DNA of 64,000 nt, from contig JABWCO010000001.1 in the NCBI GenBank assembly GCA_013360185.1, positions 2,560-66,559 on the forward strand. The letters are read 5' to 3'. The notes under the pieces were generated by a model. That model searched no databases. It was not told where the DNA came from and saw only the letters and a program-made list of their open reading frames with translations. The translations under genes were made by a program, and so were the position numbers. The DNA comes from Bdellovibrio sp. GTDB lineage: Bacteria > Bdellovibrionota > Bdellovibrionia > Bdellovibrionales > Bdellovibrionaceae. Shown piece after piece: positions 1 through 64,000 of this stretch; within the stretch, counting starts at the first letter, position 1, and every line of letters begins with the position of its first letter.

Positions 1-1407
1 TTGCGTCGTCAGCAACGCTTGTTTTCTACTGGTAAGCCCAGTTTGATTTACGCCTTTGATAAGAACGGTCGCTTAGAGTTTATGCAAACTTTCAACTTTG
101 AAGGGGAGAAAGTTCAGTACGAAACATATTCTCCGCAAGCTGATGGCAGTTACTTGGTTTATGCCAATGGGAAAATTTCAGCACAATTGGCTATTACTTT
201 TACTCCGCAAATGACCACGCGAAAAATTCGCACTTGGAACTATAACAATGGCAAACTGTCGTTTGTGGATACTTATGAACAAAATGCATCGGGTGAAAGT
301 GATCCTGTGCGCAGTGAAATCTATGGCGCTGATGAAATGCTGGAACGAATTTATACTTTCAAGCACGGTCTGGTGGCTGGTGTTTTTAAAATTATCGAGG
401 AATTCAAACATTACTCTGCAAATGGAAAGTTAGTCGGACACTTCAGCAGCAAAGACAATGTTCGCCCACCAATGCTGACAACCGCTGTGACGCGACAACC
501 GGTTGTCATTATTGATACCGGTTTTGATTATCATCATCCGGAAATTAGTCGTGTCCTTTCGCAAAAGCACTTAGGTCTTTATGATGATCCGCAGCTTTTG
601 CGAACGGACTCTTCTGATATTCGCGAAGTGGTCATGTTGCCTCTGGACCGCAAGCCACCGTTCCCGATTTCCCACGGGACTCATGTGGCGTCGTTGGCCT
701 TCAAAGACATCCAGAAGTTTGAGCTTGTGGGCTTTGCAGGGGACTATTCTCAAGCCAGTTATTTGCAGCACATTTCTGAGTTCATCAAAAGGCAGCGCGT
801 GCCTTTTGCAAATATGAGCTTCGGCTTTGGTACTAAAGAAAATCCTTTCGGGGTGAATGACCAATCGCGCTTTGCTTTGATAGATTTATTGGCTTCAAAT
901 CCTGAAACTTTGTTTGTCATAGCAGCAGGAAACGCCGGCTTGGAAGTGCATCAAGAACGCAATGATGATTTGCCAGCGTCTGCTCCGGTTAAAAATAAAC
1001 TGGTCATCGCGGCGCTCAATCGTGGCGACTACGAAGACTATCGTAAAAGCAAAACGGCGTTGAAGCTGGCGACATTTTCTAATTTCGGTGAAGAGGAAGT
1101 TGATCTGGCGGCTCCGGGTGATCAGGTCAATGGGGCCTTAATCGGTGGCGGTTCAGTGCGCTTGTCGGGTACAAGCATGGCGGCACCGCTGGCTTTAAAT
1201 GCGGCGATGAAAGTGAAAGAAATTAATCCAGCACTGCAGGCATGGGAAATAAAACGTTTGCTGTGTGAAACCGCTTTTATTCCGGCGCAACCTCTGCCGG
1301 TGCGTTGCAAAGGAACTTTGGATGAACGACGCGCACGGATTGCCGCAAAGTTGTCGATCGAGATGAATTTGACCGACGCAATTCTGCGGTCTGCGCAAGT
1401 GCCTTAG
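1..1407 (+). CDS. Subtilisin-like (S8) serine peptidase, 5'-truncated by the window edge
   Basis: Catalytic triad contexts are VVIIDTGFDYHHP (Asp), HGTHVASLA (His) and SGTSMAAPLA (Ser). The frame is open to position 1 with no credible start. The N-terminal part carries NG(K/R)(L/I) repeat motifs. Confidence 0.85.
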   Translation: MRRQQRLFSTGKPSLIYAFDKNGRLEFMQTFNFEGEKVQYETYSPQADGSYLVYANGKISAQLAITFTPQMTTRKIRTWNYNNGKLSFVDTYEQNASGESDPVRSEIYGADEMLERIYTFKHGLVAGVFKIIEEFKHYSANGKLVGHFSSKDNVRPPMLTTAVTRQPVVIIDTGFDYHHPEISRVLSQKHLGLYDDPQLLRTDSSDIREVVMLPLDRKPPFPISHGTHVASLAFKDIQKFELVGFAGDYSQASYLQHISEFIKRQRVPFANMSFGFGTKENPFGVNDQSRFALIDLLASNPETLFVIAAGNAGLEVHQERNDDLPASAPVKNKLVIAALNRGDYEDYRKSKTALKLATFSNFGEEEVDLAAPGDQVNGALIGGGSVRLSGTSMAAPLALNAAMKVKEINPALQAWEIKRLLCETAFIPAQPLPVRCKGTLDERRARIAAKLSIEMNLTDAILRSAQVP

Positions 1408-1597
1408 GCGGAATCCGGAGCGGGTGCATGGATTTGAAACCGTGCCCACAACTGTGTAACATAAATCTTGGAAAACTCTTACATTACAAGGCCTAGGTCG
1501 AGCTGGACCTGGACCTTCGGCCAACTTTTTTTAAAATCAAAAATCAATAAAATCAGATACTAAGCTTCGCACTCCCAAAAAAACTAGACTAAGGCCC

Positions 1598-1625
1598 TAA
1601 AGTTTTCTGGACCATGGTCCGAATA
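1598..1625 (+). promoter_or_regulatory. Candidate sigma28 (FliA)-type promoter upstream of fliC copy 1
   Basis: TAAAGTTT (8/8 to the E. coli -35 consensus), N12, then TCCGAATA (5/8 to GCCGATAA). It lies about 325 nt upstream of the ATG, which implies a long 5' UTR. Confidence 0.4.
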
Positions 1626-1950
1626 GTTTGCTGTTACTTGTTGGGAATAAGACACGCAACTTCCTCCTGAAAAGAACTCTTAAGATGATTAAGAGTTTCT
1701 CCAAAGTGTGAAGACCTCCGTGGCGATCGTTCCTCGAAGATTAAGACATCAGTCACCTTAATCCCGAGGAACTTTTTCCAACCTTTTATAAAAAAATAAT
1801 TTAATGGTTTTAGGAAAGTAAAAACAAAACAAACAGACTTGCGGACGTTGGTGGAGTTACAGATTGTTCTAAAGGTAAGTGGTGCTACCTTGGTTCAAGC
1901 CTTGATTCACAAAACATCTTCGAACGCGGTCACTAATCCCTGGAGGTTCT

Positions 1951-2775
1951 ATGGGCTTAAGAATCGCAACGAATACAGCATCTATCGCAGCACAACGTGT
2001 ACTTGGTAAACAGCAAAAACGAGCTGAACATTCGGCGCAGGCATTAGCGTCGGGTTCAAGAATCGTTTCCGCATCCGATGACGCCGCAGGTTTGGCGATC
2101 TCGGAAAACTTCAAAGGACAATTAAAAGGTATATCGGCGGCCCGAAACAACGCCAACAATGCGATTTCATTTTCGCAAGTGGGCGAGGGTGGTTTGGCAG
2201 AGGTCTCGAATATCTTAACGCGTATCCGCGAGCTGGGAGTACAGGCCGCCTCGGATACGGTGGGTGATACGGAACGCGGCTTCCTTAATTTAGAAGCGAA
2301 GCAATTAATCCAAGAGGCGGATCGTATCGCAAAAACAACGACCTTCGGTAACACAAAACTTCTCGACGGCTCTGGTGGTAAATTAGAATTCCACGTGGGC
2401 GCTTATGGTGGAGAAGAAAATATCATCGCCTTCGACTTCGATGCCGATGCGACCGCGGGGTCGCTGGGAATTTCGGGGGTGGGTGTTGGCGATAAATCCG
2501 ACGCACGAAGTGCACTGGAGTCAGTCGACGAGGCCATTCAAAAGGTCGGGGCCTTGCGCGCCAACTTTGGTTCGATGCAAGCGCGCTTAGAATCGACGGT
2601 CAGTAACTTAGACGTGTCGTATGAGAACTTATCGGCCGCGAACTCTCGAATTCGCGACACTGACGTGGCAAAAGAAACGGCAGAGATGGCTTCGGCGAGC
2701 ATCTTGCAAAACACAGCAGTATCAGTGTTAGCGCAGGCCAACCAGTTACCAAACGTAGCATTGAAACTAGTTTAA
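1951..2775 (+). CDS. fliC: Flagellin (short, 274 aa)
   Basis: Flagellin N-terminus MGLRIATNTASIAAQR and motif SGSRIVSASDDAAGLAISE. C-terminal motif LSAANSRIRDTDVAKETAEM...LAQANQLPNVALKLV. GGAGG lies 5 nt before the ATG. Confidence 0.95.
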   Translation: MGLRIATNTASIAAQRVLGKQQKRAEHSAQALASGSRIVSASDDAAGLAISENFKGQLKGISAARNNANNAISFSQVGEGGLAEVSNILTRIRELGVQAASDTVGDTERGFLNLEAKQLIQEADRIAKTTTFGNTKLLDGSGGKLEFHVGAYGGEENIIAFDFDADATAGSLGISGVGVGDKSDARSALESVDEAIQKVGALRANFGSMQARLESTVSNLDVSYENLSAANSRIRDTDVAKETAEMASASILQNTAVSVLAQANQLPNVALKLV

Positions 2776-2890
2776 TAAAATAAATAGAAACAAAAGATAA
2801 AACACTTTTCGTAACATTTACGATATCGATGGGGGCCCGTACTGGGATATGGCCTCCCTCGAGAATGAGGGGTCGCCCACATAAACCCTT

Positions 2891-2944
2891 CGTGTCTTAA
2901 GCCCACCCGGGAGCACCCGCTCCCGGGATTTTTCGGAAGACACG
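2891..2944. terminator. Nested hairpin terminator between fliC copy 1 and the radical-SAM gene
   Basis: Inner stem cccgggagc/gctcccggg (2906-2914 / 2919-2927) is followed by attttt. Outer stem is cgtgtctt/aagacacg (2891-2898 / 2937-2944). Confidence 0.7.
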
Positions 2945-2977
2945 GAATGCTGGGATGTTTATCTGATCTTCAAGATC

Positions 2978-5482
2978 TTAGATAAACAAGTGATGAAAGT
3001 TGTGAGACACAAAAGGTTTGTCTTTCACTTTTCCTAGTTCTTCTAGGAAAAGGGTGTGCTCTGGATGGGATTGCTCGAAGACCGAAATATTAATATGTTC
3101 TTCTTTCGTGTAAGCCCCCGCTGTCCAATGCACAATTTGTCTATAATTAATTTGAATCTTAATTTTTGAATTCGCAAAAATACCACAGATAAGATCGTGA
3201 AAAAGAGCCATCTCTTTGTAGTTATTCTGGCTGACGACCATTGAGAATGTCATTTCCTCAATCGTTTCTTGCTTGCTCAAAAAGGCCATGTTTTCAAGAA
3301 GCTTTTCCCACTTACCACCAAGGCGCGTGACATTTTCATAGGTTTCTTTGGTTCCTGCATCGATACTGATTTCGATATTCTTAATGAAATCTCGGGCCTT
3401 TAGGCTGTTCCACATCTTTTCAGTGAGTAAATTTCCATTAGTCACAATTTTAATGCACTCTAGCTTAGGGTATTTTGTGGCATCAAAGTTGATAAGATAA
3501 TTACGAAACAGGCGCGAATAAAATGGATCGCCGCTTCCAGATATAACCATGTTTTTAAGAGAAGAAGATAAATTATTCTCAATAGAATTAAGAAAATAAG
3601 ATTTAAGCTGGTAATCTGCGGACTCTGCCGGAGTGTTATGAACAATGTCTGGACGGCAGGATGGACATTTTAAATTGCAGCTTCGATCAAAGCCGAACAA
3701 AAGAGTTTCAGGAAGTCCGCTGAACTCTTCGGCTTCTTCAGGGGTCGTAACCGCATACTCCTTTTCGATTTGTTCTTTGATCAGAAAGTTTGCTGGAACT
3801 ACGTCAGTGTTGATCAACTGAGACAAAGAGGGACAGACTTTGTGATCACAATGTCTATAAGAACCGTCCATCACCGAACGTCTGACCGCACGGGCATTTT
3901 TTGAACGCCAGTTTTTCAGAAAGTCCTCTGATTGATCAGGTCTATTAAGTCCCGAAGGGTTGTCTTCACTTGTTCTGATGTTTGACGGGCACCAAGATGG
4001 GCAACAAAGCCACTGACTGTCTTCTTGAATGTCCAAGTAAACAAAGGGTTGCGTGCAGACGTATTTGTTAAGTTTCTTTTTTACATTAGAGTCGATGCAG
4101 AATTGCCAGAACTCTTTGAGCTCCGGAAATGTTTCAAGAAAATGAGTGTTACGTCGACGGTCATGCTCAGTAAAAAATTTATAAAAGTCGATTTGCAGGG
4201 TTTGCTTTGTCTCTGGCTTATCTAACTCGTCTTGATCTGACCGGAACCAGTTTACGATTCGCGCCATTTTATCAATTTCAAATGGCAGAAAGCCTCTTTT
4301 ATATTTCTTCGTTTCAGGCAGATATGTTTCAGGATGCGCAACCATATAATCAAGTTGTGCCTGCATATAACTCACAAATTGAGGTGGCAAAATTTTAATG
4401 GTTTGGTGAGATGGGTATCTTAAAAAGGAAATATCAATAAAAACTGGAACCAAACGATCTGGATTGTACAGATGCTCAGTCGACTTAATTTTGATCACTT
4501 CTTCCAGTAATCTTTCGAAAGAAAGCACACTCAGCGCATTATAGGTCGCCATAATCGTCACGTGAGCCCGCGGAACTTGTTCCAAAAGGTCCCACAAACG
4601 CTTGCGCCAAAGTTCGAAGTTCATGCCATGACGTATGTACTCTGCTTGAGGGCCCCAAGCCTCTGCACTGGTGTATATTTCAAGTTTCTTTACGAATTTG
4701 CCGTCAGAAATTTTTTTCAGCTTCAGCAGAAAGTTCTGCCATAATTCTTCCGGTGGACAAAGATTCGTATTGATTGCGAAGACTAAATTTGGATTTGGAT
4801 TTTCTTGGATCCAATCCAGCACTTTATCCAGATCCTTGTTAAGCAGTGGCTCGCCACCGGTAACGCGAAACGTATGAAGGTTTGGATATAAATCTGGCCA
4901 CCACTTCCAGAAGGCCTCGCGAAATGGATTCTCTTGATTTCCTGGAATCGGAGCAAACTCGGGATCTAAGTAAGGGTGATTCCCTGAAGTAGGATAAGTT
5001 CCAAATTTTTTTATCTCCGCCATCCAGGCCGTGCTTACATCGGGACTGCAGTAAGAACATTTAAAGTTGCAGATATCCCCTAAATTTATTTCGACGTAGT
5101 TAGGGGTGAAGTTGGTATCTAAGGGGTTGTTCTTAATCTTCTGATATTCCGGAAGACTCCAAGAAAAACTGCTCTTGATAATTCGATCTGAAATGTTGTC
5201 ACCCGGTGTATCTTCGACACGCCAGCAATAGTTGCATCCTTCAGGCCGCTCCCCTTTAAGCATGGCCTCGCGCTCTTGAATTTTCTGAGGAGTGTTGTGC
5301 AAGACAGCGGGATTCTCCCTTAGCAAATCTAGGGGAATTTTATGGACTTTGGGATGGTGACAAGAGTGAGTGGTCCCATTTTGTAAGTGAATAGATACCT
5401 GCGTCCACTTGGCGAGGCAAAAGCTCGGTGAAACGGCAGACAAGGCTTCTTTAACTTTATCTAGATGCTCACGATTTGACAT
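2978..5482 (-). CDS. Double radical-SAM domain fusion protein (834 aa)
   Basis: Two CX3CX2C motifs: GDICNFKCSYCSP (nt 5048-5071) and DRSCNLKCPSCRP (nt 3656-3679). Each is followed by a Gly-rich SAM motif (VTGGEPLL; ISGSGDPF). A Cys-rich linker spans aa 476-550. Confidence 0.9.
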   Translation of the reverse strand: MSNREHLDKVKEALSAVSPSFCLAKWTQVSIHLQNGTTHSCHHPKVHKIPLDLLRENPAVLHNTPQKIQEREAMLKGERPEGCNYCWRVEDTPGDNISDRIIKSSFSWSLPEYQKIKNNPLDTNFTPNYVEINLGDICNFKCSYCSPDVSTAWMAEIKKFGTYPTSGNHPYLDPEFAPIPGNQENPFREAFWKWWPDLYPNLHTFRVTGGEPLLNKDLDKVLDWIQENPNPNLVFAINTNLCPPEELWQNFLLKLKKISDGKFVKKLEIYTSAEAWGPQAEYIRHGMNFELWRKRLWDLLEQVPRAHVTIMATYNALSVLSFERLLEEVIKIKSTEHLYNPDRLVPVFIDISFLRYPSHQTIKILPPQFVSYMQAQLDYMVAHPETYLPETKKYKRGFLPFEIDKMARIVNWFRSDQDELDKPETKQTLQIDFYKFFTEHDRRRNTHFLETFPELKEFWQFCIDSNVKKKLNKYVCTQPFVYLDIQEDSQWLCCPSWCPSNIRTSEDNPSGLNRPDQSEDFLKNWRSKNARAVRRSVMDGSYRHCDHKVCPSLSQLINTDVVPANFLIKEQIEKEYAVTTPEEAEEFSGLPETLLFGFDRSCNLKCPSCRPDIVHNTPAESADYQLKSYFLNSIENNLSSSLKNMVISGSGDPFYSRLFRNYLINFDATKYPKLECIKIVTNGNLLTEKMWNSLKARDFIKNIEISIDAGTKETYENVTRLGGKWEKLLENMAFLSKQETIEEMTFSMVVSQNNYKEMALFHDLICGIFANSKIKIQINYRQIVHWTAGAYTKEEHINISVFEQSHPEHTLFLEELGKVKDKPFVSHNFHHLFI

Positions 5483-5738
5483 GGCGACACACTAATACGG
5501 ACCTTCAGAGATTGCGAGAGAGAGATGTCAGCTAAAGCGTAGCGTCATCACTGACTGCATTACTACTGCGAGGGCTCTGCCTTGATTGCGCGTTCTCGCA
5601 TGCAAGCTTTTGGCTTTTGTCTGGTAAGACCTTCCTCGGGGCTGGACTTTAGTTTGGGTTTTTGCGCGTTTTTGGTCTTGTTTTCGAGACCATCGTCCAG
5701 TTTGGGCGCGACCATGGTCCAGAAATGCAGGACGAGAC

Positions 5739-5765
5739 TAAAGCCTTCCAAGACCTCGCCGAAAG
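5739..5765 (+). promoter_or_regulatory. Weak candidate sigma28-type promoter upstream of fliC copy 2
   Basis: TAAAGCCT (5/8), N11, GCCGAAAG (6/8). It lies about 170 nt upstream of the ATG at 5937. Confidence 0.3.
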
Positions 5766-5936
5766 GTATGTCAACAGCAACGATGAAACTAAAGTCGAGG
5801 CTCTCGAGAAACTCAAATGGAGTGACTGCCAAATGAGAATTCGCTTGCAGAGAGACTAGGCCAAGGTGGAGTCACCAACAAGTAACAATTGGTAAGTCTA
5901 AGTAGGTATAAGGCTTGCCGCAAATGGAGGTCCCAA

Positions 5937-6770
5937 ATGGGAATGAGAATTTCAACAAACGTGTCCGCTATCAACGCTCAAAGAACTATGATTACTTCTC
6001 AGCGTTCAATTAGTAAATCAATGGAGCAATTATCTTCTGGCTCCAGAATCAACAAAGCAGCTGACGATGCTGCGGGACTAGCGATCAGTGAAAACTTAAA
6101 ATCGCAAGTTCGTTCATTGAGCCAAGCTGGTCGAAATGCCAACGATGGTATCTCAATGGTGCAAACAGCAGAGGGTGGCTTGAGTGAAATTTCAAACATC
6201 TTAACTCGTATGAGAGAACTAGGTGTGCAAGCATCTTCTGATACAGTAGGTGATACAGAGCGTGGCTTCCTTGATAAAGAGGTTCAACAGTTAAAAGCGG
6301 AAGCGCAACGTATTACGCAAACTACTAAATTCGGTACAACTCGACTTCTCGATGGTTCCGGTGACAAATTCGACTACCAAGTGGGTATCGGAAATGATGC
6401 TGAAGCCGACAGAATTTCCTTTAATGCAGGTGAAACTGACGCAACGGTAAGCAGCTTAGGTATCTCAGGTTTTGACTTCTCGTCAAAAGGTGGCGCCCAA
6501 GAGGCTCTTGAGATGGTGGACAAAGCGCAATCGCAAGTGAATGGATATCGCGCTAACTTAGGTGCCTTGCAAAATCGTTTGCAATCGACAGTTGATAACT
6601 TGGGCGTGCAACATGAAAATATTTCTGCTGCAAACTCTCGAATCCGCGACACTGACATTGCGGCGGCTTCAGCTGAATCAACTCGTAACTCGGTATTGTT
6701 GGCAGCGAATACAAGTGTATTGGCACAAGCGAACTCAATGCCAAATGCAGCCTTGAAACTGATTGGTTAA
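5937..6770 (+). CDS. fliC: Flagellin (short, 277 aa)
   Basis: MGMRISTNVSAINAQR, SGSRINKAADDAAGLAISE and the C-terminal ISAANSRIRDTDIAAASAE...LAQANSMPNAALKLIG. GGAGG at 5926-5930 supports the ATG at 5937 rather than the TTG at 5889. Confidence 0.95.
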   Translation: MGMRISTNVSAINAQRTMITSQRSISKSMEQLSSGSRINKAADDAAGLAISENLKSQVRSLSQAGRNANDGISMVQTAEGGLSEISNILTRMRELGVQASSDTVGDTERGFLDKEVQQLKAEAQRITQTTKFGTTRLLDGSGDKFDYQVGIGNDAEADRISFNAGETDATVSSLGISGFDFSSKGGAQEALEMVDKAQSQVNGYRANLGALQNRLQSTVDNLGVQHENISAANSRIRDTDIAAASAESTRNSVLLAANTSVLAQANSMPNAALKLIG

Positions 6771-6835
6771 TATTTAATTAAGAAATAAAAGTTTGATCTG
6801 AGAGGGCGCCTCCGTGTCCTCTCGGTACCAACCTA

Positions 6836-6860
6836 CCCAGGAAGAGTGTTTCTTCCTGGG
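6836..6860 (+). terminator. 10-bp hairpin downstream of fliC copy 2 (possible terminator or attenuator, no T-run)
   Basis: Stem cccaggaaga (6836-6845) pairs with tcttcctggg (6851-6860), loop gtgtt. No U-tract follows, so this is a weak call. Confidence 0.3.
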
Positions 6861-6908
6861 GTACTACTGGGCAAAGGTCCTGACACGAAACCCGGTTTAA
6901 GGTACGAT

Positions 6909-6936
6909 TCAAGTTTCATTGTGAGAATGCCGATAA
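6909..6936 (+). promoter_or_regulatory. Sigma28 (FliA)-type promoter for flaG-fliD-fliS
   Basis: TCAAGTTT (7/8), N12, GCCGATAA (8/8). The -10 element ends 9 nt before the flaG ATG. Confidence 0.7.
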
Positions 6937-6945
6937 ATCCCTTGT

Positions 6946-7320
6946 ATGAATATTAAAGGATTTATCCCTAACATACTTCCCGACACCAAAGTGCGCTCTG
7001 TTGAAGCCACCGGGAAAACTATCAAGTCTGACGAAACCCATGATCGGGACGCTAACGGACAAGAAGCCTTCAGTCAGAATCAAGAACACAACGAGCCCAT
7101 GAGTGAAGAACAGCTCGAAAGAGCCATGGAGCAACTTCGCAATTTACCTTCTACAAAAGAGCATAAATGGACAGTCGACTTAGAGTTTGAGGAAAACGGT
7201 CGTTTTGTTGTTGTCAGAGACAACTTGGGCAATGTGATTCGAAAAATTCCCGAACTGGAACTCTGGTCTTTGCCTTCGGCGGACTCTCCAAGAGGACAGT
7301 TGTTGAAGCGCTCTGCTTAA
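6946..7320 (+). CDS. flaG: FlaG-like flagellar protein
   Basis: Small acidic protein positioned between fliC and fliD. The C-terminal block WTVDLEFEENGRFVVVRDNLGNVIRKIPELELWSL resembles the FlaG family core. Confidence 0.8.
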   Translation: MNIKGFIPNILPDTKVRSVEATGKTIKSDETHDRDANGQEAFSQNQEHNEPMSEEQLERAMEQLRNLPSTKEHKWTVDLEFEENGRFVVVRDNLGNVIRKIPELELWSLPSADSPRGQLLKRSA

Positions 7321-7492
7321 TTATTTTAGGTCTTAAAGCATTTGCTGCCTAGATGGACGTCCTGTAAAAACAGCCGCTGTCAAAATCGCTGCGTCTTAAA
7401 TCACATCTGAGCCTTGAAACCTGCTCCTCTAGCCCTTCCTAGAGACATTTAATTGACTCACGTTTAGTGAATCATTTTGACACAATGAATTC

Positions 7493-8860
7493 ATGGCAGG
7501 AATAAGAATTACAGGCATGGCCTCTGGGCTACCACCAAACATAGTCGAACAGCTCATGGATGCTGAGAAGATTCCTGTGAAACAAATGGAAGCCAGCAAA
7601 GTGAAGCAAGAAGATAAGTTAAAGCTGGTAACAGACCTTGAAACGAAAGTGACAGAGATAACAAAAAATTTAGGTGAGCTGACTTCGAATCAAGGTTTCA
7701 TTGATAAAAAATTTCTGAGTGGTGATCCCAACGTAATTGATGGCCAAGTGGATCCCCAAACCGCTGTGCCGGGTGACTATTCGTTGGAAGTGGTGCAGTT
7801 GGCGCAAAAGCCAGGGGCGATTTCGAATGGATTTCCGGATAAGAACGAAACACAAATTGGTGTGGGGTATATTAAATTTGAAACGAACGAAGGCACTAAA
7901 GAAGTTTATATTAACGGAAAAAGTTCAACTCTTGAGGGAGTGGTAAAACAAATTAATGGTGCCAATGTGGGTTTGACGGCGCAAATTTTGGAAGATCGTA
8001 AAGATAGTGAAAATCCGTTCAAGCTGATGATTTCGGGTTTAGGTACGGGCAAAGACAACCAGGTGCAGTTTCCAAAAATTTACCTTTTGGATGGTGATCA
8101 AGATATGTACTTCGACCAGTCACGCGAAGCGCGTAATGCCAAGGTCAAAGTTAACGGCTTCGAAGTCGAGCTGCCAGAAAATAAAACCACGGATTTAATT
8201 CCGGGTGTGACGCTCGATCTAAAAGCCGCGGCGCCAGGCAGAGAAATCCGCATGAGTGTGAAAGAAAACTTAGAAGTCATCAGTGGCAAAGTGAAAAGCT
8301 TTGTGGATGCCTATAACGGCGCCCTTGAGTTTATTCAGAAGCAAAGCAAAATACAGTCTTCTGATGGGAAGAATCCGCGCTTAGGCCCTTTGGGTGGCGA
8401 TGGAATGTTGCGGTCGGTGGAAAATGCTTTACGTCGGGTGATCTTAAATCCGCAGTTAGGGCTTGAATCACCAATTAAGCGGATTGGGGAATTGGGAATT
8501 GAGTTCAACCGAAACGGTACTTTGAACTTTAGCCAAGACAAATTTAATAAAACCTTGAATGCCAATCCACAGGGCGTAGCGGCCTTTTTTCGGGGCGACG
8601 GTTTTAACACGGGGTTTGTGTCTGGACTAAAAAGAGAAATCGGTAATTTGGTCAATGGGCAGTTTGGTGTGATTTCAAATCGTAAGAAGGGTCTTAACGA
8701 TCGAATTTCCCAAGTAAACAAACGAATTGAAACTAAAGAGCGTCAATTGGAAAGAAAAGAAGAAGGTTTAAGAAGAAAGTTCGCGGACTTGGAGCAAAAG
8801 ATGTCAGATTTGAATTCGCAACAAGCCCGTGTCGCTGCGATGACGCAAAAAGCTGGATAA
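7493..8860 (+). CDS. fliD: Flagellar filament cap protein FliD (hook-associated protein 2)
   Basis: N-terminus MAGIRITGMASGLPPNIVEQLMDAEKIPV is typical of FliD. It has a C-terminal coiled coil and sits before fliS. Confidence 0.9.
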   Translation: MAGIRITGMASGLPPNIVEQLMDAEKIPVKQMEASKVKQEDKLKLVTDLETKVTEITKNLGELTSNQGFIDKKFLSGDPNVIDGQVDPQTAVPGDYSLEVVQLAQKPGAISNGFPDKNETQIGVGYIKFETNEGTKEVYINGKSSTLEGVVKQINGANVGLTAQILEDRKDSENPFKLMISGLGTGKDNQVQFPKIYLLDGDQDMYFDQSREARNAKVKVNGFEVELPENKTTDLIPGVTLDLKAAAPGREIRMSVKENLEVISGKVKSFVDAYNGALEFIQKQSKIQSSDGKNPRLGPLGGDGMLRSVENALRRVILNPQLGLESPIKRIGELGIEFNRNGTLNFSQDKFNKTLNANPQGVAAFFRGDGFNTGFVSGLKREIGNLVNGQFGVISNRKKGLNDRISQVNKRIETKERQLERKEEGLRRKFADLEQKMSDLNSQQARVAAMTQKAG

Positions 8861-8892
8861 CTTAAAAAATATTAGTAACTGAGCGAGGGACC

Positions 8893-9294
8893 ATGAATAA
8901 AAACGCATATCAGAAGTATAAAAATACATCCGTGCAAAGTGCCAGTCGAGAGAAAATTCTCTTGATGCTTTACGAGGGTGCAATCAAGTTCACGAAGCTG
9001 GCAATTAAAGCTGCTGAAGAGAAAAAGATTGCGGACCGAGGCATGAATATCGGTCGGGCTTTCGACATTATCATGGAGTTAAATAATACTCTAGATCACA
9101 AAGTCGGCGGTGAGGTCGCTAACCAACTTGAACAGTTATACATGTTCATGATGGAGCAATACACCAAGGGCAATATCACAGGTGATCCAGAACCGCTGCG
9201 CGCCAACTTAAAGCTTCTGCAGACGTTGTATGACGGATGGGTGCAAGCTGTTGAAAAATTTAAAAATGAAAACGCTGACAAAAAAACCGGTTAA
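8893..9294 (+). CDS. fliS: Flagellin export chaperone FliS
   Basis: YQKYKNTSVQSASREKILLMLYEGAIKFTKLA is a FliS-family N-terminus. Length is 133 aa. Confidence 0.9.
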   Translation: MNKNAYQKYKNTSVQSASREKILLMLYEGAIKFTKLAIKAAEEKKIADRGMNIGRAFDIIMELNNTLDHKVGGEVANQLEQLYMFMMEQYTKGNITGDPEPLRANLKLLQTLYDGWVQAVEKFKNENADKKTG

Positions 9295-9311
9295 TGGACC
9301 ACGGAGGGGAC

Positions 9312-9737
9312 ATGGACAGAATTATTACTTTGCTTAACGAAAAGAATCACTATTTAGAAAAGTTCTATTCTTTGAATGAAACTGAACTGGCAAATTTTGC
9401 GCAGGGGCAGTTTGATAACTTGGAACATTTCTATCAAACCCGTGAACATATTCTAGGCGTTCTAAAATATGTCGACGCACAAATCGCAAAATTTCAGGAT
9501 GAAAACTCTGAAGTCGCAGTGATCAACGACATCGTTCGTCGAGAAATTAAAGAAGCTTTATCAATCAAAGATGAGTACGTCATGCGTATTATTGAGCAAG
9601 ACATTCAAGTGCTTTCGTGTATTGAGTTAGCCAAGAATTCAATTATCAAAGAACTGCAAGATGTTCGGCATAACCGCAAAGTCGTCAGCAGCTATAAATC
9701 TAAAACGTTTAATCAGCGTTTAAACGAAGAGGTCTAG
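9312..9737 (+). CDS. Hypothetical helical protein in the post-fliS position (possible FliT/FlgN-like chaperone)
   Basis: The ORF follows fliS directly. GGAGGGG precedes the ATG at 9312, while an alternative ATG at 9294 overlaps the fliS stop. The functional guess rests on position only. Confidence 0.55.
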   Translation: MDRIITLLNEKNHYLEKFYSLNETELANFAQGQFDNLEHFYQTREHILGVLKYVDAQIAKFQDENSEVAVINDIVRREIKEALSIKDEYVMRIIEQDIQVLSCIELAKNSIIKELQDVRHNRKVVSSYKSKTFNQRLNEEV

Positions 9738-9835
9738 GAAAAATTTTCCTGACAAAAACCTGACGGCAAGTTCGCTGAAAGAGTCAAACTCCTGGCTGAA
9801 CTTGCCTCAAATCAAATAAAACAGGAAACGACCTG

Positions 9836-9851
9836 TGGCATCTGTGTTGCT
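9836..9851 (+). promoter_or_regulatory. Sigma54 (RpoN)-type -24/-12 promoter
   Basis: TGGCAT-N5-TTGCT with exact GG-to-GC spacing. It is followed by GAGGAG (9866-9871) and the ATG at 9882. Confidence 0.65.
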
Positions 9852-9881
9852 CTTCAGAAAAGTCTGAGGAGACAAAATCAG

Positions 9882-10937
9882 ATGTTAGATAACCAGATTG
9901 TGCAAAAGTCCAGTGACGTCAACGAACCGCATTTAGGACCTATCGAAGTTCCAGCTCAAGAAAAAATAAAAGTATACTTTGATCCCCAGCAAGCAATTGC
10001 CGACTTCGATGCCGACGTGCAGGTGAGTGAAGCTCCGGCACCGATCGTTGATATTCGTTTGGCTTCTTATCTAAAGAATGCGCGTTTGCTTATGAAGCAT
10101 AGAGAATATTCTTTAGCGCTGAATATCCTCCGTCAGGCTTGCAATCGTGATTCGCGTCATCCTGTGACGTTGGGGCTTTTGGCAACTTGCCTTGAAACGA
10201 CCTCGCGCCATCAAGAGGCATTAATCGCTCGCCGTGCTTTGGTTGATATTGAATACGGGTTTGCAAATCTCTTCAGATACGCCACGGCTCTTTATAAGTT
10301 AGGTAAAGATCAAGAAGCTTTGGATAAGTACTATGAGGCTTTGGCCGTCCTTAAAGAAGAAAATGAGTCCCTTTTTGAAACCTATAAAAACATGGGTAAC
10401 ATCTTTGTACGTCAAGGCGACTTTGACGCTGCTGAAGAGTACTATAATAAAGCCTACACGATGAATCCAAAGTCTGACGTACTGCTTGTCAATTTGGGCA
10501 CTCTTGAGGTGCAACGTAATGATTTTGATAAGTCTTTGTACTGTTTTAGAAACGCCGTTGCCATCAATCCACAAAACGACAAAGCCTGGGTGGGACTGGC
10601 CATGGTTCATAATCACTTTGGTGATAATGAACTGGCGTGGGCGAATATTGAGTCGGCGGTGGATATCAATCCAAAAAATCGAACAGCCGTGCATCTGGCA
10701 GCAAACTGGGGTTTGCGTGACGGCAGAACTCAGAAGTCGATCGAGTTCTTACAAAGCTATTTAGGTTCCGTGGAAGAAGATGAGGACATGTCCTTGGTGC
10801 TTATTAATTTATTCTGCACACTAGGTCATGTTGACAAAGCTCTTCTAGAGATGGAGCGGGTTCTTCTGTGGAATCCACGTCATTCTGAAGTTCGCAGCTT
10901 AAAAAAGAAAATTCTTGATTCGCAAAAGGTGGCGTAA
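9882..10937 (+). CDS. Tetratricopeptide (TPR) repeat protein
   Basis: Repeated 34-aa TPR-like units, for example YKNMGNIFVRQGDFDAAEEYYNKAYTMNPKS, LVNLGTLEVQRNDFDKSLYCFRNAVAINPQN and AWVGLAMVHNHFGDNELAWANIESAVDINPKN. Confidence 0.85.
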   Translation: MLDNQIVQKSSDVNEPHLGPIEVPAQEKIKVYFDPQQAIADFDADVQVSEAPAPIVDIRLASYLKNARLLMKHREYSLALNILRQACNRDSRHPVTLGLLATCLETTSRHQEALIARRALVDIEYGFANLFRYATALYKLGKDQEALDKYYEALAVLKEENESLFETYKNMGNIFVRQGDFDAAEEYYNKAYTMNPKSDVLLVNLGTLEVQRNDFDKSLYCFRNAVAINPQNDKAWVGLAMVHNHFGDNELAWANIESAVDINPKNRTAVHLAANWGLRDGRTQKSIEFLQSYLGSVEEDEDMSLVLINLFCTLGHVDKALLEMERVLLWNPRHSEVRSLKKKILDSQKVA

Positions 10938-10938
10938 G

Positions 10939-11550
10939 ATGTCGATGATTACATTTTCGGAAAATCACGAGGGATCCTTGGTGGCTTTCGAGGCGGGTGC
11001 GGAACTCGCGTCCCTGCGGGACCCGCGCGGTGAAGCTTTGAAGTGGGTCTACTCTTTGGGGGTGATTCCTTCGCAACAAGTGGTAGTCGTGGGCCTGGGT
11101 TCAGGTTTTCACGTAGCTGCTTTGGCAGATCTTGACGAAAATCTAAAGATTACCGTAATTGAATCCCGTGAATCGTTGATTCCAGTTTTTCGTTCGCAGT
11201 TTCCCGAGATTGCCGAGCGTATTGAAGTTGTGATCGCGCAGACCGCTCAGGATATTTTTAAAACGGACGTTTTTCAGGAAGTTATGAGTGGTCAACCTTA
11301 TGTTCTGTCGTGCCGTGAATGCTGGGGACAACAAGGGAATTTATTCTCAGAGTTATTTGCTCATCTTACCGGGCGCTCTGCGGAATCCGTGCGCTATCAT
11401 TTTGACGAGTTTGGCATCAATATGAAAGCCCTTTATTTTCATCCCAAACAAATGCTTTCGGTAAAGGACGTGATTCCTGTTGTCGAAGCTTCGCTGATGG
11501 CAGAAAAGCAAAAGCAAATCTTTAGAGTGCTCGCAGAGCTGGTGAAATAA
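10939..11550 (+). CDS. Rossmann-fold GxGxG protein (SAM-methyltransferase-like or Maf/MptE-like), function unknown
   Basis: VVVVGLGSGFHVAALADL is followed by the acidic beta2 end KITVIESR. The ATG lies immediately after the TPR stop, and the stop overlaps the next ATG (TAATG). Confidence 0.7.
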   Translation: MSMITFSENHEGSLVAFEAGAELASLRDPRGEALKWVYSLGVIPSQQVVVVGLGSGFHVAALADLDENLKITVIESRESLIPVFRSQFPEIAERIEVVIAQTAQDIFKTDVFQEVMSGQPYVLSCRECWGQQGNLFSELFAHLTGRSAESVRYHFDEFGINMKALYFHPKQMLSVKDVIPVVEASLMAEKQKQIFRVLAELVK

Positions 11551-13127
11551 TGAAGATCTTAGTTTTGTCTTTGCTTCGTTTGGGTGACATCATTCAACAA
11601 GAGCCACTGCTGCGTGGTTTGCGTCAGAAAAATCCGCAAGCAGAAATTCATTTGTTGATAAATAAACAATTCGCAAATATCGAACGCATTTTTGAGGGCG
11701 TGGTCGACAAATATATTTATTTTGATCGGACTTCTTTGCAGCAAGGCCTCGGAGAAGCGGCTTACAATATCTTGTGGTCGTATAAGCAGCTTGAAAAGCT
11801 GATTGCTGACTTAGATGGCGAGCACTACGACAAAGCCATTAATTTGACCCATAACAAATTGAGCGCTTATCTTTTGGGAACTTTAGAAATTCCCGAAAAA
11901 CGTGGCCTGTATCAGCAAGACGGGCGTTTTCAGGGATTGAATAATCGGTGGATTCGCTATTTTAATGATCGCTTTTCTGGCAATCAGAAATCCTTATTCC
12001 ATTATGTCGAGTTGTTAGGAAAAGGTTTTGATATTCCTGTGCAAGCGGTCGAGCGAGCACCAGTAAAAAAACGTAGCAAACTTGTTTTGTTGCAGTGTCT
12101 TACCAGCAGCGAGAAAAAAGACTGGGGTCTAGAACGATTTAAACAATTAAAGCGCACTATCGAAATCGCTTTAGTCGATTACGAAGTGTGTATCTTGGGG
12201 GCGTCTTTTGAACGGGATACCCTGTTGTCCGTTTTTTCGGAAGGTGACTTGTTGATTTGTGATTTGGCGGAAGCGCGTAAGCATTTGCATAATGCGGCAT
12301 TGTTGATTACCGGCGACACTAGCATAAAGCACATCGCCGCCCAAGTCGGAACACCAATCGTCGAAATCGTGATCGGCAGCAGCGACGTCTCAAAAACAGC
12401 GGCCTTTGCGGCAAGGTCTATCGCGGTGCAAACGCAAGTGCCTTGTGCACCATGCAGTCATTCTGGCAAGTGCACGCAGGCAAGTCATCTGTGTGCCGAG
12501 GACGTGACGATAGAAAAAGTCTTTGGCGCAGTGTGGGATCAGCTGAGTGGCGAAAAAATCGCTAGCCGAAAAATCGTCAACAGCCTAGAGCGGGCCGTCT
12601 GGACAATCTATTTAGACAAAAACAATGCAGCCGCCCAGCCATTTTATCGGGCCACGGCGGAAGAGTTCTTAACTGAAAATTCTCCGGAATCTTTACAGGC
12701 TTCGCTGCCGGCTTGGAATGAACAAACTGCAATTTATCGTGCCTGGATTGTGAAAGCCCATGCGGCATTGCCGACCCGTGATTTTTTGGCGACGCACAAG
12801 ACCTTTCAAGCGTCGGATATAGCGGAGTTAGTTTTGTTAGCGCAAGACATTCTGCGTTCCAAAAAAGACGAGGCGGGATATTTCCAGTATTTTGTCGAAG
12901 CCTTGCTGTCTCGGTTCAGTCAGCCGGTGCAAATATATGATCGGGTTTTTAAAGCTCTTCAGGATGTCGAAGAGCTGATTAGTGTGCGTGAGGAATTTAC
13001 TCAACATCTGCAAATGCTCTCTCAGGAAGGTGTGTACTATGCAAAAGGAATTGGACAATTATCTATCAGCGGCTTTGAAGAAGTTAGAAAAGGCGTACAG
13101 CGAGATCTTGAGGACGCAGGGATATAG
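11550..13127 (+). CDS. GT9 (heptosyltransferase-family) glycosyltransferase with C-terminal extension, 525 aa
   Basis: N-terminus MKILVLSLLRLGDIIQQEPLLRGLRQKNPQAEIHLL is typical of ADP-heptose heptosyltransferases. GDTSIKHIAAQVGTP is present. It has a four-Cys cluster at aa 299-315 and a helical tail of about 190 aa. Confidence 0.85.
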   Translation: MKILVLSLLRLGDIIQQEPLLRGLRQKNPQAEIHLLINKQFANIERIFEGVVDKYIYFDRTSLQQGLGEAAYNILWSYKQLEKLIADLDGEHYDKAINLTHNKLSAYLLGTLEIPEKRGLYQQDGRFQGLNNRWIRYFNDRFSGNQKSLFHYVELLGKGFDIPVQAVERAPVKKRSKLVLLQCLTSSEKKDWGLERFKQLKRTIEIALVDYEVCILGASFERDTLLSVFSEGDLLICDLAEARKHLHNAALLITGDTSIKHIAAQVGTPIVEIVIGSSDVSKTAAFAARSIAVQTQVPCAPCSHSGKCTQASHLCAEDVTIEKVFGAVWDQLSGEKIASRKIVNSLERAVWTIYLDKNNAAAQPFYRATAEEFLTENSPESLQASLPAWNEQTAIYRAWIVKAHAALPTRDFLATHKTFQASDIAELVLLAQDILRSKKDEAGYFQYFVEALLSRFSQPVQIYDRVFKALQDVEELISVREEFTQHLQMLSQEGVYYAKGIGQLSISGFEEVRKGVQRDLEDAGI

Positions 13128-13183
13128 CCAAGAAGCCGAAAGAGTGCAGCTGTTAAAAGAACTCGTAAAGGAACAAGTGAAAA

Positions 13184-14644
13184 ATGAAAATTCTAGTAAT
13201 TCAACTCGCTAGACTTGGCGATATCTTTATGACTTGGCCTGCGTTGCGTGCCTTGAAGCGCTCCCATCCTCAGGCCGAAATTCACTTATTAACTCGCCCA
13301 CGTTTTGGCGCGGCGGTCGAAGGGTTGACGGCGGTGGATCGTCACATCTCTTTGCCGGTAAGTACTATTCTTGCCCCCTTGGTGCAAGACGAGGCGGATT
13401 TCGATACGTCGTTAGAGCGTTTAAATGAAACGGTCGACATGTTAGTCGCGGAAAATTACGACACCGTGGTGAATCTGACCTTTTCGCCGGTATCGAGCTA
13501 TTTGACTCACGCGGTGAGCGGTTTACACACGACGGTTTTGGGTTATACGCGCTATAACGATGGCACTTTGTGTTTGGCTGATGAGGTCAGTTCTTATTTT
13601 TACGCACAGGTGGGACCTGAACGTGCCAATCGGGTGCATCTGGCTGACATCTTTGCATCAATGCTAAATGTTGAATACATAGAGCAGGATTGGCTCGCTC
13701 CAGTATTGGCGGAACCCAGCTTTGCATTGCCGGATTGTTACATGGCTTTGCATGTCGGCGCCAGTGAACAGCATAAATCTTTAAGTCCTCAAGCTTGGGG
13801 TCGTACGCTGGCATATTTTAACCGTCGCTATCAAGGTTTGCCAATCGTCTTAATCGGGGCTGCGGGCGAGGCCTCGTTAGCCGAAGAAATCATCAAGGCG
13901 GCTCCGCAGGCAGCGATCATTAACATGGTTGGTAAGACCACAGTTTCCGAACTTTTTTCCGTGGTTCAAGAAGCAGAAATTCTTGTAGGTTGTGACAGTG
14001 CGCCGATTCATATGGCGTCATTAACAGACACGCCGACGCTGAATGTATCTGTCGGCAAAGTGAATTACTGGGAAACCGGCCCGAAGGCGACGCTGGGTTT
14101 TATCTATCGCATTGAAAACGAAGAAAAACTTGTGACTGAACGCTTAGGGGAAGTCTTGGCTTTGCTCCTGGAAGGCGAAGTGGCTTCAGAGCTGATCCCA
14201 CGTGCCGCGGGGTTAGTCAGTTATGCGCAGAATGATTTTGGCATAGAGGCTTTCCAGTGGGGCATGGTTCAGGCCCTGTATCTAGGAGGCCCTTATCCCA
14301 TCGCAGACAGAATGGAAATCATTCAAGGGGCTGCGAAGTTGCAAGATATAAATAATTTTGCAATGGAACAAATCGCCTTAATACCTGAAAAGGGTCTTCA
14401 GGCCATCGGACCTTTGTTGGACAGTGCGGAAGAAGTTATTCAAAATATTAGCCGAGTTGTACCGGAATTGAGTCCTCTTATTAACTGGTACCAAGCGGAA
14501 AAAATTCGCATTGGTCCAGGGTCGCTTGAGGAGATCTGTGCGACAGCTTTGAGTATTCACCAACGTTTAGCCCGCCATGTGGAGGCTTACGTTCCTCATG
14601 ACGCCTTAATTCAATCAGAGGAGGCGCTCGATGGAACGCTTTAA
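13184..14644 (+). CDS. GT9 (heptosyltransferase-family) glycosyltransferase paralogue with C-terminal extension, 486 aa
   Basis: N-terminus MKILVIQLARLGDIFMTWPALRALKRSHPQAEIHLL. GCDSAPIHMASLTDTP is present. It has a tail of about 150 aa and no Cys cluster. Confidence 0.85.
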   Translation: MKILVIQLARLGDIFMTWPALRALKRSHPQAEIHLLTRPRFGAAVEGLTAVDRHISLPVSTILAPLVQDEADFDTSLERLNETVDMLVAENYDTVVNLTFSPVSSYLTHAVSGLHTTVLGYTRYNDGTLCLADEVSSYFYAQVGPERANRVHLADIFASMLNVEYIEQDWLAPVLAEPSFALPDCYMALHVGASEQHKSLSPQAWGRTLAYFNRRYQGLPIVLIGAAGEASLAEEIIKAAPQAAIINMVGKTTVSELFSVVQEAEILVGCDSAPIHMASLTDTPTLNVSVGKVNYWETGPKATLGFIYRIENEEKLVTERLGEVLALLLEGEVASELIPRAAGLVSYAQNDFGIEAFQWGMVQALYLGGPYPIADRMEIIQGAAKLQDINNFAMEQIALIPEKGLQAIGPLLDSAEEVIQNISRVVPELSPLINWYQAEKIRIGPGSLEEICATALSIHQRLARHVEAYVPHDALIQSEEALDGTL

Positions 14645-15314
14645 AGTCAGCGGAGAAGATCTGCGCAATTTTTATCAAGACAATATCGAACTTAAAAGAG
14701 TTTTTAGCGATATCGAGCGCGATCTGCGCTCTGAAAACCAAGTGGTGTGTCGTTATATCGTTAACGGCATGGAAGTGGCCGAGTCCGAAGAGGTGCGCTT
14801 TTCCACGGTCAAACTGTCTGACATCGAAACCTTGGAATACGTAACTGAAAACAGTCGCGATATCACCTCGATCGTTTTGAAGGGGTGGATTGAGGCCTTG
14901 CCGGAATTAATTCAACAAACTGAAAATCTTTCGAAGCGTATGCGGGCTCAGGGCTTTTCGGGCTTGTTTAAGGCCATTCACGATTTGGTGCAAAACTGCG
15001 AATATCTGATCGACAGTACGATCACGATTAAAGCGATGATGGGCGATCAATTCCAAGGGTCTGGTCCTGTCGATTGGTACAAAGCCGAAGAGGCCAGCAA
15101 AAAAACTGTGACCGAGGCGTTACGCGCTTTGGAAAATAAGGATTTTATTCTTTTAGCGGATGTCCTAGAGTATGATTTGAACAATGTCTTGCAGATGTGG
15201 TTGGATCACCTGCGAGTCGTGGAGAAGTCGCTTCATGGGGAATACGCCGGGCCTAATATCAATGCCGAACAAGCTGGATCCTATTCTATGGGTAGGAAAC
15301 GTATCGCCAATTAG
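14631..15314 (+). CDS. Hypothetical protein (227 aa)
   Basis: The ATG overlaps the GT9 paralogue stop by 14 nt, which suggests translational coupling. I recognised no motif. Confidence 0.65.
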   Translation: MERFKVSGEDLRNFYQDNIELKRVFSDIERDLRSENQVVCRYIVNGMEVAESEEVRFSTVKLSDIETLEYVTENSRDITSIVLKGWIEALPELIQQTENLSKRMRAQGFSGLFKAIHDLVQNCEYLIDSTITIKAMMGDQFQGSGPVDWYKAEEASKKTVTEALRALENKDFILLADVLEYDLNNVLQMWLDHLRVVEKSLHGEYAGPNINAEQAGSYSMGRKRIAN

Positions 15315-17271
15315 ACTGCCCCATTTTTTTCCTTTCCAAAAACGGGAAGTGGAAATTGTTTTTAGGGCCTCCTGCGCAGAGGCCCTTTCGCTTTTAAAGA
15401 CCCAAAAGTTTTCCTCGATCTTAGTCCAGGACCCTCGCGCGGAAGACCGCCTGGAGTTCCTGGTACAGGCTCGCCTTTATCAGCCAATCGCGCCGCGAAT
15501 TTTAATTGCGGAAGATTTATCTGAACAAGAAGTCCGAGAGGGTATCAACAAAGCCCAGGTATTCCGGTTCATGCGGTGGCCTTTAAGTGAGCGAGAAGTC
15601 TGGGCGCAGCTAGAGAGCGCCTTGCAAAAGCATTCCATGTACCTGTCGCGCTCCCTGTTGTTGCGTGAATCGTCCCATCAAAACAAACAACTAGAAGCCC
15701 TCACGCATTCTTTAGAGGGCATGGTTGAAGAACGCACTCAGTTCATTGAGCTTTCCCATAACGAAGAAAGTGAAAAATTGAATCGCGAACGACTGCTGGT
15801 GCGATTTATCAAAGATCTTGGCACACAAAATTCATTTGAAGACATCTTGGGCGTTTTGCGCAAAGAGCTGCGTAAATTTCATAAGATGGGGGACCCGATT
15901 TTGGCCTACCGCTTAGGTGGAGGAAAAACTTTTTTTCTAAGTTTTCATTCGGGCCACTTCAATCAAACTGATACTTTATCCTATTTTGAGTTTCCGAAAA
16001 CGGCGGAAGTTCCCTCGCCCGAACTGATTCGTTATTTTGCCAATCATTTTGGTCGTCCGTTTATTCGCGCTTACGCCGTCCCGTTAGAACTGCGTCTGAC
16101 CAGCCATTTGGTCGGCGACGAAGGTGAAGCGATTTTGTGTATTGAAAATTCTTTGTCTGATAAAGAAATGACTCCGTTCATTGATTTTATGACGGATCGC
16201 ATGCGTCCTCTCAGCATGGCATTGGACCGTGTGCTTTTGGAAAGTCAGCTTTCAAGTTTTTCTTATCGTTGGGAAAAGACTTTTGATGGTATGCGCGACC
16301 CGGTGGCGATTGTGGACCTAGAATACAATGTTGTAAGGGCCAACCGAAAATTTTCTGATAAGTTTTTTCAACAAAAGTGCTTTGAAAGCTTTGCCCATAA
16401 AAAATCGCAGTGTGAAGGGTGCCCTGTACCCACCGCCTTGAAAGAGGGTGTCACTGCGAGCGGTCAAATCCAAGTCGATGGGCGCGTATATCAGGTGCAC
16501 AGCTATCCCGTACTTCTTGAACATGGCGCTCGTCCGACAAATATTGTGAATCAATATGTGGATATCACGCAGTCGCGAGAGCTTTATCTGCGCATGTTGC
16601 AGAATGAAAAAATGGGCGCCATCGGTATGCTGGCCGGGAACATTGCGCATGAATTAAACAATCCATTGACGGGCTTGAGGGCTTTGACCCAGGTTCTGTT
16701 GCAGGAAGTGACGGACGAAGGAAATTTGCGCGCGGATTTGATTGAAATCGAAAAAGCCACGGCGCGATCACAAAGAATTATCAAAAATCTTTTAGATTTT
16801 TCCAAGGGCGAAGATCAGCCATCGGAGTATATCAGTGTTGATGAAGTGATCGAAAGAACCTTGCCAATGTTAAAATCAGCATTGCGGCAACATCGTTTGG
16901 AAGTGGACCTAAAAACTTTGGGGCACAGCGTTTTTGTTGAGCCTCATTTATTGCAGCAGGTGGTATTCAATCTGATTAACAATGCCTGTCAGGCGATGAA
17001 GGATCCCGGGCGTTTGCGTGTTGAAACCGAGGTCCGTGCTAATCAGGTTTTAATTCGCATTGAGGACACGGGGCCAGGAATCCCCGAAGATATTCAACGC
17101 CGCATCTTTGAACCCTTCTTTACGACAAAAAAAGAAGGACATGGGACGGGTCTTGGGTTAAGTATGTCTAAGTCCATCATTGAAAAATTTGGCGGCACAA
17201 TTCAGTTCCAAAACGTGGAACCTCAGGGCTGTTGTTTCACGATCGTGCTGCCTACGAAAAGTTCGGAGTAA
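15235..17271 (+). CDS. Sensor histidine kinase with degenerate N-terminal receiver-like domain and PAS domain
   Basis: H-box HELNNPLTGL, N-box NLINNACQAM, G1 EDTGPGIP, G2 GTGLGLS. The start is ambiguous (15184, 15235 or 15262); GGAGA precedes 15235. Confidence 0.85.
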   Translation: MGNTPGLISMPNKLDPILWVGNVSPIRLPHFFPFQKREVEIVFRASCAEALSLLKTQKFSSILVQDPRAEDRLEFLVQARLYQPIAPRILIAEDLSEQEVREGINKAQVFRFMRWPLSEREVWAQLESALQKHSMYLSRSLLLRESSHQNKQLEALTHSLEGMVEERTQFIELSHNEESEKLNRERLLVRFIKDLGTQNSFEDILGVLRKELRKFHKMGDPILAYRLGGGKTFFLSFHSGHFNQTDTLSYFEFPKTAEVPSPELIRYFANHFGRPFIRAYAVPLELRLTSHLVGDEGEAILCIENSLSDKEMTPFIDFMTDRMRPLSMALDRVLLESQLSSFSYRWEKTFDGMRDPVAIVDLEYNVVRANRKFSDKFFQQKCFESFAHKKSQCEGCPVPTALKEGVTASGQIQVDGRVYQVHSYPVLLEHGARPTNIVNQYVDITQSRELYLRMLQNEKMGAIGMLAGNIAHELNNPLTGLRALTQVLLQEVTDEGNLRADLIEIEKATARSQRIIKNLLDFSKGEDQPSEYISVDEVIERTLPMLKSALRQHRLEVDLKTLGHSVFVEPHLLQQVVFNLINNACQAMKDPGRLRVETEVRANQVLIRIEDTGPGIPEDIQRRIFEPFFTTKKEGHGTGLGLSMSKSIIEKFGGTIQFQNVEPQGCCFTIVLPTKSSE

Positions 17272-17274
17272 CTT

Positions 17275-17628
17275 TTGAAAGTTCTAATCGTTGATGATGA
17301 AACCCTGGTGCGACGCTCACTGTCTCGAGCGTTAAAAAGCAAGGGTTATGAGGTGCAAGAAGCCGTGAACGGCACTGAAGGTTTACAACTTTGGCGTTCG
17401 TGGCATCCTGATTTAGTTTTTTTAGACGTCTTAATGCCAGGTATGACCGGGCCCGAGGTTTTAAAAGAAATCGGTAACGACAACAAAGCCAAAGTGATTT
17501 TGATGTCGGCCTTTTCCGGAGAACACAACATGCAGACGGCCCAACAAATGGGTGCCAGTCATTTTGTGCCAAAACCTTTTGAAGACATTTTCGCCGTCGT
17601 AAAAATGGCGGAGGATATGTTGGTATGA
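17275..17628 (+). CDS. Single-domain response regulator (CheY-like receiver)
   Basis: KVLIVDDE...DLVFLDVLMPGMTG...VILMSA...FVPKPF. TTG start with GGAG 6 nt upstream. Confidence 0.9.
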   Translation: MKVLIVDDETLVRRSLSRALKSKGYEVQEAVNGTEGLQLWRSWHPDLVFLDVLMPGMTGPEVLKEIGNDNKAKVILMSAFSGEHNMQTAQQMGASHFVPKPFEDIFAVVKMAEDMLV

Positions 17629-18203
17629 GAATTATAGCAGGAAAATATCGTGGACATCAGTTGGTCGCTTTCAAGGCCGATCACATTCGTCCGACCACGG
17701 ATCGAGTCAAAGAAACACTTTTCAACAAATTACAGTTTTATCTTGAGGGCGCCAAAGTCGTGGATCTTTTTTGCGGCACGGGCAACTTAGGGATTGAAGC
17801 GCTGTCGCGGGATGCAAGCTTTTGCACCTTCGTCGAAAAGAATCCAAAGTCTTTAGCAATCACACGCCAGAATTTGGACAAACTGAAAGTTCCCAAAGAT
17901 CAATATAAAATCATCAATATGGATGTGGTGGCCTATCTGAAATCCTATACCGGTGAATCCTTTGATGTAATTTTGGCAGATCCTCCCTTTACGGAAAAAA
18001 TGGCCCATGACGTAATGATGGCGGCCAGTCAATCTGCCGGGTTTGGTCCGCAAACTGTGATGGCGATTGAGTCTGAACAGAAAGAGCGCATGGATGAACA
18101 TTATGGTTCCATCGTGCGCTACAATCAAAAAGACTATGGCGATAAATTTTTAAATCTGTTCTGTCATGAAAGTGCTTTGCAAGAAGGTGAAGGCGATGAG
18201 TAG
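17625..18203 (+). CDS. rsmD: 16S rRNA (guanine966-N2)-methyltransferase RsmD
   Basis: MRIIAGKYRGHQL...IRPTTDRVKETLFN, GTGNLGIEALSRDA and ADPPF. Confidence 0.9.
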   Translation: MRIIAGKYRGHQLVAFKADHIRPTTDRVKETLFNKLQFYLEGAKVVDLFCGTGNLGIEALSRDASFCTFVEKNPKSLAITRQNLDKLKVPKDQYKIINMDVVAYLKSYTGESFDVILADPPFTEKMAHDVMMAASQSAGFGPQTVMAIESEQKERMDEHYGSIVRYNQKDYGDKFLNLFCHESALQEGEGDE

Positions 18204-18678
18204 AGTAGCAGTATATCCAGGCAGCTTTGATCCGATCACTTCAGGGCACGTTGATATTATCAATCGCATCGCACGCCAATACGACCAAGTGATTGTGTTG
18301 GTCGCGCAATCTTCACAGAAGAGTTCTATGTTTTCGGCTGAAGAACGTAAGTCTTTGATAGAAAAGTCCTTATCGCACTTACAAAATGTCAAAGTGGATA
18401 TTTTTGGCGGCCTGACTGTGGACTATATGAAAAAGGCCAACTCTAAAGTTATTATCCGCGGTTTGCGTGCCGTGGTGGATTTTGAATACGAGCTTACGAT
18501 GGCGAATATGAATCGCAAGATCGCGCCAGAAATCGAAACTCTTTTGGTTTTCGCCAGCCCCGAGTTTTATTATGTCTCGTCCCGCGGGGTCAAAGAGTTG
18601 GCTTTAAATAATGGCCCTTTAAAAGACCTGGTTCCAGAATGCGTGATTAAAGCCTTAGATGAAAAAATTAAGAAATAG
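18196..18678 (+). CDS. coaD: Phosphopantetheine adenylyltransferase
   Basis: VAVYPGSFDPITSGHVDIINR. The ATG at 18196 overlaps the rsmD end. Confidence 0.9.
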   Translation: MSRVAVYPGSFDPITSGHVDIINRIARQYDQVIVLVAQSSQKSSMFSAEERKSLIEKSLSHLQNVKVDIFGGLTVDYMKKANSKVIIRGLRAVVDFEYELTMANMNRKIAPEIETLLVFASPEFYYVSSRGVKELALNNGPLKDLVPECVIKALDEKIKK

Positions 18679-18690
18679 GAGCGGGTGTCC

Positions 18691-19890
18691 ATGGAGTTGT
18701 CGAAACGTGCACAGAATTTAAAAACGTCTCCCACCCTTTTTCTTGTCGCGAAGGCCAAAGAACTAGCGGCCAAAGGTCACGACGTGATCTCGTTGACGGT
18801 CGGAGAGCCGGACTGGCCTACTTTTAAAGCTCCCTCTGATGCCGGCATCGAAGCTATTCAAAAAGGACTGACAAAATACACTCCTGCCAACGGCACCGTT
18901 GAATTGCGCAAAGCCATCTCTGAAAAAATCAAAGAAGAATTGGGATTTGATTACGGTGTCAAACAAATCACAGTGGCTTCGGGTGCGAAATATATTATCT
19001 TTGCAGCATTGCAAATGCTTTGTTCCCCGGGCGATGAGGTGATTATTGCGACACCTTATTGGGTCAGCTATCCAACAATGGTGGAACTTGCGGATGGGGT
19101 GCCTCATATTGTCGAATGTGGCGAAGCTGAAAACTTTAAGATAACGCCAGAACTTTTGGAAAAAGCAATCAATCTAAAAACCAAAGCGTTTTTATTTTGT
19201 TCTCCCAGTAATCCGACAGGTTTGCAATACACGGCCGATGAACTAAAGGCTCTGGGTGATGTTTTGAGAAAGCATCCACAGGTCGCGATTATTTCAGACG
19301 ACATTTACAATCGCTTGGTTTTTGATGGCAGCAAAGTGGCGCCACATATTTTACATGTGGCTCCAGATTTAAAAGATCGTACGATCCTAGTAAATGGGGG
19401 ATCTAAAGCTTATTCCATGACCGGATGGCGCATCGGTTGGGCCGCGGGTCCTGAAAAGATCATCACGGCCATGGCTGATTATCAAAGTCAGTCGACAGGT
19501 TCGCCCTCCAGCATTTCGCAGCACGCTTTATTGAGCGCTTTGAAATCGAGTGAGGCCGATGTGAACGACGTGGTGAAAAAACTGATCGCCCGCAAGAAAT
19601 CAGGTCTTAAGGAATTAGCGACCGTCGAGCAATTTAAGGTGGCGGAACCCCAAGGGGCCTTCTATTTTTGGGTTGATGTGCGTGCGGTCTTGGGTAAGTC
19701 CTTTAATGGAAAAGTCATCCGCACTTCGAAAGACTTCTGTGATGTGCTTTTGGACACTTTCTTTGTTGCCACGGTGCCTGGTATTGAGTGTGGGACGGAA
19801 GGATACATGCGTTTAAGCTTTGCAGTTTCAGAAGACACCATGAAACGGGCGATCGCACGAATGAAAGAGTTCGTAAGTCAGTTGGTTTAG
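18691..19890 (+). CDS. Class I pyridoxal-phosphate aminotransferase (aspartate aminotransferase-like)
   Basis: GEPDWPT, SPSNPTG and GGSKAYSMTGWRIGW (PLP-Lys context). AGGAG lies 9 nt before the ATG at 18691. Confidence 0.9.
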   Translation: MELSKRAQNLKTSPTLFLVAKAKELAAKGHDVISLTVGEPDWPTFKAPSDAGIEAIQKGLTKYTPANGTVELRKAISEKIKEELGFDYGVKQITVASGAKYIIFAALQMLCSPGDEVIIATPYWVSYPTMVELADGVPHIVECGEAENFKITPELLEKAINLKTKAFLFCSPSNPTGLQYTADELKALGDVLRKHPQVAIISDDIYNRLVFDGSKVAPHILHVAPDLKDRTILVNGGSKAYSMTGWRIGWAAGPEKIITAMADYQSQSTGSPSSISQHALLSALKSSEADVNDVVKKLIARKKSGLKELATVEQFKVAEPQGAFYFWVDVRAVLGKSFNGKVIRTSKDFCDVLLDTFFVATVPGIECGTEGYMRLSFAVSEDTMKRAIARMKEFVSQLV

Positions 19891-20565
19891 ATGAATAAAA
19901 AGCATGTCCTTCTTTTTCTAGTTTTAGCGGTGATCACTGGTTTTTTGGTGTCTCGGGGGTTTCAAAGCCCTAATGGTGTTATCGCCGACTTAGTGACCGA
20001 AAGTGCCAGAAAGCCAAGTCCAGGGACTGCCGAGGTTGTGCGGTCAGGTGTAACGACTCTTGCGACGGCCGGGGCTTTTACGGCAGAGCCTGATCAAGAA
20101 AAACGCCAAGCGGCTTTTCGCCAGTGGTTTGAGTTTGAAGCGAAAGAATTAGAAAAATCTTCTACCGACCCAAAAATTCAAGAACAACGATTAACGGGAA
20201 TTGCACAAAAACTAAATGCCGCCGAAGTAACCTATTTGAAAAATCAAACTCTGGGAGAAAGCTCTTCGGCGAACGCGCGCATTCTTTCCGTGTATACGCT
20301 CAGTCTTGCTCCGGAAGTGACGAACTCGGCTTTGGAAGAGATCTCCACCGCGCCCTTAAGATATGACGGAGAACACCAGACGCACTCTCCGGAAGAAACT
20401 TTATCGATGCAGGAAAAAGCCCTGCGCCGGATGGCTTTGGACGGCCTTTTTATGCGGGCTCAGACTGATCTGGAGCAACGCGAAAAGTTAAAACGCATCG
20501 TCTCACAGATACCGGACCCCGCTTTACGCGAGTACGCGGAAAAACGCTTAAAATCCCTGCAATAA
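19891..20565 (+). CDS. Hypothetical membrane-anchored protein
   Basis: N-terminal hydrophobic segment HVLLFLVLAVITGFLV. It starts 1 nt after the upstream stop. Confidence 0.6.
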   Translation: MNKKHVLLFLVLAVITGFLVSRGFQSPNGVIADLVTESARKPSPGTAEVVRSGVTTLATAGAFTAEPDQEKRQAAFRQWFEFEAKELEKSSTDPKIQEQRLTGIAQKLNAAEVTYLKNQTLGESSSANARILSVYTLSLAPEVTNSALEEISTAPLRYDGEHQTHSPEETLSMQEKALRRMALDGLFMRAQTDLEQREKLKRIVSQIPDPALREYAEKRLKSLQ

Positions 20566-20647
20566 GTCGCCGCATCATCAGTTATTTTGGTGATCTTTAA
20601 GAACTTTGGAATAGTATTTCCCCAGTTTTCATAACAGAGGGGAAATT

Positions 20648-22006
20648 ATGAAAAAATCGTTTTTAGTTCTAATGACGGCCATAGGCCTTCTTGTAGGTGC
20701 GACCGCATCGGCGGCAAATTGTGTATCACAAAATGAGATGAAAGAAATTGCGTCTCACTTTACGCAGTTCAGAAATCTTGCGAACAAAGAATATTGCTAT
20801 GATGGTTCGCAGACTTCGAATCTGATTGCGACAATCATGTATATGCGCACGACGGCTTTTGAAGCGGACATGCCGAAAAGTTCAGACGAACTTTTCTCTG
20901 GCCGTTTTTCATCAAGCTGGTACGAATACTTTATCGGCCGCATTGCTGATATTAACGTGCAAGCAAGTTGCCCGAAAGGTGTTGGCGCTTACGTTTACGG
21001 CTTTGGTAACACAATGTATGTATGTCCAATGATGTTGACCGACAGTTTTTCTGCTTTAGATCGCGCCAGCGTGTTTATGCATGAAGCTCGTCACATCGAC
21101 GGTTATCCGCACACCACCTGCTCAAAAGGTCCGCGCAAAGGTTTACAAGGGGCTTGTGATAGAAGAATTGCTGATGGTGGTTCTTACGCCGTGACAGTTG
21201 AAACTTATGCGCAAATCGCGAAGTATGCGACGGACATCCATCCGGCGTTGAAAGCTTACTCTTTGGCGTCGGCAGTGACTTATGCTGATGAGACGTTTGA
21301 AACTCCAGCTAAGGTTGAACGCAGGGATGAGTTGCTTCTAGTCAGTAAAAATAAAAGCTTCTTTGCGTTGGATCTGACGAAAAGCAATCAAATCCAAGCT
21401 TTGGGTCAAGTTGCGGAGTTAGGTCACATCGTCAATCGCGCTCAACATTTGATCTTGTTCCCTGAAGACAAAAATCTTCCGGCGAAATACGTGTTCACAA
21501 AAAACGAAGGTGAAATCGCTCAAGCGGCGGGTGAGTCTGTGGTGGAGTACAACGCAGAAACTCCAGCTCAACGCGCAGAACTTTTAGATTTGCATATCGG
21601 TGCTCAGTGGATTGCGAAAGTTTACGCTTCCAAAGTGCGTTTTGCCTGTGATCCACGTTCTTCTGCGACTTCTGATCTTGAGCTTAAAGACACTCAAGCT
21701 GTGGGTATTGCTTACCTAACTGGTTATGATCGTGCAGGTCGTTTGAATCATTTGATGACGACAAATGGAACTGTTTATGAGTTCGGTTGCAGCGAAGCTA
21801 AAAAACCTTTCTTGCGCGCTTCGACTGTTAAGCTTGATCAAAACTTCAAACGCATCCACAAAGTGGGGAACGTTGTTGTCGGTTTGACTCCAGAAGGCAA
21901 CTTGTTCCAAATCGACGGTGTGAAGTCGACGCCATTGACGACGTCACTTGATGGACAGATCTATGAGATCGCTCCACGTCAGTCCTATGGTTTCTTCGGA
22001 AACTAA
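20648..22006 (+). CDS. Secreted hypothetical protein with HExxH motif
   Basis: Signal peptide MKKSFLVLMTAIGLLVGATASA. HEARH at nt 21080-21094. Several Cys residues. GAGGGG lies upstream of the ATG. Confidence 0.75.
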   Translation: MKKSFLVLMTAIGLLVGATASAANCVSQNEMKEIASHFTQFRNLANKEYCYDGSQTSNLIATIMYMRTTAFEADMPKSSDELFSGRFSSSWYEYFIGRIADINVQASCPKGVGAYVYGFGNTMYVCPMMLTDSFSALDRASVFMHEARHIDGYPHTTCSKGPRKGLQGACDRRIADGGSYAVTVETYAQIAKYATDIHPALKAYSLASAVTYADETFETPAKVERRDELLLVSKNKSFFALDLTKSNQIQALGQVAELGHIVNRAQHLILFPEDKNLPAKYVFTKNEGEIAQAAGESVVEYNAETPAQRAELLDLHIGAQWIAKVYASKVRFACDPRSSATSDLELKDTQAVGIAYLTGYDRAGRLNHLMTTNGTVYEFGCSEAKKPFLRASTVKLDQNFKRIHKVGNVVVGLTPEGNLFQIDGVKSTPLTTSLDGQIYEIAPRQSYGFFGN

Positions 22007-22032
22007 AAGAAGACTTTTCTTGAAAAACAAAA

Positions 22033-22068
22033 AAGGCAAAGAGTTCATGCTCTTTGCCTTTTTCTTTT
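22033..22068. terminator. Bidirectional rho-independent terminator
   Basis: 11-bp stem aaggcaaagag/ctctttgcctt with loop ttcatg. An A-run lies 5' and a T-run 3', between convergent genes. Confidence 0.75.
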
Positions 22069-22090
22069 TAAAAGCCTTTAAGAATCTGAC

Positions 22091-23266
22091 TTAAAAGAGA
22101 TTTTTAAAAAAGCTCACGATCCTTGCGAAAAAGCCATCCATCGTTGCGCCGCCGACTGAACTTGGGCTGCGATCCGAGCACTGGTATTTTAGATCCACGG
22201 TGTGGCCAGCAGGGACCGGGGTATCAAACACCAAGCTTGTACCCTCAACTCGGGAAGCCACAGTTATATTTGGCGTGATCGTCACCGTCACCGAATTATT
22301 GTAAGGTGCGCACTCCAGGGGAACTGAACTTAAAGAGTCATTGATTTTATCAAAGAAGAGATTCAAGTTCGTAGAATAGTCGCTGTCGCAAATACTGCCA
22401 ATGCCACCACCCGTTAGATTTGACAGCTCCGCATATTTTACGCCGTAATGGCTTTTTGCTCCGCCGGCGTCTTGAGAGCTTTTACAAGCAGTATCGTTAG
22501 GTTTCACAATGATCGAGTTCACGGTAAAGCGGCGTTCATTGCCGAAAACTTCTTTCACGTAAGCTACAAATACATTGGGTTTGTCTTCGTTTTCTAATGC
22601 TTTAAGTTCTCCGGAATAGAACTGTTGTGAGGCATCGCCGCCCACGCTGCGTTCGTCTTCGTCAGATATGATGATGTACGCAATGGCTGAATCAGGGCGA
22701 TAGCAGCCGCTGTTGCCGCTGTAACGAAGGTCGCCGTTATACACATGTCTATAAGCGGCTTTGATCGCGCGTTCGTCGTCAGAACCAACCCAGCCCGCGT
22801 TGATGTATTCGATGGTATTGGTGAAAATACTAGAAAGGTTGGGTGTTCCCTTTTTTAAGACGATGCCAAGGTCTGAGGAAGGAGTCGAATTTTTTTGCCA
22901 GTAAAAGGACGCGCCCCAAACATACTGATTGGAAGCTGTCGGTAAGGCGCGGGTCGGTGTGGCGCACATTTGCCAGTCGATATTGGAGCTTTGTAATTTC
23001 GTTACAAACCCTGATAAGTTCGCCGCCAATTTCTGGTTATCGGCCAACATTGAATTCGAGTCATCGACGATCAAGACGATATCTAACTTATTGTTCGAAG
23101 CCGTGATCACATTGTTATAATTAACATCACGTAAATTTCCGGCAGGGGTCACCGGGGTCGTATTTTCTTCTGATGAAGCGGAAAATTTCACAGGTCCGCA
23201 AGCACTTAAAGACAGCGCCAGAATTGCAGATGTCCAAAGCATCTTGCCGATAGAATTTCGAAGCAT
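22091..23266 (-). CDS. Lipoprotein with von Willebrand factor A (vWA)-like domain
   Basis: Lipobox LSLSACG. MIDAS-like motif DIVLIVDDSNSM. Confidence 0.8.
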   Translation of the reverse strand: MLRNSIGKMLWTSAILALSLSACGPVKFSASSEENTTPVTPAGNLRDVNYNNVITASNNKLDIVLIVDDSNSMLADNQKLAANLSGFVTKLQSSNIDWQMCATPTRALPTASNQYVWGASFYWQKNSTPSSDLGIVLKKGTPNLSSIFTNTIEYINAGWVGSDDERAIKAAYRHVYNGDLRYSGNSGCYRPDSAIAYIIISDEDERSVGGDASQQFYSGELKALENEDKPNVFVAYVKEVFGNERRFTVNSIIVKPNDTACKSSQDAGGAKSHYGVKYAELSNLTGGGIGSICDSDYSTNLNLFFDKINDSLSSVPLECAPYNNSVTVTITPNITVASRVEGTSLVFDTPVPAGHTVDLKYQCSDRSPSSVGGATMDGFFARIVSFFKNLF

Positions 23267-23400
23267 ATGTACACTCCCCTTTCATGCAGGATAGCACAGG
23301 CCAATTTGTGTGCCAAAGGCGCCCGTGGTCTAGGTCCTGCACATTTTAAGACCTAGGTCTCATTGTCGGTTGGACCTTGGGCAGACTAGAATAAATCTAT

Positions 23401-24339
23401 GTGTGGCGAGGAGGCCGGGTGAGCTTTTGGTTTTTACTCCAAGTATTGGTGAATCTAATTCTTTTAGCAGGTGTTGTAGGAATGTGGGTGCGCCTGAGCC
23501 GTCCGCGCAAAGATGATCCGCGCTTAAGCAAAGGTTTGCAGTTGTTGCAAAGTAAAATCGCCGTTCTGGAAGACCTTTCCGATCGTACGGAAACACAGGT
23601 CAATCAACTGACCTCGTTGTTAGAATCGAAAGTCAAAGACATCCAAACTAAAATCCAATCTGCCGACAAACAATTGGCAAAAATCGAACAGAGCATGCAA
23701 AAAAGTTTGGAAGTGGCCAAAATCTTCCAAGACCGTATTCCACACACAGAAATTCTTGAACGCCAGAATACGATCAAATATGTCAAAGCCGCTCGCTTGG
23801 CCCATCAGGGGATGAGTGTCGAAGAAATTGCTCGTCAAGTGGATCTAGCCGTCGGCGAAATTGAATTCATAGCAAAAGTAAACCGCGATCAACTGATGTT
23901 CTGCGAAGAAAGCCTGCCAGAATGGGTGCAAGCAGACGTCGCCGCTGACGAAGCCTTTCAAGCATCCGATATCAGTGACGTCGATAACATGAGCTTCATG
24001 GCCCCACTTCAACGCGATAATTCCCAAGACATGAGCAACGCCTTCGAAGTGCCAAAAACAGATCAAGAGGCCCTAAAAAAATTAGGCGACGCTTTCAAAG
24101 CAGCCTGCGCCCAAGTCGAAGAACAAGAAGTAGCAGCCCAACAGACAGCGAATAATGTTTCAGCGTTATTCAACGTCACCCAAAACCTAGCGCAAAACTT
24201 CTTAGGTGAAAAACCAACAGCAATCAAACCCACACCAGCAAAACCCGAACCCACAACGAAGCCCATCAACGCCAACAAAGAAGGCATCGTACGCCCCGTA
24301 CAATTCCGCAGAATTGATATGGCCAAAGACCTAGGTTAA
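23401..24339 (+). CDS. Membrane-anchored coiled-coil protein with HTH-like segment
   Basis: TM segment FWFLLQVLVNLILLAGVVGMWV, a coiled coil, and GMSVEEIARQVDLAVGEIEFI. The start is ambiguous (GTG 23401 or GTG 23419 after GAGGAGG). Confidence 0.65.
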   Translation: MWRGGRVSFWFLLQVLVNLILLAGVVGMWVRLSRPRKDDPRLSKGLQLLQSKIAVLEDLSDRTETQVNQLTSLLESKVKDIQTKIQSADKQLAKIEQSMQKSLEVAKIFQDRIPHTEILERQNTIKYVKAARLAHQGMSVEEIARQVDLAVGEIEFIAKVNRDQLMFCEESLPEWVQADVAADEAFQASDISDVDNMSFMAPLQRDNSQDMSNAFEVPKTDQEALKKLGDAFKAACAQVEEQEVAAQQTANNVSALFNVTQNLAQNFLGEKPTAIKPTPAKPEPTTKPINANKEGIVRPVQFRRIDMAKDLG

Positions 24340-24344
24340 AAAAA

Positions 24345-24587
24345 ATGGTCGCAAAGTCCTTCCTACAATCCCTAAAAAAAGGACAAATAGTAAACGCCCG
24401 AGTCGAAGAAATAAGCTCGGGCGGAGGCACCTTGTGCAGCTTCAACGGCGAACTCTTACTCATCACCAATCACACCGAACAAAAGTTTAAAGTGGGCGAC
24501 CCCATAAAGCTCCAAGTAAAAAGCCTAAACCCACTGCACTTCCACATCTTCGACTCCCGCCTTTCAAAATTCGAACGCGTAGTCTAA
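24345..24587 (+). CDS. Small hypothetical protein, possibly S1/OB-like
   Basis: GQIVNARVEEISSGGGTLCSFNGELLLI...KVGDPIKLQVKSLNP. It starts 5 nt after the upstream stop. Confidence 0.55.
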   Translation: MVAKSFLQSLKKGQIVNARVEEISSGGGTLCSFNGELLLITNHTEQKFKVGDPIKLQVKSLNPLHFHIFDSRLSKFERVV

Positions 24588-24620
24588 AAAAAGTATTGGT
24601 CAACGGATCGAAGGCAAGGA

Positions 24621-24773
24621 TTTGCGGCTTAGGATTTTAGGGGTCCATGGCCGAAGTGTCGACCTTAGCCGGCGCATGGATGCGCGAACCCGACTGCGCA
24701 GCAGGCGGGCGGCGTTGAGCATGGACGCGTGTCGACCGAAGCGCCAGGGATTCCTAAAATCCTAAGTCGCAAA
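24621..24773. repeat. Large GC-rich inverted-repeat element (153 bp) between convergent genes
   Basis: 21-nt arms tttgcggcttaggattttagg / cctaaaatcctaagtcgcaaa with one G:T position, extendable by 5 more pairs. The interior holds the gcgca-tgga-tgcgc hairpin and a duplicated gtgtcgacc. Confidence 0.7.
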
Positions 24774-24812
24774 GCCCCGCGTTCGGAAGCCATTTACCTT
24801 TAGTATTGAAGT

Positions 24813-25325
24813 CTACTTAGAGCTCTCTTTGATGAACAAAGTAAGATAATGGCGAACCATGTATTCCAATTTTACTGGAAGGCCTTGGTAAGTCCATACA
24901 AGCTCCCCAAACGCTCCCCATTTTGCTTCGACGATATGCTCGTCCATAACATTAGTAGCCGTTTGTTGATGCTCCATAGTGCCAGGAGCCGGGATGTAGT
25001 TAGTCCCAATGAAATTAAAACGCACACTGATTTGTCCCGGATTCTTTAACGAGAAAATCATTTTGAAGCCGTTACGGAACAGCATGAAGTCAGCGTGGGT
25101 CTTAGCAATGCCATAGATTTTGATACGTCCTAAAGCAGAAGGCTTTAGTTCATTGAAGTTGCTAGAAGCATCGACGAATTCAGTTTTAAGAGCCAAAAGG
25201 AATTGAATTGATTCTGTTACCAAAATGCGGTCTGAATCAAAACCGAAACTCATATCGACGAGTCCCGACTCTTCCATTTGTTGCTCAGCTTTCACAAGTT
25301 CTTTAATCCAGCTGATTTTCTCCAT
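24813..25325 (-). CDS. Hypothetical protein
   Basis: The ATG at 25325 is preceded by a GGGGGGA-type RBS. The longer ORF reaching 25364 is less likely. Confidence 0.6.
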   Translation of the reverse strand: MEKISWIKELVKAEQQMEESGLVDMSFGFDSDRILVTESIQFLLALKTEFVDASSNFNELKPSALGRIKIYGIAKTHADFMLFRNGFKMIFSLKNPGQISVRFNFIGTNYIPAPGTMEHQQTATNVMDEHIVEAKWGAFGELVWTYQGLPVKLEYMVRHYLTLFIKESSK

Positions 25326-25452
25326 GATGAATCCCCCCAAGGTGCCGACAGCGTGTTGCAGCATCCGAGCTACTAGTTGTCGTTATCTTCAATGATTTCG
25401 AGGGGCTCGCTCTTTGTCAAGACCGAGCGGTTTGGCTCGGCGCGAAAGTTTA

Positions 25453-28389
25453 TTAAAAACCAGTGATCTGGAAGGTGGTGCCGATGGTTCCTTCGTTTCC
25501 GGTGGCGCCATTGAAGGCGACATAGTAACCGACGACCACAGTTACAGGTAACAGGTAACCCAATGTCGTTTCTAACTTCACCTCGGCCCCCGCGCTGGCA
25601 AATGTGCGGTTCATCGTAACACTTTCGTAAACCATATCGCGATCATTTAAAAACGCACCTTCCGTGGCGGCCCCGTCGGCAATCAAGGCTCCGGAAAGGC
25701 GACGCAAGAAATACGGATCTGTTCCTGAACCGCGATAAATATCTTTCAAAGGAAAACGATATTCCAGATTGGCGGTTGCGAGGGTCCGTCCAAAGACTTG
25801 GCCCCGTTTATAACCCCGCAAAATATACTGCGGCAGCGGACTGTCAGAGTTAAACACCATCGAGTCAGTGGACACTCCATAAATCGCCGAAATTTTTTCC
25901 GGAGTATAAATGCCATTCACTCGCATAAGGACGGCGTGATGTTTTGGCAACCACGATGAAAGATACAATTCTCCGCCGGTCAGAAATTGCGAATGACTTA
26001 AATAACCTTCACTTTGAACGTAATTGTAAGCCCCCACGTAAGCACCACCGCCTGATTCTGGGGAAATTTGTGCGCCTGCTTTTGAATAATTGGCGTAATT
26101 TAACATCACCATCGGCCCGGTGCGCTTGGTTTGCGCCGTTTGGGAAGAGCGTTCCAGATACTGCCAGCCCAGTTGTAAGTTCGCATAGCGCGAAGCCCAG
26201 AACATGCTTGGTAACACAGCTAAGATTCCACCGTGGTCATTGATTTCGTTTGAAGTTGTGCCTAGGTAAGAACTGCGCTTAAAACCCAGCGCACTGATTG
26301 GCAACGAAGTGACTTGATTTAAGTAACTGCCTTCGATGCTGCCGCGATTCGTGCCAGTATCCCAAGAGCCGATCAAAGTGTAAGAGTGTTTTTTCAGTGG
26401 ATCAAAGCCCGAAGTCTGTGCAGTTAAAACCACGCCAGTTTCACTCGAGGAACCAGAAACAAACGGAAACCAATATTGAGGCCACAAGTACCCGTACGGG
26501 GAGTAGTCCTCAAGTTGGGACTCTTTTAAGGCAGCACTGACTTCAGGTTGCAAGGGAGCATTGTTTGCAACTTCAGGGTAGCGATCGGCGAACATGGGTG
26601 CGATCGTTGGTAACTGTGTCGGTGTCTTCTGCCACTCGTCCGCGGGAATAGCGACGACCTTCAAACCTTGCGAAGTCATTTGCGTCGCAAAAATTTCTTT
26701 GCGAATGGGGTCTATGTCGCCAGTAAAGAACGCGGTCAGTGCGTGAGAAATCGGACGCGCAGAGGATAAGTCGGCATCAGCCAAATAAAGATTCATCACG
26801 CCATTTTTACCAGAATTAAAGAGCAGACCCTCTGAAGTTTTTTTAGCAAAACGAATCTGCGGATATTCAGTCAAGATCGGCACCGCGCTTTTGCTAGCAA
26901 AGGTGTATTTATAAAGACGTTCGGAACCATCTTCTTTGCGCAAAGAAAATAAAATCGTTTCGTCATCCCAGAATTGTGGATACGACACGCGCTCTTGCAA
27001 AGCGGGGATGAACAAAATACTAGCGGCCCCTTCTGCTCCGGGGCGAAGTACGCCTAACGAGGTTTTGCCGCCCTCTAACTTCACAAAAGTGATCATCTCA
27101 CCGTTGGGGGACACTGCCGGTTCTCGAGCTCGCAAGCCCTTGCTTAAGCGCACCGTTTTCTTAGACTTTAAATCAAAAGAATAGAGGTCTGAATAGCGCT
27201 CGATACGATTGGTATAGTCAATTTTGTCATAGATTATTTTTTCAGAGTTCGGAAACCAGCTAATGCGTTGAATGCTGCCGCTCGGAGGGCCATCTTGATG
27301 CGTGCCGGGTTCAAACGCTTCGTTAAAGTTTTCAACGGTGTTGGCAGCCTTGGCATCTAGGAAGCTCTGTTCATTGGATTCTCGCATGATCAGTTTGATC
27401 GAGCGGGAACTGCTATCATCTTCAGCGACAACCGCCAAATACTTACCATCCGGAGAAATCGACGGCGCGGTGACCGAGGTAAATGCGTTTTTTGGTTGCA
27501 CCACGTGCGTAAGTTCCGCCTCGCGCAGTGTCTTCATTTGTTCTTGGGCTCGTACTGTGGTGTTTTCCATCATGCGGTTGTATGTTGCCGTATAACTTTG
27601 TCCTAAATTATCGCGCGCGGGTGTTTCAATAAAAAAGGGCACGCGGCCCCCGTGGCGTTCGTTCAAGGTTTCAGCAAGCTTAGCGCCTTTGTCGGCTAGC
27701 ATTTGACTCCACATCAAAGAGCCAAACAAATAAGGGCGCATCCCTTTGGGCCACGTCGGAATCACTTCGTTGGCTTCTGCGATATCAAAAGAGTCAAAAG
27801 TTCCGTCATCCACCATCGCGCGAATAGCTGCATCTTGAAAATAGGAACGTAAGCGGCCGTGATTGCCCAGGCGTGTTTCCATTTCCACGGCCAGCCCTTC
27901 TTTCCACCAGGTTGGCAGCAATAAATTCGGTGCGATGATATTTCCAAACAATAGGCGAAGTGGCTTCATCACGCCGTTAGCAGGTTCAAAAGTCAGGATG
28001 TGAGTGTACTCGTGGGCCAAAAGCTCAAAAGCCCAATCGCCAGAGTCACCTAGGGTTTCCTCGGGGCCTGGCAACACGGGATAGGCCATGATGTGTGGGT
28101 AAGGGATGCGTGTTGCATAGCCATTTGTGATATCGGTTTTATCATTGATGACCACGACCGTAACTTCAGGCATGGCTTTGAAATACTGGCGAAGTTCAAA
28201 GTAAGCTTTCTCCAGTTTTTCAGCATATAGCAGACCTAAGTCCTGCTGCTTGGCATTAAAGATAACCTCAAAGTGTGGGGTCTTGAGAGTCTTCCACTGA
28301 ACCCGCGGCGGCACTTCAAGTTGTGCGATCGCCGAGAGTGAAGTGAGTAAACAAATGCTTAAAAAAAGGGAACCAAGTTTTTTGTACAT
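25453..28389 (-). CDS. Outer-membrane fusion protein: Peptidase_MA-like (HExxH) + PD40/TolB-like repeats + Omp85/BamA-type beta-barrel
   Basis: Signal peptide. HEYTH (nt 28000-28014) followed by WWKEGLAVE. SPDGKYLAV and SPNGEMITFV repeats. C-terminal ILRGYKRGQVFG...NLEYRFPL, ending QITGF. Confidence 0.85.
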   Translation of the reverse strand: MYKKLGSLFLSICLLTSLSAIAQLEVPPRVQWKTLKTPHFEVIFNAKQQDLGLLYAEKLEKAYFELRQYFKAMPEVTVVVINDKTDITNGYATRIPYPHIMAYPVLPGPEETLGDSGDWAFELLAHEYTHILTFEPANGVMKPLRLLFGNIIAPNLLLPTWWKEGLAVEMETRLGNHGRLRSYFQDAAIRAMVDDGTFDSFDIAEANEVIPTWPKGMRPYLFGSLMWSQMLADKGAKLAETLNERHGGRVPFFIETPARDNLGQSYTATYNRMMENTTVRAQEQMKTLREAELTHVVQPKNAFTSVTAPSISPDGKYLAVVAEDDSSSRSIKLIMRESNEQSFLDAKAANTVENFNEAFEPGTHQDGPPSGSIQRISWFPNSEKIIYDKIDYTNRIERYSDLYSFDLKSKKTVRLSKGLRAREPAVSPNGEMITFVKLEGGKTSLGVLRPGAEGAASILFIPALQERVSYPQFWDDETILFSLRKEDGSERLYKYTFASKSAVPILTEYPQIRFAKKTSEGLLFNSGKNGVMNLYLADADLSSARPISHALTAFFTGDIDPIRKEIFATQMTSQGLKVVAIPADEWQKTPTQLPTIAPMFADRYPEVANNAPLQPEVSAALKESQLEDYSPYGYLWPQYWFPFVSGSSSETGVVLTAQTSGFDPLKKHSYTLIGSWDTGTNRGSIEGSYLNQVTSLPISALGFKRSSYLGTTSNEINDHGGILAVLPSMFWASRYANLQLGWQYLERSSQTAQTKRTGPMVMLNYANYSKAGAQISPESGGGAYVGAYNYVQSEGYLSHSQFLTGGELYLSSWLPKHHAVLMRVNGIYTPEKISAIYGVSTDSMVFNSDSPLPQYILRGYKRGQVFGRTLATANLEYRFPLKDIYRGSGTDPYFLRRLSGALIADGAATEGAFLNDRDMVYESVTMNRTFASAGAEVKLETTLGYLLPVTVVVGYYVAFNGATGNEGTIGTTFQITGF

Positions 28390-28439
28390 AATTTGTCTTA
28401 GCCGTACAGCAACACAACATCAATTAGGAAATCTAAGGT

Positions 28440-28467
28440 TTGACAATGAGCTGCGATAAATTAAAGT
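28440..28467 (+). promoter_or_regulatory. Candidate sigma70-type promoter for pal
   Basis: TTGACA-N16-TAAAGT, about 45 nt upstream of the pal RBS AGGAGG. Confidence 0.3.
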
Positions 28468-28513
28468 TTTTATCTGTAAATGATAACTTTAGGAACTTCA
28501 TTAGGAGGACATC

Positions 28514-29011
28514 ATGTTTCGTAAATTGGCTCTAGGTCTTGTCGCTTGTGCAATGGTAGTTGGCTGTAAAGGTAAGCAAACTCAATCTGATGAATCAATT
28601 CAGACTATGCCAACAGGCGCTGGTATCGACTCTTCACCACTTAGCTATGATCCAATGGGTTCAGACTCGGGTAAAATCGATGGTCTAGTTACTGTGCACT
28701 TTGGCTACGATAAAGCCAATTTGGATGCTAAATCTAAAAAGGATGTAGCAACGAACGTAGCTTGGATGAAAGCAAATCCAAAAGCGAAAGTTCAAATTGA
28801 AGGTCACTGTGACTCTCGTGGTACTATTGAGTACAACGTAGCATTGGGTGAAAGACGTGCGAATGCAGTTAAAGCCTACATGGTAAGCTCTGGTATTTCT
28901 GCAGATCGTTTAAGCGTTATCAGCTACGGTAAAGAAAAACCTCTTGAGACAGGTGATTCTGAGTCTGCATGGGCAAAAAACCGCCGTGCAAACTTTGTCC
29001 CTGCTCAATAA
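28514..29011 (+). CDS. pal: Peptidoglycan-associated lipoprotein Pal (OmpA family)
   Basis: Lipobox VVGCKG. OmpA-C-like block VHFGYDKANLD...IEGHCDSRGTIEYNVALGERRANAVKAYM. Confidence 0.9.
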   Translation: MFRKLALGLVACAMVVGCKGKQTQSDESIQTMPTGAGIDSSPLSYDPMGSDSGKIDGLVTVHFGYDKANLDAKSKKDVATNVAWMKANPKAKVQIEGHCDSRGTIEYNVALGERRANAVKAYMVSSGISADRLSVISYGKEKPLETGDSESAWAKNRRANFVPAQ

Positions 29012-29037
29012 TTGTTGAGACATAGAAAGGGTGCGGA

Positions 29038-29349
29038 GTGAAACTACAAAGACTGATCATCGGAATTTTACTTTTCACGGTGATCGTTAGTTGTCAGACA
29101 GTTCCCGCACCTATCGAGGATTATTCCTTCGCACGAGCGGCCATTGAAGCCGCTCGTTCTGTTCAAGCGGCCCGCCATTCCCCTGGGTATTGGCATCAAG
29201 CTGAAGAAGCTTATCGCAAGGGTCGTATTTATTTTGAAGATCGTGATTTCGCTAAAGCAAAAGAACAATTTGTTCGTGCCCGCATCGCTGCTGAAAGAGC
29301 AGAAAATTCCGCACGTTTAATTCGCCAAAGAACGGGAGATGTTCTATGA
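29038..29349 (+). CDS. DUF4398-like small lipoprotein
   Basis: Lipobox-like VIVSCQ. Helical region FARAAIEAARSVQAARHSPGYWHQAEEAYRKG. GTG start. Confidence 0.65.
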   Translation: MKLQRLIIGILLFTVIVSCQTVPAPIEDYSFARAAIEAARSVQAARHSPGYWHQAEEAYRKGRIYFEDRDFAKAKEQFVRARIAAERAENSARLIRQRTGDVL

Positions 29350-30014
29350 AGTTTGCTGTTGTATTAATTTTATCCGCTCTTTTTTTAAGCGGCTGCTTGA
29401 AAACACGTAATGAAGTTCGTGATAATGAGCAGCGTCAAGTACAGCAGCAACAAACCGTTTCGATGCAAAAAGCGGAAGCATCCAGCCGAGTCACTGATTT
29501 GGAAGAGCAAATTCGCGAACTTACTGGTCGCGTGGATGTTGTGGAAAATCGTCAGGGGCAAAGCAACTCTGGGGTTGAAAATGCCTTGAAGACCTCGAGC
29601 GAACAAAATCGGGACCTCAACCAAAAAGTAGCCATCTTGCAAGAAGCTTTGATCAAGATGGAAAAAGATGTCTATGCCTTGAATGCAGAAATCGGGGCGC
29701 TCAAGGCACAAAAGGCCGCCGCTCAAGCTGAAGCCGTGGCGGCAAAAAATACTAAAAAAGACCACTTCGAAGCTGCGCAAAAGTCTTTCGACAGCAAAGA
29801 GTGGAAACAAGCCATCCTCAGTTATCAAAAATACCGTGATGAATATCCTAAAGGTCAAAAATTTGCCGATGCGACCTATAAAATCGGAGTTTCCTTCCAG
29901 GAACTGGGCATGAAAGACGAAGCAAAGACCTTTTATGACGAAGTTATTGGTAAATTTCCTAAGTCAGAAGAGGCCCGTCGTGCTAAGATCCGTTTGAAGG
30001 GTCTTAAAAAGTAA
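29346..30014 (+). CDS. cpoB: Tol-Pal system protein YbgF/CpoB (coiled coil + TPR)
   Basis: Lipobox-like FLSGC, an N-terminal coiled coil, and the C-terminal TPR-like WKQAILSYQKYRDEYPKGQKFADATYKIGVSFQELG. It sits after pal. Confidence 0.8.
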   Translation: MKFAVVLILSALFLSGCLKTRNEVRDNEQRQVQQQQTVSMQKAEASSRVTDLEEQIRELTGRVDVVENRQGQSNSGVENALKTSSEQNRDLNQKVAILQEALIKMEKDVYALNAEIGALKAQKAAAQAEAVAAKNTKKDHFEAAQKSFDSKEWKQAILSYQKYRDEYPKGQKFADATYKIGVSFQELGMKDEAKTFYDEVIGKFPKSEEARRAKIRLKGLKK

Positions 30015-30018
30015 TATC

Positions 30019-31056
30019 GTGATTGAAAAAGTTCTGGCCATTGAAACAAGCTGTGATGACACCTCGGTGGCGATTGTGGATCGTAGCGGATGGGTGCACT
30101 CTGTTGTTGCCGCGTCTCAAGATCTAGAACATGAAATTTACGGTGGTATTGTTCCTGAAATCGCGGCCCGTAATCACTCCATCGCTCTGATTCCTTTAAT
30201 CGAAGAAGCCTTTAAAAAAGCCGACATGTCTTGGAAAGACGTGCAGGGCATTGCTGTCACCAATCGACCCGGTCTGATCGGAGCTTTGATCGTAGGCTTA
30301 GTCACGGCAAAGTCTCTTTCTCAAGCCAAAAAAATTCCCTTCTTAGGGGTCAATCATCTCGAGGGTCATCTACTTGCACCGTTTTTGCGAGACGCCCACT
30401 ATGCGCCTCCGGACGATTTTGATTATCCGTATGTGGGTCTTGCGATCAGCGGGGGACACACCAGTCTTTATCAAATCAAGGGTTTGGGGGATTATCGCGT
30501 TTTGGGTGCGACGAAAGATGATGCCGCCGGGGAATGTTTTGATAAGTTTGCTAAAATGGCGGGCTTAGGTTTTCCAGGCGGAGTTAAAGTCGACCAAATG
30601 GCGAAAACCGGGAATCCCCATGCATTTGAATTTCCGCGCAGCATGATCCATGACGATACTTTCGACATGAGCTTTTCAGGCTTAAAGTCTGCTGGGCAAA
30701 GAATGCTGGAACAGCTGGGCCCAGAATTAGTGCAAGAACAATTGCCAGATCTGTGTGCCTCCTTCCAAGAAGCAATTGTCGACGTGTTGATTGCCAAATT
30801 AGACAAAGCCGCCAAAATATTTCGCGCGAAGCGTGTGATCTTAACCGGGGGAGTGAGTGCAAACTCACGCCTGCGTGCCCGAGCTGAAGAGTGGGCGCAG
30901 AAAAAAGGTTTAAGCTTGGTCGTGCCGCCGATTCGCTATTGTACAGACAATGCTGCCATGATCGGTTATGCCGGAATTTTACGAATGAACGCCGGTGAAG
31001 TTTCCACTTTAGATTTAGGACCTTCACCTCAAGCCTTAACCACGGATTTTCGATGA
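30019..31056 (+). CDS. tsaD: tRNA N6-adenosine threonylcarbamoyltransferase TsaD
   Basis: VLAIETSCDDTSVAIV, VNHLEGHLLAP and LAISGGHTSL. Confidence 0.9.
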   Translation: MIEKVLAIETSCDDTSVAIVDRSGWVHSVVAASQDLEHEIYGGIVPEIAARNHSIALIPLIEEAFKKADMSWKDVQGIAVTNRPGLIGALIVGLVTAKSLSQAKKIPFLGVNHLEGHLLAPFLRDAHYAPPDDFDYPYVGLAISGGHTSLYQIKGLGDYRVLGATKDDAAGECFDKFAKMAGLGFPGGVKVDQMAKTGNPHAFEFPRSMIHDDTFDMSFSGLKSAGQRMLEQLGPELVQEQLPDLCASFQEAIVDVLIAKLDKAAKIFRAKRVILTGGVSANSRLRARAEEWAQKKGLSLVVPPIRYCTDNAAMIGYAGILRMNAGEVSTLDLGPSPQALTTDFR

Positions 31057-31880
31057 GCCAAGCCCGCGAACGTTTAAATAAAGCTTTAGAAGAGCTGGGT
31101 ATCTTGGCCCGAAAATCTTTGGGTCAAAATTTTTTGGTTAGTGACACGGTGATTGAAAGAATCATCGATCAGGTCAAAGAATTTCAGCCCGAAGTTTTAG
31201 TGGAAGTGGGGCCAGGCCCTGGTGCCTTAACAGATTATCTTTTACAGATGAATGTGCCGCTGACAGTGATCGAATTAGACCGTGTGATCGCTGCCTACTG
31301 GAAAGAAAAAGGTTTAAACGTTCTGGAAGAAGACGCTTTACGCTTGTCTTGGGAGCAATTTTATTCAGATAAAAAATTGGTCTTTGTCAGCAATCTGCCT
31401 TATCAAATTTCTTCAAGTATTGTCATTGATCGCTCCATCGAAAACCGCGGGCCAGAACATATGGTTTTGATGTTTCAAAAAGAAGTCGCACAAAGAATTC
31501 GTGCGGCCGCGCAGTCAGAGCACTATGGCCTGCTAAGTGTGATTGCACAAACATTTTGGAAAATCCATATGGTGACGGAAGCGGGTCCTCGGGATTTTTC
31601 ACCGGCACCCAAAGTCGCTAGCCGTGTTCTGGCGTTCACGCGTCTGGCCACGGACATCAAGAACCGCAAGGCTTTCCTGGCCTTTGTGAAAGCGGCATTC
31701 GCACAGCGACGTAAGCTTTTAAAGAAAAATTTGGCTGGTATTTTATCTCAAAAGAAAGTAACTGAAGAGTCTCTGATCCAGTGGCTGGCAGAGCTTGGCT
31801 TTAAAGAAACGGCTCGCGCCGAAGAATTGAGCCCAGCACAATTTGTGACCTTGTATAAGAAGTTCGGACTGGAACCATGA
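31053..31880 (+). CDS. rsmA: 16S rRNA dimethyladenosine transferase RsmA/KsgA
   Basis: KSLGQNFLVSDTVIERII, VEVGPGPGALT and SNLPYQISS. Confidence 0.9.
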   Translation: MSQARERLNKALEELGILARKSLGQNFLVSDTVIERIIDQVKEFQPEVLVEVGPGPGALTDYLLQMNVPLTVIELDRVIAAYWKEKGLNVLEEDALRLSWEQFYSDKKLVFVSNLPYQISSSIVIDRSIENRGPEHMVLMFQKEVAQRIRAAAQSEHYGLLSVIAQTFWKIHMVTEAGPRDFSPAPKVASRVLAFTRLATDIKNRKAFLAFVKAAFAQRRKLLKKNLAGILSQKKVTEESLIQWLAELGFKETARAEELSPAQFVTLYKKFGLEP

Positions 31881-32332
31881 GCAACATCCTGATCATTCAA
31901 GAGAACAAAAAAGCTCGCTTTGACTATACGATCGTAGAAACCTACGAAGCGGGTTTGCAGCTTATGGGCAGCGAAGTGAAATCTTTGCGCGCCAAAGACG
32001 TTCAATTGAAGGATTCGTATATCAGTTTTCGGGGTGATGAGGCGTTCTTGCAAAATGCCCATATCGCGGAATACAAAGCATCCAGCTATAACAATCATGC
32101 GCCCGAAAGATTGCGCAAGCTGCTTTTGAATCGCAAAGAGCTGGATGAAATATTTGGTGCCCTTCGGGAAAAGGGTTACTCCTGTGTGCCTTTGAAAATT
32201 TATTTTAAAGAGGGTCGCGCTAAGTTAGAAATCGCTTTGGTAAAAGGTAAAAAGACCCATGACAAACGCGAAGCTATTAAGAAACGCGACGTTTCTGATC
32301 AAATTCGTTCAACTCTAAGACGGTCTCGCTAG
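31877..32332 (+). CDS. smpB: SsrA-binding protein SmpB
   Basis: NKKARFDYTIVETYEAGLQLMGSEVKSLR and the C-terminal KGKKTHDKREAIKKRD. Confidence 0.9.
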   Translation: MSNILIIQENKKARFDYTIVETYEAGLQLMGSEVKSLRAKDVQLKDSYISFRGDEAFLQNAHIAEYKASSYNNHAPERLRKLLLNRKELDEIFGALREKGYSCVPLKIYFKEGRAKLEIALVKGKKTHDKREAIKKRDVSDQIRSTLRRSR

Positions 32333-32936
32333 TAATAAACTCTTCTTGAATACCAAGACGAGATCTTTTTTCAGATAACAGATGTTTCCAAGCAGCGTAG
32401 GCCTCACGATTCTGTGGGTCGATGCTTAGTTTTTCTAAAAGTTTTAATTCGGTTTCGGTATTGGCTTTCAGAGATCTATAAAAGTAATCATAGGTCATGG
32501 AAAGATCGCGAAAGTCGTCTTCTTCTGGAATCGGATAATCTGGAACGTTCCATTGGCCCAACATCAACTTGTGCATGTGACTTTCCATTGTAATTAACGG
32601 TGAAAGCAGGTTGCGGGTCATGCGAATACTTAACAACAAGGTTGCCGCCGTCAGGAATATAAAGCTGGCAGCTAAAAAAATTCGTAACCAGGTTACTTCA
32701 CGTTCCAAATGCTGGACCAAGTGCGGGTGTGTGTCATAAGCAAGGCTGGTGAACAGGTTATAGTTTTGATTGATAAAGAAATATGAGGGTAACAGAAATA
32801 AAAAGGCACCGCCGACAACCGCAGTTACCATGTACCAACAGTATTTGTACTGAAATGTTTTATTCAGGATGAACCGGCGGGAGGCCGGCCCTTGGGATAC
32901 TCGTTGTGGTTCGATGACTCTTCGTCCGTATAACAT
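32277..32936 (-). CDS. Two-TM membrane protein with cytoplasmic helical domain
   Basis: Hydrophobic segments YMVTAVVGGAFLFLLPSYFF and LRIFLAASFIFLTAATLLL. Its 3' end overlaps the smpB 3' end. Confidence 0.6.
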   Translation of the reverse strand: MLYGRRVIEPQRVSQGPASRRFILNKTFQYKYCWYMVTAVVGGAFLFLLPSYFFINQNYNLFTSLAYDTHPHLVQHLEREVTWLRIFLAASFIFLTAATLLLSIRMTRNLLSPLITMESHMHKLMLGQWNVPDYPIPEEDDFRDLSMTYDYFYRSLKANTETELKLLEKLSIDPQNREAYAAWKHLLSEKRSRLGIQEEFITSETVLELNEFDQKRRVS

Positions 32937-33023
32937 ATGATCAACTTATCGGTGGGTTGTGTTTTCCTTAGAGTCCAATTATTCTCAAAATTAGAATTTT
33001 CAACACCGAAACAGGAGCACAAC

Positions 33024-33806
33024 ATGAGTTTATCACGTTATATCGCGGCCAGAGTCTCGTCGTTTCAAGAAACAAACCGACAAAGGTCGGGAATTGGCGC
33101 TGTTTTGTTGATGCCCTTAATGGTTTTTTTTCTAACATCATTTGCCAAAGCAGAAGACACGACCTTGGTCGACGAAAAATACTCTTTGAAAGCGGATCGC
33201 GAAGCTTTTGAAGCCTTACGTAAAGATATTCCACCAGAGCGGCAAAAAGAAAACGACGAAAAAGCCTTTATGGATCAGATGATGGCGGATCTTTCTAAGA
33301 ATCCCTCAGAGGTGCGCAGCAAGTTTTCGGGTATCATCAACAAGAAGCGCGAGCTCTTTAATAAAGACATGACCAAAGAACGCGAAAAGTTCAGCAAAGA
33401 GCAAACCAAGGCGCGCGAAGCCTTTTCCAAAGAACAAGCCGGACAACGCAAAGATTTCTCTAAACGCAAAGCCAGCTCGGACGAGCGCAAAGAATTTTTT
33501 GATGACTTGGAAGGCAAGCGCAAAGACTTCTATTCGGAGCAAAAAGAAAAACGTGACGAGTTCGAAGCAAATACTCGCGATAAGCGCAAAAATTTTGATG
33601 ACTATATCCGTTCTAAAACAGACGAATTCAATCAATTGCACCGTGATTATACAAAACGCTATGACGAAAATAAAAAAGCCCAAAGTGACTTAAAAAAGCA
33701 GGCCGAAGAAAAGCGCAAGCAGCAACAAAAAAACTTAGACCAGGAATACGACGCGATCAAAAAACAAACGCCCACAATTCTTTCTCCCCAAGAAGGGGGG
33801 CGCTAG
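33024..33806 (+). CDS. Secreted Lys/Glu/Arg-rich protein with 11-residue periodic repeats
   Basis: AGGAG at 33013-33017 precedes the ATG at 33024. Hydrophobic leader GAVLLMPLMVFFLTSFAKA. Ten consecutive aromatic-to-aromatic intervals: nine of 11 residues and one of 13. Confidence 0.75.
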   Translation: MSLSRYIAARVSSFQETNRQRSGIGAVLLMPLMVFFLTSFAKAEDTTLVDEKYSLKADREAFEALRKDIPPERQKENDEKAFMDQMMADLSKNPSEVRSKFSGIINKKRELFNKDMTKEREKFSKEQTKAREAFSKEQAGQRKDFSKRKASSDERKEFFDDLEGKRKDFYSEQKEKRDEFEANTRDKRKNFDDYIRSKTDEFNQLHRDYTKRYDENKKAQSDLKKQAEEKRKQQQKNLDQEYDAIKKQTPTILSPQEGGR

Positions 33807-33821
33807 GCCTTAATAAAGGGA

Positions 33822-33867
33822 AGCTATCGAAGCTGAAAAGTTCAACTTCGATAGCTAGAAGTTTTTT
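33822..33867. terminator. Bidirectional hairpin terminator between the two repeat-protein genes
   Basis: 11-bp stem agctatcgaag/cttcgatagct (33822-33832 / 33846-33856), with gtttttt 4 nt downstream. Confidence 0.7.
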
Positions 33868-33873
33868 GGTTAT

Positions 33874-34497
33874 TTATTCGCAGTAATAAGCATCTTTTCT
33901 TAAGAACGCTTTGCACGAGTTTGAGCTGCAGTAGTAGGCGTCATTTCTGATGAAGGCTTTGCAGTCTCCGGAATCACAGTAATAGGCGTCGTTTCTGATG
34001 AAGGCTTTGCAATCTCCTGAGTCACAGTAATAGGCGTCGTTCCTGATAAAAGCCTTACAATCACCAGTGTCGCAGTAATAGGCATCGTTTCTAATAAAGG
34101 CCTTACAGTCTCCAGATTCACAGTAATAAGCGTCTTTTTTGGCAAAGGCTTTGCAATCCGCAGACTCACAATAATAAGAATCTTTTTTAAGTAATGCTTT
34201 TACGTCACTAGAGTCTGCGTAATAAAAGTCATTTCTGGTCAGAGCCTTACAGTCTCCAGATTCACAGTAATAGCTGTCTTCTTTGACCAGGCCCTTGCAG
34301 TCGGCAGAGCTTAGTTGCGAATTAAAACTGACAGTTGTCTTGTTGGTAAAATCCAAAAGGTTTGTTTGAATCAGATACTGTTTGCTGAACTCTACCTGCT
34401 GGTAAATCGACGCACCTTGTGCCGCACCTGAGTTCAAGATGAAAGCTAACAATGTAAAGGCAAAATATTTTTGGGTGAGCATTTTTAAGTTTCTCAT
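33874..34497 (-). CDS. Secreted protein built of nine tandem 16-residue two-cysteine repeats
   Basis: AAGGAG lies 6 nt before the ATG at 34497. Signal peptide LLAFILNSGAAQGAS. Repeat unit CKAFIRNDAYYCDSGD. Confidence 0.8.
   Translation of the reverse strand: MRNLKMLTQKYFAFTLLAFILNSGAAQGASIYQQVEFSKQYLIQTNLLDFTNKTTVSFNSQLSSADCKGLVKEDSYYCESGDCKALTRNDFYYADSSDVKALLKKDSYYCESADCKAFAKKDAYYCESGDCKAFIRNDAYYCDTGDCKAFIRNDAYYCDSGDCKAFIRNDAYYCDSGDCKAFIRNDAYYCSSNSCKAFLRKDAYYCE
33877..34299 (-). repeat. 48-bp tandem coding repeat (about 9 units)
   Basis: Period-48 units encode C-K-A-(F/L)-x-(R/K)-(N/K)-D-(A/S/F)-Y-Y-C-(D/E/S)-(S/T)-(G/A/N)-(D/S). Units differ mainly at synonymous sites. Confidence 0.9.
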
Positions 34498-34584
34498 GCT
34501 GGGCTCCTTAGTTGTAACTGGTTGCAATTGAACACCAGTGATTACTTTTGCAAAGCCCGCGCCAACAATTTTTGAATACTCGCG

Positions 34585-35262
34585 TTACACGCGCTTAAAA
34601 ACTTCTTTGTGAACTTCCATGGTTAATGCAAACAACCTATTTTCAAGAATAGGACTTAACGAAGTAAATTCGACACCAAATGTCTGGGTCTTTTTTAGTG
34701 CGTCCAGTTGCACATGACGAATGATTCCCTGCACCTCGATCGGCGCACGCATTCCTAGGATTAACTGTCCGGAGATCTCGTCACCAATTTTGAAAGAGGC
34801 TTTGCTCGCCGCACATTGCAGCTTACAGCCTTGGCTGCTTAAATCAGCTAGCTCACAAGCAATTTTCCCCGCCACTGAATTCAAAGAGAAAATCTCAAAC
34901 GAGCCTTTATAGCCTGCGGGAATATGCACGCGATAATTCTGGCGACGTTGCAGATGATACAGCTCCTTGGGTAAAGGAATGACCACGTATTCCTGATTAA
35001 ACTGTGCCTTAGCTTGGAAATAATATTTTTCTCCGCCAATAAACACATAACCGAGATATTCTTCATTCAATACCAAGCGTACGGACGAGTTAAAACGGCA
35101 CTCTAAACTTTTGGTTTTTTCATTGAAGAACAAAGCTTTGATATTGCATAAGTTGTCGTCTTTACCCTTACAAAGAATTTCACTCTTGGTGTCGGCAAGA
35201 TCTTGCCAAAGGCGGATCTTGTCTTCTTCTTTGCTAACTAGCTTGAAGATTTCTTGATCCAT
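34585..35262 (-). CDS. PilZ domain protein (putative c-di-GMP receptor)
   Basis: RRQNYRV (RxxxR) and DLSSQG (DxSxxG) motifs. Its start overlaps the upstream gene end by 25 nt. Confidence 0.8.
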   Translation of the reverse strand: MDQEIFKLVSKEEDKIRLWQDLADTKSEILCKGKDDNLCNIKALFFNEKTKSLECRFNSSVRLVLNEEYLGYVFIGGEKYYFQAKAQFNQEYVVIPLPKELYHLQRRQNYRVHIPAGYKGSFEIFSLNSVAGKIACELADLSSQGCKLQCAASKASFKIGDEISGQLILGMRAPIEVQGIIRHVQLDALKKTQTFGVEFTSLSPILENRLFALTMEVHKEVFKRV

Positions 35263-36137
35263 ACGGTGACCTCATGTTTGTTGTGACGCAAGTGTCGCAC
35301 AGTGGCGTTTTCTAAGGCTTGAAACTTTTTAAGAGTTACAAAGTCAGTAGCGCCTTGAAACTTAATGGTACAAACAAAGTTCTCACAAAGACCGGACTTT
35401 TGCCAAGCCAAAACCAGTTCGAGAAGTTTTTCTGGATAACAAATAATATCAGAAAAAAACCAATCAATCTTGCCGATGTCTTCGGGCTTTACGGTGAAAG
35501 CATTGGTTTTTATAAACTCAATGCGCGGAAGTTTAGCAATGCGGGGCTCAAGTGGTGCGCGATCAATACTGACCACTTCGCAGCCGATCTTTTGTAACAC
35601 CCATGTCCATCCTCCAGGGCAACTGCCGAAATCCACAACTCGTTCCCCAGGCTTGGGCATAATCCCAAAGACGGTGAACAGTTCCCACAGTTTTAAATAA
35701 GCGCGCGAAGGCGGATTGATCTTGTCTTCGTTGAAACGCACTTCGCCCATCGGAAATGGGGAGTCCGTGCGAGGGGATGCGATCAGAGTATTTTTATCAA
35801 TCAAAGTCCACGCGCCCAAATTGTTGTCAGGTAACGGCGCTAAGAAGTCCATAACCCGCGAACGCAGCTTCGGCAGTTGATCTTGAATCAGTTGTGCACG
35901 ACGGTGATGCTCGTAAGTGACAGGTGTCCACAGTTTGCCCAGGTCTTTTAAAGCTTTGGCGGCTTGGGTAATGGACTCGAATGTAATTAATTGTGGATCA
36001 AGCCAAATGTTATGGGCCCACACAGATTCCTGTAAGGGCCCATCAGCTAGGATCAAGTTGCCGTGAGTGGATTTGATATCCTTTAGTTCCTCACGCAGCT
36101 CGGGTAAAAATTGTTCTGTGGTTAGGTAGCCAATCAT
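35238..36137 (-). CDS. RlmM-like SAM-dependent 2'-O-ribose methyltransferase (FtsJ/RrmJ superfamily)
   Basis: GERVVDFGSCPGGWTWVLQKIGCEVVSIDRAPL closely resembles the RlmM SAM-binding block. Confidence 0.7.
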   Translation of the reverse strand: MIGYLTTEQFLPELREELKDIKSTHGNLILADGPLQESVWAHNIWLDPQLITFESITQAAKALKDLGKLWTPVTYEHHRRAQLIQDQLPKLRSRVMDFLAPLPDNNLGAWTLIDKNTLIASPRTDSPFPMGEVRFNEDKINPPSRAYLKLWELFTVFGIMPKPGERVVDFGSCPGGWTWVLQKIGCEVVSIDRAPLEPRIAKLPRIEFIKTNAFTVKPEDIGKIDWFFSDIICYPEKLLELVLAWQKSGLCENFVCTIKFQGATDFVTLKKFQALENATVRHLRHNKHEVTVWIKKSSS

Positions 36138-36155
36138 AAGCCTTTAAGAGGCAGA

Positions 36156-36458
36156 TTATGCTGCACGAGTTGCAACAGCCGGCGTTAGCAAGCCGCGATT
36201 GTTCCAAGTCACCATGCAATCTGCCCAAAATTTTTCTTTGAGTTTGATTTCTGCAGGCCCCATTTTTACTTTTGGAAAGTCCTGTTTGTCAAAGTGTTCA
36301 GTGAATTGCGATTCGTTGCAAGCGCGGACGATTTTCATCATGAGGTTGAAATGCGTTTCAGAGAAAGGCTTATTATCAATAAACATTTTTCTAAGGCCGC
36401 CTTCTGGAGTGTTGTGTAAGAAACTATACAAATTCGGAACGTCGTACTGTTGACTCAT
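36156..36458 (-). CDS. Small hypothetical protein (100 aa)
   Basis: First gene of the three-gene minus-strand cluster. A GGGAG-type RBS precedes the ATG. Confidence 0.55.
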   Translation of the reverse strand: MSQQYDVPNLYSFLHNTPEGGLRKMFIDNKPFSETHFNLMMKIVRACNESQFTEHFDKQDFPKVKMGPAEIKLKEKFWADCMVTWNNRGLLTPAVATRAA

Positions 36459-36600
36459 ATTGAGACTCCCTTTTTGGTTTCATATTTATTATCGGAATCT
36501 CGCGCGGGGACCTTAAATCGCACTCGTAAAATAGCACTTTAAACGTCTAGCATTAGTCCAGCCTCGTTAAGAACTCAGCTGTCGCTCCGATCTGGGTGTT

Positions 36601-37773
36601 ATGAAAACACTCATCTTTGTAATGCTTTTTATGTTTCCTGTTATTGGGCAAGCGATGGCACAGAAGCCGCCGTCACAGCGTGAACCAGCAGTGCCACCCA
36701 CGGCCACGCCTCCGGCGGCGGTAATTCCCCGTGAGCCGGCTTCTTCGACAAATGCATTTAGACCAGAAAACTTCGATGTTTTTAGCGAAGTGGCCTATCC
36801 TGTCGGACTAGGGGTGGATAACAGTTACAAGAATTACCGAGAGCTTTTGCCAGTTCGTCGTGCCCAAGAATCCCACGCTTCCGACCGCTGTGATGTTCAT
36901 CTTGAAGGGAAGGACCGCTTCGCCGATCGCATTGCCTATGCCGTAGATCTAAAGATGCACGCAAGCAAAGCGCAGCTTTCCTACGTGGCATCGTATTTTG
37001 GTTTGAGCTCTGATGTAAATAGCTACGCAGCCAATAGTTTGCTTTCGCATCCGCTCTGCAATGTCACTAGCCAAACGTTAACGACGACCTTGAACGGTAA
37101 AAATATTCCTTCTGCAGCCGTGATTAAAAAAGCCAACGATTTTGCTGATAAAATCAATTCGTACAGAAGAGAAGCCTTTGCTGGCAATCCACAAGGTTAC
37201 GTCAAGGCTGCTAAACTGTGGTCAAAGTATATGATGTGTTTGTCGTATATGGAGTCGTTAACGACCGCAGATTCGGCGAAGGCTCAAAGGGTCGCAGAAA
37301 AATATGCACCAACAGGTTACCGCCGCCCTGCGGGCGTTAACTTTTATGAAGACCCTCATCAGCCTCTAGCATCGCGTTTAAACATTGGCATGTTCCAGTT
37401 TACTCCCGATGCGGGCGGCAATATTCAAGCCTGCCTGCGAGAGTGGAATCAACTTTATCCGCAATGCACGATTGGGACCAAGGCCAGTCAAGCGGATTTG
37501 ATTCGTGTGCTAGGCAGTTCTCTGCAGACTTTTAATGCTTTTTGTGCGGTGGCGAAAGTGACAGGAATGTTTGCGGTGCAAGTCAACACGAGTAAAGCCT
37601 ACAACACACATCCGTACAATGTGAACGGCAATGGCAGCTTAAAAAATGCCAGTGACAGATGCGTTAGTCCCCACATGTCGGTCGGGCGTTCGTACAACCA
37701 CTTTGCCCCATTTCAGAACGGTTCGGGATTTACCTTAGACACGGTTCTCAGTTGCACTTTGGCGGCAGATTAA
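36601..37773 (+). CDS. Secreted hypothetical protein, Pro-rich N-terminus, possible lytic-transglycosylase-like motifs
   Basis: Signal peptide MKTLIFVMLFMFPVIGQAMA. YMESLT...NIGMFQF loosely recalls the ES...GLMQ motifs of SLT enzymes, so the functional call is weak. Confidence 0.7.
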   Translation: MKTLIFVMLFMFPVIGQAMAQKPPSQREPAVPPTATPPAAVIPREPASSTNAFRPENFDVFSEVAYPVGLGVDNSYKNYRELLPVRRAQESHASDRCDVHLEGKDRFADRIAYAVDLKMHASKAQLSYVASYFGLSSDVNSYAANSLLSHPLCNVTSQTLTTTLNGKNIPSAAVIKKANDFADKINSYRREAFAGNPQGYVKAAKLWSKYMMCLSYMESLTTADSAKAQRVAEKYAPTGYRRPAGVNFYEDPHQPLASRLNIGMFQFTPDAGGNIQACLREWNQLYPQCTIGTKASQADLIRVLGSSLQTFNAFCAVAKVTGMFAVQVNTSKAYNTHPYNVNGNGSLKNASDRCVSPHMSVGRSYNHFAPFQNGSGFTLDTVLSCTLAAD

Positions 37774-37777
37774 GAAA

Positions 37778-38320
37778 CTATTTTTCGTCGCCGATTTTTG
37801 TCACGTTTGTTATTAGACGTTCAAGAAGGTGGTTGAGCAAATTTTTATCATTCTGATCAAAGGGTGACCAGAATTCCGTGATACGCACATAGTATTGCGG
37901 CAGTATTTCTTCGCACAGTTTATGTCCTTTTTCGGTCAGAACGATGACAAAAGAACGTCCGTCTTTTTCATGGGTGTTGCGCTTTACCAACTCTGCTTTT
38001 TCTAAGCTGTTGATCAAACCCGAAATTGTGGCTTGGGTAACGCCTACTTTTTGCGCAAGCTCAGAAGGCATTAAGCCATTCGCGGCATGTTGCAAAAGCA
38101 GCATTAAATTGAAACGCCCCGAAGACAAGTTAAAGCGCGAAAAGAATGAATCCAAATTGATTTCTAGATCCGTGGCCATTCTTCTTAAAAGCAAGTGTGA
38201 ATAAAGAGTTTCGTGATCTAAACCGGGATAGAGTTGTGCAGTGTACTCTTTAAGTTGGTCGCGAGTTGGTAATACCGTGTAGAAAAGCTTAGCCAAGATG
38301 CCTCCACTGCATTCGATCAA
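37778..38320 (-). CDS. MarR-family transcriptional regulator
   Basis: Winged-helix block LSSGRFNLMLLLQHAANGLMPSELAQKVGVTQATISGLINSLEKAELVKRNTHEKDGRSFVIVLTEKG. Confidence 0.8.
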   Translation of the reverse strand: MIECSGGILAKLFYTVLPTRDQLKEYTAQLYPGLDHETLYSHLLLRRMATDLEINLDSFFSRFNLSSGRFNLMLLLQHAANGLMPSELAQKVGVTQATISGLINSLEKAELVKRNTHEKDGRSFVIVLTEKGHKLCEEILPQYYVRITEFWSPFDQNDKNLLNHLLERLITNVTKIGDEK

Positions 38321-38498
38321 GATCCGATCATTCTAGGAAACAGGTACACGAAGGGCAAGAAAAAGGACTCAAGCACCACAAAAAAACTTAACTTTCTTGT
38401 TTAGTTTTCATTTGCACAGGAAGAGCGGCACAAATCTGCGCCGGATTGGCCGGCGCAAGATGAAAGGCTCTATTTCTTAAAGACAAAAAAGACGAAAT

Positions 38499-38894
38499 TT
38501 ATTCGACTGTGTAAAGCAAGACCTTTAACGGCTCTTTGTCCGCCAAAGCAGTCTCAAGGCAGGCGCGTGAGGCCTCGAATGAAGAAGAACTTTTGGCACC
38601 AGCAAAAGTCACCAAAAGAGTCCCGTTAATTGCTTCAGCTACCACGGAGCAATTGTTATCAATCATTTTGAAAATGGTTCCTTTTGAAACCGGAGTTTCC
38701 GCACCCGTTGTGAACTTCACAGCGCAAGAAAAGAAAGAACTCGGTTTTGTAATGTCGCTGATAACATTCTTGATGCAGGTTTCGGAAAGATTAAGAAGGT
38801 CTCTTTCAACAGCAATAACGTTGCCCAATTTTTTATCCACAGCTTGTACTGAAAAGCCGATACAAAGAGAAGCTAAAACCAAAAGTACTTTCAT
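38499..38894 (-). CDS. Small secreted hypothetical protein
   Basis: AGGAGG precedes the ATG at 38894. Signal peptide MKVLLVLASLCIGFSVQA. Confidence 0.65.
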   Translation of the reverse strand: MKVLLVLASLCIGFSVQAVDKKLGNVIAVERDLLNLSETCIKNVISDITKPSSFFSCAVKFTTGAETPVSKGTIFKMIDNNCSVVAEAINGTLLVTFAGAKSSSSFEASRACLETALADKEPLKVLLYTVE

Positions 38895-38968
38895 GGGTCC
38901 TCCTAAAGACAGTGATGGCCCTAGCCTTTCACTAATAAGGCCCAGGACCAAGTCTTAAGGCGCTGTGT

Positions 38969-39724
38969 CTAAAGAGGATCTGGAATTGTCAGAACTAAGG
39001 CGCGGTCTTTAAGCACAACCATGGTGTGTTCGAACTGAGCACTGCGAAATTCTTTGCCAGACACCAGTGTCCAGTTGTCCGGCTCTTCATCAACAATGCG
39101 TGCGCCGGTCGATAGAAAGGGTTCAATCGTGATGACTTGACCTTCTTTTAGGACGCGTTTGTCTTTCTTATCATAGTAACCAGCGATAAAGGTCGGCTCT
39201 TCATGCAAACTTTTGCCGACACCATGACTGCCAAGGTTCTCGATGATTGTATAGCCATATTCTTTCGCAACTTTTTCGACATTAAGGCCAATGACGTTGA
39301 TCAGTTCTTTCGCTTTTACCGCGGCAATCGCCGCGTTCAAAGCTTTCTTTGTTGCATCCAACAAACGTACATTCTCTTCTTTTTGCGGGGGTACGATAAA
39401 TGAGCCGCCGTTGTCAGAGTAATACCCGCCGAGTTCTGCGGAAACATCGATATTGATCAAATCTCCGGCTTTTATTTTTTTGTCCGACGGCACGCCGTGG
39501 GCGACTTCATGATTAAGACTGATGCAAGTGTAGCCAGGAAAGTTGTAAACCAACATGGGGCCCGAGCGCGCACCATGAAGCTCCAAATACTTGCCGCCCA
39601 AGTTGTCCAGTTCTTTTGTTGTCATGCCCGGTTCCATGACTCGCGCCATGTATTGCAGGCAGTTAGCGACAACTTTACTGATTCTTTTTAGGCCTTCAAG
39701 GTCTGCTTCGGTCTTTACGATCAT
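38969..39724 (-). CDS. map: Type I methionine aminopeptidase
   Basis: SLNHEVAHGVP, DLINIDVSAE, GHGVGKSLHEEP, ITIEPF and FEHTMVV (metal-ligand contexts). Confidence 0.92.
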   Translation of the reverse strand: MIVKTEADLEGLKRISKVVANCLQYMARVMEPGMTTKELDNLGGKYLELHGARSGPMLVYNFPGYTCISLNHEVAHGVPSDKKIKAGDLINIDVSAELGGYYSDNGGSFIVPPQKEENVRLLDATKKALNAAIAAVKAKELINVIGLNVEKVAKEYGYTIIENLGSHGVGKSLHEEPTFIAGYYDKKDKRVLKEGQVITIEPFLSTGARIVDEEPDNWTLVSGKEFRSAQFEHTMVVLKDRALVLTIPDPL

Positions 39725-39749
39725 AGAAGCTGGTTATACACTGAGAAAG

Positions 39750-40613
39750 ATGAAAAAAGCCACCTCTCCCGTTTATATTTTCAAAAAAAGAACCGCCGCA
39801 AAGTTTTTGCCTCAAGTTTCCATCACGGATAATAAGGCCACACGGGGGCGCAGCTTGATTTTAGCAGGCAGCCCCGACTATCCGGGGGCTGGCATCCTTT
39901 CAGCCCAGGGGGCGCAACGGATGGGCAGTGGTTATGTGATCTTGGCGCAAAAAAGTATTCCCGCAGCCTTGCTAGAACATCCTGATTTTTTACTCGCTGA
40001 TCTAAATAAGAAATCTTGGCGTGAAATTCCCTGCGACGCTATTTTGATTGGGCCTGGTTTTGGTGTGACTAAAGACACGGCGAAAATTATTCGTGAATTA
40101 AAGGCAGCCAATAAAGAAAAAGTGGTGATCGATGCGGATGCGCTTACGGTGTGCGCCAACGAAGATCTTTTCCCTTTGCCGGCCACGTGGATTGCCACTC
40201 CCCATGTCGGTGAACTTGCGCGCTGTTTGAAAATTTCTAGTGAAGAAATCAATGCCGACCGCGCAGCGGCCATTTTAAAAGCTCAAGTGCATTTTGGCTG
40301 TGTGGTTTTGCTCAAAGGTCATGGGACTCTCGTTATCAATCAAAAAAGAATTTATTCTGTCGCTTCCGGGAACTCCGCCTTAGCCAAAGCCGGGACCGGG
40401 GATGTTTTAGCTGGTATGATTACGGCTTTACGGGCGCAGGGGATGCCGGCCACCCGGGCCGCCCTCTTGGGAGCCTATGTACATGGGGCGACGGCGAGTT
40501 TATGGCACTCTCAAAAGCGCGATTTGCTGGCGATGACGGCCTTGGATGTTTTGCAGGCAATTCCTCGCGTTCTCTATCTGCTGCGTCGTCTTAATGAAAA
40601 AACTTCTCAGTAA
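39750..40613 (+). CDS. nnrD: ADP-dependent NAD(P)H-hydrate dehydratase (YjeF C-terminal family)
   Basis: NKATRGRSLILAGSPDYPGAGILSAQGAQRMGSGYV and AKAGTGDVLAGMI. I chose the ATG at 39750 because the longer ORF overlaps map. Confidence 0.85.
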   Translation: MKKATSPVYIFKKRTAAKFLPQVSITDNKATRGRSLILAGSPDYPGAGILSAQGAQRMGSGYVILAQKSIPAALLEHPDFLLADLNKKSWREIPCDAILIGPGFGVTKDTAKIIRELKAANKEKVVIDADALTVCANEDLFPLPATWIATPHVGELARCLKISSEEINADRAAAILKAQVHFGCVVLLKGHGTLVINQKRIYSVASGNSALAKAGTGDVLAGMITALRAQGMPATRAALLGAYVHGATASLWHSQKRDLLAMTALDVLQAIPRVLYLLRRLNEKTSQ

Positions 40614-40686
40614 CTTCTCTGACTGAACCTTGACTATCTTTTTCCCGAACGGGCAGGTACAAACTCTCGGAAATAGGGAGATATTC

Positions 40687-41643
40687 ATGAAAATGGTGCT
40701 TTTCATTGCGTCTTTAATTTGTGGGGGATTTGCGGCTCAGGCGCAAAGTTCTTCAACGGCAATTTCTTTACCGGCAGCAACCTCTGGCACGGCAGTCGCT
40801 TCTTCTGAAACAACGTCGGTATTAAAAGTTGAACAAGTTTTGCAAAACAAAAAATTCGAAGACGACAAAAACATCACTGATTCAAAATTAAAAGCTGAGT
40901 CCGGATCATTGTCTCGTTACTCTTTAAAATTCGCTCTTTCCTACTACGGTCCTCCGATCGGTGATCTTTCAAACGAAAAGCAACCAAATCCAGATGGTTC
41001 GATTGGTAACAATGATACCTCACTCAGTGGTTCTATTGGCGGCCGTTATCGCTTCGACAGTCGCAGTGCTGTCAGTGTTGGAACCGGAATCAGCTCATTG
41101 ACGCCATTTCATGGCTCAAAACGCACGGATGTTAAAACTCCATTCATTAGCTATGATTTGAATTCTCGTTTACAAAACGTGCAGATGCGCAACTCTTACG
41201 GTCTTTCAGTCACAACAGTGAAAGAATATTTAGATGTTGGTCAGTACGGGACTTTAAGCTACGACAACAACTTGGTTTACAATTTGGGCAACTCTGGCTT
41301 TGCCGTGGGTCTTGATACGGGGCTCAGTGTTTTTCTTTACAATCGGGATTATGAAAAAGCCGATCGCACAGCAGGTCGGTATTTTGTGGGATTCTATCCA
41401 CAAATGAAATACAACTTTACTGACAAGTTGAGTGCTTACACTTCATTGGCTATTGGCTTCACAAATCCACGGGCTTTAGATGATGAATGGGCGATGCTGA
41501 ATAGAACAATGACGGGCCGTTTAGGAGCAGGTTATGCTTTTACTCGCGATATCTATTTTTCGACCTTCTTGAATTTCTATCCGAAAGAACTAAAAACTGA
41601 TTCTACGACGGTCAGCTTTTCTACTGTCTTCTCGATTCTTTAA
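40687..41643 (+). CDS. Putative outer-membrane beta-barrel protein
   Basis: Signal peptide MKMVLFIASLICGGFAAQA. Alternating Gly/Ser/Tyr-rich beta-strand-like segments. The functional call is weak. Confidence 0.7.
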   Translation: MKMVLFIASLICGGFAAQAQSSSTAISLPAATSGTAVASSETTSVLKVEQVLQNKKFEDDKNITDSKLKAESGSLSRYSLKFALSYYGPPIGDLSNEKQPNPDGSIGNNDTSLSGSIGGRYRFDSRSAVSVGTGISSLTPFHGSKRTDVKTPFISYDLNSRLQNVQMRNSYGLSVTTVKEYLDVGQYGTLSYDNNLVYNLGNSGFAVGLDTGLSVFLYNRDYEKADRTAGRYFVGFYPQMKYNFTDKLSAYTSLAIGFTNPRALDDEWAMLNRTMTGRLGAGYAFTRDIYFSTFLNFYPKELKTDSTTVSFSTVFSIL

Positions 41644-41683
41644 GATAAATAAAACTTTGCAGCACATCCTAAAAAATCAAAAA

Positions 41684-41712
41684 CCAGAGCTCCTTGAAGG
41701 CTCTGGTTTTTT
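41684..41712. terminator. Rho-independent terminator (usable from both strands)
   Basis: Stem ccagagc/gctctgg with a T6 run 3' and an A-run 5'. Confidence 0.75.
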
Positions 41713-41740
41713 CGTTTAGTACCTATCTAGATCGGTTATT

Positions 41741-41830
41741 TCAAGGTGGACCCGTCTCCAGATTTAGATTCAATTCACGAATCTCCGTTGTAAGAACAAG
41801 TTCGTGACGTACTATTTTAGGCTTAGCCAT
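41741..41830 (-). CDS. Candidate unannotated small ORF (29 aa: MAKPKIVRHELVLTTEIRELNLNLETGPP)
   Basis: AAAGGAG lies 6 nt before the ATG. An exact GCCGATAA box lies 30 nt further upstream and a terminator hairpin lies downstream. It falls below the ORF-track length cutoff. Confidence 0.35.
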   Translation of the reverse strand: MAKPKIVRHELVLTTEIRELNLNLETGPP

Positions 41831-41860
41831 TCAAGGCTCCTTTCCATCAAGGTAGTAAAC

Positions 41861-41887
41861 TTATCGGCTAGACCTTTGGATAGTTGA
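41861..41887 (-). promoter_or_regulatory. Candidate sigma28-type promoter for the 29-codon ORF
   Basis: Minus strand reads TCAACTAT (5/8), N11, GCCGATAA (8/8). Confidence 0.35.
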
Positions 41888-42036
41888 GGCCCGGGACGCA
41901 TTTTTTTAAAAGAATTTTCAGTCTAAAAATGGAACAAGCTAAGTTCACTGAACTCGTGGTGGTTCAAGCTGTTTGCTTAAAATTTGATCTGTGGTTTGAG
42001 ACAAGACATCTTTTGAATTTAGGTTTTCTAAGAAAG

Positions 42037-42630
42037 CTACTTCACAACCCCGCGAACACGTTCTAATAGATTCAGCATCATTAAATATGTTAAACCCCAT
42101 AAAGGCGGGTCGCGGTCTAAGTGGATTGCTGGCAGCTGCAGAAAGCCTGCATCGCGTGGAGCTTTGAAAACTGTCTGGCGTTTTGGATCTTGGATGTTTT
42201 TAATGGGTACCCAGAAGAAATCGGCAACTTCTGCGGGATCCAAGGTGATCAAGAAATCGCGCTGTGTATAGAACACAAAAGGACGAATATAAAAATCTAA
42301 AAGCTGTCCGGCCTTGCGCGCTTGAATATCGTCTAAGCGTCCTAATAGTTCCTCCGGCTGAAGTTCTGCGCCGACTTCTTCTTTGGTTTCTCGCAAGGCA
42401 ACGTGCAAGTCTGAGGGGTCCGTTTCTTCACGTTTGCCACCAGGAAAAGCAATCTGTCCGGACCATCGATCATTAGGATTTAAAGCGCGCTGAATAAAAC
42501 CCACCTCTAAATTATCAAGATCGGTTCCCTTAAGAATAATCGCGACACAAGCATACCGTTCGAGCTTGTTTTGCAAGTCCGTTGACTGAGGCGTAAAAAA
42601 AAGAGTAGGTAACAATGTTTTTAAGCTCAT
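42037..42630 (-). CDS. Nudix hydrolase (CoA pyrophosphatase-like)
   Basis: Nudix box GQIAFPGGKREETDPSDLHVALRETKEEVG. Confidence 0.85.
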   Translation of the reverse strand: MSLKTLLPTLFFTPQSTDLQNKLERYACVAIILKGTDLDNLEVGFIQRALNPNDRWSGQIAFPGGKREETDPSDLHVALRETKEEVGAELQPEELLGRLDDIQARKAGQLLDFYIRPFVFYTQRDFLITLDPAEVADFFWVPIKNIQDPKRQTVFKAPRDAGFLQLPAIHLDRDPPLWGLTYLMMLNLLERVRGVVK

Positions 42631-42704
42631 AGAGTTCGTCGATGCAGTATAACACAGGGGTATTGCCCCTAACTTAGATTTCTACCTCGCATTTAGTGCG
42701 CGGA

Positions 42705-60721: not shown

Positions 60722-63700
60722 TAGCGCGGAACTGCAGTGACGCCGATTTTGATGACTTCGCCATCAATGTCGGAAGTTTCTGAGTGTTTACCTTCAACTG
60801 TCGCTGAAAGATCCAAAACATTCAAAGTCTTCGTCAAAGTTTCAGACACGATCATTTCTTTGTGCGTGTTTAAGGCTTCTAATAACAAGCCCGAGCAAGC
60901 AATATTCAAAGTGATCTTATCATCCATTTGGAAGTCCGCCGTTTTGCGTGCGACTTGGATCTTACGCATGATCTCGCGAGCTAAACCTTCACGTTCTTGC
61001 TCTGCCGTCACAGTCGGATCGACTTCGATGGAAACGATCTGATGCACTGACAAGTTCGCGTTGTCGCCTTTTGGTGCGCGACGAATTTCAACATCAGAAA
61101 GCTGAATGTCTTCGCCTTCGACTTTGATCGTTTCGCCACTTTCAAGTTTCAACAAATCGTGCAGGCTTAGTTTTTGGATGCCCGCACCGACCGTTTTCAT
61201 TTTAGGTCCAAGACGTTTACCCAAAACAGGGAAGTTCGCCTTCGCAGTGACTTGCACGAATTGATCTTCATTCGCATCGTAAGTCACTTTGCGGAAGTTC
61301 AGCTCGTCGATAAAGAACGGCTCAAACATTTTCAAAGTTTTCAAAAGCTCAGGGCTTCTGTGAATAATGCGGATCTCATTCAACGGAATCTTGGCTTTCA
61401 CCGCAATTTTTTCGCGATGATTACGTCCCAATGTCACGAGCGTATCCATCGCCTTCACTGCTTCTTCAAGCTCGGGGCGCAACATAGAAAGGTCAGCTAT
61501 CGGGAAGCTTTCCAAGTGCACAGAGTCTTTCTTATTCGGCAATACTTGCGCTAAATTTTTGTAAGTCGTCTCTGCCATGAACGGAGCAAACGGCGCCATC
61601 AGGCGTGACAACGTCACTAAAACCTCATGCAAAGTTTCATAAGCATAACGTTTTGTTTCCGGCATACCATCTTGCCAGAACAACGAACGATTAAAGCGAA
61701 TATACGTATTCGTTAAATCTTCAATGAACGTCAATAAGTGCGGAACAACGTTATATAAACGATAAGCGTCCATCTCTTTGTGCGTGTTCGCCGTTAAACC
61801 ATGCAAGCGTGAAAGCACCCATTGGTCTAAGATGTTCGGGGAATTCTTTGCATCACCCTTTGGCACAAAACCATCGATGTTCGCATAGTTCGCAAAGAAC
61901 GAATAAGAATTCCACCAACGTAACAAGATCTTACGAACGATGTCGTAAACACCTTTTTCAGAAAACTTAAGCTCTTGCGCTTTCACCACAGGGGAATCAA
62001 TCAGGTACAGACGTAAAGCATCTGCACCATGTTGGTTTAACACTTCCATCGGGTCTGGATAGTTTTTTAAGCTCTTCGACATCTTGCGACCGTCTTCAGC
62101 TAAAACCAAACCATTTACGATCACGTTCTTAAACGGCGACTGATTAAATAAAGCCGTTCCAATGATCGTCAAAGTATAGAACCAACCGCGCGTTTGATCT
62201 AAGCCCTCGGCGATATAATCTGCCGGGAACGCTTTCTTGAACTCTTCGACATTCGCATTCGGGAAGCCCCATTGTGCGTAAGGCATAGAGCCTGATTCAA
62301 ACCAGCAGTCCAAAACACCATCAACGCGTTTTAGCGGAGATTTGCCGGTCGGAGAAGGAATCGTGATTTTATCAACGAACTCGATATGAAGATCGTCAAC
62401 TTTTTGTCCTGATAGCTTTTCAAGCTCATCGCGTGAACCAATACAGATCACTTCGCCTTCAGGATTTCTCCAGATAGGCAGCGGAGTTCCCCAGAAGCGA
62501 TTGCGCGAAATAGCCCAGTCGCGTGCGCCTTCAAGCCAATTGCCGAAGCGACCATCTCGCAAGTGATCTGGAACCCAAGTCGTTTGCTTGTTATTCGCAA
62601 TAAGATTTTCTTTAATTTTTTCAACAGCCACAAACCACGAAGACACCGCACGATAAATTAACGGAGTGTCAGAGCGATAACAGAATGGGTAACTATGTTG
62701 AATCGTATCTTGTTTAAATAAATTTCCGCGTTTTTTTAAATCCGCGATGATATCTTTGTCAGCTTCCTTCACGCGCTTGCCTGCATAATCAGGAACTTCG
62801 GAGGTGAACATGCCGTCGTCGTCGACCGGATTAACGATCGGGATACCAGCTTTAGAGCAAGCAAAGTAATCTTCCTCACCGAAGGCTGGGGCCATGTGAA
62901 CAACACCGGTACCACTTTCCGTGGTGACGTGATCAGAAGAAATAATTCTGAAGGCCCCCTTGTCAGCGCGATCGCCGAAGTAAGGGAACAGAGGTTCGTA
63001 AGTTAAATCGACAAGTTCAGAGCCTTTCATCATTTGCAAAACTTCGACTTCGTCATCTGGTTTCTTAAACACCGACGGAAGCAAAGCTTGCGCCATGATA
63101 AGTTTGCGACCTGAAGCTTTTTCAACGATCTTTACGTAATCAATTTCAAGGCCGACCGCCAAAGCTAAATTCGATGGCAAGGTCCAAGGAGTTGTGGTCC
63201 AAGCAAGTACTGCCGTGTCTGGCTGATTGACCAACTTAAACATCACAGTGACCGCGGGATCTTGTACCATTTTGTAATTTTGATTGGCTTCAAAGTTCGA
63301 CAATGAAGTCGAGATACCTACAGAGTAAGGAACAACTTTATAGCCTTCATAGATCAAGCCTTTTTTGAAAAGCTCTTGGAACACCCACCAAACAGACTGC
63401 ATGAAAGTAACGTCCATCGTGAAATACGGATTTTCCATATCCACCCAACGACCGACTCTGCGAACTGTGGTTTTCCAATCTTCAGAATAACGTTTTACAA
63501 TCGAACGACAAGCGTCGTTGTAATTCGCCACACCCATTTTGAAAACGTCTTTGCGGCTTTCAATTTTATGAGTCTTGTTGATTTCGTATTCAACTGGTAA
63601 GCCGTGGCAGTCCCAACCAAAGCGGCGAGGCACAGTGTAACCTTTCATCGTCCAATAACGAGGAACCACGTCTTTCAAAACACCGGCAAGCAAGTGACCA

Positions 63701-63894
63701 TAATGCGGCAGACCTGTTGCGAACGGAGGACCGTCATAAAAATTATAGGTCTTCTTGCCCTGTGGATCCATCGAGCGCTGGAAAATTTTTTCTTGATCCC
63801 AGAAGCTTAAAATCGACTCTTCTTGTTTAGGAAGGCTGACATCTGGTTTTACGGATTCATAAGGCATTTGGCGGTTGTGATTTGCATTAGTCAT
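60721..63894 (-). CDS. ileS: Isoleucyl-tRNA synthetase, type 2 (eukaryote-like)
   Basis: FYDGPPFATGLPHYGHLL (HIGH region), KMSKS, and WAISRNRFWGTPLP. About 1050 aa with a long C-terminal extension. The start could be 63894 or 63867. Confidence 0.95.
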   Translation of the reverse strand: MTNANHNRQMPYESVKPDVSLPKQEESILSFWDQEKIFQRSMDPQGKKTYNFYDGPPFATGLPHYGHLLAGVLKDVVPRYWTMKGYTVPRRFGWDCHGLPVEYEINKTHKIESRKDVFKMGVANYNDACRSIVKRYSEDWKTTVRRVGRWVDMENPYFTMDVTFMQSVWWVFQELFKKGLIYEGYKVVPYSVGISTSLSNFEANQNYKMVQDPAVTVMFKLVNQPDTAVLAWTTTPWTLPSNLALAVGLEIDYVKIVEKASGRKLIMAQALLPSVFKKPDDEVEVLQMMKGSELVDLTYEPLFPYFGDRADKGAFRIISSDHVTTESGTGVVHMAPAFGEEDYFACSKAGIPIVNPVDDDGMFTSEVPDYAGKRVKEADKDIIADLKKRGNLFKQDTIQHSYPFCYRSDTPLIYRAVSSWFVAVEKIKENLIANNKQTTWVPDHLRDGRFGNWLEGARDWAISRNRFWGTPLPIWRNPEGEVICIGSRDELEKLSGQKVDDLHIEFVDKITIPSPTGKSPLKRVDGVLDCWFESGSMPYAQWGFPNANVEEFKKAFPADYIAEGLDQTRGWFYTLTIIGTALFNQSPFKNVIVNGLVLAEDGRKMSKSLKNYPDPMEVLNQHGADALRLYLIDSPVVKAQELKFSEKGVYDIVRKILLRWWNSYSFFANYANIDGFVPKGDAKNSPNILDQWVLSRLHGLTANTHKEMDAYRLYNVVPHLLTFIEDLTNTYIRFNRSLFWQDGMPETKRYAYETLHEVLVTLSRLMAPFAPFMAETTYKNLAQVLPNKKDSVHLESFPIADLSMLRPELEEAVKAMDTLVTLGRNHREKIAVKAKIPLNEIRIIHRSPELLKTLKMFEPFFIDELNFRKVTYDANEDQFVQVTAKANFPVLGKRLGPKMKTVGAGIQKLSLHDLLKLESGETIKVEGEDIQLSDVEIRRAPKGDNANLSVHQIVSIEVDPTVTAEQEREGLAREIMRKIQVARKTADFQMDDKITLNIACSGLLLEALNTHKEMIVSETLTKTLNVLDLSATVEGKHSETSDIDGEVIKIGVTAVPR

Positions 63895-64000
63895 AGGTTC
63901 TAAATTGGTATCAGATTTCGCAGGGACTTGCATCCTTTTCGCGGGCAGTTTCCAAGCTAACATCCAGTGATGCGCATTGTCATTCTGAGGGGGCGGGGGG

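Follow-up and report, generated by a model that had tools for sequence, protein, structure and literature searches.

The minus-strand open reading frame (ORF) at positions 2978..5482 of the window, the stretch of 64,000 nucleotides from Bdellovibrio sp. analysed here, is a real gene for an enzyme made of two different radical SAM enzymes joined end to end, hereafter called modules A and B. It lies in a recent insertion between two flagellin genes. Judged from fold and gene context, its product probably carries out two radical reactions in succession on a nucleotide-linked sugar, the substrate being read from the gene neighbourhood only. The account as a whole, in which two pathway partners were fused, act in sugar tailoring and were recently inserted here without a conserved flagellar tie, is given a probability of about 0.6.

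The ORF has an ATG start and corresponds to 834 predicted amino acids, as the initial annotation had described. Full-length orthologues are P0002 and P0003, with 79 % and 76 % amino acid sequence identity, respectively. The gene and its modules have the following features:

2978..5482, minus strand, two-module radical SAM fusion gene, intact over 834 codons (ORF listing and full-length orthologues)
4085..5482, minus strand, module A, aa 1-466, NF033640 (N_Twi_rSAM), 365.5 bits against a cutoff of 170
5225..5419, minus strand, module A N-terminal 4-Cys (twitch-type) domain, C22, C41, C83 and C86 (Cys conservation and NCBIfam family name)
5048..5071, minus strand, module A CX3CX2C radical SAM cluster motif, C138/C142/C145, LGDICNFKCSYCSPD, invariant in family A
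4841..4864, minus strand, module A VTGGEPLL SAM-binding 'GGE' motif, aa 207-214 (motif position and conservation)
2981..4084, minus strand, module B, aa 467-834, second radical SAM family (end-to-end standalone homologues and its own HMM)
3833..4057, minus strand, module B N-terminal Cys domain, C476, C493, C494, C545 and C550 (conservation in standalone family-B proteins)
3656..3679, minus strand, module B CX3CX2C radical SAM cluster motif, C602/C606/C609, FDRSCNLKCPSCRPD, invariant (C130/C134/C137 in module B numbering)
3521..3544, minus strand, module B ISGSGDPF SAM-binding motif, aa 647-654 (motif position and conservation)

Both CX3CX2C motifs are exactly where they had been placed before, and among the 58 long six-frame ORFs of the window this motif occurs only in the ORF at 2978..5482, twice. 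The two Gly-rich SAM-binding-type motifs named earlier were also recovered, TGGEP (T208, G209, G210, E211 and P212) being invariant in the family-A alignment and G-S-G-D-P of the SGSGDP stretch in that of family B. The radical SAM profile PF04055 scored 50.8 bits on the whole protein, in two stretches. When the halves were also scored separately against the Pfam gathering threshold of 29.5 bits, the C-terminal half alone reached 30.3 bits, just over the threshold, and the N-terminal half alone 25.1 bits, below it; the radical SAM subfamily model NF033640 gave 365 bits on the latter. These profile scores, with the Foldseek matches of the module B core, support the proposal that both halves are radical SAM modules.

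Module A is a full-length member of the NF033640 "N-terminal twitch" radical SAM family, aa 18-459 aligning with positions 1-398 of the 398 in the profile. It resembles other members in its full-length score, its N-terminal 4-Cys domain, in which C22, C41, C83 and C86 are invariant among 52 family-A sequences, and its CX3CX2C and GGE motifs, but members are typically standalone proteins of about 465 aa, whereas here the module is joined to a protein of another radical SAM family. The AF2 model of module A has a pLDDT of 91.7. Foldseek found no close solved relative of this module; viperin and SuiB matched weakly (TMt up to 0.5), SuiB being the best match, though weak. AprD4 is also among the weak structural matches of module A.

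Module B has 644 homologues, most of 350-385 aa, at a query coverage of 99-100 %, and a custom family-B HMM scores 585 bits over aa 467-833. NF033640 gives only 45.3 bits on module B (cutoff 170), which is therefore no member of N_Twi_rSAM. The initial annotation had regarded the Cys-rich segment between the halves as a linker. CTQPF, WLCCPSWCP and HCDHKVCP are indeed found at aa 476-551, but standalone family-B proteins have this segment as their own conserved N-terminal domain; in 61 of them C493, C494, C545 and C550 are invariant and C476 is at least 90 % conserved; the true linker between A and B is only about 5-10 residues. The Cx4C of module B was aligned by hhalign with the CxxC of module A, and module B has the same layout as module A, the CX3CX2C core being preceded by an N-terminal Cys domain. 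The AF2 model of module B has a pLDDT of 91.5, and on its core viperin, DesII, BlsE, NifB and MoaA superpose in Foldseek at a probability of 1.0, with TM values of about 0.45-0.55 that correspond to the level of the common radical SAM core. Searching solved structures by sequence gave only marginal matches, to MoaA and viperin. The models predict a partial (beta/alpha)6 TIM-barrel fold in both modules, the matches of A being weak. Up to four Fe-S clusters would be bound in total, in each module a [4Fe-4S] cluster for SAM cleavage and an auxiliary one.

Most SPASM/twitch radical SAM enzymes are peptide maturases which install crosslinks or epimerisations. The protein resembles this class (PF13186; RiPP maturases, anSME, MoaA) in having an extra conserved Cys domain beyond each CX3CX2C core and in weak profile matches to many members. 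SPASM and twitch domains lie on the C-terminal side of the barrel (PMC9477430), whereas the Cys domains of A and B are N-terminal. No match to PF13186 was found in the 834-aa protein and no conserved Cys after the core in the family-A and family-B alignments, and membership in the C-terminal SPASM/twitch class was rejected. That the two modules crosslink or epimerise a ribosomal peptide encoded elsewhere is considered unlikely. Sub-threshold NCBIfam matches of module B to the SPASM maturases WgkB, StsB, GggB and DynA would agree with such a role, as would SuiB as top Foldseek match of module A, the arrays of up to 7-8 family-A paralogues in Bdellovibrionota, and the ABC-transporter ATPases which adjoin A/B genes in 12 loci. 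However, all SPASM maturase matches are far below their family cutoffs, both modules lack a C-terminal SPASM/twitch domain and an RRE-like domain, the 2.7-kb insert contains no precursor gene, and the recurrent annotated neighbours are sugar enzymes rather than peptidases or precursors.

Elsewhere families A and B are usually encoded by separate genes, and each is widespread, so that the earlier view of a fusion of two formerly separate radical SAM enzymes was upheld. A tandem internal duplication was rejected, and a fusion of two distinct families preferred, because BLASTP of A against B found the CX3CX2C motif only and hhalign gave a probability of 12 %. The fusion is rare: it forms one 50 %-identity cluster, P0003 being the sole representative matching aa 1-833 among 1.84 billion representatives, and as represented there it is confined to one small clade. 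The relative L002, with ORFs of 483 and 317 aa, was rejected as a truly split form, since an A10 run at the module junction contains a 1-nt frameshift between the two parts.

Standalone A and B genes are adjacent in L003-L008; in L003 three A genes lie directly upstream of B, the start of which overlaps the preceding gene. A paralogues occur within a few kb of standalone B in each of three independent metagenome contexts, and A-like genes are found within 10 kb of B in 15 of 42 non-redundant viral loci (strong A in 10/42), so that the co-occurrence in viruses is partial. Since A and B are usually separate and often side by side in sugar clusters, the fusion resembles FbiC (FO synthase), in which CofG and CofH, two SAM-cleaving modules, are fused and the counterparts of which are separate, co-operating genes elsewhere (PMC8498797). 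The likeness is one of analogy, not homology, as no CofG, CofH or FbiC model was among the NCBIfam matches, and in contrast to FbiC there is an N-terminal Cys domain in each module. In addition, FbiC is widespread, whereas the A-B fusion is limited to its small clade. Most likely a neighbouring A-then-B gene pair was fused, as FbiC arose from CofG and CofH.

In clusters for nucleotide-sugar tailoring, both of large aquatic T4-like phages and of bacteria, A and B genes are often adjacent, in the order A then B. Their recurrent neighbours are RmlC-like isomerases, NDP-sugar epimerase/dehydratases, a split TPP enzyme, UDP-Glc dehydrogenase, cytidylyltransferases, carbamoyltransferases, GT2 and GT7. 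Radical SAM enzymes known to act on sugars include DesII (a TDP-sugar deaminase), BlsE (a decarboxylase), BtrN (a twitch-domain dehydrogenase which joins a radical SAM core with an auxiliary-cluster domain) and AprD4. The genomic context of A and B, nucleotide-sugar tailoring, is like that of this group, the core of module B superposes on DesII and BlsE (at an identity of only 12-19 % and TM of about 0.35-0.47), and both modules resemble BtrN in combining a core with a putative auxiliary-cluster domain, although the auxiliary Cys domain here is N-terminal and not C-terminal to the barrel. The two modules would probably act one after the other on a nucleotide-linked sugar or its glycan by radical reactions such as H-abstraction-driven oxidation, epimerisation, dehydration or C-C chemistry. 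The earlier suggestion of a sugar destined for flagellin was thus retained in part: the gene context of A/B points to nucleotide-sugar tailoring but not to flagellin as the destination.

Against the sugar reading, many Bdellovibrionota family-A loci lie among housekeeping genes, recognisable sugar genes were not found near the fused orthologue in L001, and homologues of the usual sugar partners are missing from the window. Members of family A number in the thousands, and family B is present on hundreds of IMG/VR contigs; tblastn against 50,697 records of cultured phages found no family B, and PHROGs contained generic radical SAM families only. No paper on NF033640 or on family A or B emerged from the literature searches, which covered N-terminal twitch enzymes, radical SAM enzymes in flagellin glycosylation and phage radical SAM enzymes in connection with nucleotide sugars.

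Module B could also act on a free nucleotide, as viperin and MoaA do, or on precursors of phage-type DNA hypermodification, which appears improbable. Structurally, the module B core is closest to viperins, which are ddhNTP synthases, in structures containing CTP or UTP (E 3.5e-8, TMt about 0.55), there are weak NCBIfam matches to prokaryotic viperin and MoaA, and the phage contigs on which family B is abundant also carry QueC, PTPS and thymidylate synthase. The likeness to viperin is structural only, since NF038283 gave 30-35 bits (cutoff 180) and TIGR04278 21-25 bits (cutoff 450), and the match is nearly as good for DesII and BlsE, whose substrates are sugar nucleotides or nucleosides. Viperins are not known to have an auxiliary or N-terminal Cys domain. 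Moreover, A and B are found with sugar genes and not with defence genes, the neighbours within about 1.2 kb of family B being mostly NDP-sugar enzymes, and sugar tailoring is the preferred reading.

The genes flanking the fusion gene on the plus strand are flagellins, as annotated initially, both with Flagellin_N and Flagellin_C matches. Alignment with the empty spacers of the syntenic relatives L082 and L072 ends at about 2935 and restarts at about 5620:

1951..2775, plus strand, fliC1 flagellin flank (Flagellin_N/C matches; 90 % identical orthologue in L082)
2906..2927, plus strand, intrinsic terminator of fliC1, just outside the insertion (terminator scan; kept in L082 and L072)
2935..5620, no strand, lineage-specific insertion of about 2.7 kb in the fliC1-fliC2 spacer, consisting of the gene and about 140 nt upstream (empty-spacer alignment)
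5738..5764, plus strand, sigma-28-type promoter-like site of fliC2, CTAAAG-N14-GCCGAAA, just outside the insertion (motif match; block conserved in L082/L072)
5943..6770, plus strand, fliC2 flagellin flank (Flagellin_N/C matches; 94 % identical orthologue in L082)

The motif at 5738..5764 is the single match in the window, with 0.03 expected by chance, and from the FliA consensus it may be the fliC2 promoter. The true start of fliC2 is probably the ATG at 5943, which follows GGAGG, and not the TTG at 5889.

The fliC1-fliC2 spacer is empty, 0.5 kb long, in L082, L072 and L075, and has other cargo in L074 and L083 (an IS200-like gene) and in L076 (a hydrolase), the remainder of the locus being collinear. 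The fusion gene is absent from the slot in all six syntenic relatives having both fliC genes. Thus the gene is, as one of the initial suggestions had it, cargo inserted between duplicated fliC copies, and the event is a recent 2.7-kb insertion in a variable intergenic slot. Direct or inverted repeats flanking the insert (target-site duplication, terminal inverted repeats) were not found. The insertion is shown by synteny, not by GC content. The supposition that the insert is compositionally foreign holds weakly at best: the GC of the fusion gene, 41.6 %, is slightly below the mean of 45.7 % (sd 2.6; 49 window genes; z = -1.5), but the deviation in GC3 is smaller (z = -0.7), and in codon usage it is one of the most typical genes of the window (distance rank 44/49). 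The 57 % GC line to which it had been compared came from fliC1, a GC-rich outlier at 51.3 %.

A horizontally acquired gene could be silent or decaying, but this is regarded as very improbable here. The insertion is recent, the upstream scan found neither a sigma-70-like promoter nor a clear Shine-Dalgarno sequence, the relative L002 is frameshifted, and tblastn found no homologues of 16 sugar-partner proteins in the 64-kb window, all of which would fit an inert passenger. Against this, the 834 codons are intact, every invariant family residue is retained in both modules, the codon usage is typical of the host, and dN is low in comparison with a 76 % identical orthologue (dN 0.16, range 0.12-0.21, vs L001; dS saturated).

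The position directly between two flagellin genes would be explained if the enzyme acted on flagellin or its glycan, as first proposed. In this lineage a conserved block (TPR / 211-aa / GT9 / GT9 / 227-aa) follows fliS and fliT and may serve to glycosylate the filament or sheath, and at one family-A locus, L036, flagellin lies about 7 kb away, with an intervening GT2. However, the closest relatives (FliD 81-84 %, FliC 83-94 % identical) lack the fusion gene although their flagellar and GT9 locus is complete, and in others the slot is filled with unrelated cargo. The initial annotation had proposed to check whether relatives keep the gene next to fliC, and they do not: none of the closest fused orthologues, P0002, L001 and L002, is near flagellin genes, and flagellin occurs within 10 kb of family A or B at 1/63 bacterial loci (L036) and 0/42 viral loci, or 1/105 together. 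Linkage to flagellin genes is not conserved, as it would be in a flagellin modification or glycosylation island, and a flagellin-directed role is improbable.

As regards the flagellum, the outcome is negative: the gene, a passenger in the variable slot between the fliC paralogues, should not be annotated as a flagellin-modification gene. For the two families, the fusion links abundant groups functionally and offers one construct for Fe-S and activity studies. A more tentative proposal is that A and B form an obligate pair which carries out an undescribed two-step radical transformation of a nucleotide sugar, spread by aquatic T4-like phages and predatory Bdellovibrionota. If this is true, the rare natural fusion would be a 'Rosetta stone' for consecutive action and give a single-polypeptide handle on the chemistry. 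That A/B occur in nucleotide-sugar modules of phages suggests that there is radical sugar chemistry still to be explored, which could affect the glycans of virion or host surfaces.

The minus-strand ORF of 834 amino acids between the flagellin genes fliC1 and fliC2 (the rSAM gene) is present as the initial annotation described it; among the window's 58 long six-frame ORFs no other carries the CX3CX2C motif, which it has in two copies. Plus-strand flagellin genes lie on both sides, followed by flaG, fliD, fliS, a fliT-like gene, a TPR protein gene and two GT9-like genes.

Features of the rSAM gene and its protein
2978-5482, minus strand: rSAM gene, 834 aa
5048-5071, minus strand: first CX3CX2C motif, C138/142/145
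3656-3679, minus strand: second CX3CX2C motif, C602/606/609
aa 207-214: VTGGEPLL
aa 476-551: Cys-rich stretch
aa 647-654: ISGSGDPF

The N-terminal part (module A, aa 1-466) matched over aa 18-459 the whole 398-position NCBIfam model NF033640, "twitch domain-containing radical SAM protein" (N_Twi_rSAM), with 365.5 bits (cutoff 170 bits), a model in which N-terminal twitch enzymes of this type are already catalogued. C22, C41, C83, C86, the core cysteines C138/142/145 and TGGEP are invariant across family A. Standalone proteins of this family, about 465 aa long, number in the thousands, and the family is frequent in MAGs of Bdellovibrionota. The AlphaFold model of module A was confident (pLDDT 91.7, pTM 0.90), and Foldseek found no close solved relative, the best matches being SuiB (E 5e-4) and viperin. 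Among GTDB genomes, the nearest for module A is a Pseudobdellovibrionaceae MAG (L009, 64 % identity). Elsewhere in the window, a 391-aa minus-strand ORF (22091-23266) has a sub-threshold match to NF052240, a 'MIDAS family adhesin' model with 'Bdello' in its short name, which fits a Bdellovibrio-like source for the window.

The C-terminal part alone (module B, aa 467-834) scored 30.3 bits with PF04055, above the threshold of 29.5, and reached no specific NCBIfam cutoff. With aa 473-834 as the query, including the Cys-rich stretch, 644 relatives were found, the best of which are standalone proteins of about 350-385 aa with 50-59 % identity and 99-100 % query coverage. In an alignment of 61 standalone family-B proteins, C493, C494, C545, C550, the core C602/606/609 and SGSGDP were invariant and C476 was at least 90 % conserved. 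Since standalone relatives and conserved cysteines span aa 476-551, this stretch is not the linker it had been taken for, but belongs to a second enzyme family as its N-terminal Cys domain, and the true A-B junction is only about 5-10 residues long. SPASM and twitch domains are placed behind the barrel in canonical enzymes (PMC9477430), whereas the Cys domain of family B is N-terminal. Module B was also modelled confidently (pLDDT 91.5, pTM 0.90), its core superposing on viperin, DesII, BlsE, NifB, SkfB and MoaA (Foldseek probability 1.0, E down to 3.5e-8, TM about 0.45-0.55).

Recent duplication as the origin of the two modules was ruled out, BLASTP matching the cluster motif alone. Profile-profile comparison was weak (12 % probability), the CxxC of A pairing with the Cx4C of B before the cores aligned. 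Compared with the 76 % identical orthologue at locus L001, dN was 0.12 for A, 0.19 for the Cys domain of B and 0.21 for its core, with synonymous sites saturated, which shows that purifying selection acts on both modules.

Full-length A-B fusions were found in the proteins P0002 (79 % identity) and P0003 (L001, 76 %). When 1.84 billion representatives (50 % identity) were scanned exhaustively with HMMER, P0003 was the sole one matching aa 1-833, the remaining top matches being A alone, A-A tandems or B alone; the fusion is therefore restricted to one small clade. Locus L002, called as two genes, was rejected as a true split, the break being a 1-nt frameshift within an A10 homopolymer exactly at the A-B junction (L002:11395-11425), where the window has A6 only (GTAAAAAAGAAAC, about nt 4066-4078). 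Misassembly could account for the frameshift, as could a real event that split the fusion again; it could also be a slippage-prone switch. A-A and A-A-A proteins also occur, as in P0007 and P0010 with two or three A-like modules. Bdellovibrionota MAG loci contain up to 7-8 consecutive N_Twi_rSAM-like paralogues (L018:3077-15073, L023:9935-20225, L026, L061), many of them highly divergent (50-120 bits with the family-A HMM).

Genes of family A were located a few kb from standalone B genes in all three independent contexts found. In L003/L004 B comes immediately after three N_Twi_rSAM genes in a row, and its start overlaps the end of the preceding gene, giving the same order, A then B, as within the fusion; A is likewise near B in L005/L006 and L007/L008. 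These standalone-B clusters (L003-L008) include RmlC-like dTDP-sugar isomerases, several NDP-sugar epimerase/dehydratases, a split TPP-dependent enzyme (E1_dh and Transket_pyr), UDP-glucose dehydrogenase, a cytidylyltransferase-cupin protein, 2OG-Fe oxygenases and GT7 glycosyltransferases. Family B is abundant on viral contigs, with relatives encoded on 457 IMG/VR stretches (for example L086-L165; L003 is a 353-kb contig), and had no match among 50,697 genomes of cultured phages. On these contigs B lies inside nucleotide-sugar modules, and the viral backbones around it carry T4-like markers (gp32, RecA/UvsX-like genes, DNA ligase, thymidylate synthase ThyA, QueC). A strong A gene was within 10 kb of B in 10 of 42 non-redundant viral loci, and any A-like gene in 15. 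At distances of up to about 1.2 kb from viral B genes 148 proteins are encoded, and the annotated families seen most often were NDP-sugar epimerase/dehydratases (9), 2OG-Fe oxygenases (8), Transket_pyr (8, with 3 more E1_dh), cytidylyltransferases (5), APS kinases (4), carbamoyltransferases (3) and RmlC-like isomerases (3).

Beside housekeeping genes, GT2 (8 loci), epimerases (8), RmlC-like proteins (4), GT7 with a lectin domain (4) and carbamoyltransferases (4) recur at bacterial A loci. The cluster around the standalone A homologue P0012 contains GT2, DegT aminotransferase, epimerase, UDP-glucose dehydrogenase and SPASM radical SAM genes, and the fused orthologue P0002 adjoins SIS, carbamoyltransferase and GT2 genes. 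No homologues of the usual sugar partners were found within the 64-kb window. Gene context and fold suggest that A and B work in nucleotide-sugar or glycan tailoring, and that the fusion joins two consecutive steps, as FbiC, a double radical SAM protein already known, joins CofG and CofH (PMC8498797).

A scan of metagenomes with the FliD of the window gave 14 syntenic loci (62-84 % FliD identity), collinear over the block that starts with flaG, fliD and fliS, continues with the TPR and GT9 genes and ends with histidine kinase, rsmD and coaD. The content of the fliC1-fliC2 spacer differed among them.

Content of the fliC1-fliC2 spacer in syntenic loci
L082 (FliD 84 %, FliC 90-94 % identical): about 0.5-0.65 kb, no gene
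L072 (FliD 81 %): about 0.5-0.65 kb, no gene
L075 (FliD 69 %): about 0.5-0.65 kb, no gene
L074:7137-7859 (FliD 78 %), minus strand: 240-aa gene, weak IS200-type Y1 transposase match
L083:2793-3491 (FliD 76 %), minus strand: 232-aa gene, IS200-type Y1 transposase match
L076:2519-4222 (FliD 67 %): alpha/beta hydrolase

The fliC2-flaG spacer of syntenic relatives also holds mixed cargo (GSDH, a bestrophin-like protein, DJ-1/PfpI, an FAD/Rieske oxidoreductase). Variable-cargo hot spots lie amid collinear flagellar genes at 2776-5942 (fliC1-fliC2) and 6771-6945 (fliC2-flaG) of the window, and at L082:6870-9340. In DNA alignments, homology to the empty sites extends through the fliC1 stop codon and terminator (2906-2927) to about nt 2935 and restarts at about nt 5620. 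The insertion therefore measures 2.7 kb and consists of the rSAM gene with about 140 nt on its upstream side; repeats flanking it were looked for and not found. The view that the insert is compositionally foreign was borne out mildly by its GC (z = -1.5; GC3 z = -0.7), but not by codon usage, which is host-typical. This signal would agree with a donor whose composition is similar, plausibly another member of Bdellovibrionota. In codon usage, a 165-aa ORF at 28514-29011 stands furthest from the rest of the window by a wide margin (distance 0.63; GC3 0.30, mean 0.46); it could be of foreign origin, expressed at a very high level, or no true gene.

The restart of homology is upstream of a sigma-28-type site (5738-5764, CTAAAG-N14-GCCGAAA), the single one in the window (0.03 expected by chance), which precedes fliC2 and is kept in relatives. 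The start of fliC2 is most likely ATG 5943, after GGAGG, and not TTG 5889 of the mechanical ORF list. Located 3' of fliS and fliT, the 9882-15314 block (TPR protein, 211-aa unknown, two long heptosyltransferase-like GT9 proteins, 227-aa unknown) is found in all syntenic relatives, with or without the rSAM gene, and is a possible glycosylation system associated with the filament or a sheath.

Neither the fused orthologues nor the nearest standalone A homologues adjoin flagellin genes, and a flagellin was within 10 kb in only 1 of 63 GTDB loci and none of the 42 non-redundant viral B loci. Because of this and the variable spacer, a dedicated flagellin role is unsupported, and the striking idea of a double radical SAM enzyme associated with flagellin is not borne out.

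No paper was found on family A or family B. New here are the A-B architecture, limited to one clade, the recognition of B as a separate, largely phage-borne family with its own N-terminal Cys domain, and the gene contexts that tie both families to nucleotide-sugar tailoring. The A-B fusion is a useful lead into two abundant, uncharacterised enzyme families.

Follow-up and report, generated by a model that had tools for sequence, protein, structure and literature searches.

WaaC (HepI) and WaaF (HepII), the LPS inner-core heptosyltransferases, belong to CAZy family GT9, and mutagenesis has defined D13, K192 and D261 as the catalytic residues of WaaC (PMC5713226). The bacterial autotransporter heptosyltransferases (BAHT) TibC and AAH have a heptosyltransferase-like GT-B architecture and carry out protein glycosylation in the cytoplasm. 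TibC carries an iron finger (Cys339/342/358/370), a Cys4 module that mediates oligomerization (PMC4358343). In flagellar settings, the flagellin glycosyltransferase FlmG has a TPR plus glycosyltransferase architecture (PMC7591256), and GT9 genes adjoin flagellin genes in variable region 1 of the enterobacterial flag-2 loci, where a role in flagellin glycosylation has been predicted (De Maayer et al. 2020, PMC6993521). The Bdellovibrio flagellum is sheathed, and its LPS is distinct from cell-body LPS (PMC7175336), and B. bacteriovorus HD100 has a gene for an RpoN-like sigma factor, bd0843 (PMC3464611).

The stretch of Bdellovibrio sp. DNA analyzed here (the window, 64 kb) contains a sigma54 operon with two adjacent GT9 genes, GT9-A and GT9-B, directly 3' of a flagellin locus. 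The features of the locus are as follows:

1951-2775: fliC
2978-5482, minus strand: radical-SAM gene
5889-6770: second copy of fliC
6946-7320: flaG
7493-8860: fliD
8893-9294: fliS
9312-9737, plus strand: FliT/FlgN-like chaperone candidate, closing the fliD-fliS unit and forming the upstream context of the operon
9836-9851, plus strand: sigma54 (-24/-12) promoter TGGCAT-N5-TTGCT, 31 nt 5' of the TPR start codon
9882-10937, plus strand: TPR protein, 351 aa (Pfam TPR families)
10939-11550, plus strand: Rossmann protein, 203 aa (AlphaFold and Foldseek)
11550-13127, plus strand: GT9-A, 525 aa (PF01075)
12444-12494, plus strand: Cys4 knuckle of GT9-A, C299-x2-C302-x5-C308-x6-C315
13184-14644, plus strand: GT9-B, 486 aa (PF01075)
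14183-14641, plus strand: GT9-B tail, ~150 aa, conserved
14631-15314, plus strand: p227, 227 aa, family unknown, after GT9-B
15262-17271, plus strand: histidine kinase, start codon uncertain (ORF opens at 15184)
17275-17628, plus strand: stand-alone receiver, CheY/DivK-like, 117 aa (Pfam Response_reg)

The genes of the operon are tightly packed. The Rossmann ATG at 10939 lies one base past the TPR stop, the Rossmann/GT9-A junction is a TAATG overlap, and the receiver stop codon overlaps the rsmD start. GT9-B and p227 overlap by 14 nt and the kinase ORF, from its opening at 15184, overlaps p227, which suggests translational coupling at both junctions. The FliT/FlgN-like ORF, which comes after fliS in 64 loci and weakly matches Pfam FliT (E 7.5e-5) and FlgN, encodes 147 aa from its first ATG or 141 aa from Met7, the latter start agreeing with the modal orthologue length (mostly 139-141 aa). 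The gene order, ORF sizes, packing and overlaps given in a preliminary description of this DNA all hold at the sequence level, as do the 144-bp gap before the operon (9738-9881) and the lack of nucleotide-sugar biosynthesis genes, none of which were found within the 64-kb window.

The promoter proposed in that description is likewise upheld. The sequence TGGCATCTGTGTTGCT occupies 9836-9851 inside the gap, with a GAGGAG ribosome-binding site between it and the TPR start. It is the single exact match to TGGCAY-N5-TTGCW in the window, where we estimate ~0.1 matches per 64 kb by chance; tolerating a single mismatch raises the count to 10, versus 5.4 expected. Of 64 orthologous Bdellovibrionales loci, 57 have TGGCA-N6-TTGC 5' of the TPR ORF, in most cases at 25-70 nt from the predicted start codon, and three more have a TGGTAC variant. 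The anchored consensus of 61 promoters is tTGGCAtctgtGTTGCTctt, with a variable spacer and unconserved flanks. Since the -24 and -12 elements stay conserved in 57-60 of the 64 loci amid this variable sequence, we take the sigma54 promoter to be real. The neighboring flaG gene has a sigma28-like element, CAAG-N15-GCCGATAA.

The operon is conserved across the whole order Bdellovibrionales and, besides the two GT9 enzymes, encodes three partner proteins particular to this lineage. The order fliD-fliS-fliT-like-TPR-Rossmann-GT9A-GT9B-p227-kinase-receiver is kept down to 36% GT9-B identity, and the operon lies directly 3' of the fliS-fliT-like pair in 64 loci, almost all of those with enough upstream sequence; the linkage to fliD-fliS persists across the order. 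The conserved block also includes two housekeeping genes, rsmD and coaD (the latter downstream of the GT9 pair), and an aminotransferase; conserved synteny alone is therefore not functional evidence. Three lineages (loci L055, L060 and L080) retain GT9B-p227-kinase only and lack the TPR, Rossmann and GT9-A genes and adjacent flagellar genes. In one cultured B. bacteriovorus strain, kdesi, a natural deletion destroys both GT9 genes, indicating that they are dispensable for growth.

GT9-A and GT9-B both match PF01075 (GT9) above the gathering score of 22, with 50.3 bits (E-value 2.7e-13) and 35.3 bits (9.7e-9), respectively, and both begin with MKILV(L/I)xLxRLGD...AEIHLL. Their cores, aa 1 to ~336 in GT9-A and 1 to ~333 in GT9-B, are homologous to each other (hhalign probability 99.6%, 22% identity), which makes the two proteins paralogous members of this family of inverting GT-B glycosyltransferases of the ADP-heptose type. 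AlphaFold modeling of GT9-A (pLDDT 86, pTM 0.80) predicts a WaaF/WaaC-like GT-B core, for which the best Foldseek matches are WaaF (1psw), WaaC (6dfe/2h1h) and 3tov, at E ~1e-13. Residues D13, K190, E221, D256 and H261 of GT9-A align with WaaC D13, K192, E222, D261 and H266 and are kept in 68-70 of 70 sequences, and D13, K198, E229 and D271 of GT9-B are present in 79 of 79. WaaC D13, K192 and D261 are invariant across the alignment of GT9-A, GT9-B, WaaC and WaaF. Since the catalytic base and donor-binding residues are near-completely kept in these 70-79 sequences, down to 24-36% identity, both proteins are expected to be active and, as far as sequence can tell, are apparently catalytically competent. 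Conservation within the cluster is highest for GT9-B, which keeps a steady length of 480-510 aa and many invariant residues besides the catalytic set.

GT9-A and GT9-B each continue for 150-190 residues past the point at which E. coli WaaC (319 aa) and E. coli WaaF (348 aa) stop, and this C-terminal domain is lineage-specific in both. In the GT9-A model (pLDDT 86), the tail forms a helical C-terminal domain (aa 342-502) followed by a disordered end; it is variable, as GT9-A orthologues span 357-593 aa. The two tails do not align with each other, and hhalign detects no homology between them. GT9-A additionally contains a Cys4 knuckle inserted in the C-lobe ahead of the final core helix. Of 70 sequences, 68 keep all four cysteines and the other two lack the loop; WaaF has an insertion at this position without cysteines. 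The knuckle is probably a structural metal site. Two claims of the preliminary description, a pair of GT9-like proteins with a heptosyltransferase signature and C-terminal extensions absent from WaaC and WaaF, thus stand, the first on PF01075 and the conserved catalytic residues, the second for both enzymes, with helical structure in the GT9-A model.

The TPR protein, found in 65 loci, is matched by numerous Pfam families of TPR repeats (best E 3e-22), and its matches to named TPR equivalogs in NCBIfam are all sub-threshold. No signal peptide or membrane segment is evident when the sequence is read by eye, so the protein is probably cytoplasmic. It is a candidate adaptor that binds a partner or substrate.

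The Rossmann protein is modeled by AlphaFold (pLDDT 87) as a truncated fold of the class I methyltransferase/spermidine-synthase type, with GxGxG, an acidic residue conserved past strand 2, and an FRxxW motif that is likewise conserved. Foldseek matches are spermidine synthases and SAM methyltransferases (E ~1e-4, TM ~0.4), and Pfam matches to RrnaAD, Methyltransf_25 and Maf_flag10_N are all sub-threshold. A profile search of 1.84 billion proteins returned 419 clusters. The 150 listed measure 76-229 aa, and the three listed members named by organism are Bdellovibrionaceae or Pseudobdellovibrionaceae; judged from its relatives, the protein is lineage-specific.

The p227 protein has a conserved LADxxEYEL motif and no Pfam, NCBIfam or PDB match, including with an orthologue profile. 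It lies behind GT9-B in 74 of 80 loci, among them the three without flagellar neighbors. The histidine kinase (HATPase_c 1.7e-28, HisKA 9e-12 and PAS_4 in Pfam) has an N-terminal receiver-like region and, read by eye, no evident membrane segment, and is therefore probably soluble. It follows p227, or GT9-B directly where p227 is missing, in essentially all sufficiently long loci. The receiver (Response_reg, 1.2e-27) is conserved in position.

Our best, tentative guess is that the operon glycosylates a flagellar protein. GT9-A and GT9-B would act in the cytoplasm. Their donor would be a nucleotide-activated sugar, most likely ADP-heptose, whose synthesis genes lie in another part of the genome. 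Instead of the LPS inner core they would modify a protein, most probably one exported by the flagellar apparatus (flagellin, for instance), which the helical tails would recognize together with the TPR protein. The two enzymes may work in sequence, one priming and one extending, or at different sites. Sigma54 control would tie their production to the flagellar assembly program, before the neighboring sigma28-type late genes. This proposal is favored by the conserved promoter, by the kept catalytic residues, by the departures from ordinary LPS enzymes described below, by the position of the operon directly after the fliS-fliT-like pair in 64 loci, by the precedents of FlmG and the flag-2 GT9 genes and by the dispensability of both GT9 genes for growth. 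Counting against it are the closest structures, which belong to WaaF and WaaC, both LPS enzymes, and not to TibC, the lack of sugar-synthesis genes in the window and the three loci in which GT9B-p227-kinase stands alone. The flagellar neighborhood may also be historical rather than functional, given rsmD, coaD and the aminotransferase in the same block. The papers searched give no evidence of flagellin glycosylation in Bdellovibrio. Of the flagellin-modifying system put forward earlier, the promoter, the GT9 identity, the extra domains and the fliD-fliS linkage survive; the BAHT analogy is unsupported by sequence or fold, with TibC missing from the profile hits and the 50 Foldseek matches listed.

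An unlikely, though serious, alternative is that the GT9 pair represents the LPS inner-core heptosyltransferases (HepI/HepII-like) of this lineage, or makes an LPS variant for the flagellar sheath. The tails and partners would then serve localization or regulation, and the flagellar position would be incidental or sheath-related. GT9 membership, the complete heptosyltransferase catalytic set, the WaaF and WaaC fold matches and the distinct LPS of the flagellar sheath all fit this explanation. E. coli has a waaA-coaD operon, and the adjacent paralogues with coaD downstream recall both it and E. coli waaF-waaC, a resemblance that also counts against a flagellar acceptor. The natural GT9 deletion is compatible with LPS synthesis as well, since E. 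coli remains viable when waaC or waaF is mutated. However, GT9-A and GT9-B score only 47-55 bits against the NCBIfam heptosyltransferase I/II/III cut-offs of 134-185, so that neither passes. The N-domain of GT9-B, its acceptor domain, has a net charge of -10 (orthologue median -6) versus +7 in WaaC and +5 in WaaF, the overall charge of GT9-B is -28, and the acceptor domain of GT9-A is near neutral. From these charge differences we can only infer a different acceptor. Moreover, waa operons have no extra domains, sigma54 promoter, soluble TPR partner or kinase/receiver pair. The low NCBIfam scores, the 150-190 extra residues and the acidic or neutral acceptor domains argue that these are not ordinary LPS enzymes, and the scores, the acidic GT9-B domain and the soluble TPR partner indirectly support a non-LPS acceptor.

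Somewhat harder to credit, though also a serious alternative, is that GT9-B works as a unit with p227, the soluble PAS kinase and its CheY-like receiver. GT9-B would then modify a signaling protein, or signal nucleotide-sugar status to it, and the sugar would go to a regulatory or polar protein, not a filament protein. GT9B-p227-kinase is indeed the most persistent linkage, surviving in the three reduced loci, its frames overlap at both junctions, and no other protein of the cluster is as constrained as GT9-B, in length and in non-catalytic residues. Yet one clade (L025-L030) lacks p227 and keeps GT9-B and the kinase adjacent nonetheless, the adjacency may again be inherited synteny, and we are aware of no GT9 enzyme that acts on two-component proteins. 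That one or both GT9-like proteins are pseudoenzyme scaffolds, binding a nucleotide sugar or partner without sugar transfer, is highly improbable: the long non-catalytic tails, the low similarity to characterized enzymes and, in GT9-A, the variability of the tail and the presence of a Cys4 module like that through which TibC oligomerizes would suit such a role, but the catalytic base and donor-binding residues are near-completely kept in both paralogues.

Among known systems, WaaC and WaaF share with the enzymes of the operon the Pfam GT9 family, the GT-B fold, the D13/K192/D261 set with E222 and H266, and the side-by-side arrangement of paralogues. However, their identity to GT9-A and GT9-B is only 14-22%, the operon's proteins score about one third of the equivalog cut-offs, and WaaC and WaaF have basic acceptor domains and lack both the Cys4 insertion of GT9-A and the C-terminal extensions. 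Their genes also differ in setting from the GT9 genes here, which share a sigma54 operon with TPR, methyltransferase-like, p227 and two-component genes beside fliD-fliS.

The BAHT enzymes resemble GT9-A in having a Cys4 metal finger (in TibC) at a comparable position in the C-lobe. Unlike them, the enzymes of the operon lack an N-terminal beta-barrel and a beta-hairpin thumb; the Cys4 motif is missing from GT9-B, and no autotransporter substrate gene lies near the operon. TibC was absent from the profile search of solved structures and from the 50 Foldseek matches listed. Maf proteins (MAF_flag10/DUF115) are 600 aa or longer, far longer than the listed Rossmann relatives; the Rossmann GxGxG region matches Maf_flag10_N weakly and below threshold (4 of 12 orthologues, best E 0.003), the cluster has no MAF_flag10 catalytic domain, and no Maf structure appeared in the same profile search or among the 50 Foldseek matches listed.

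FlmG, a flagellin O-glycosyltransferase of Caulobacter crescentus, likewise combines TPR and GT-B elements in a flagellar context and is the functional model put forward in the preliminary description. It does so in one polypeptide, whereas the operon encodes the TPR protein and the enzymes, which are of the GT9 type, separately and is not accompanied by genes for a pseudaminic-acid or other sugar pathway; the likeness drawn here is one of architecture. The flag-2 GT9 genes, compared by description, belong to a secondary flagellar system, in islands that are variable and differ from strain to strain, whereas the operon described here is fixed across an entire order, carries a sigma54 promoter of its own and encodes enzymes with additional domains.

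The order of the genes from fliC to the receiver is correct as given in the preliminary description, judged by the window ORFs, and the close junctions reported there are all found: a single-base spacer from the TPR stop to the ATG of the gene behind it, a TAATG overlap at the start of GT9-A, and a 14-nt overlap between GT9-B and p227. The region is laid out as follows.

1951-2775: fliC
2978-5482, minus strand: radical-SAM gene (834 aa), on the opposite strand between two flagellin genes
5889-6770: fliC, followed by flaG, fliD and fliS
end at 9737: FliT/FlgN-like ORF, with a 144-bp gap behind it
9882-10937: TPR gene
10939-11550: gene of the Rossmann protein (203 aa, GxGxG motif)
11550-13127: GT9-A, the first heptosyltransferase-type gene
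13184-14644: GT9-B, the second heptosyltransferase-type gene
14631-15314: p227, a 227-aa ORF
behind p227: histidine kinase gene, then a stand-alone receiver gene

The best protein matches are metagenomic sequences with 89-92% identity, and the relatives that carry names all belong to Bdellovibrio. Dense gene packing continues past the receiver into rsmD, coaD and an aminotransferase gene. The reading frames of rsmD and coaD (17625-18678, plus strand), directly behind the receiver, overlap, suggesting that transcription of the cluster may extend into these housekeeping genes. In E. coli, coaD shares a transcript with waaA, an LPS gene. A division of the operon by intrinsic terminators or sigma70 promoters was considered and rejected, as a scan for them yielded no more sites than shuffled sequence; a hairpin at 15364-15386, GC-rich and followed by a T-rich run, falls within the kinase reading frame.

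Several neighboring proteins have features of their own. In the 834-aa protein (2978-5482, minus strand), the radical-SAM domain is restricted to C-terminal residues 601-758, and the large N-terminal region has no match in Pfam. The kinase ORF (15184-17271, plus strand) begins 50-130 nt before p227 ends, according to which start codon is used; it opens with a receiver-like region and contains a cysteine-rich PAS segment (C-x10-C-x2-C). An ORF for a 312-aa protein carrying DUF2802 and DUF6115 (23401-24339, plus strand) suggests that more motility-related genes lie a few kilobases downstream, since other bacteria have DUF2802 proteins encoded among their flagellar and chemotaxis genes.

The cluster is preceded by a predicted sigma54 promoter, TGGCATCTGTGTTGCT (9836-9851), which lies 31 nt ahead of the TPR ATG and is the sole exact match to TGGCAY-N5-TTGCW within the 64 kb. 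Its GG-N10-GC core (TGGCAC-N5-TTGCW) and its spacing from the gene are as expected for such a promoter, and it is conserved among orthologues: of the 64 loci with both the FliT-like and TPR genes, 57 have TGGCA-N6-TTGC ahead of the TPR ORF, mostly 25-70 nt before the called TPR start, and a TGGTAC...TTGCT variant at three further loci brings the total to 60 of 64. Anchoring 61 promoters yields tTGGCAtctgtGTTGCTctt, with flanks that show no conservation. The motif still adjoins the TPR gene at loci with an insert of about 1.4 kb. The promoter, first proposed from the window sequence, is taken as real on the basis of this conservation, its unique match in the window and the RpoN-like factor encoded in B. 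bacteriovorus HD100 (PMC3464611), the cross-locus comparison being stronger evidence than the window match alone. The window ORFs scanned include no gene for an enhancer-binding protein. Ahead of flaG, 10 nt from its start, is a sigma28-type promoter candidate, CAAG-N15-GCCGATAA (6910-6936, plus strand), a pattern matched nowhere else in the window, where 0.05 matches would be expected. Compared with the sigma54 motif of the operon, this candidate suggests that the operon is regulated differently from the adjoining late filament genes.

The inserts of about 1.4 kb, seen at roughly 12 distant loci, carry an extra gene of about 400 aa between the FliT-like and TPR genes (for example L036:5244-6437, L041:5493-6686, L047:5797-7053 and L059:6013-7254, numbered by GT9-B orthologue locus). 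Its product, which lacks a Pfam match, is lipoprotein-like and contains the haem-binding motif CxxCH (YCIECHTRT). Elsewhere in the window, a second sigma54-like motif with one mismatch, TGGCGCGGGCTTTGCA (34549-34564, minus strand), sits in a short gap, right behind a PilZ-domain gene (34585-35262, minus strand) and upstream of a 217-aa YdjO-like ORF (33874-34527, minus strand).

A scan with GT9-B of one genome per species returns 194 relatives, and the comparison covers the 80 best loci. Almost all of them bear Bdellovibrionota in their titles, and the remaining metagenome bins, with other labels, have the same gene order. In nearly all of these 80 loci, down to 36% GT9-B identity, the order is fliC-flaG-fliD-fliS-FliT-like-TPR-Rossmann-GT9A-GT9B-p227-kinase-receiver-rsmD-coaD-aminotransferase, in keeping with the linkage of orthologues to flagellar genes on which the earlier proposal relied. 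Because housekeeping genes lie inside the same frozen block, flagellar linkage alone says little about function.

Some loci depart from this order. A Pseudobdellovibrionaceae clade that includes Bdellovibrio sp. HCB337 (L025-L030) is missing p227, with the kinase directly after GT9-B, and has a short GT9-A of 405-417 aa. Co-loss of p227 with a short-tailed GT9-A is not a rule, since p227 persists in other lineages whose GT9-A is short. In B. bacteriovorus strain kdesi (NZ_CP102930.1; L068:10001-11480), a deletion of about 1.7 kb runs across GT9-A and GT9-B, called relative to strain Bd5 with 87-88% DNA identity on both sides. The resulting junction, of GT9-A codon 200 with GT9-B codon 220, is out of frame and leaves GT9-A 1-200 and GT9-B 220-486. 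If the assembly is correct, kdesi appears to be a natural GT9-A/GT9-B double knock-out in a cultured strain, implying that both genes are dispensable in culture.

GT9-A and GT9-B score 50.3 and 35.3 bits against Pfam PF01075 (GT9), above the gathering cut-off of 22. Their cores, residues 1-336 and 1-333, respectively, are homologous (hhalign probability 99.6%, 22% identity); homology of the C-terminal tails was rejected, as hhalign aligns the cores only. When the pair is aligned with WaaC and WaaF of E. coli, WaaC residues D13, K192, D261 and H266 are invariant and E222 is nearly so. All five matter for heptosyltransferase I by mutagenesis, which defined D13 as the catalytic base and K192 and D261 as donor-site residues (PMC5713226). 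Among orthologues from the 80 loci, the catalytic and donor-site residues are kept in 68-70 of 70 GT9-A and 79 of 79 GT9-B sequences, and on this conservation both proteins look like active enzymes.

An AlphaFold model of GT9-A, built from a 74-sequence alignment (pLDDT 86, pTM 0.80), begins directly with a Rossmann strand (residues 2-7) and contains a GT-B core, a helical domain at residues 342-502 and a disordered end. The top Foldseek matches listed are WaaF (1psw), WaaC (6dfe, 2h1h and 2gt1) and a Veillonella GT9 protein (3tov), with E values near 1e-13 and TM to target of 0.65-0.72 for 1psw, 6dfe, 3tov and 2h1h. The GT9 identity initially assigned to the pair is thus borne out by Pfam score, catalytic residues and the GT-B fold of the GT9-A model, and a GT-B fold is predicted for GT9-B through its core alignment to GT9-A (hhalign 99.6%). 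GT9-A also carries a Cys4 knuckle (C299, C302, C308 and C315), kept in 68 of 70 sequences and inserted at the site of a cysteine-free loop in WaaF; GT9-B has no such motif. Across the 80-locus set, GT9-B is constant in length (480-510 aa), and GT9-A ranges from 357 to 593 aa.

The partner proteins are less readily placed. The TPR protein has generic TPR matches only in Pfam and NCBIfam, and no signal peptide or membrane segment is seen in it by eye. The Rossmann protein is modeled (pLDDT 87) as a short Rossmann fold with an N-terminal beta-hairpin; its nearest structures, spermidine synthases and class I SAM methyltransferases, are weak matches (E about 1e-4, TM about 0.4). Its N-terminus (DPxxEA..W ... 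GLGxGxH) prompted a suspected link to the Maf N-terminal domain. This kinship (MAF_flag10) was rejected: Maf_flag10_N matches are sub-threshold (best E 0.003; 13.9 bits for the window protein vs 23.5), Maf is missing from the PDB profile matches and the Foldseek matches listed, and a profile search of 1.84 billion representative proteins finds 419 clusters, the best 150 of which are all 76-229 aa. The three relatives with an organism name belong to Bdellovibrionaceae or Pseudobdellovibrionaceae. For p227, no relative is found in Pfam, NCBIfam or PDB, even when PDB is searched with an orthologue profile and 12 orthologues are scanned against Pfam.

The acceptor of GT9-A and GT9-B is not readable from sequence. 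We lean, at somewhat less than even confidence, towards a cluster that glycosylates a protein, probably a flagellar one. This reading draws on the adjoining filament genes, on control by sigma54, on a TPR partner, for which FlmG offers a precedent, and on the GT9 genes predicted in flagellin-adjacent regions of enterobacterial flag-2 loci (PMC6993521).

Action of the GT9 pair on core or sheath LPS is possible but rather unlikely. The closest folds are WaaF and WaaC, the paralogues are paired like waaF-waaC, coaD lies downstream, and the flagellum is sheathed, with sheath LPS unlike that of the cell body (PMC7175336). A standard inner-core role, however, fits poorly with two enzymes that each have extra domains, in an operon that includes genes foreign to waa operons. 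Against the NCBIfam models for heptosyltransferases I, II and III (TIGR02193, TIGR02195 and TIGR02201), their best scores are 47-55 bits, about one third of the cut-offs of 134.6-185.3. Heptosyltransferase N-domain loops carry positive charge, according to a review of these enzymes, and the net charge of the acceptor-binding N-domain is +7 in WaaC and +5 in WaaF vs +2 in GT9-A and -10 in GT9-B (orthologue medians +1.5 and -6, respectively). The basic N-domain suited to anionic Kdo2-lipid A is therefore clearly absent from GT9-B and borderline in GT9-A. With a whole-protein charge of -28, the acidic and soluble GT9-B would be a poor fit for an anionic, membrane-bound glycolipid acceptor.

A role tied to the p227-kinase module is less likely still. 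Three loci (L055, L060 and L080) hold GT9B-p227-kinase without the TPR protein, the Rossmann protein, GT9-A or adjacent flagellar genes, and no sigma54 motif lies immediately upstream; the L025-L030 clade keeps GT9-B and the kinase without p227. At L080, purK and purE precede the trio, and L060 has a flagellin gene about 7 kb downstream of it. That GT9-A and GT9-B are pseudoenzymes is highly improbable, given their conserved catalytic residues.

A fuller version of the protein-acceptor reading, which we regard as less likely than not, is that LPS-type GT9 enzymes have been repurposed as a split-part cytoplasmic machine for heptosylation of flagellar proteins, controlled by sigma54 and coupled to a kinase. 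Its parts would be an adaptor with TPR repeats, a pair of GT9 enzymes that have gained helical domains for recognition, and the Cys4 module. The heptosylated acceptor would be flagellin or some other substrate of flagellar export, and p227 would couple the machine to the soluble kinase and CheY-like receiver. As the preliminary description stated, no nucleotide-sugar or sugar-pathway genes are found among the ORFs scanned in the 64 kb.

GT9 enzymes, TPR repeats, the Rossmann fold and the sigma54 promoter are of known kinds. What is uncharacterised is the gene combination, together with the two unrelated tails, the Cys4 insertion, the Rossmann family and p227; as far as seen, all of these are confined to Bdellovibrionota. 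Whichever the acceptor, four families conserved across the order (the two tails, the Rossmann protein and p227) await characterisation, and the apparent natural double knock-out makes the acceptor question directly testable. The literature searched contains nothing on the genes downstream of fliS (Bd0612) in HD100, no report of glycosylated Bdellovibrio flagellin and nothing on heptose in Bdellovibrio LPS, and a search on GT9 and flagellin found nothing linking the two. An LPS acceptor would place core or sheath LPS synthesis under sigma54 control beside filament genes, in a predator with an unusual outer membrane and sheath. A flagellar acceptor would supply a defined gene set with which to ask why a sheathed flagellum needs modified subunits.

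Among known systems, the likeness to BAHT enzymes proposed earlier finds no support in sequence or fold: TibC is absent from the PDB profile matches (E up to 10) and from the 50 Foldseek matches listed. TibC has an iron finger in its C-lobe (Cys339/342/358/370), required for oligomerisation and substrate recognition, and an N-terminal beta-barrel with a beta-hairpin thumb (PMC4358343). The Cys4 insert of GT9-A is comparable in position, but GT9-A lacks the beta-barrel and homology between the two motifs is not detectable; the Cys4 likeness is kept as a positional analogy only and does not place GT9-A in the BAHT family. In FlmG, TPR repeats are partnered with a glycosyltransferase (PMC7591256); here, TPR repeats and GT-B enzymes are both present, on separate proteins. 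As in flagellin glycosylation islands, transferase genes adjoin filament genes, in the window and at about 64 loci. If the acceptor is flagellar, the cluster would represent a new class of flagellar-glycosylation enzyme, GT9 acting on protein, independent of Maf, FlmG, GT2 systems and the TibC family. The split machine, if real, would mean that protein O-heptosylation arose a second time, independently of BAHT, and would be its first flagellar case.
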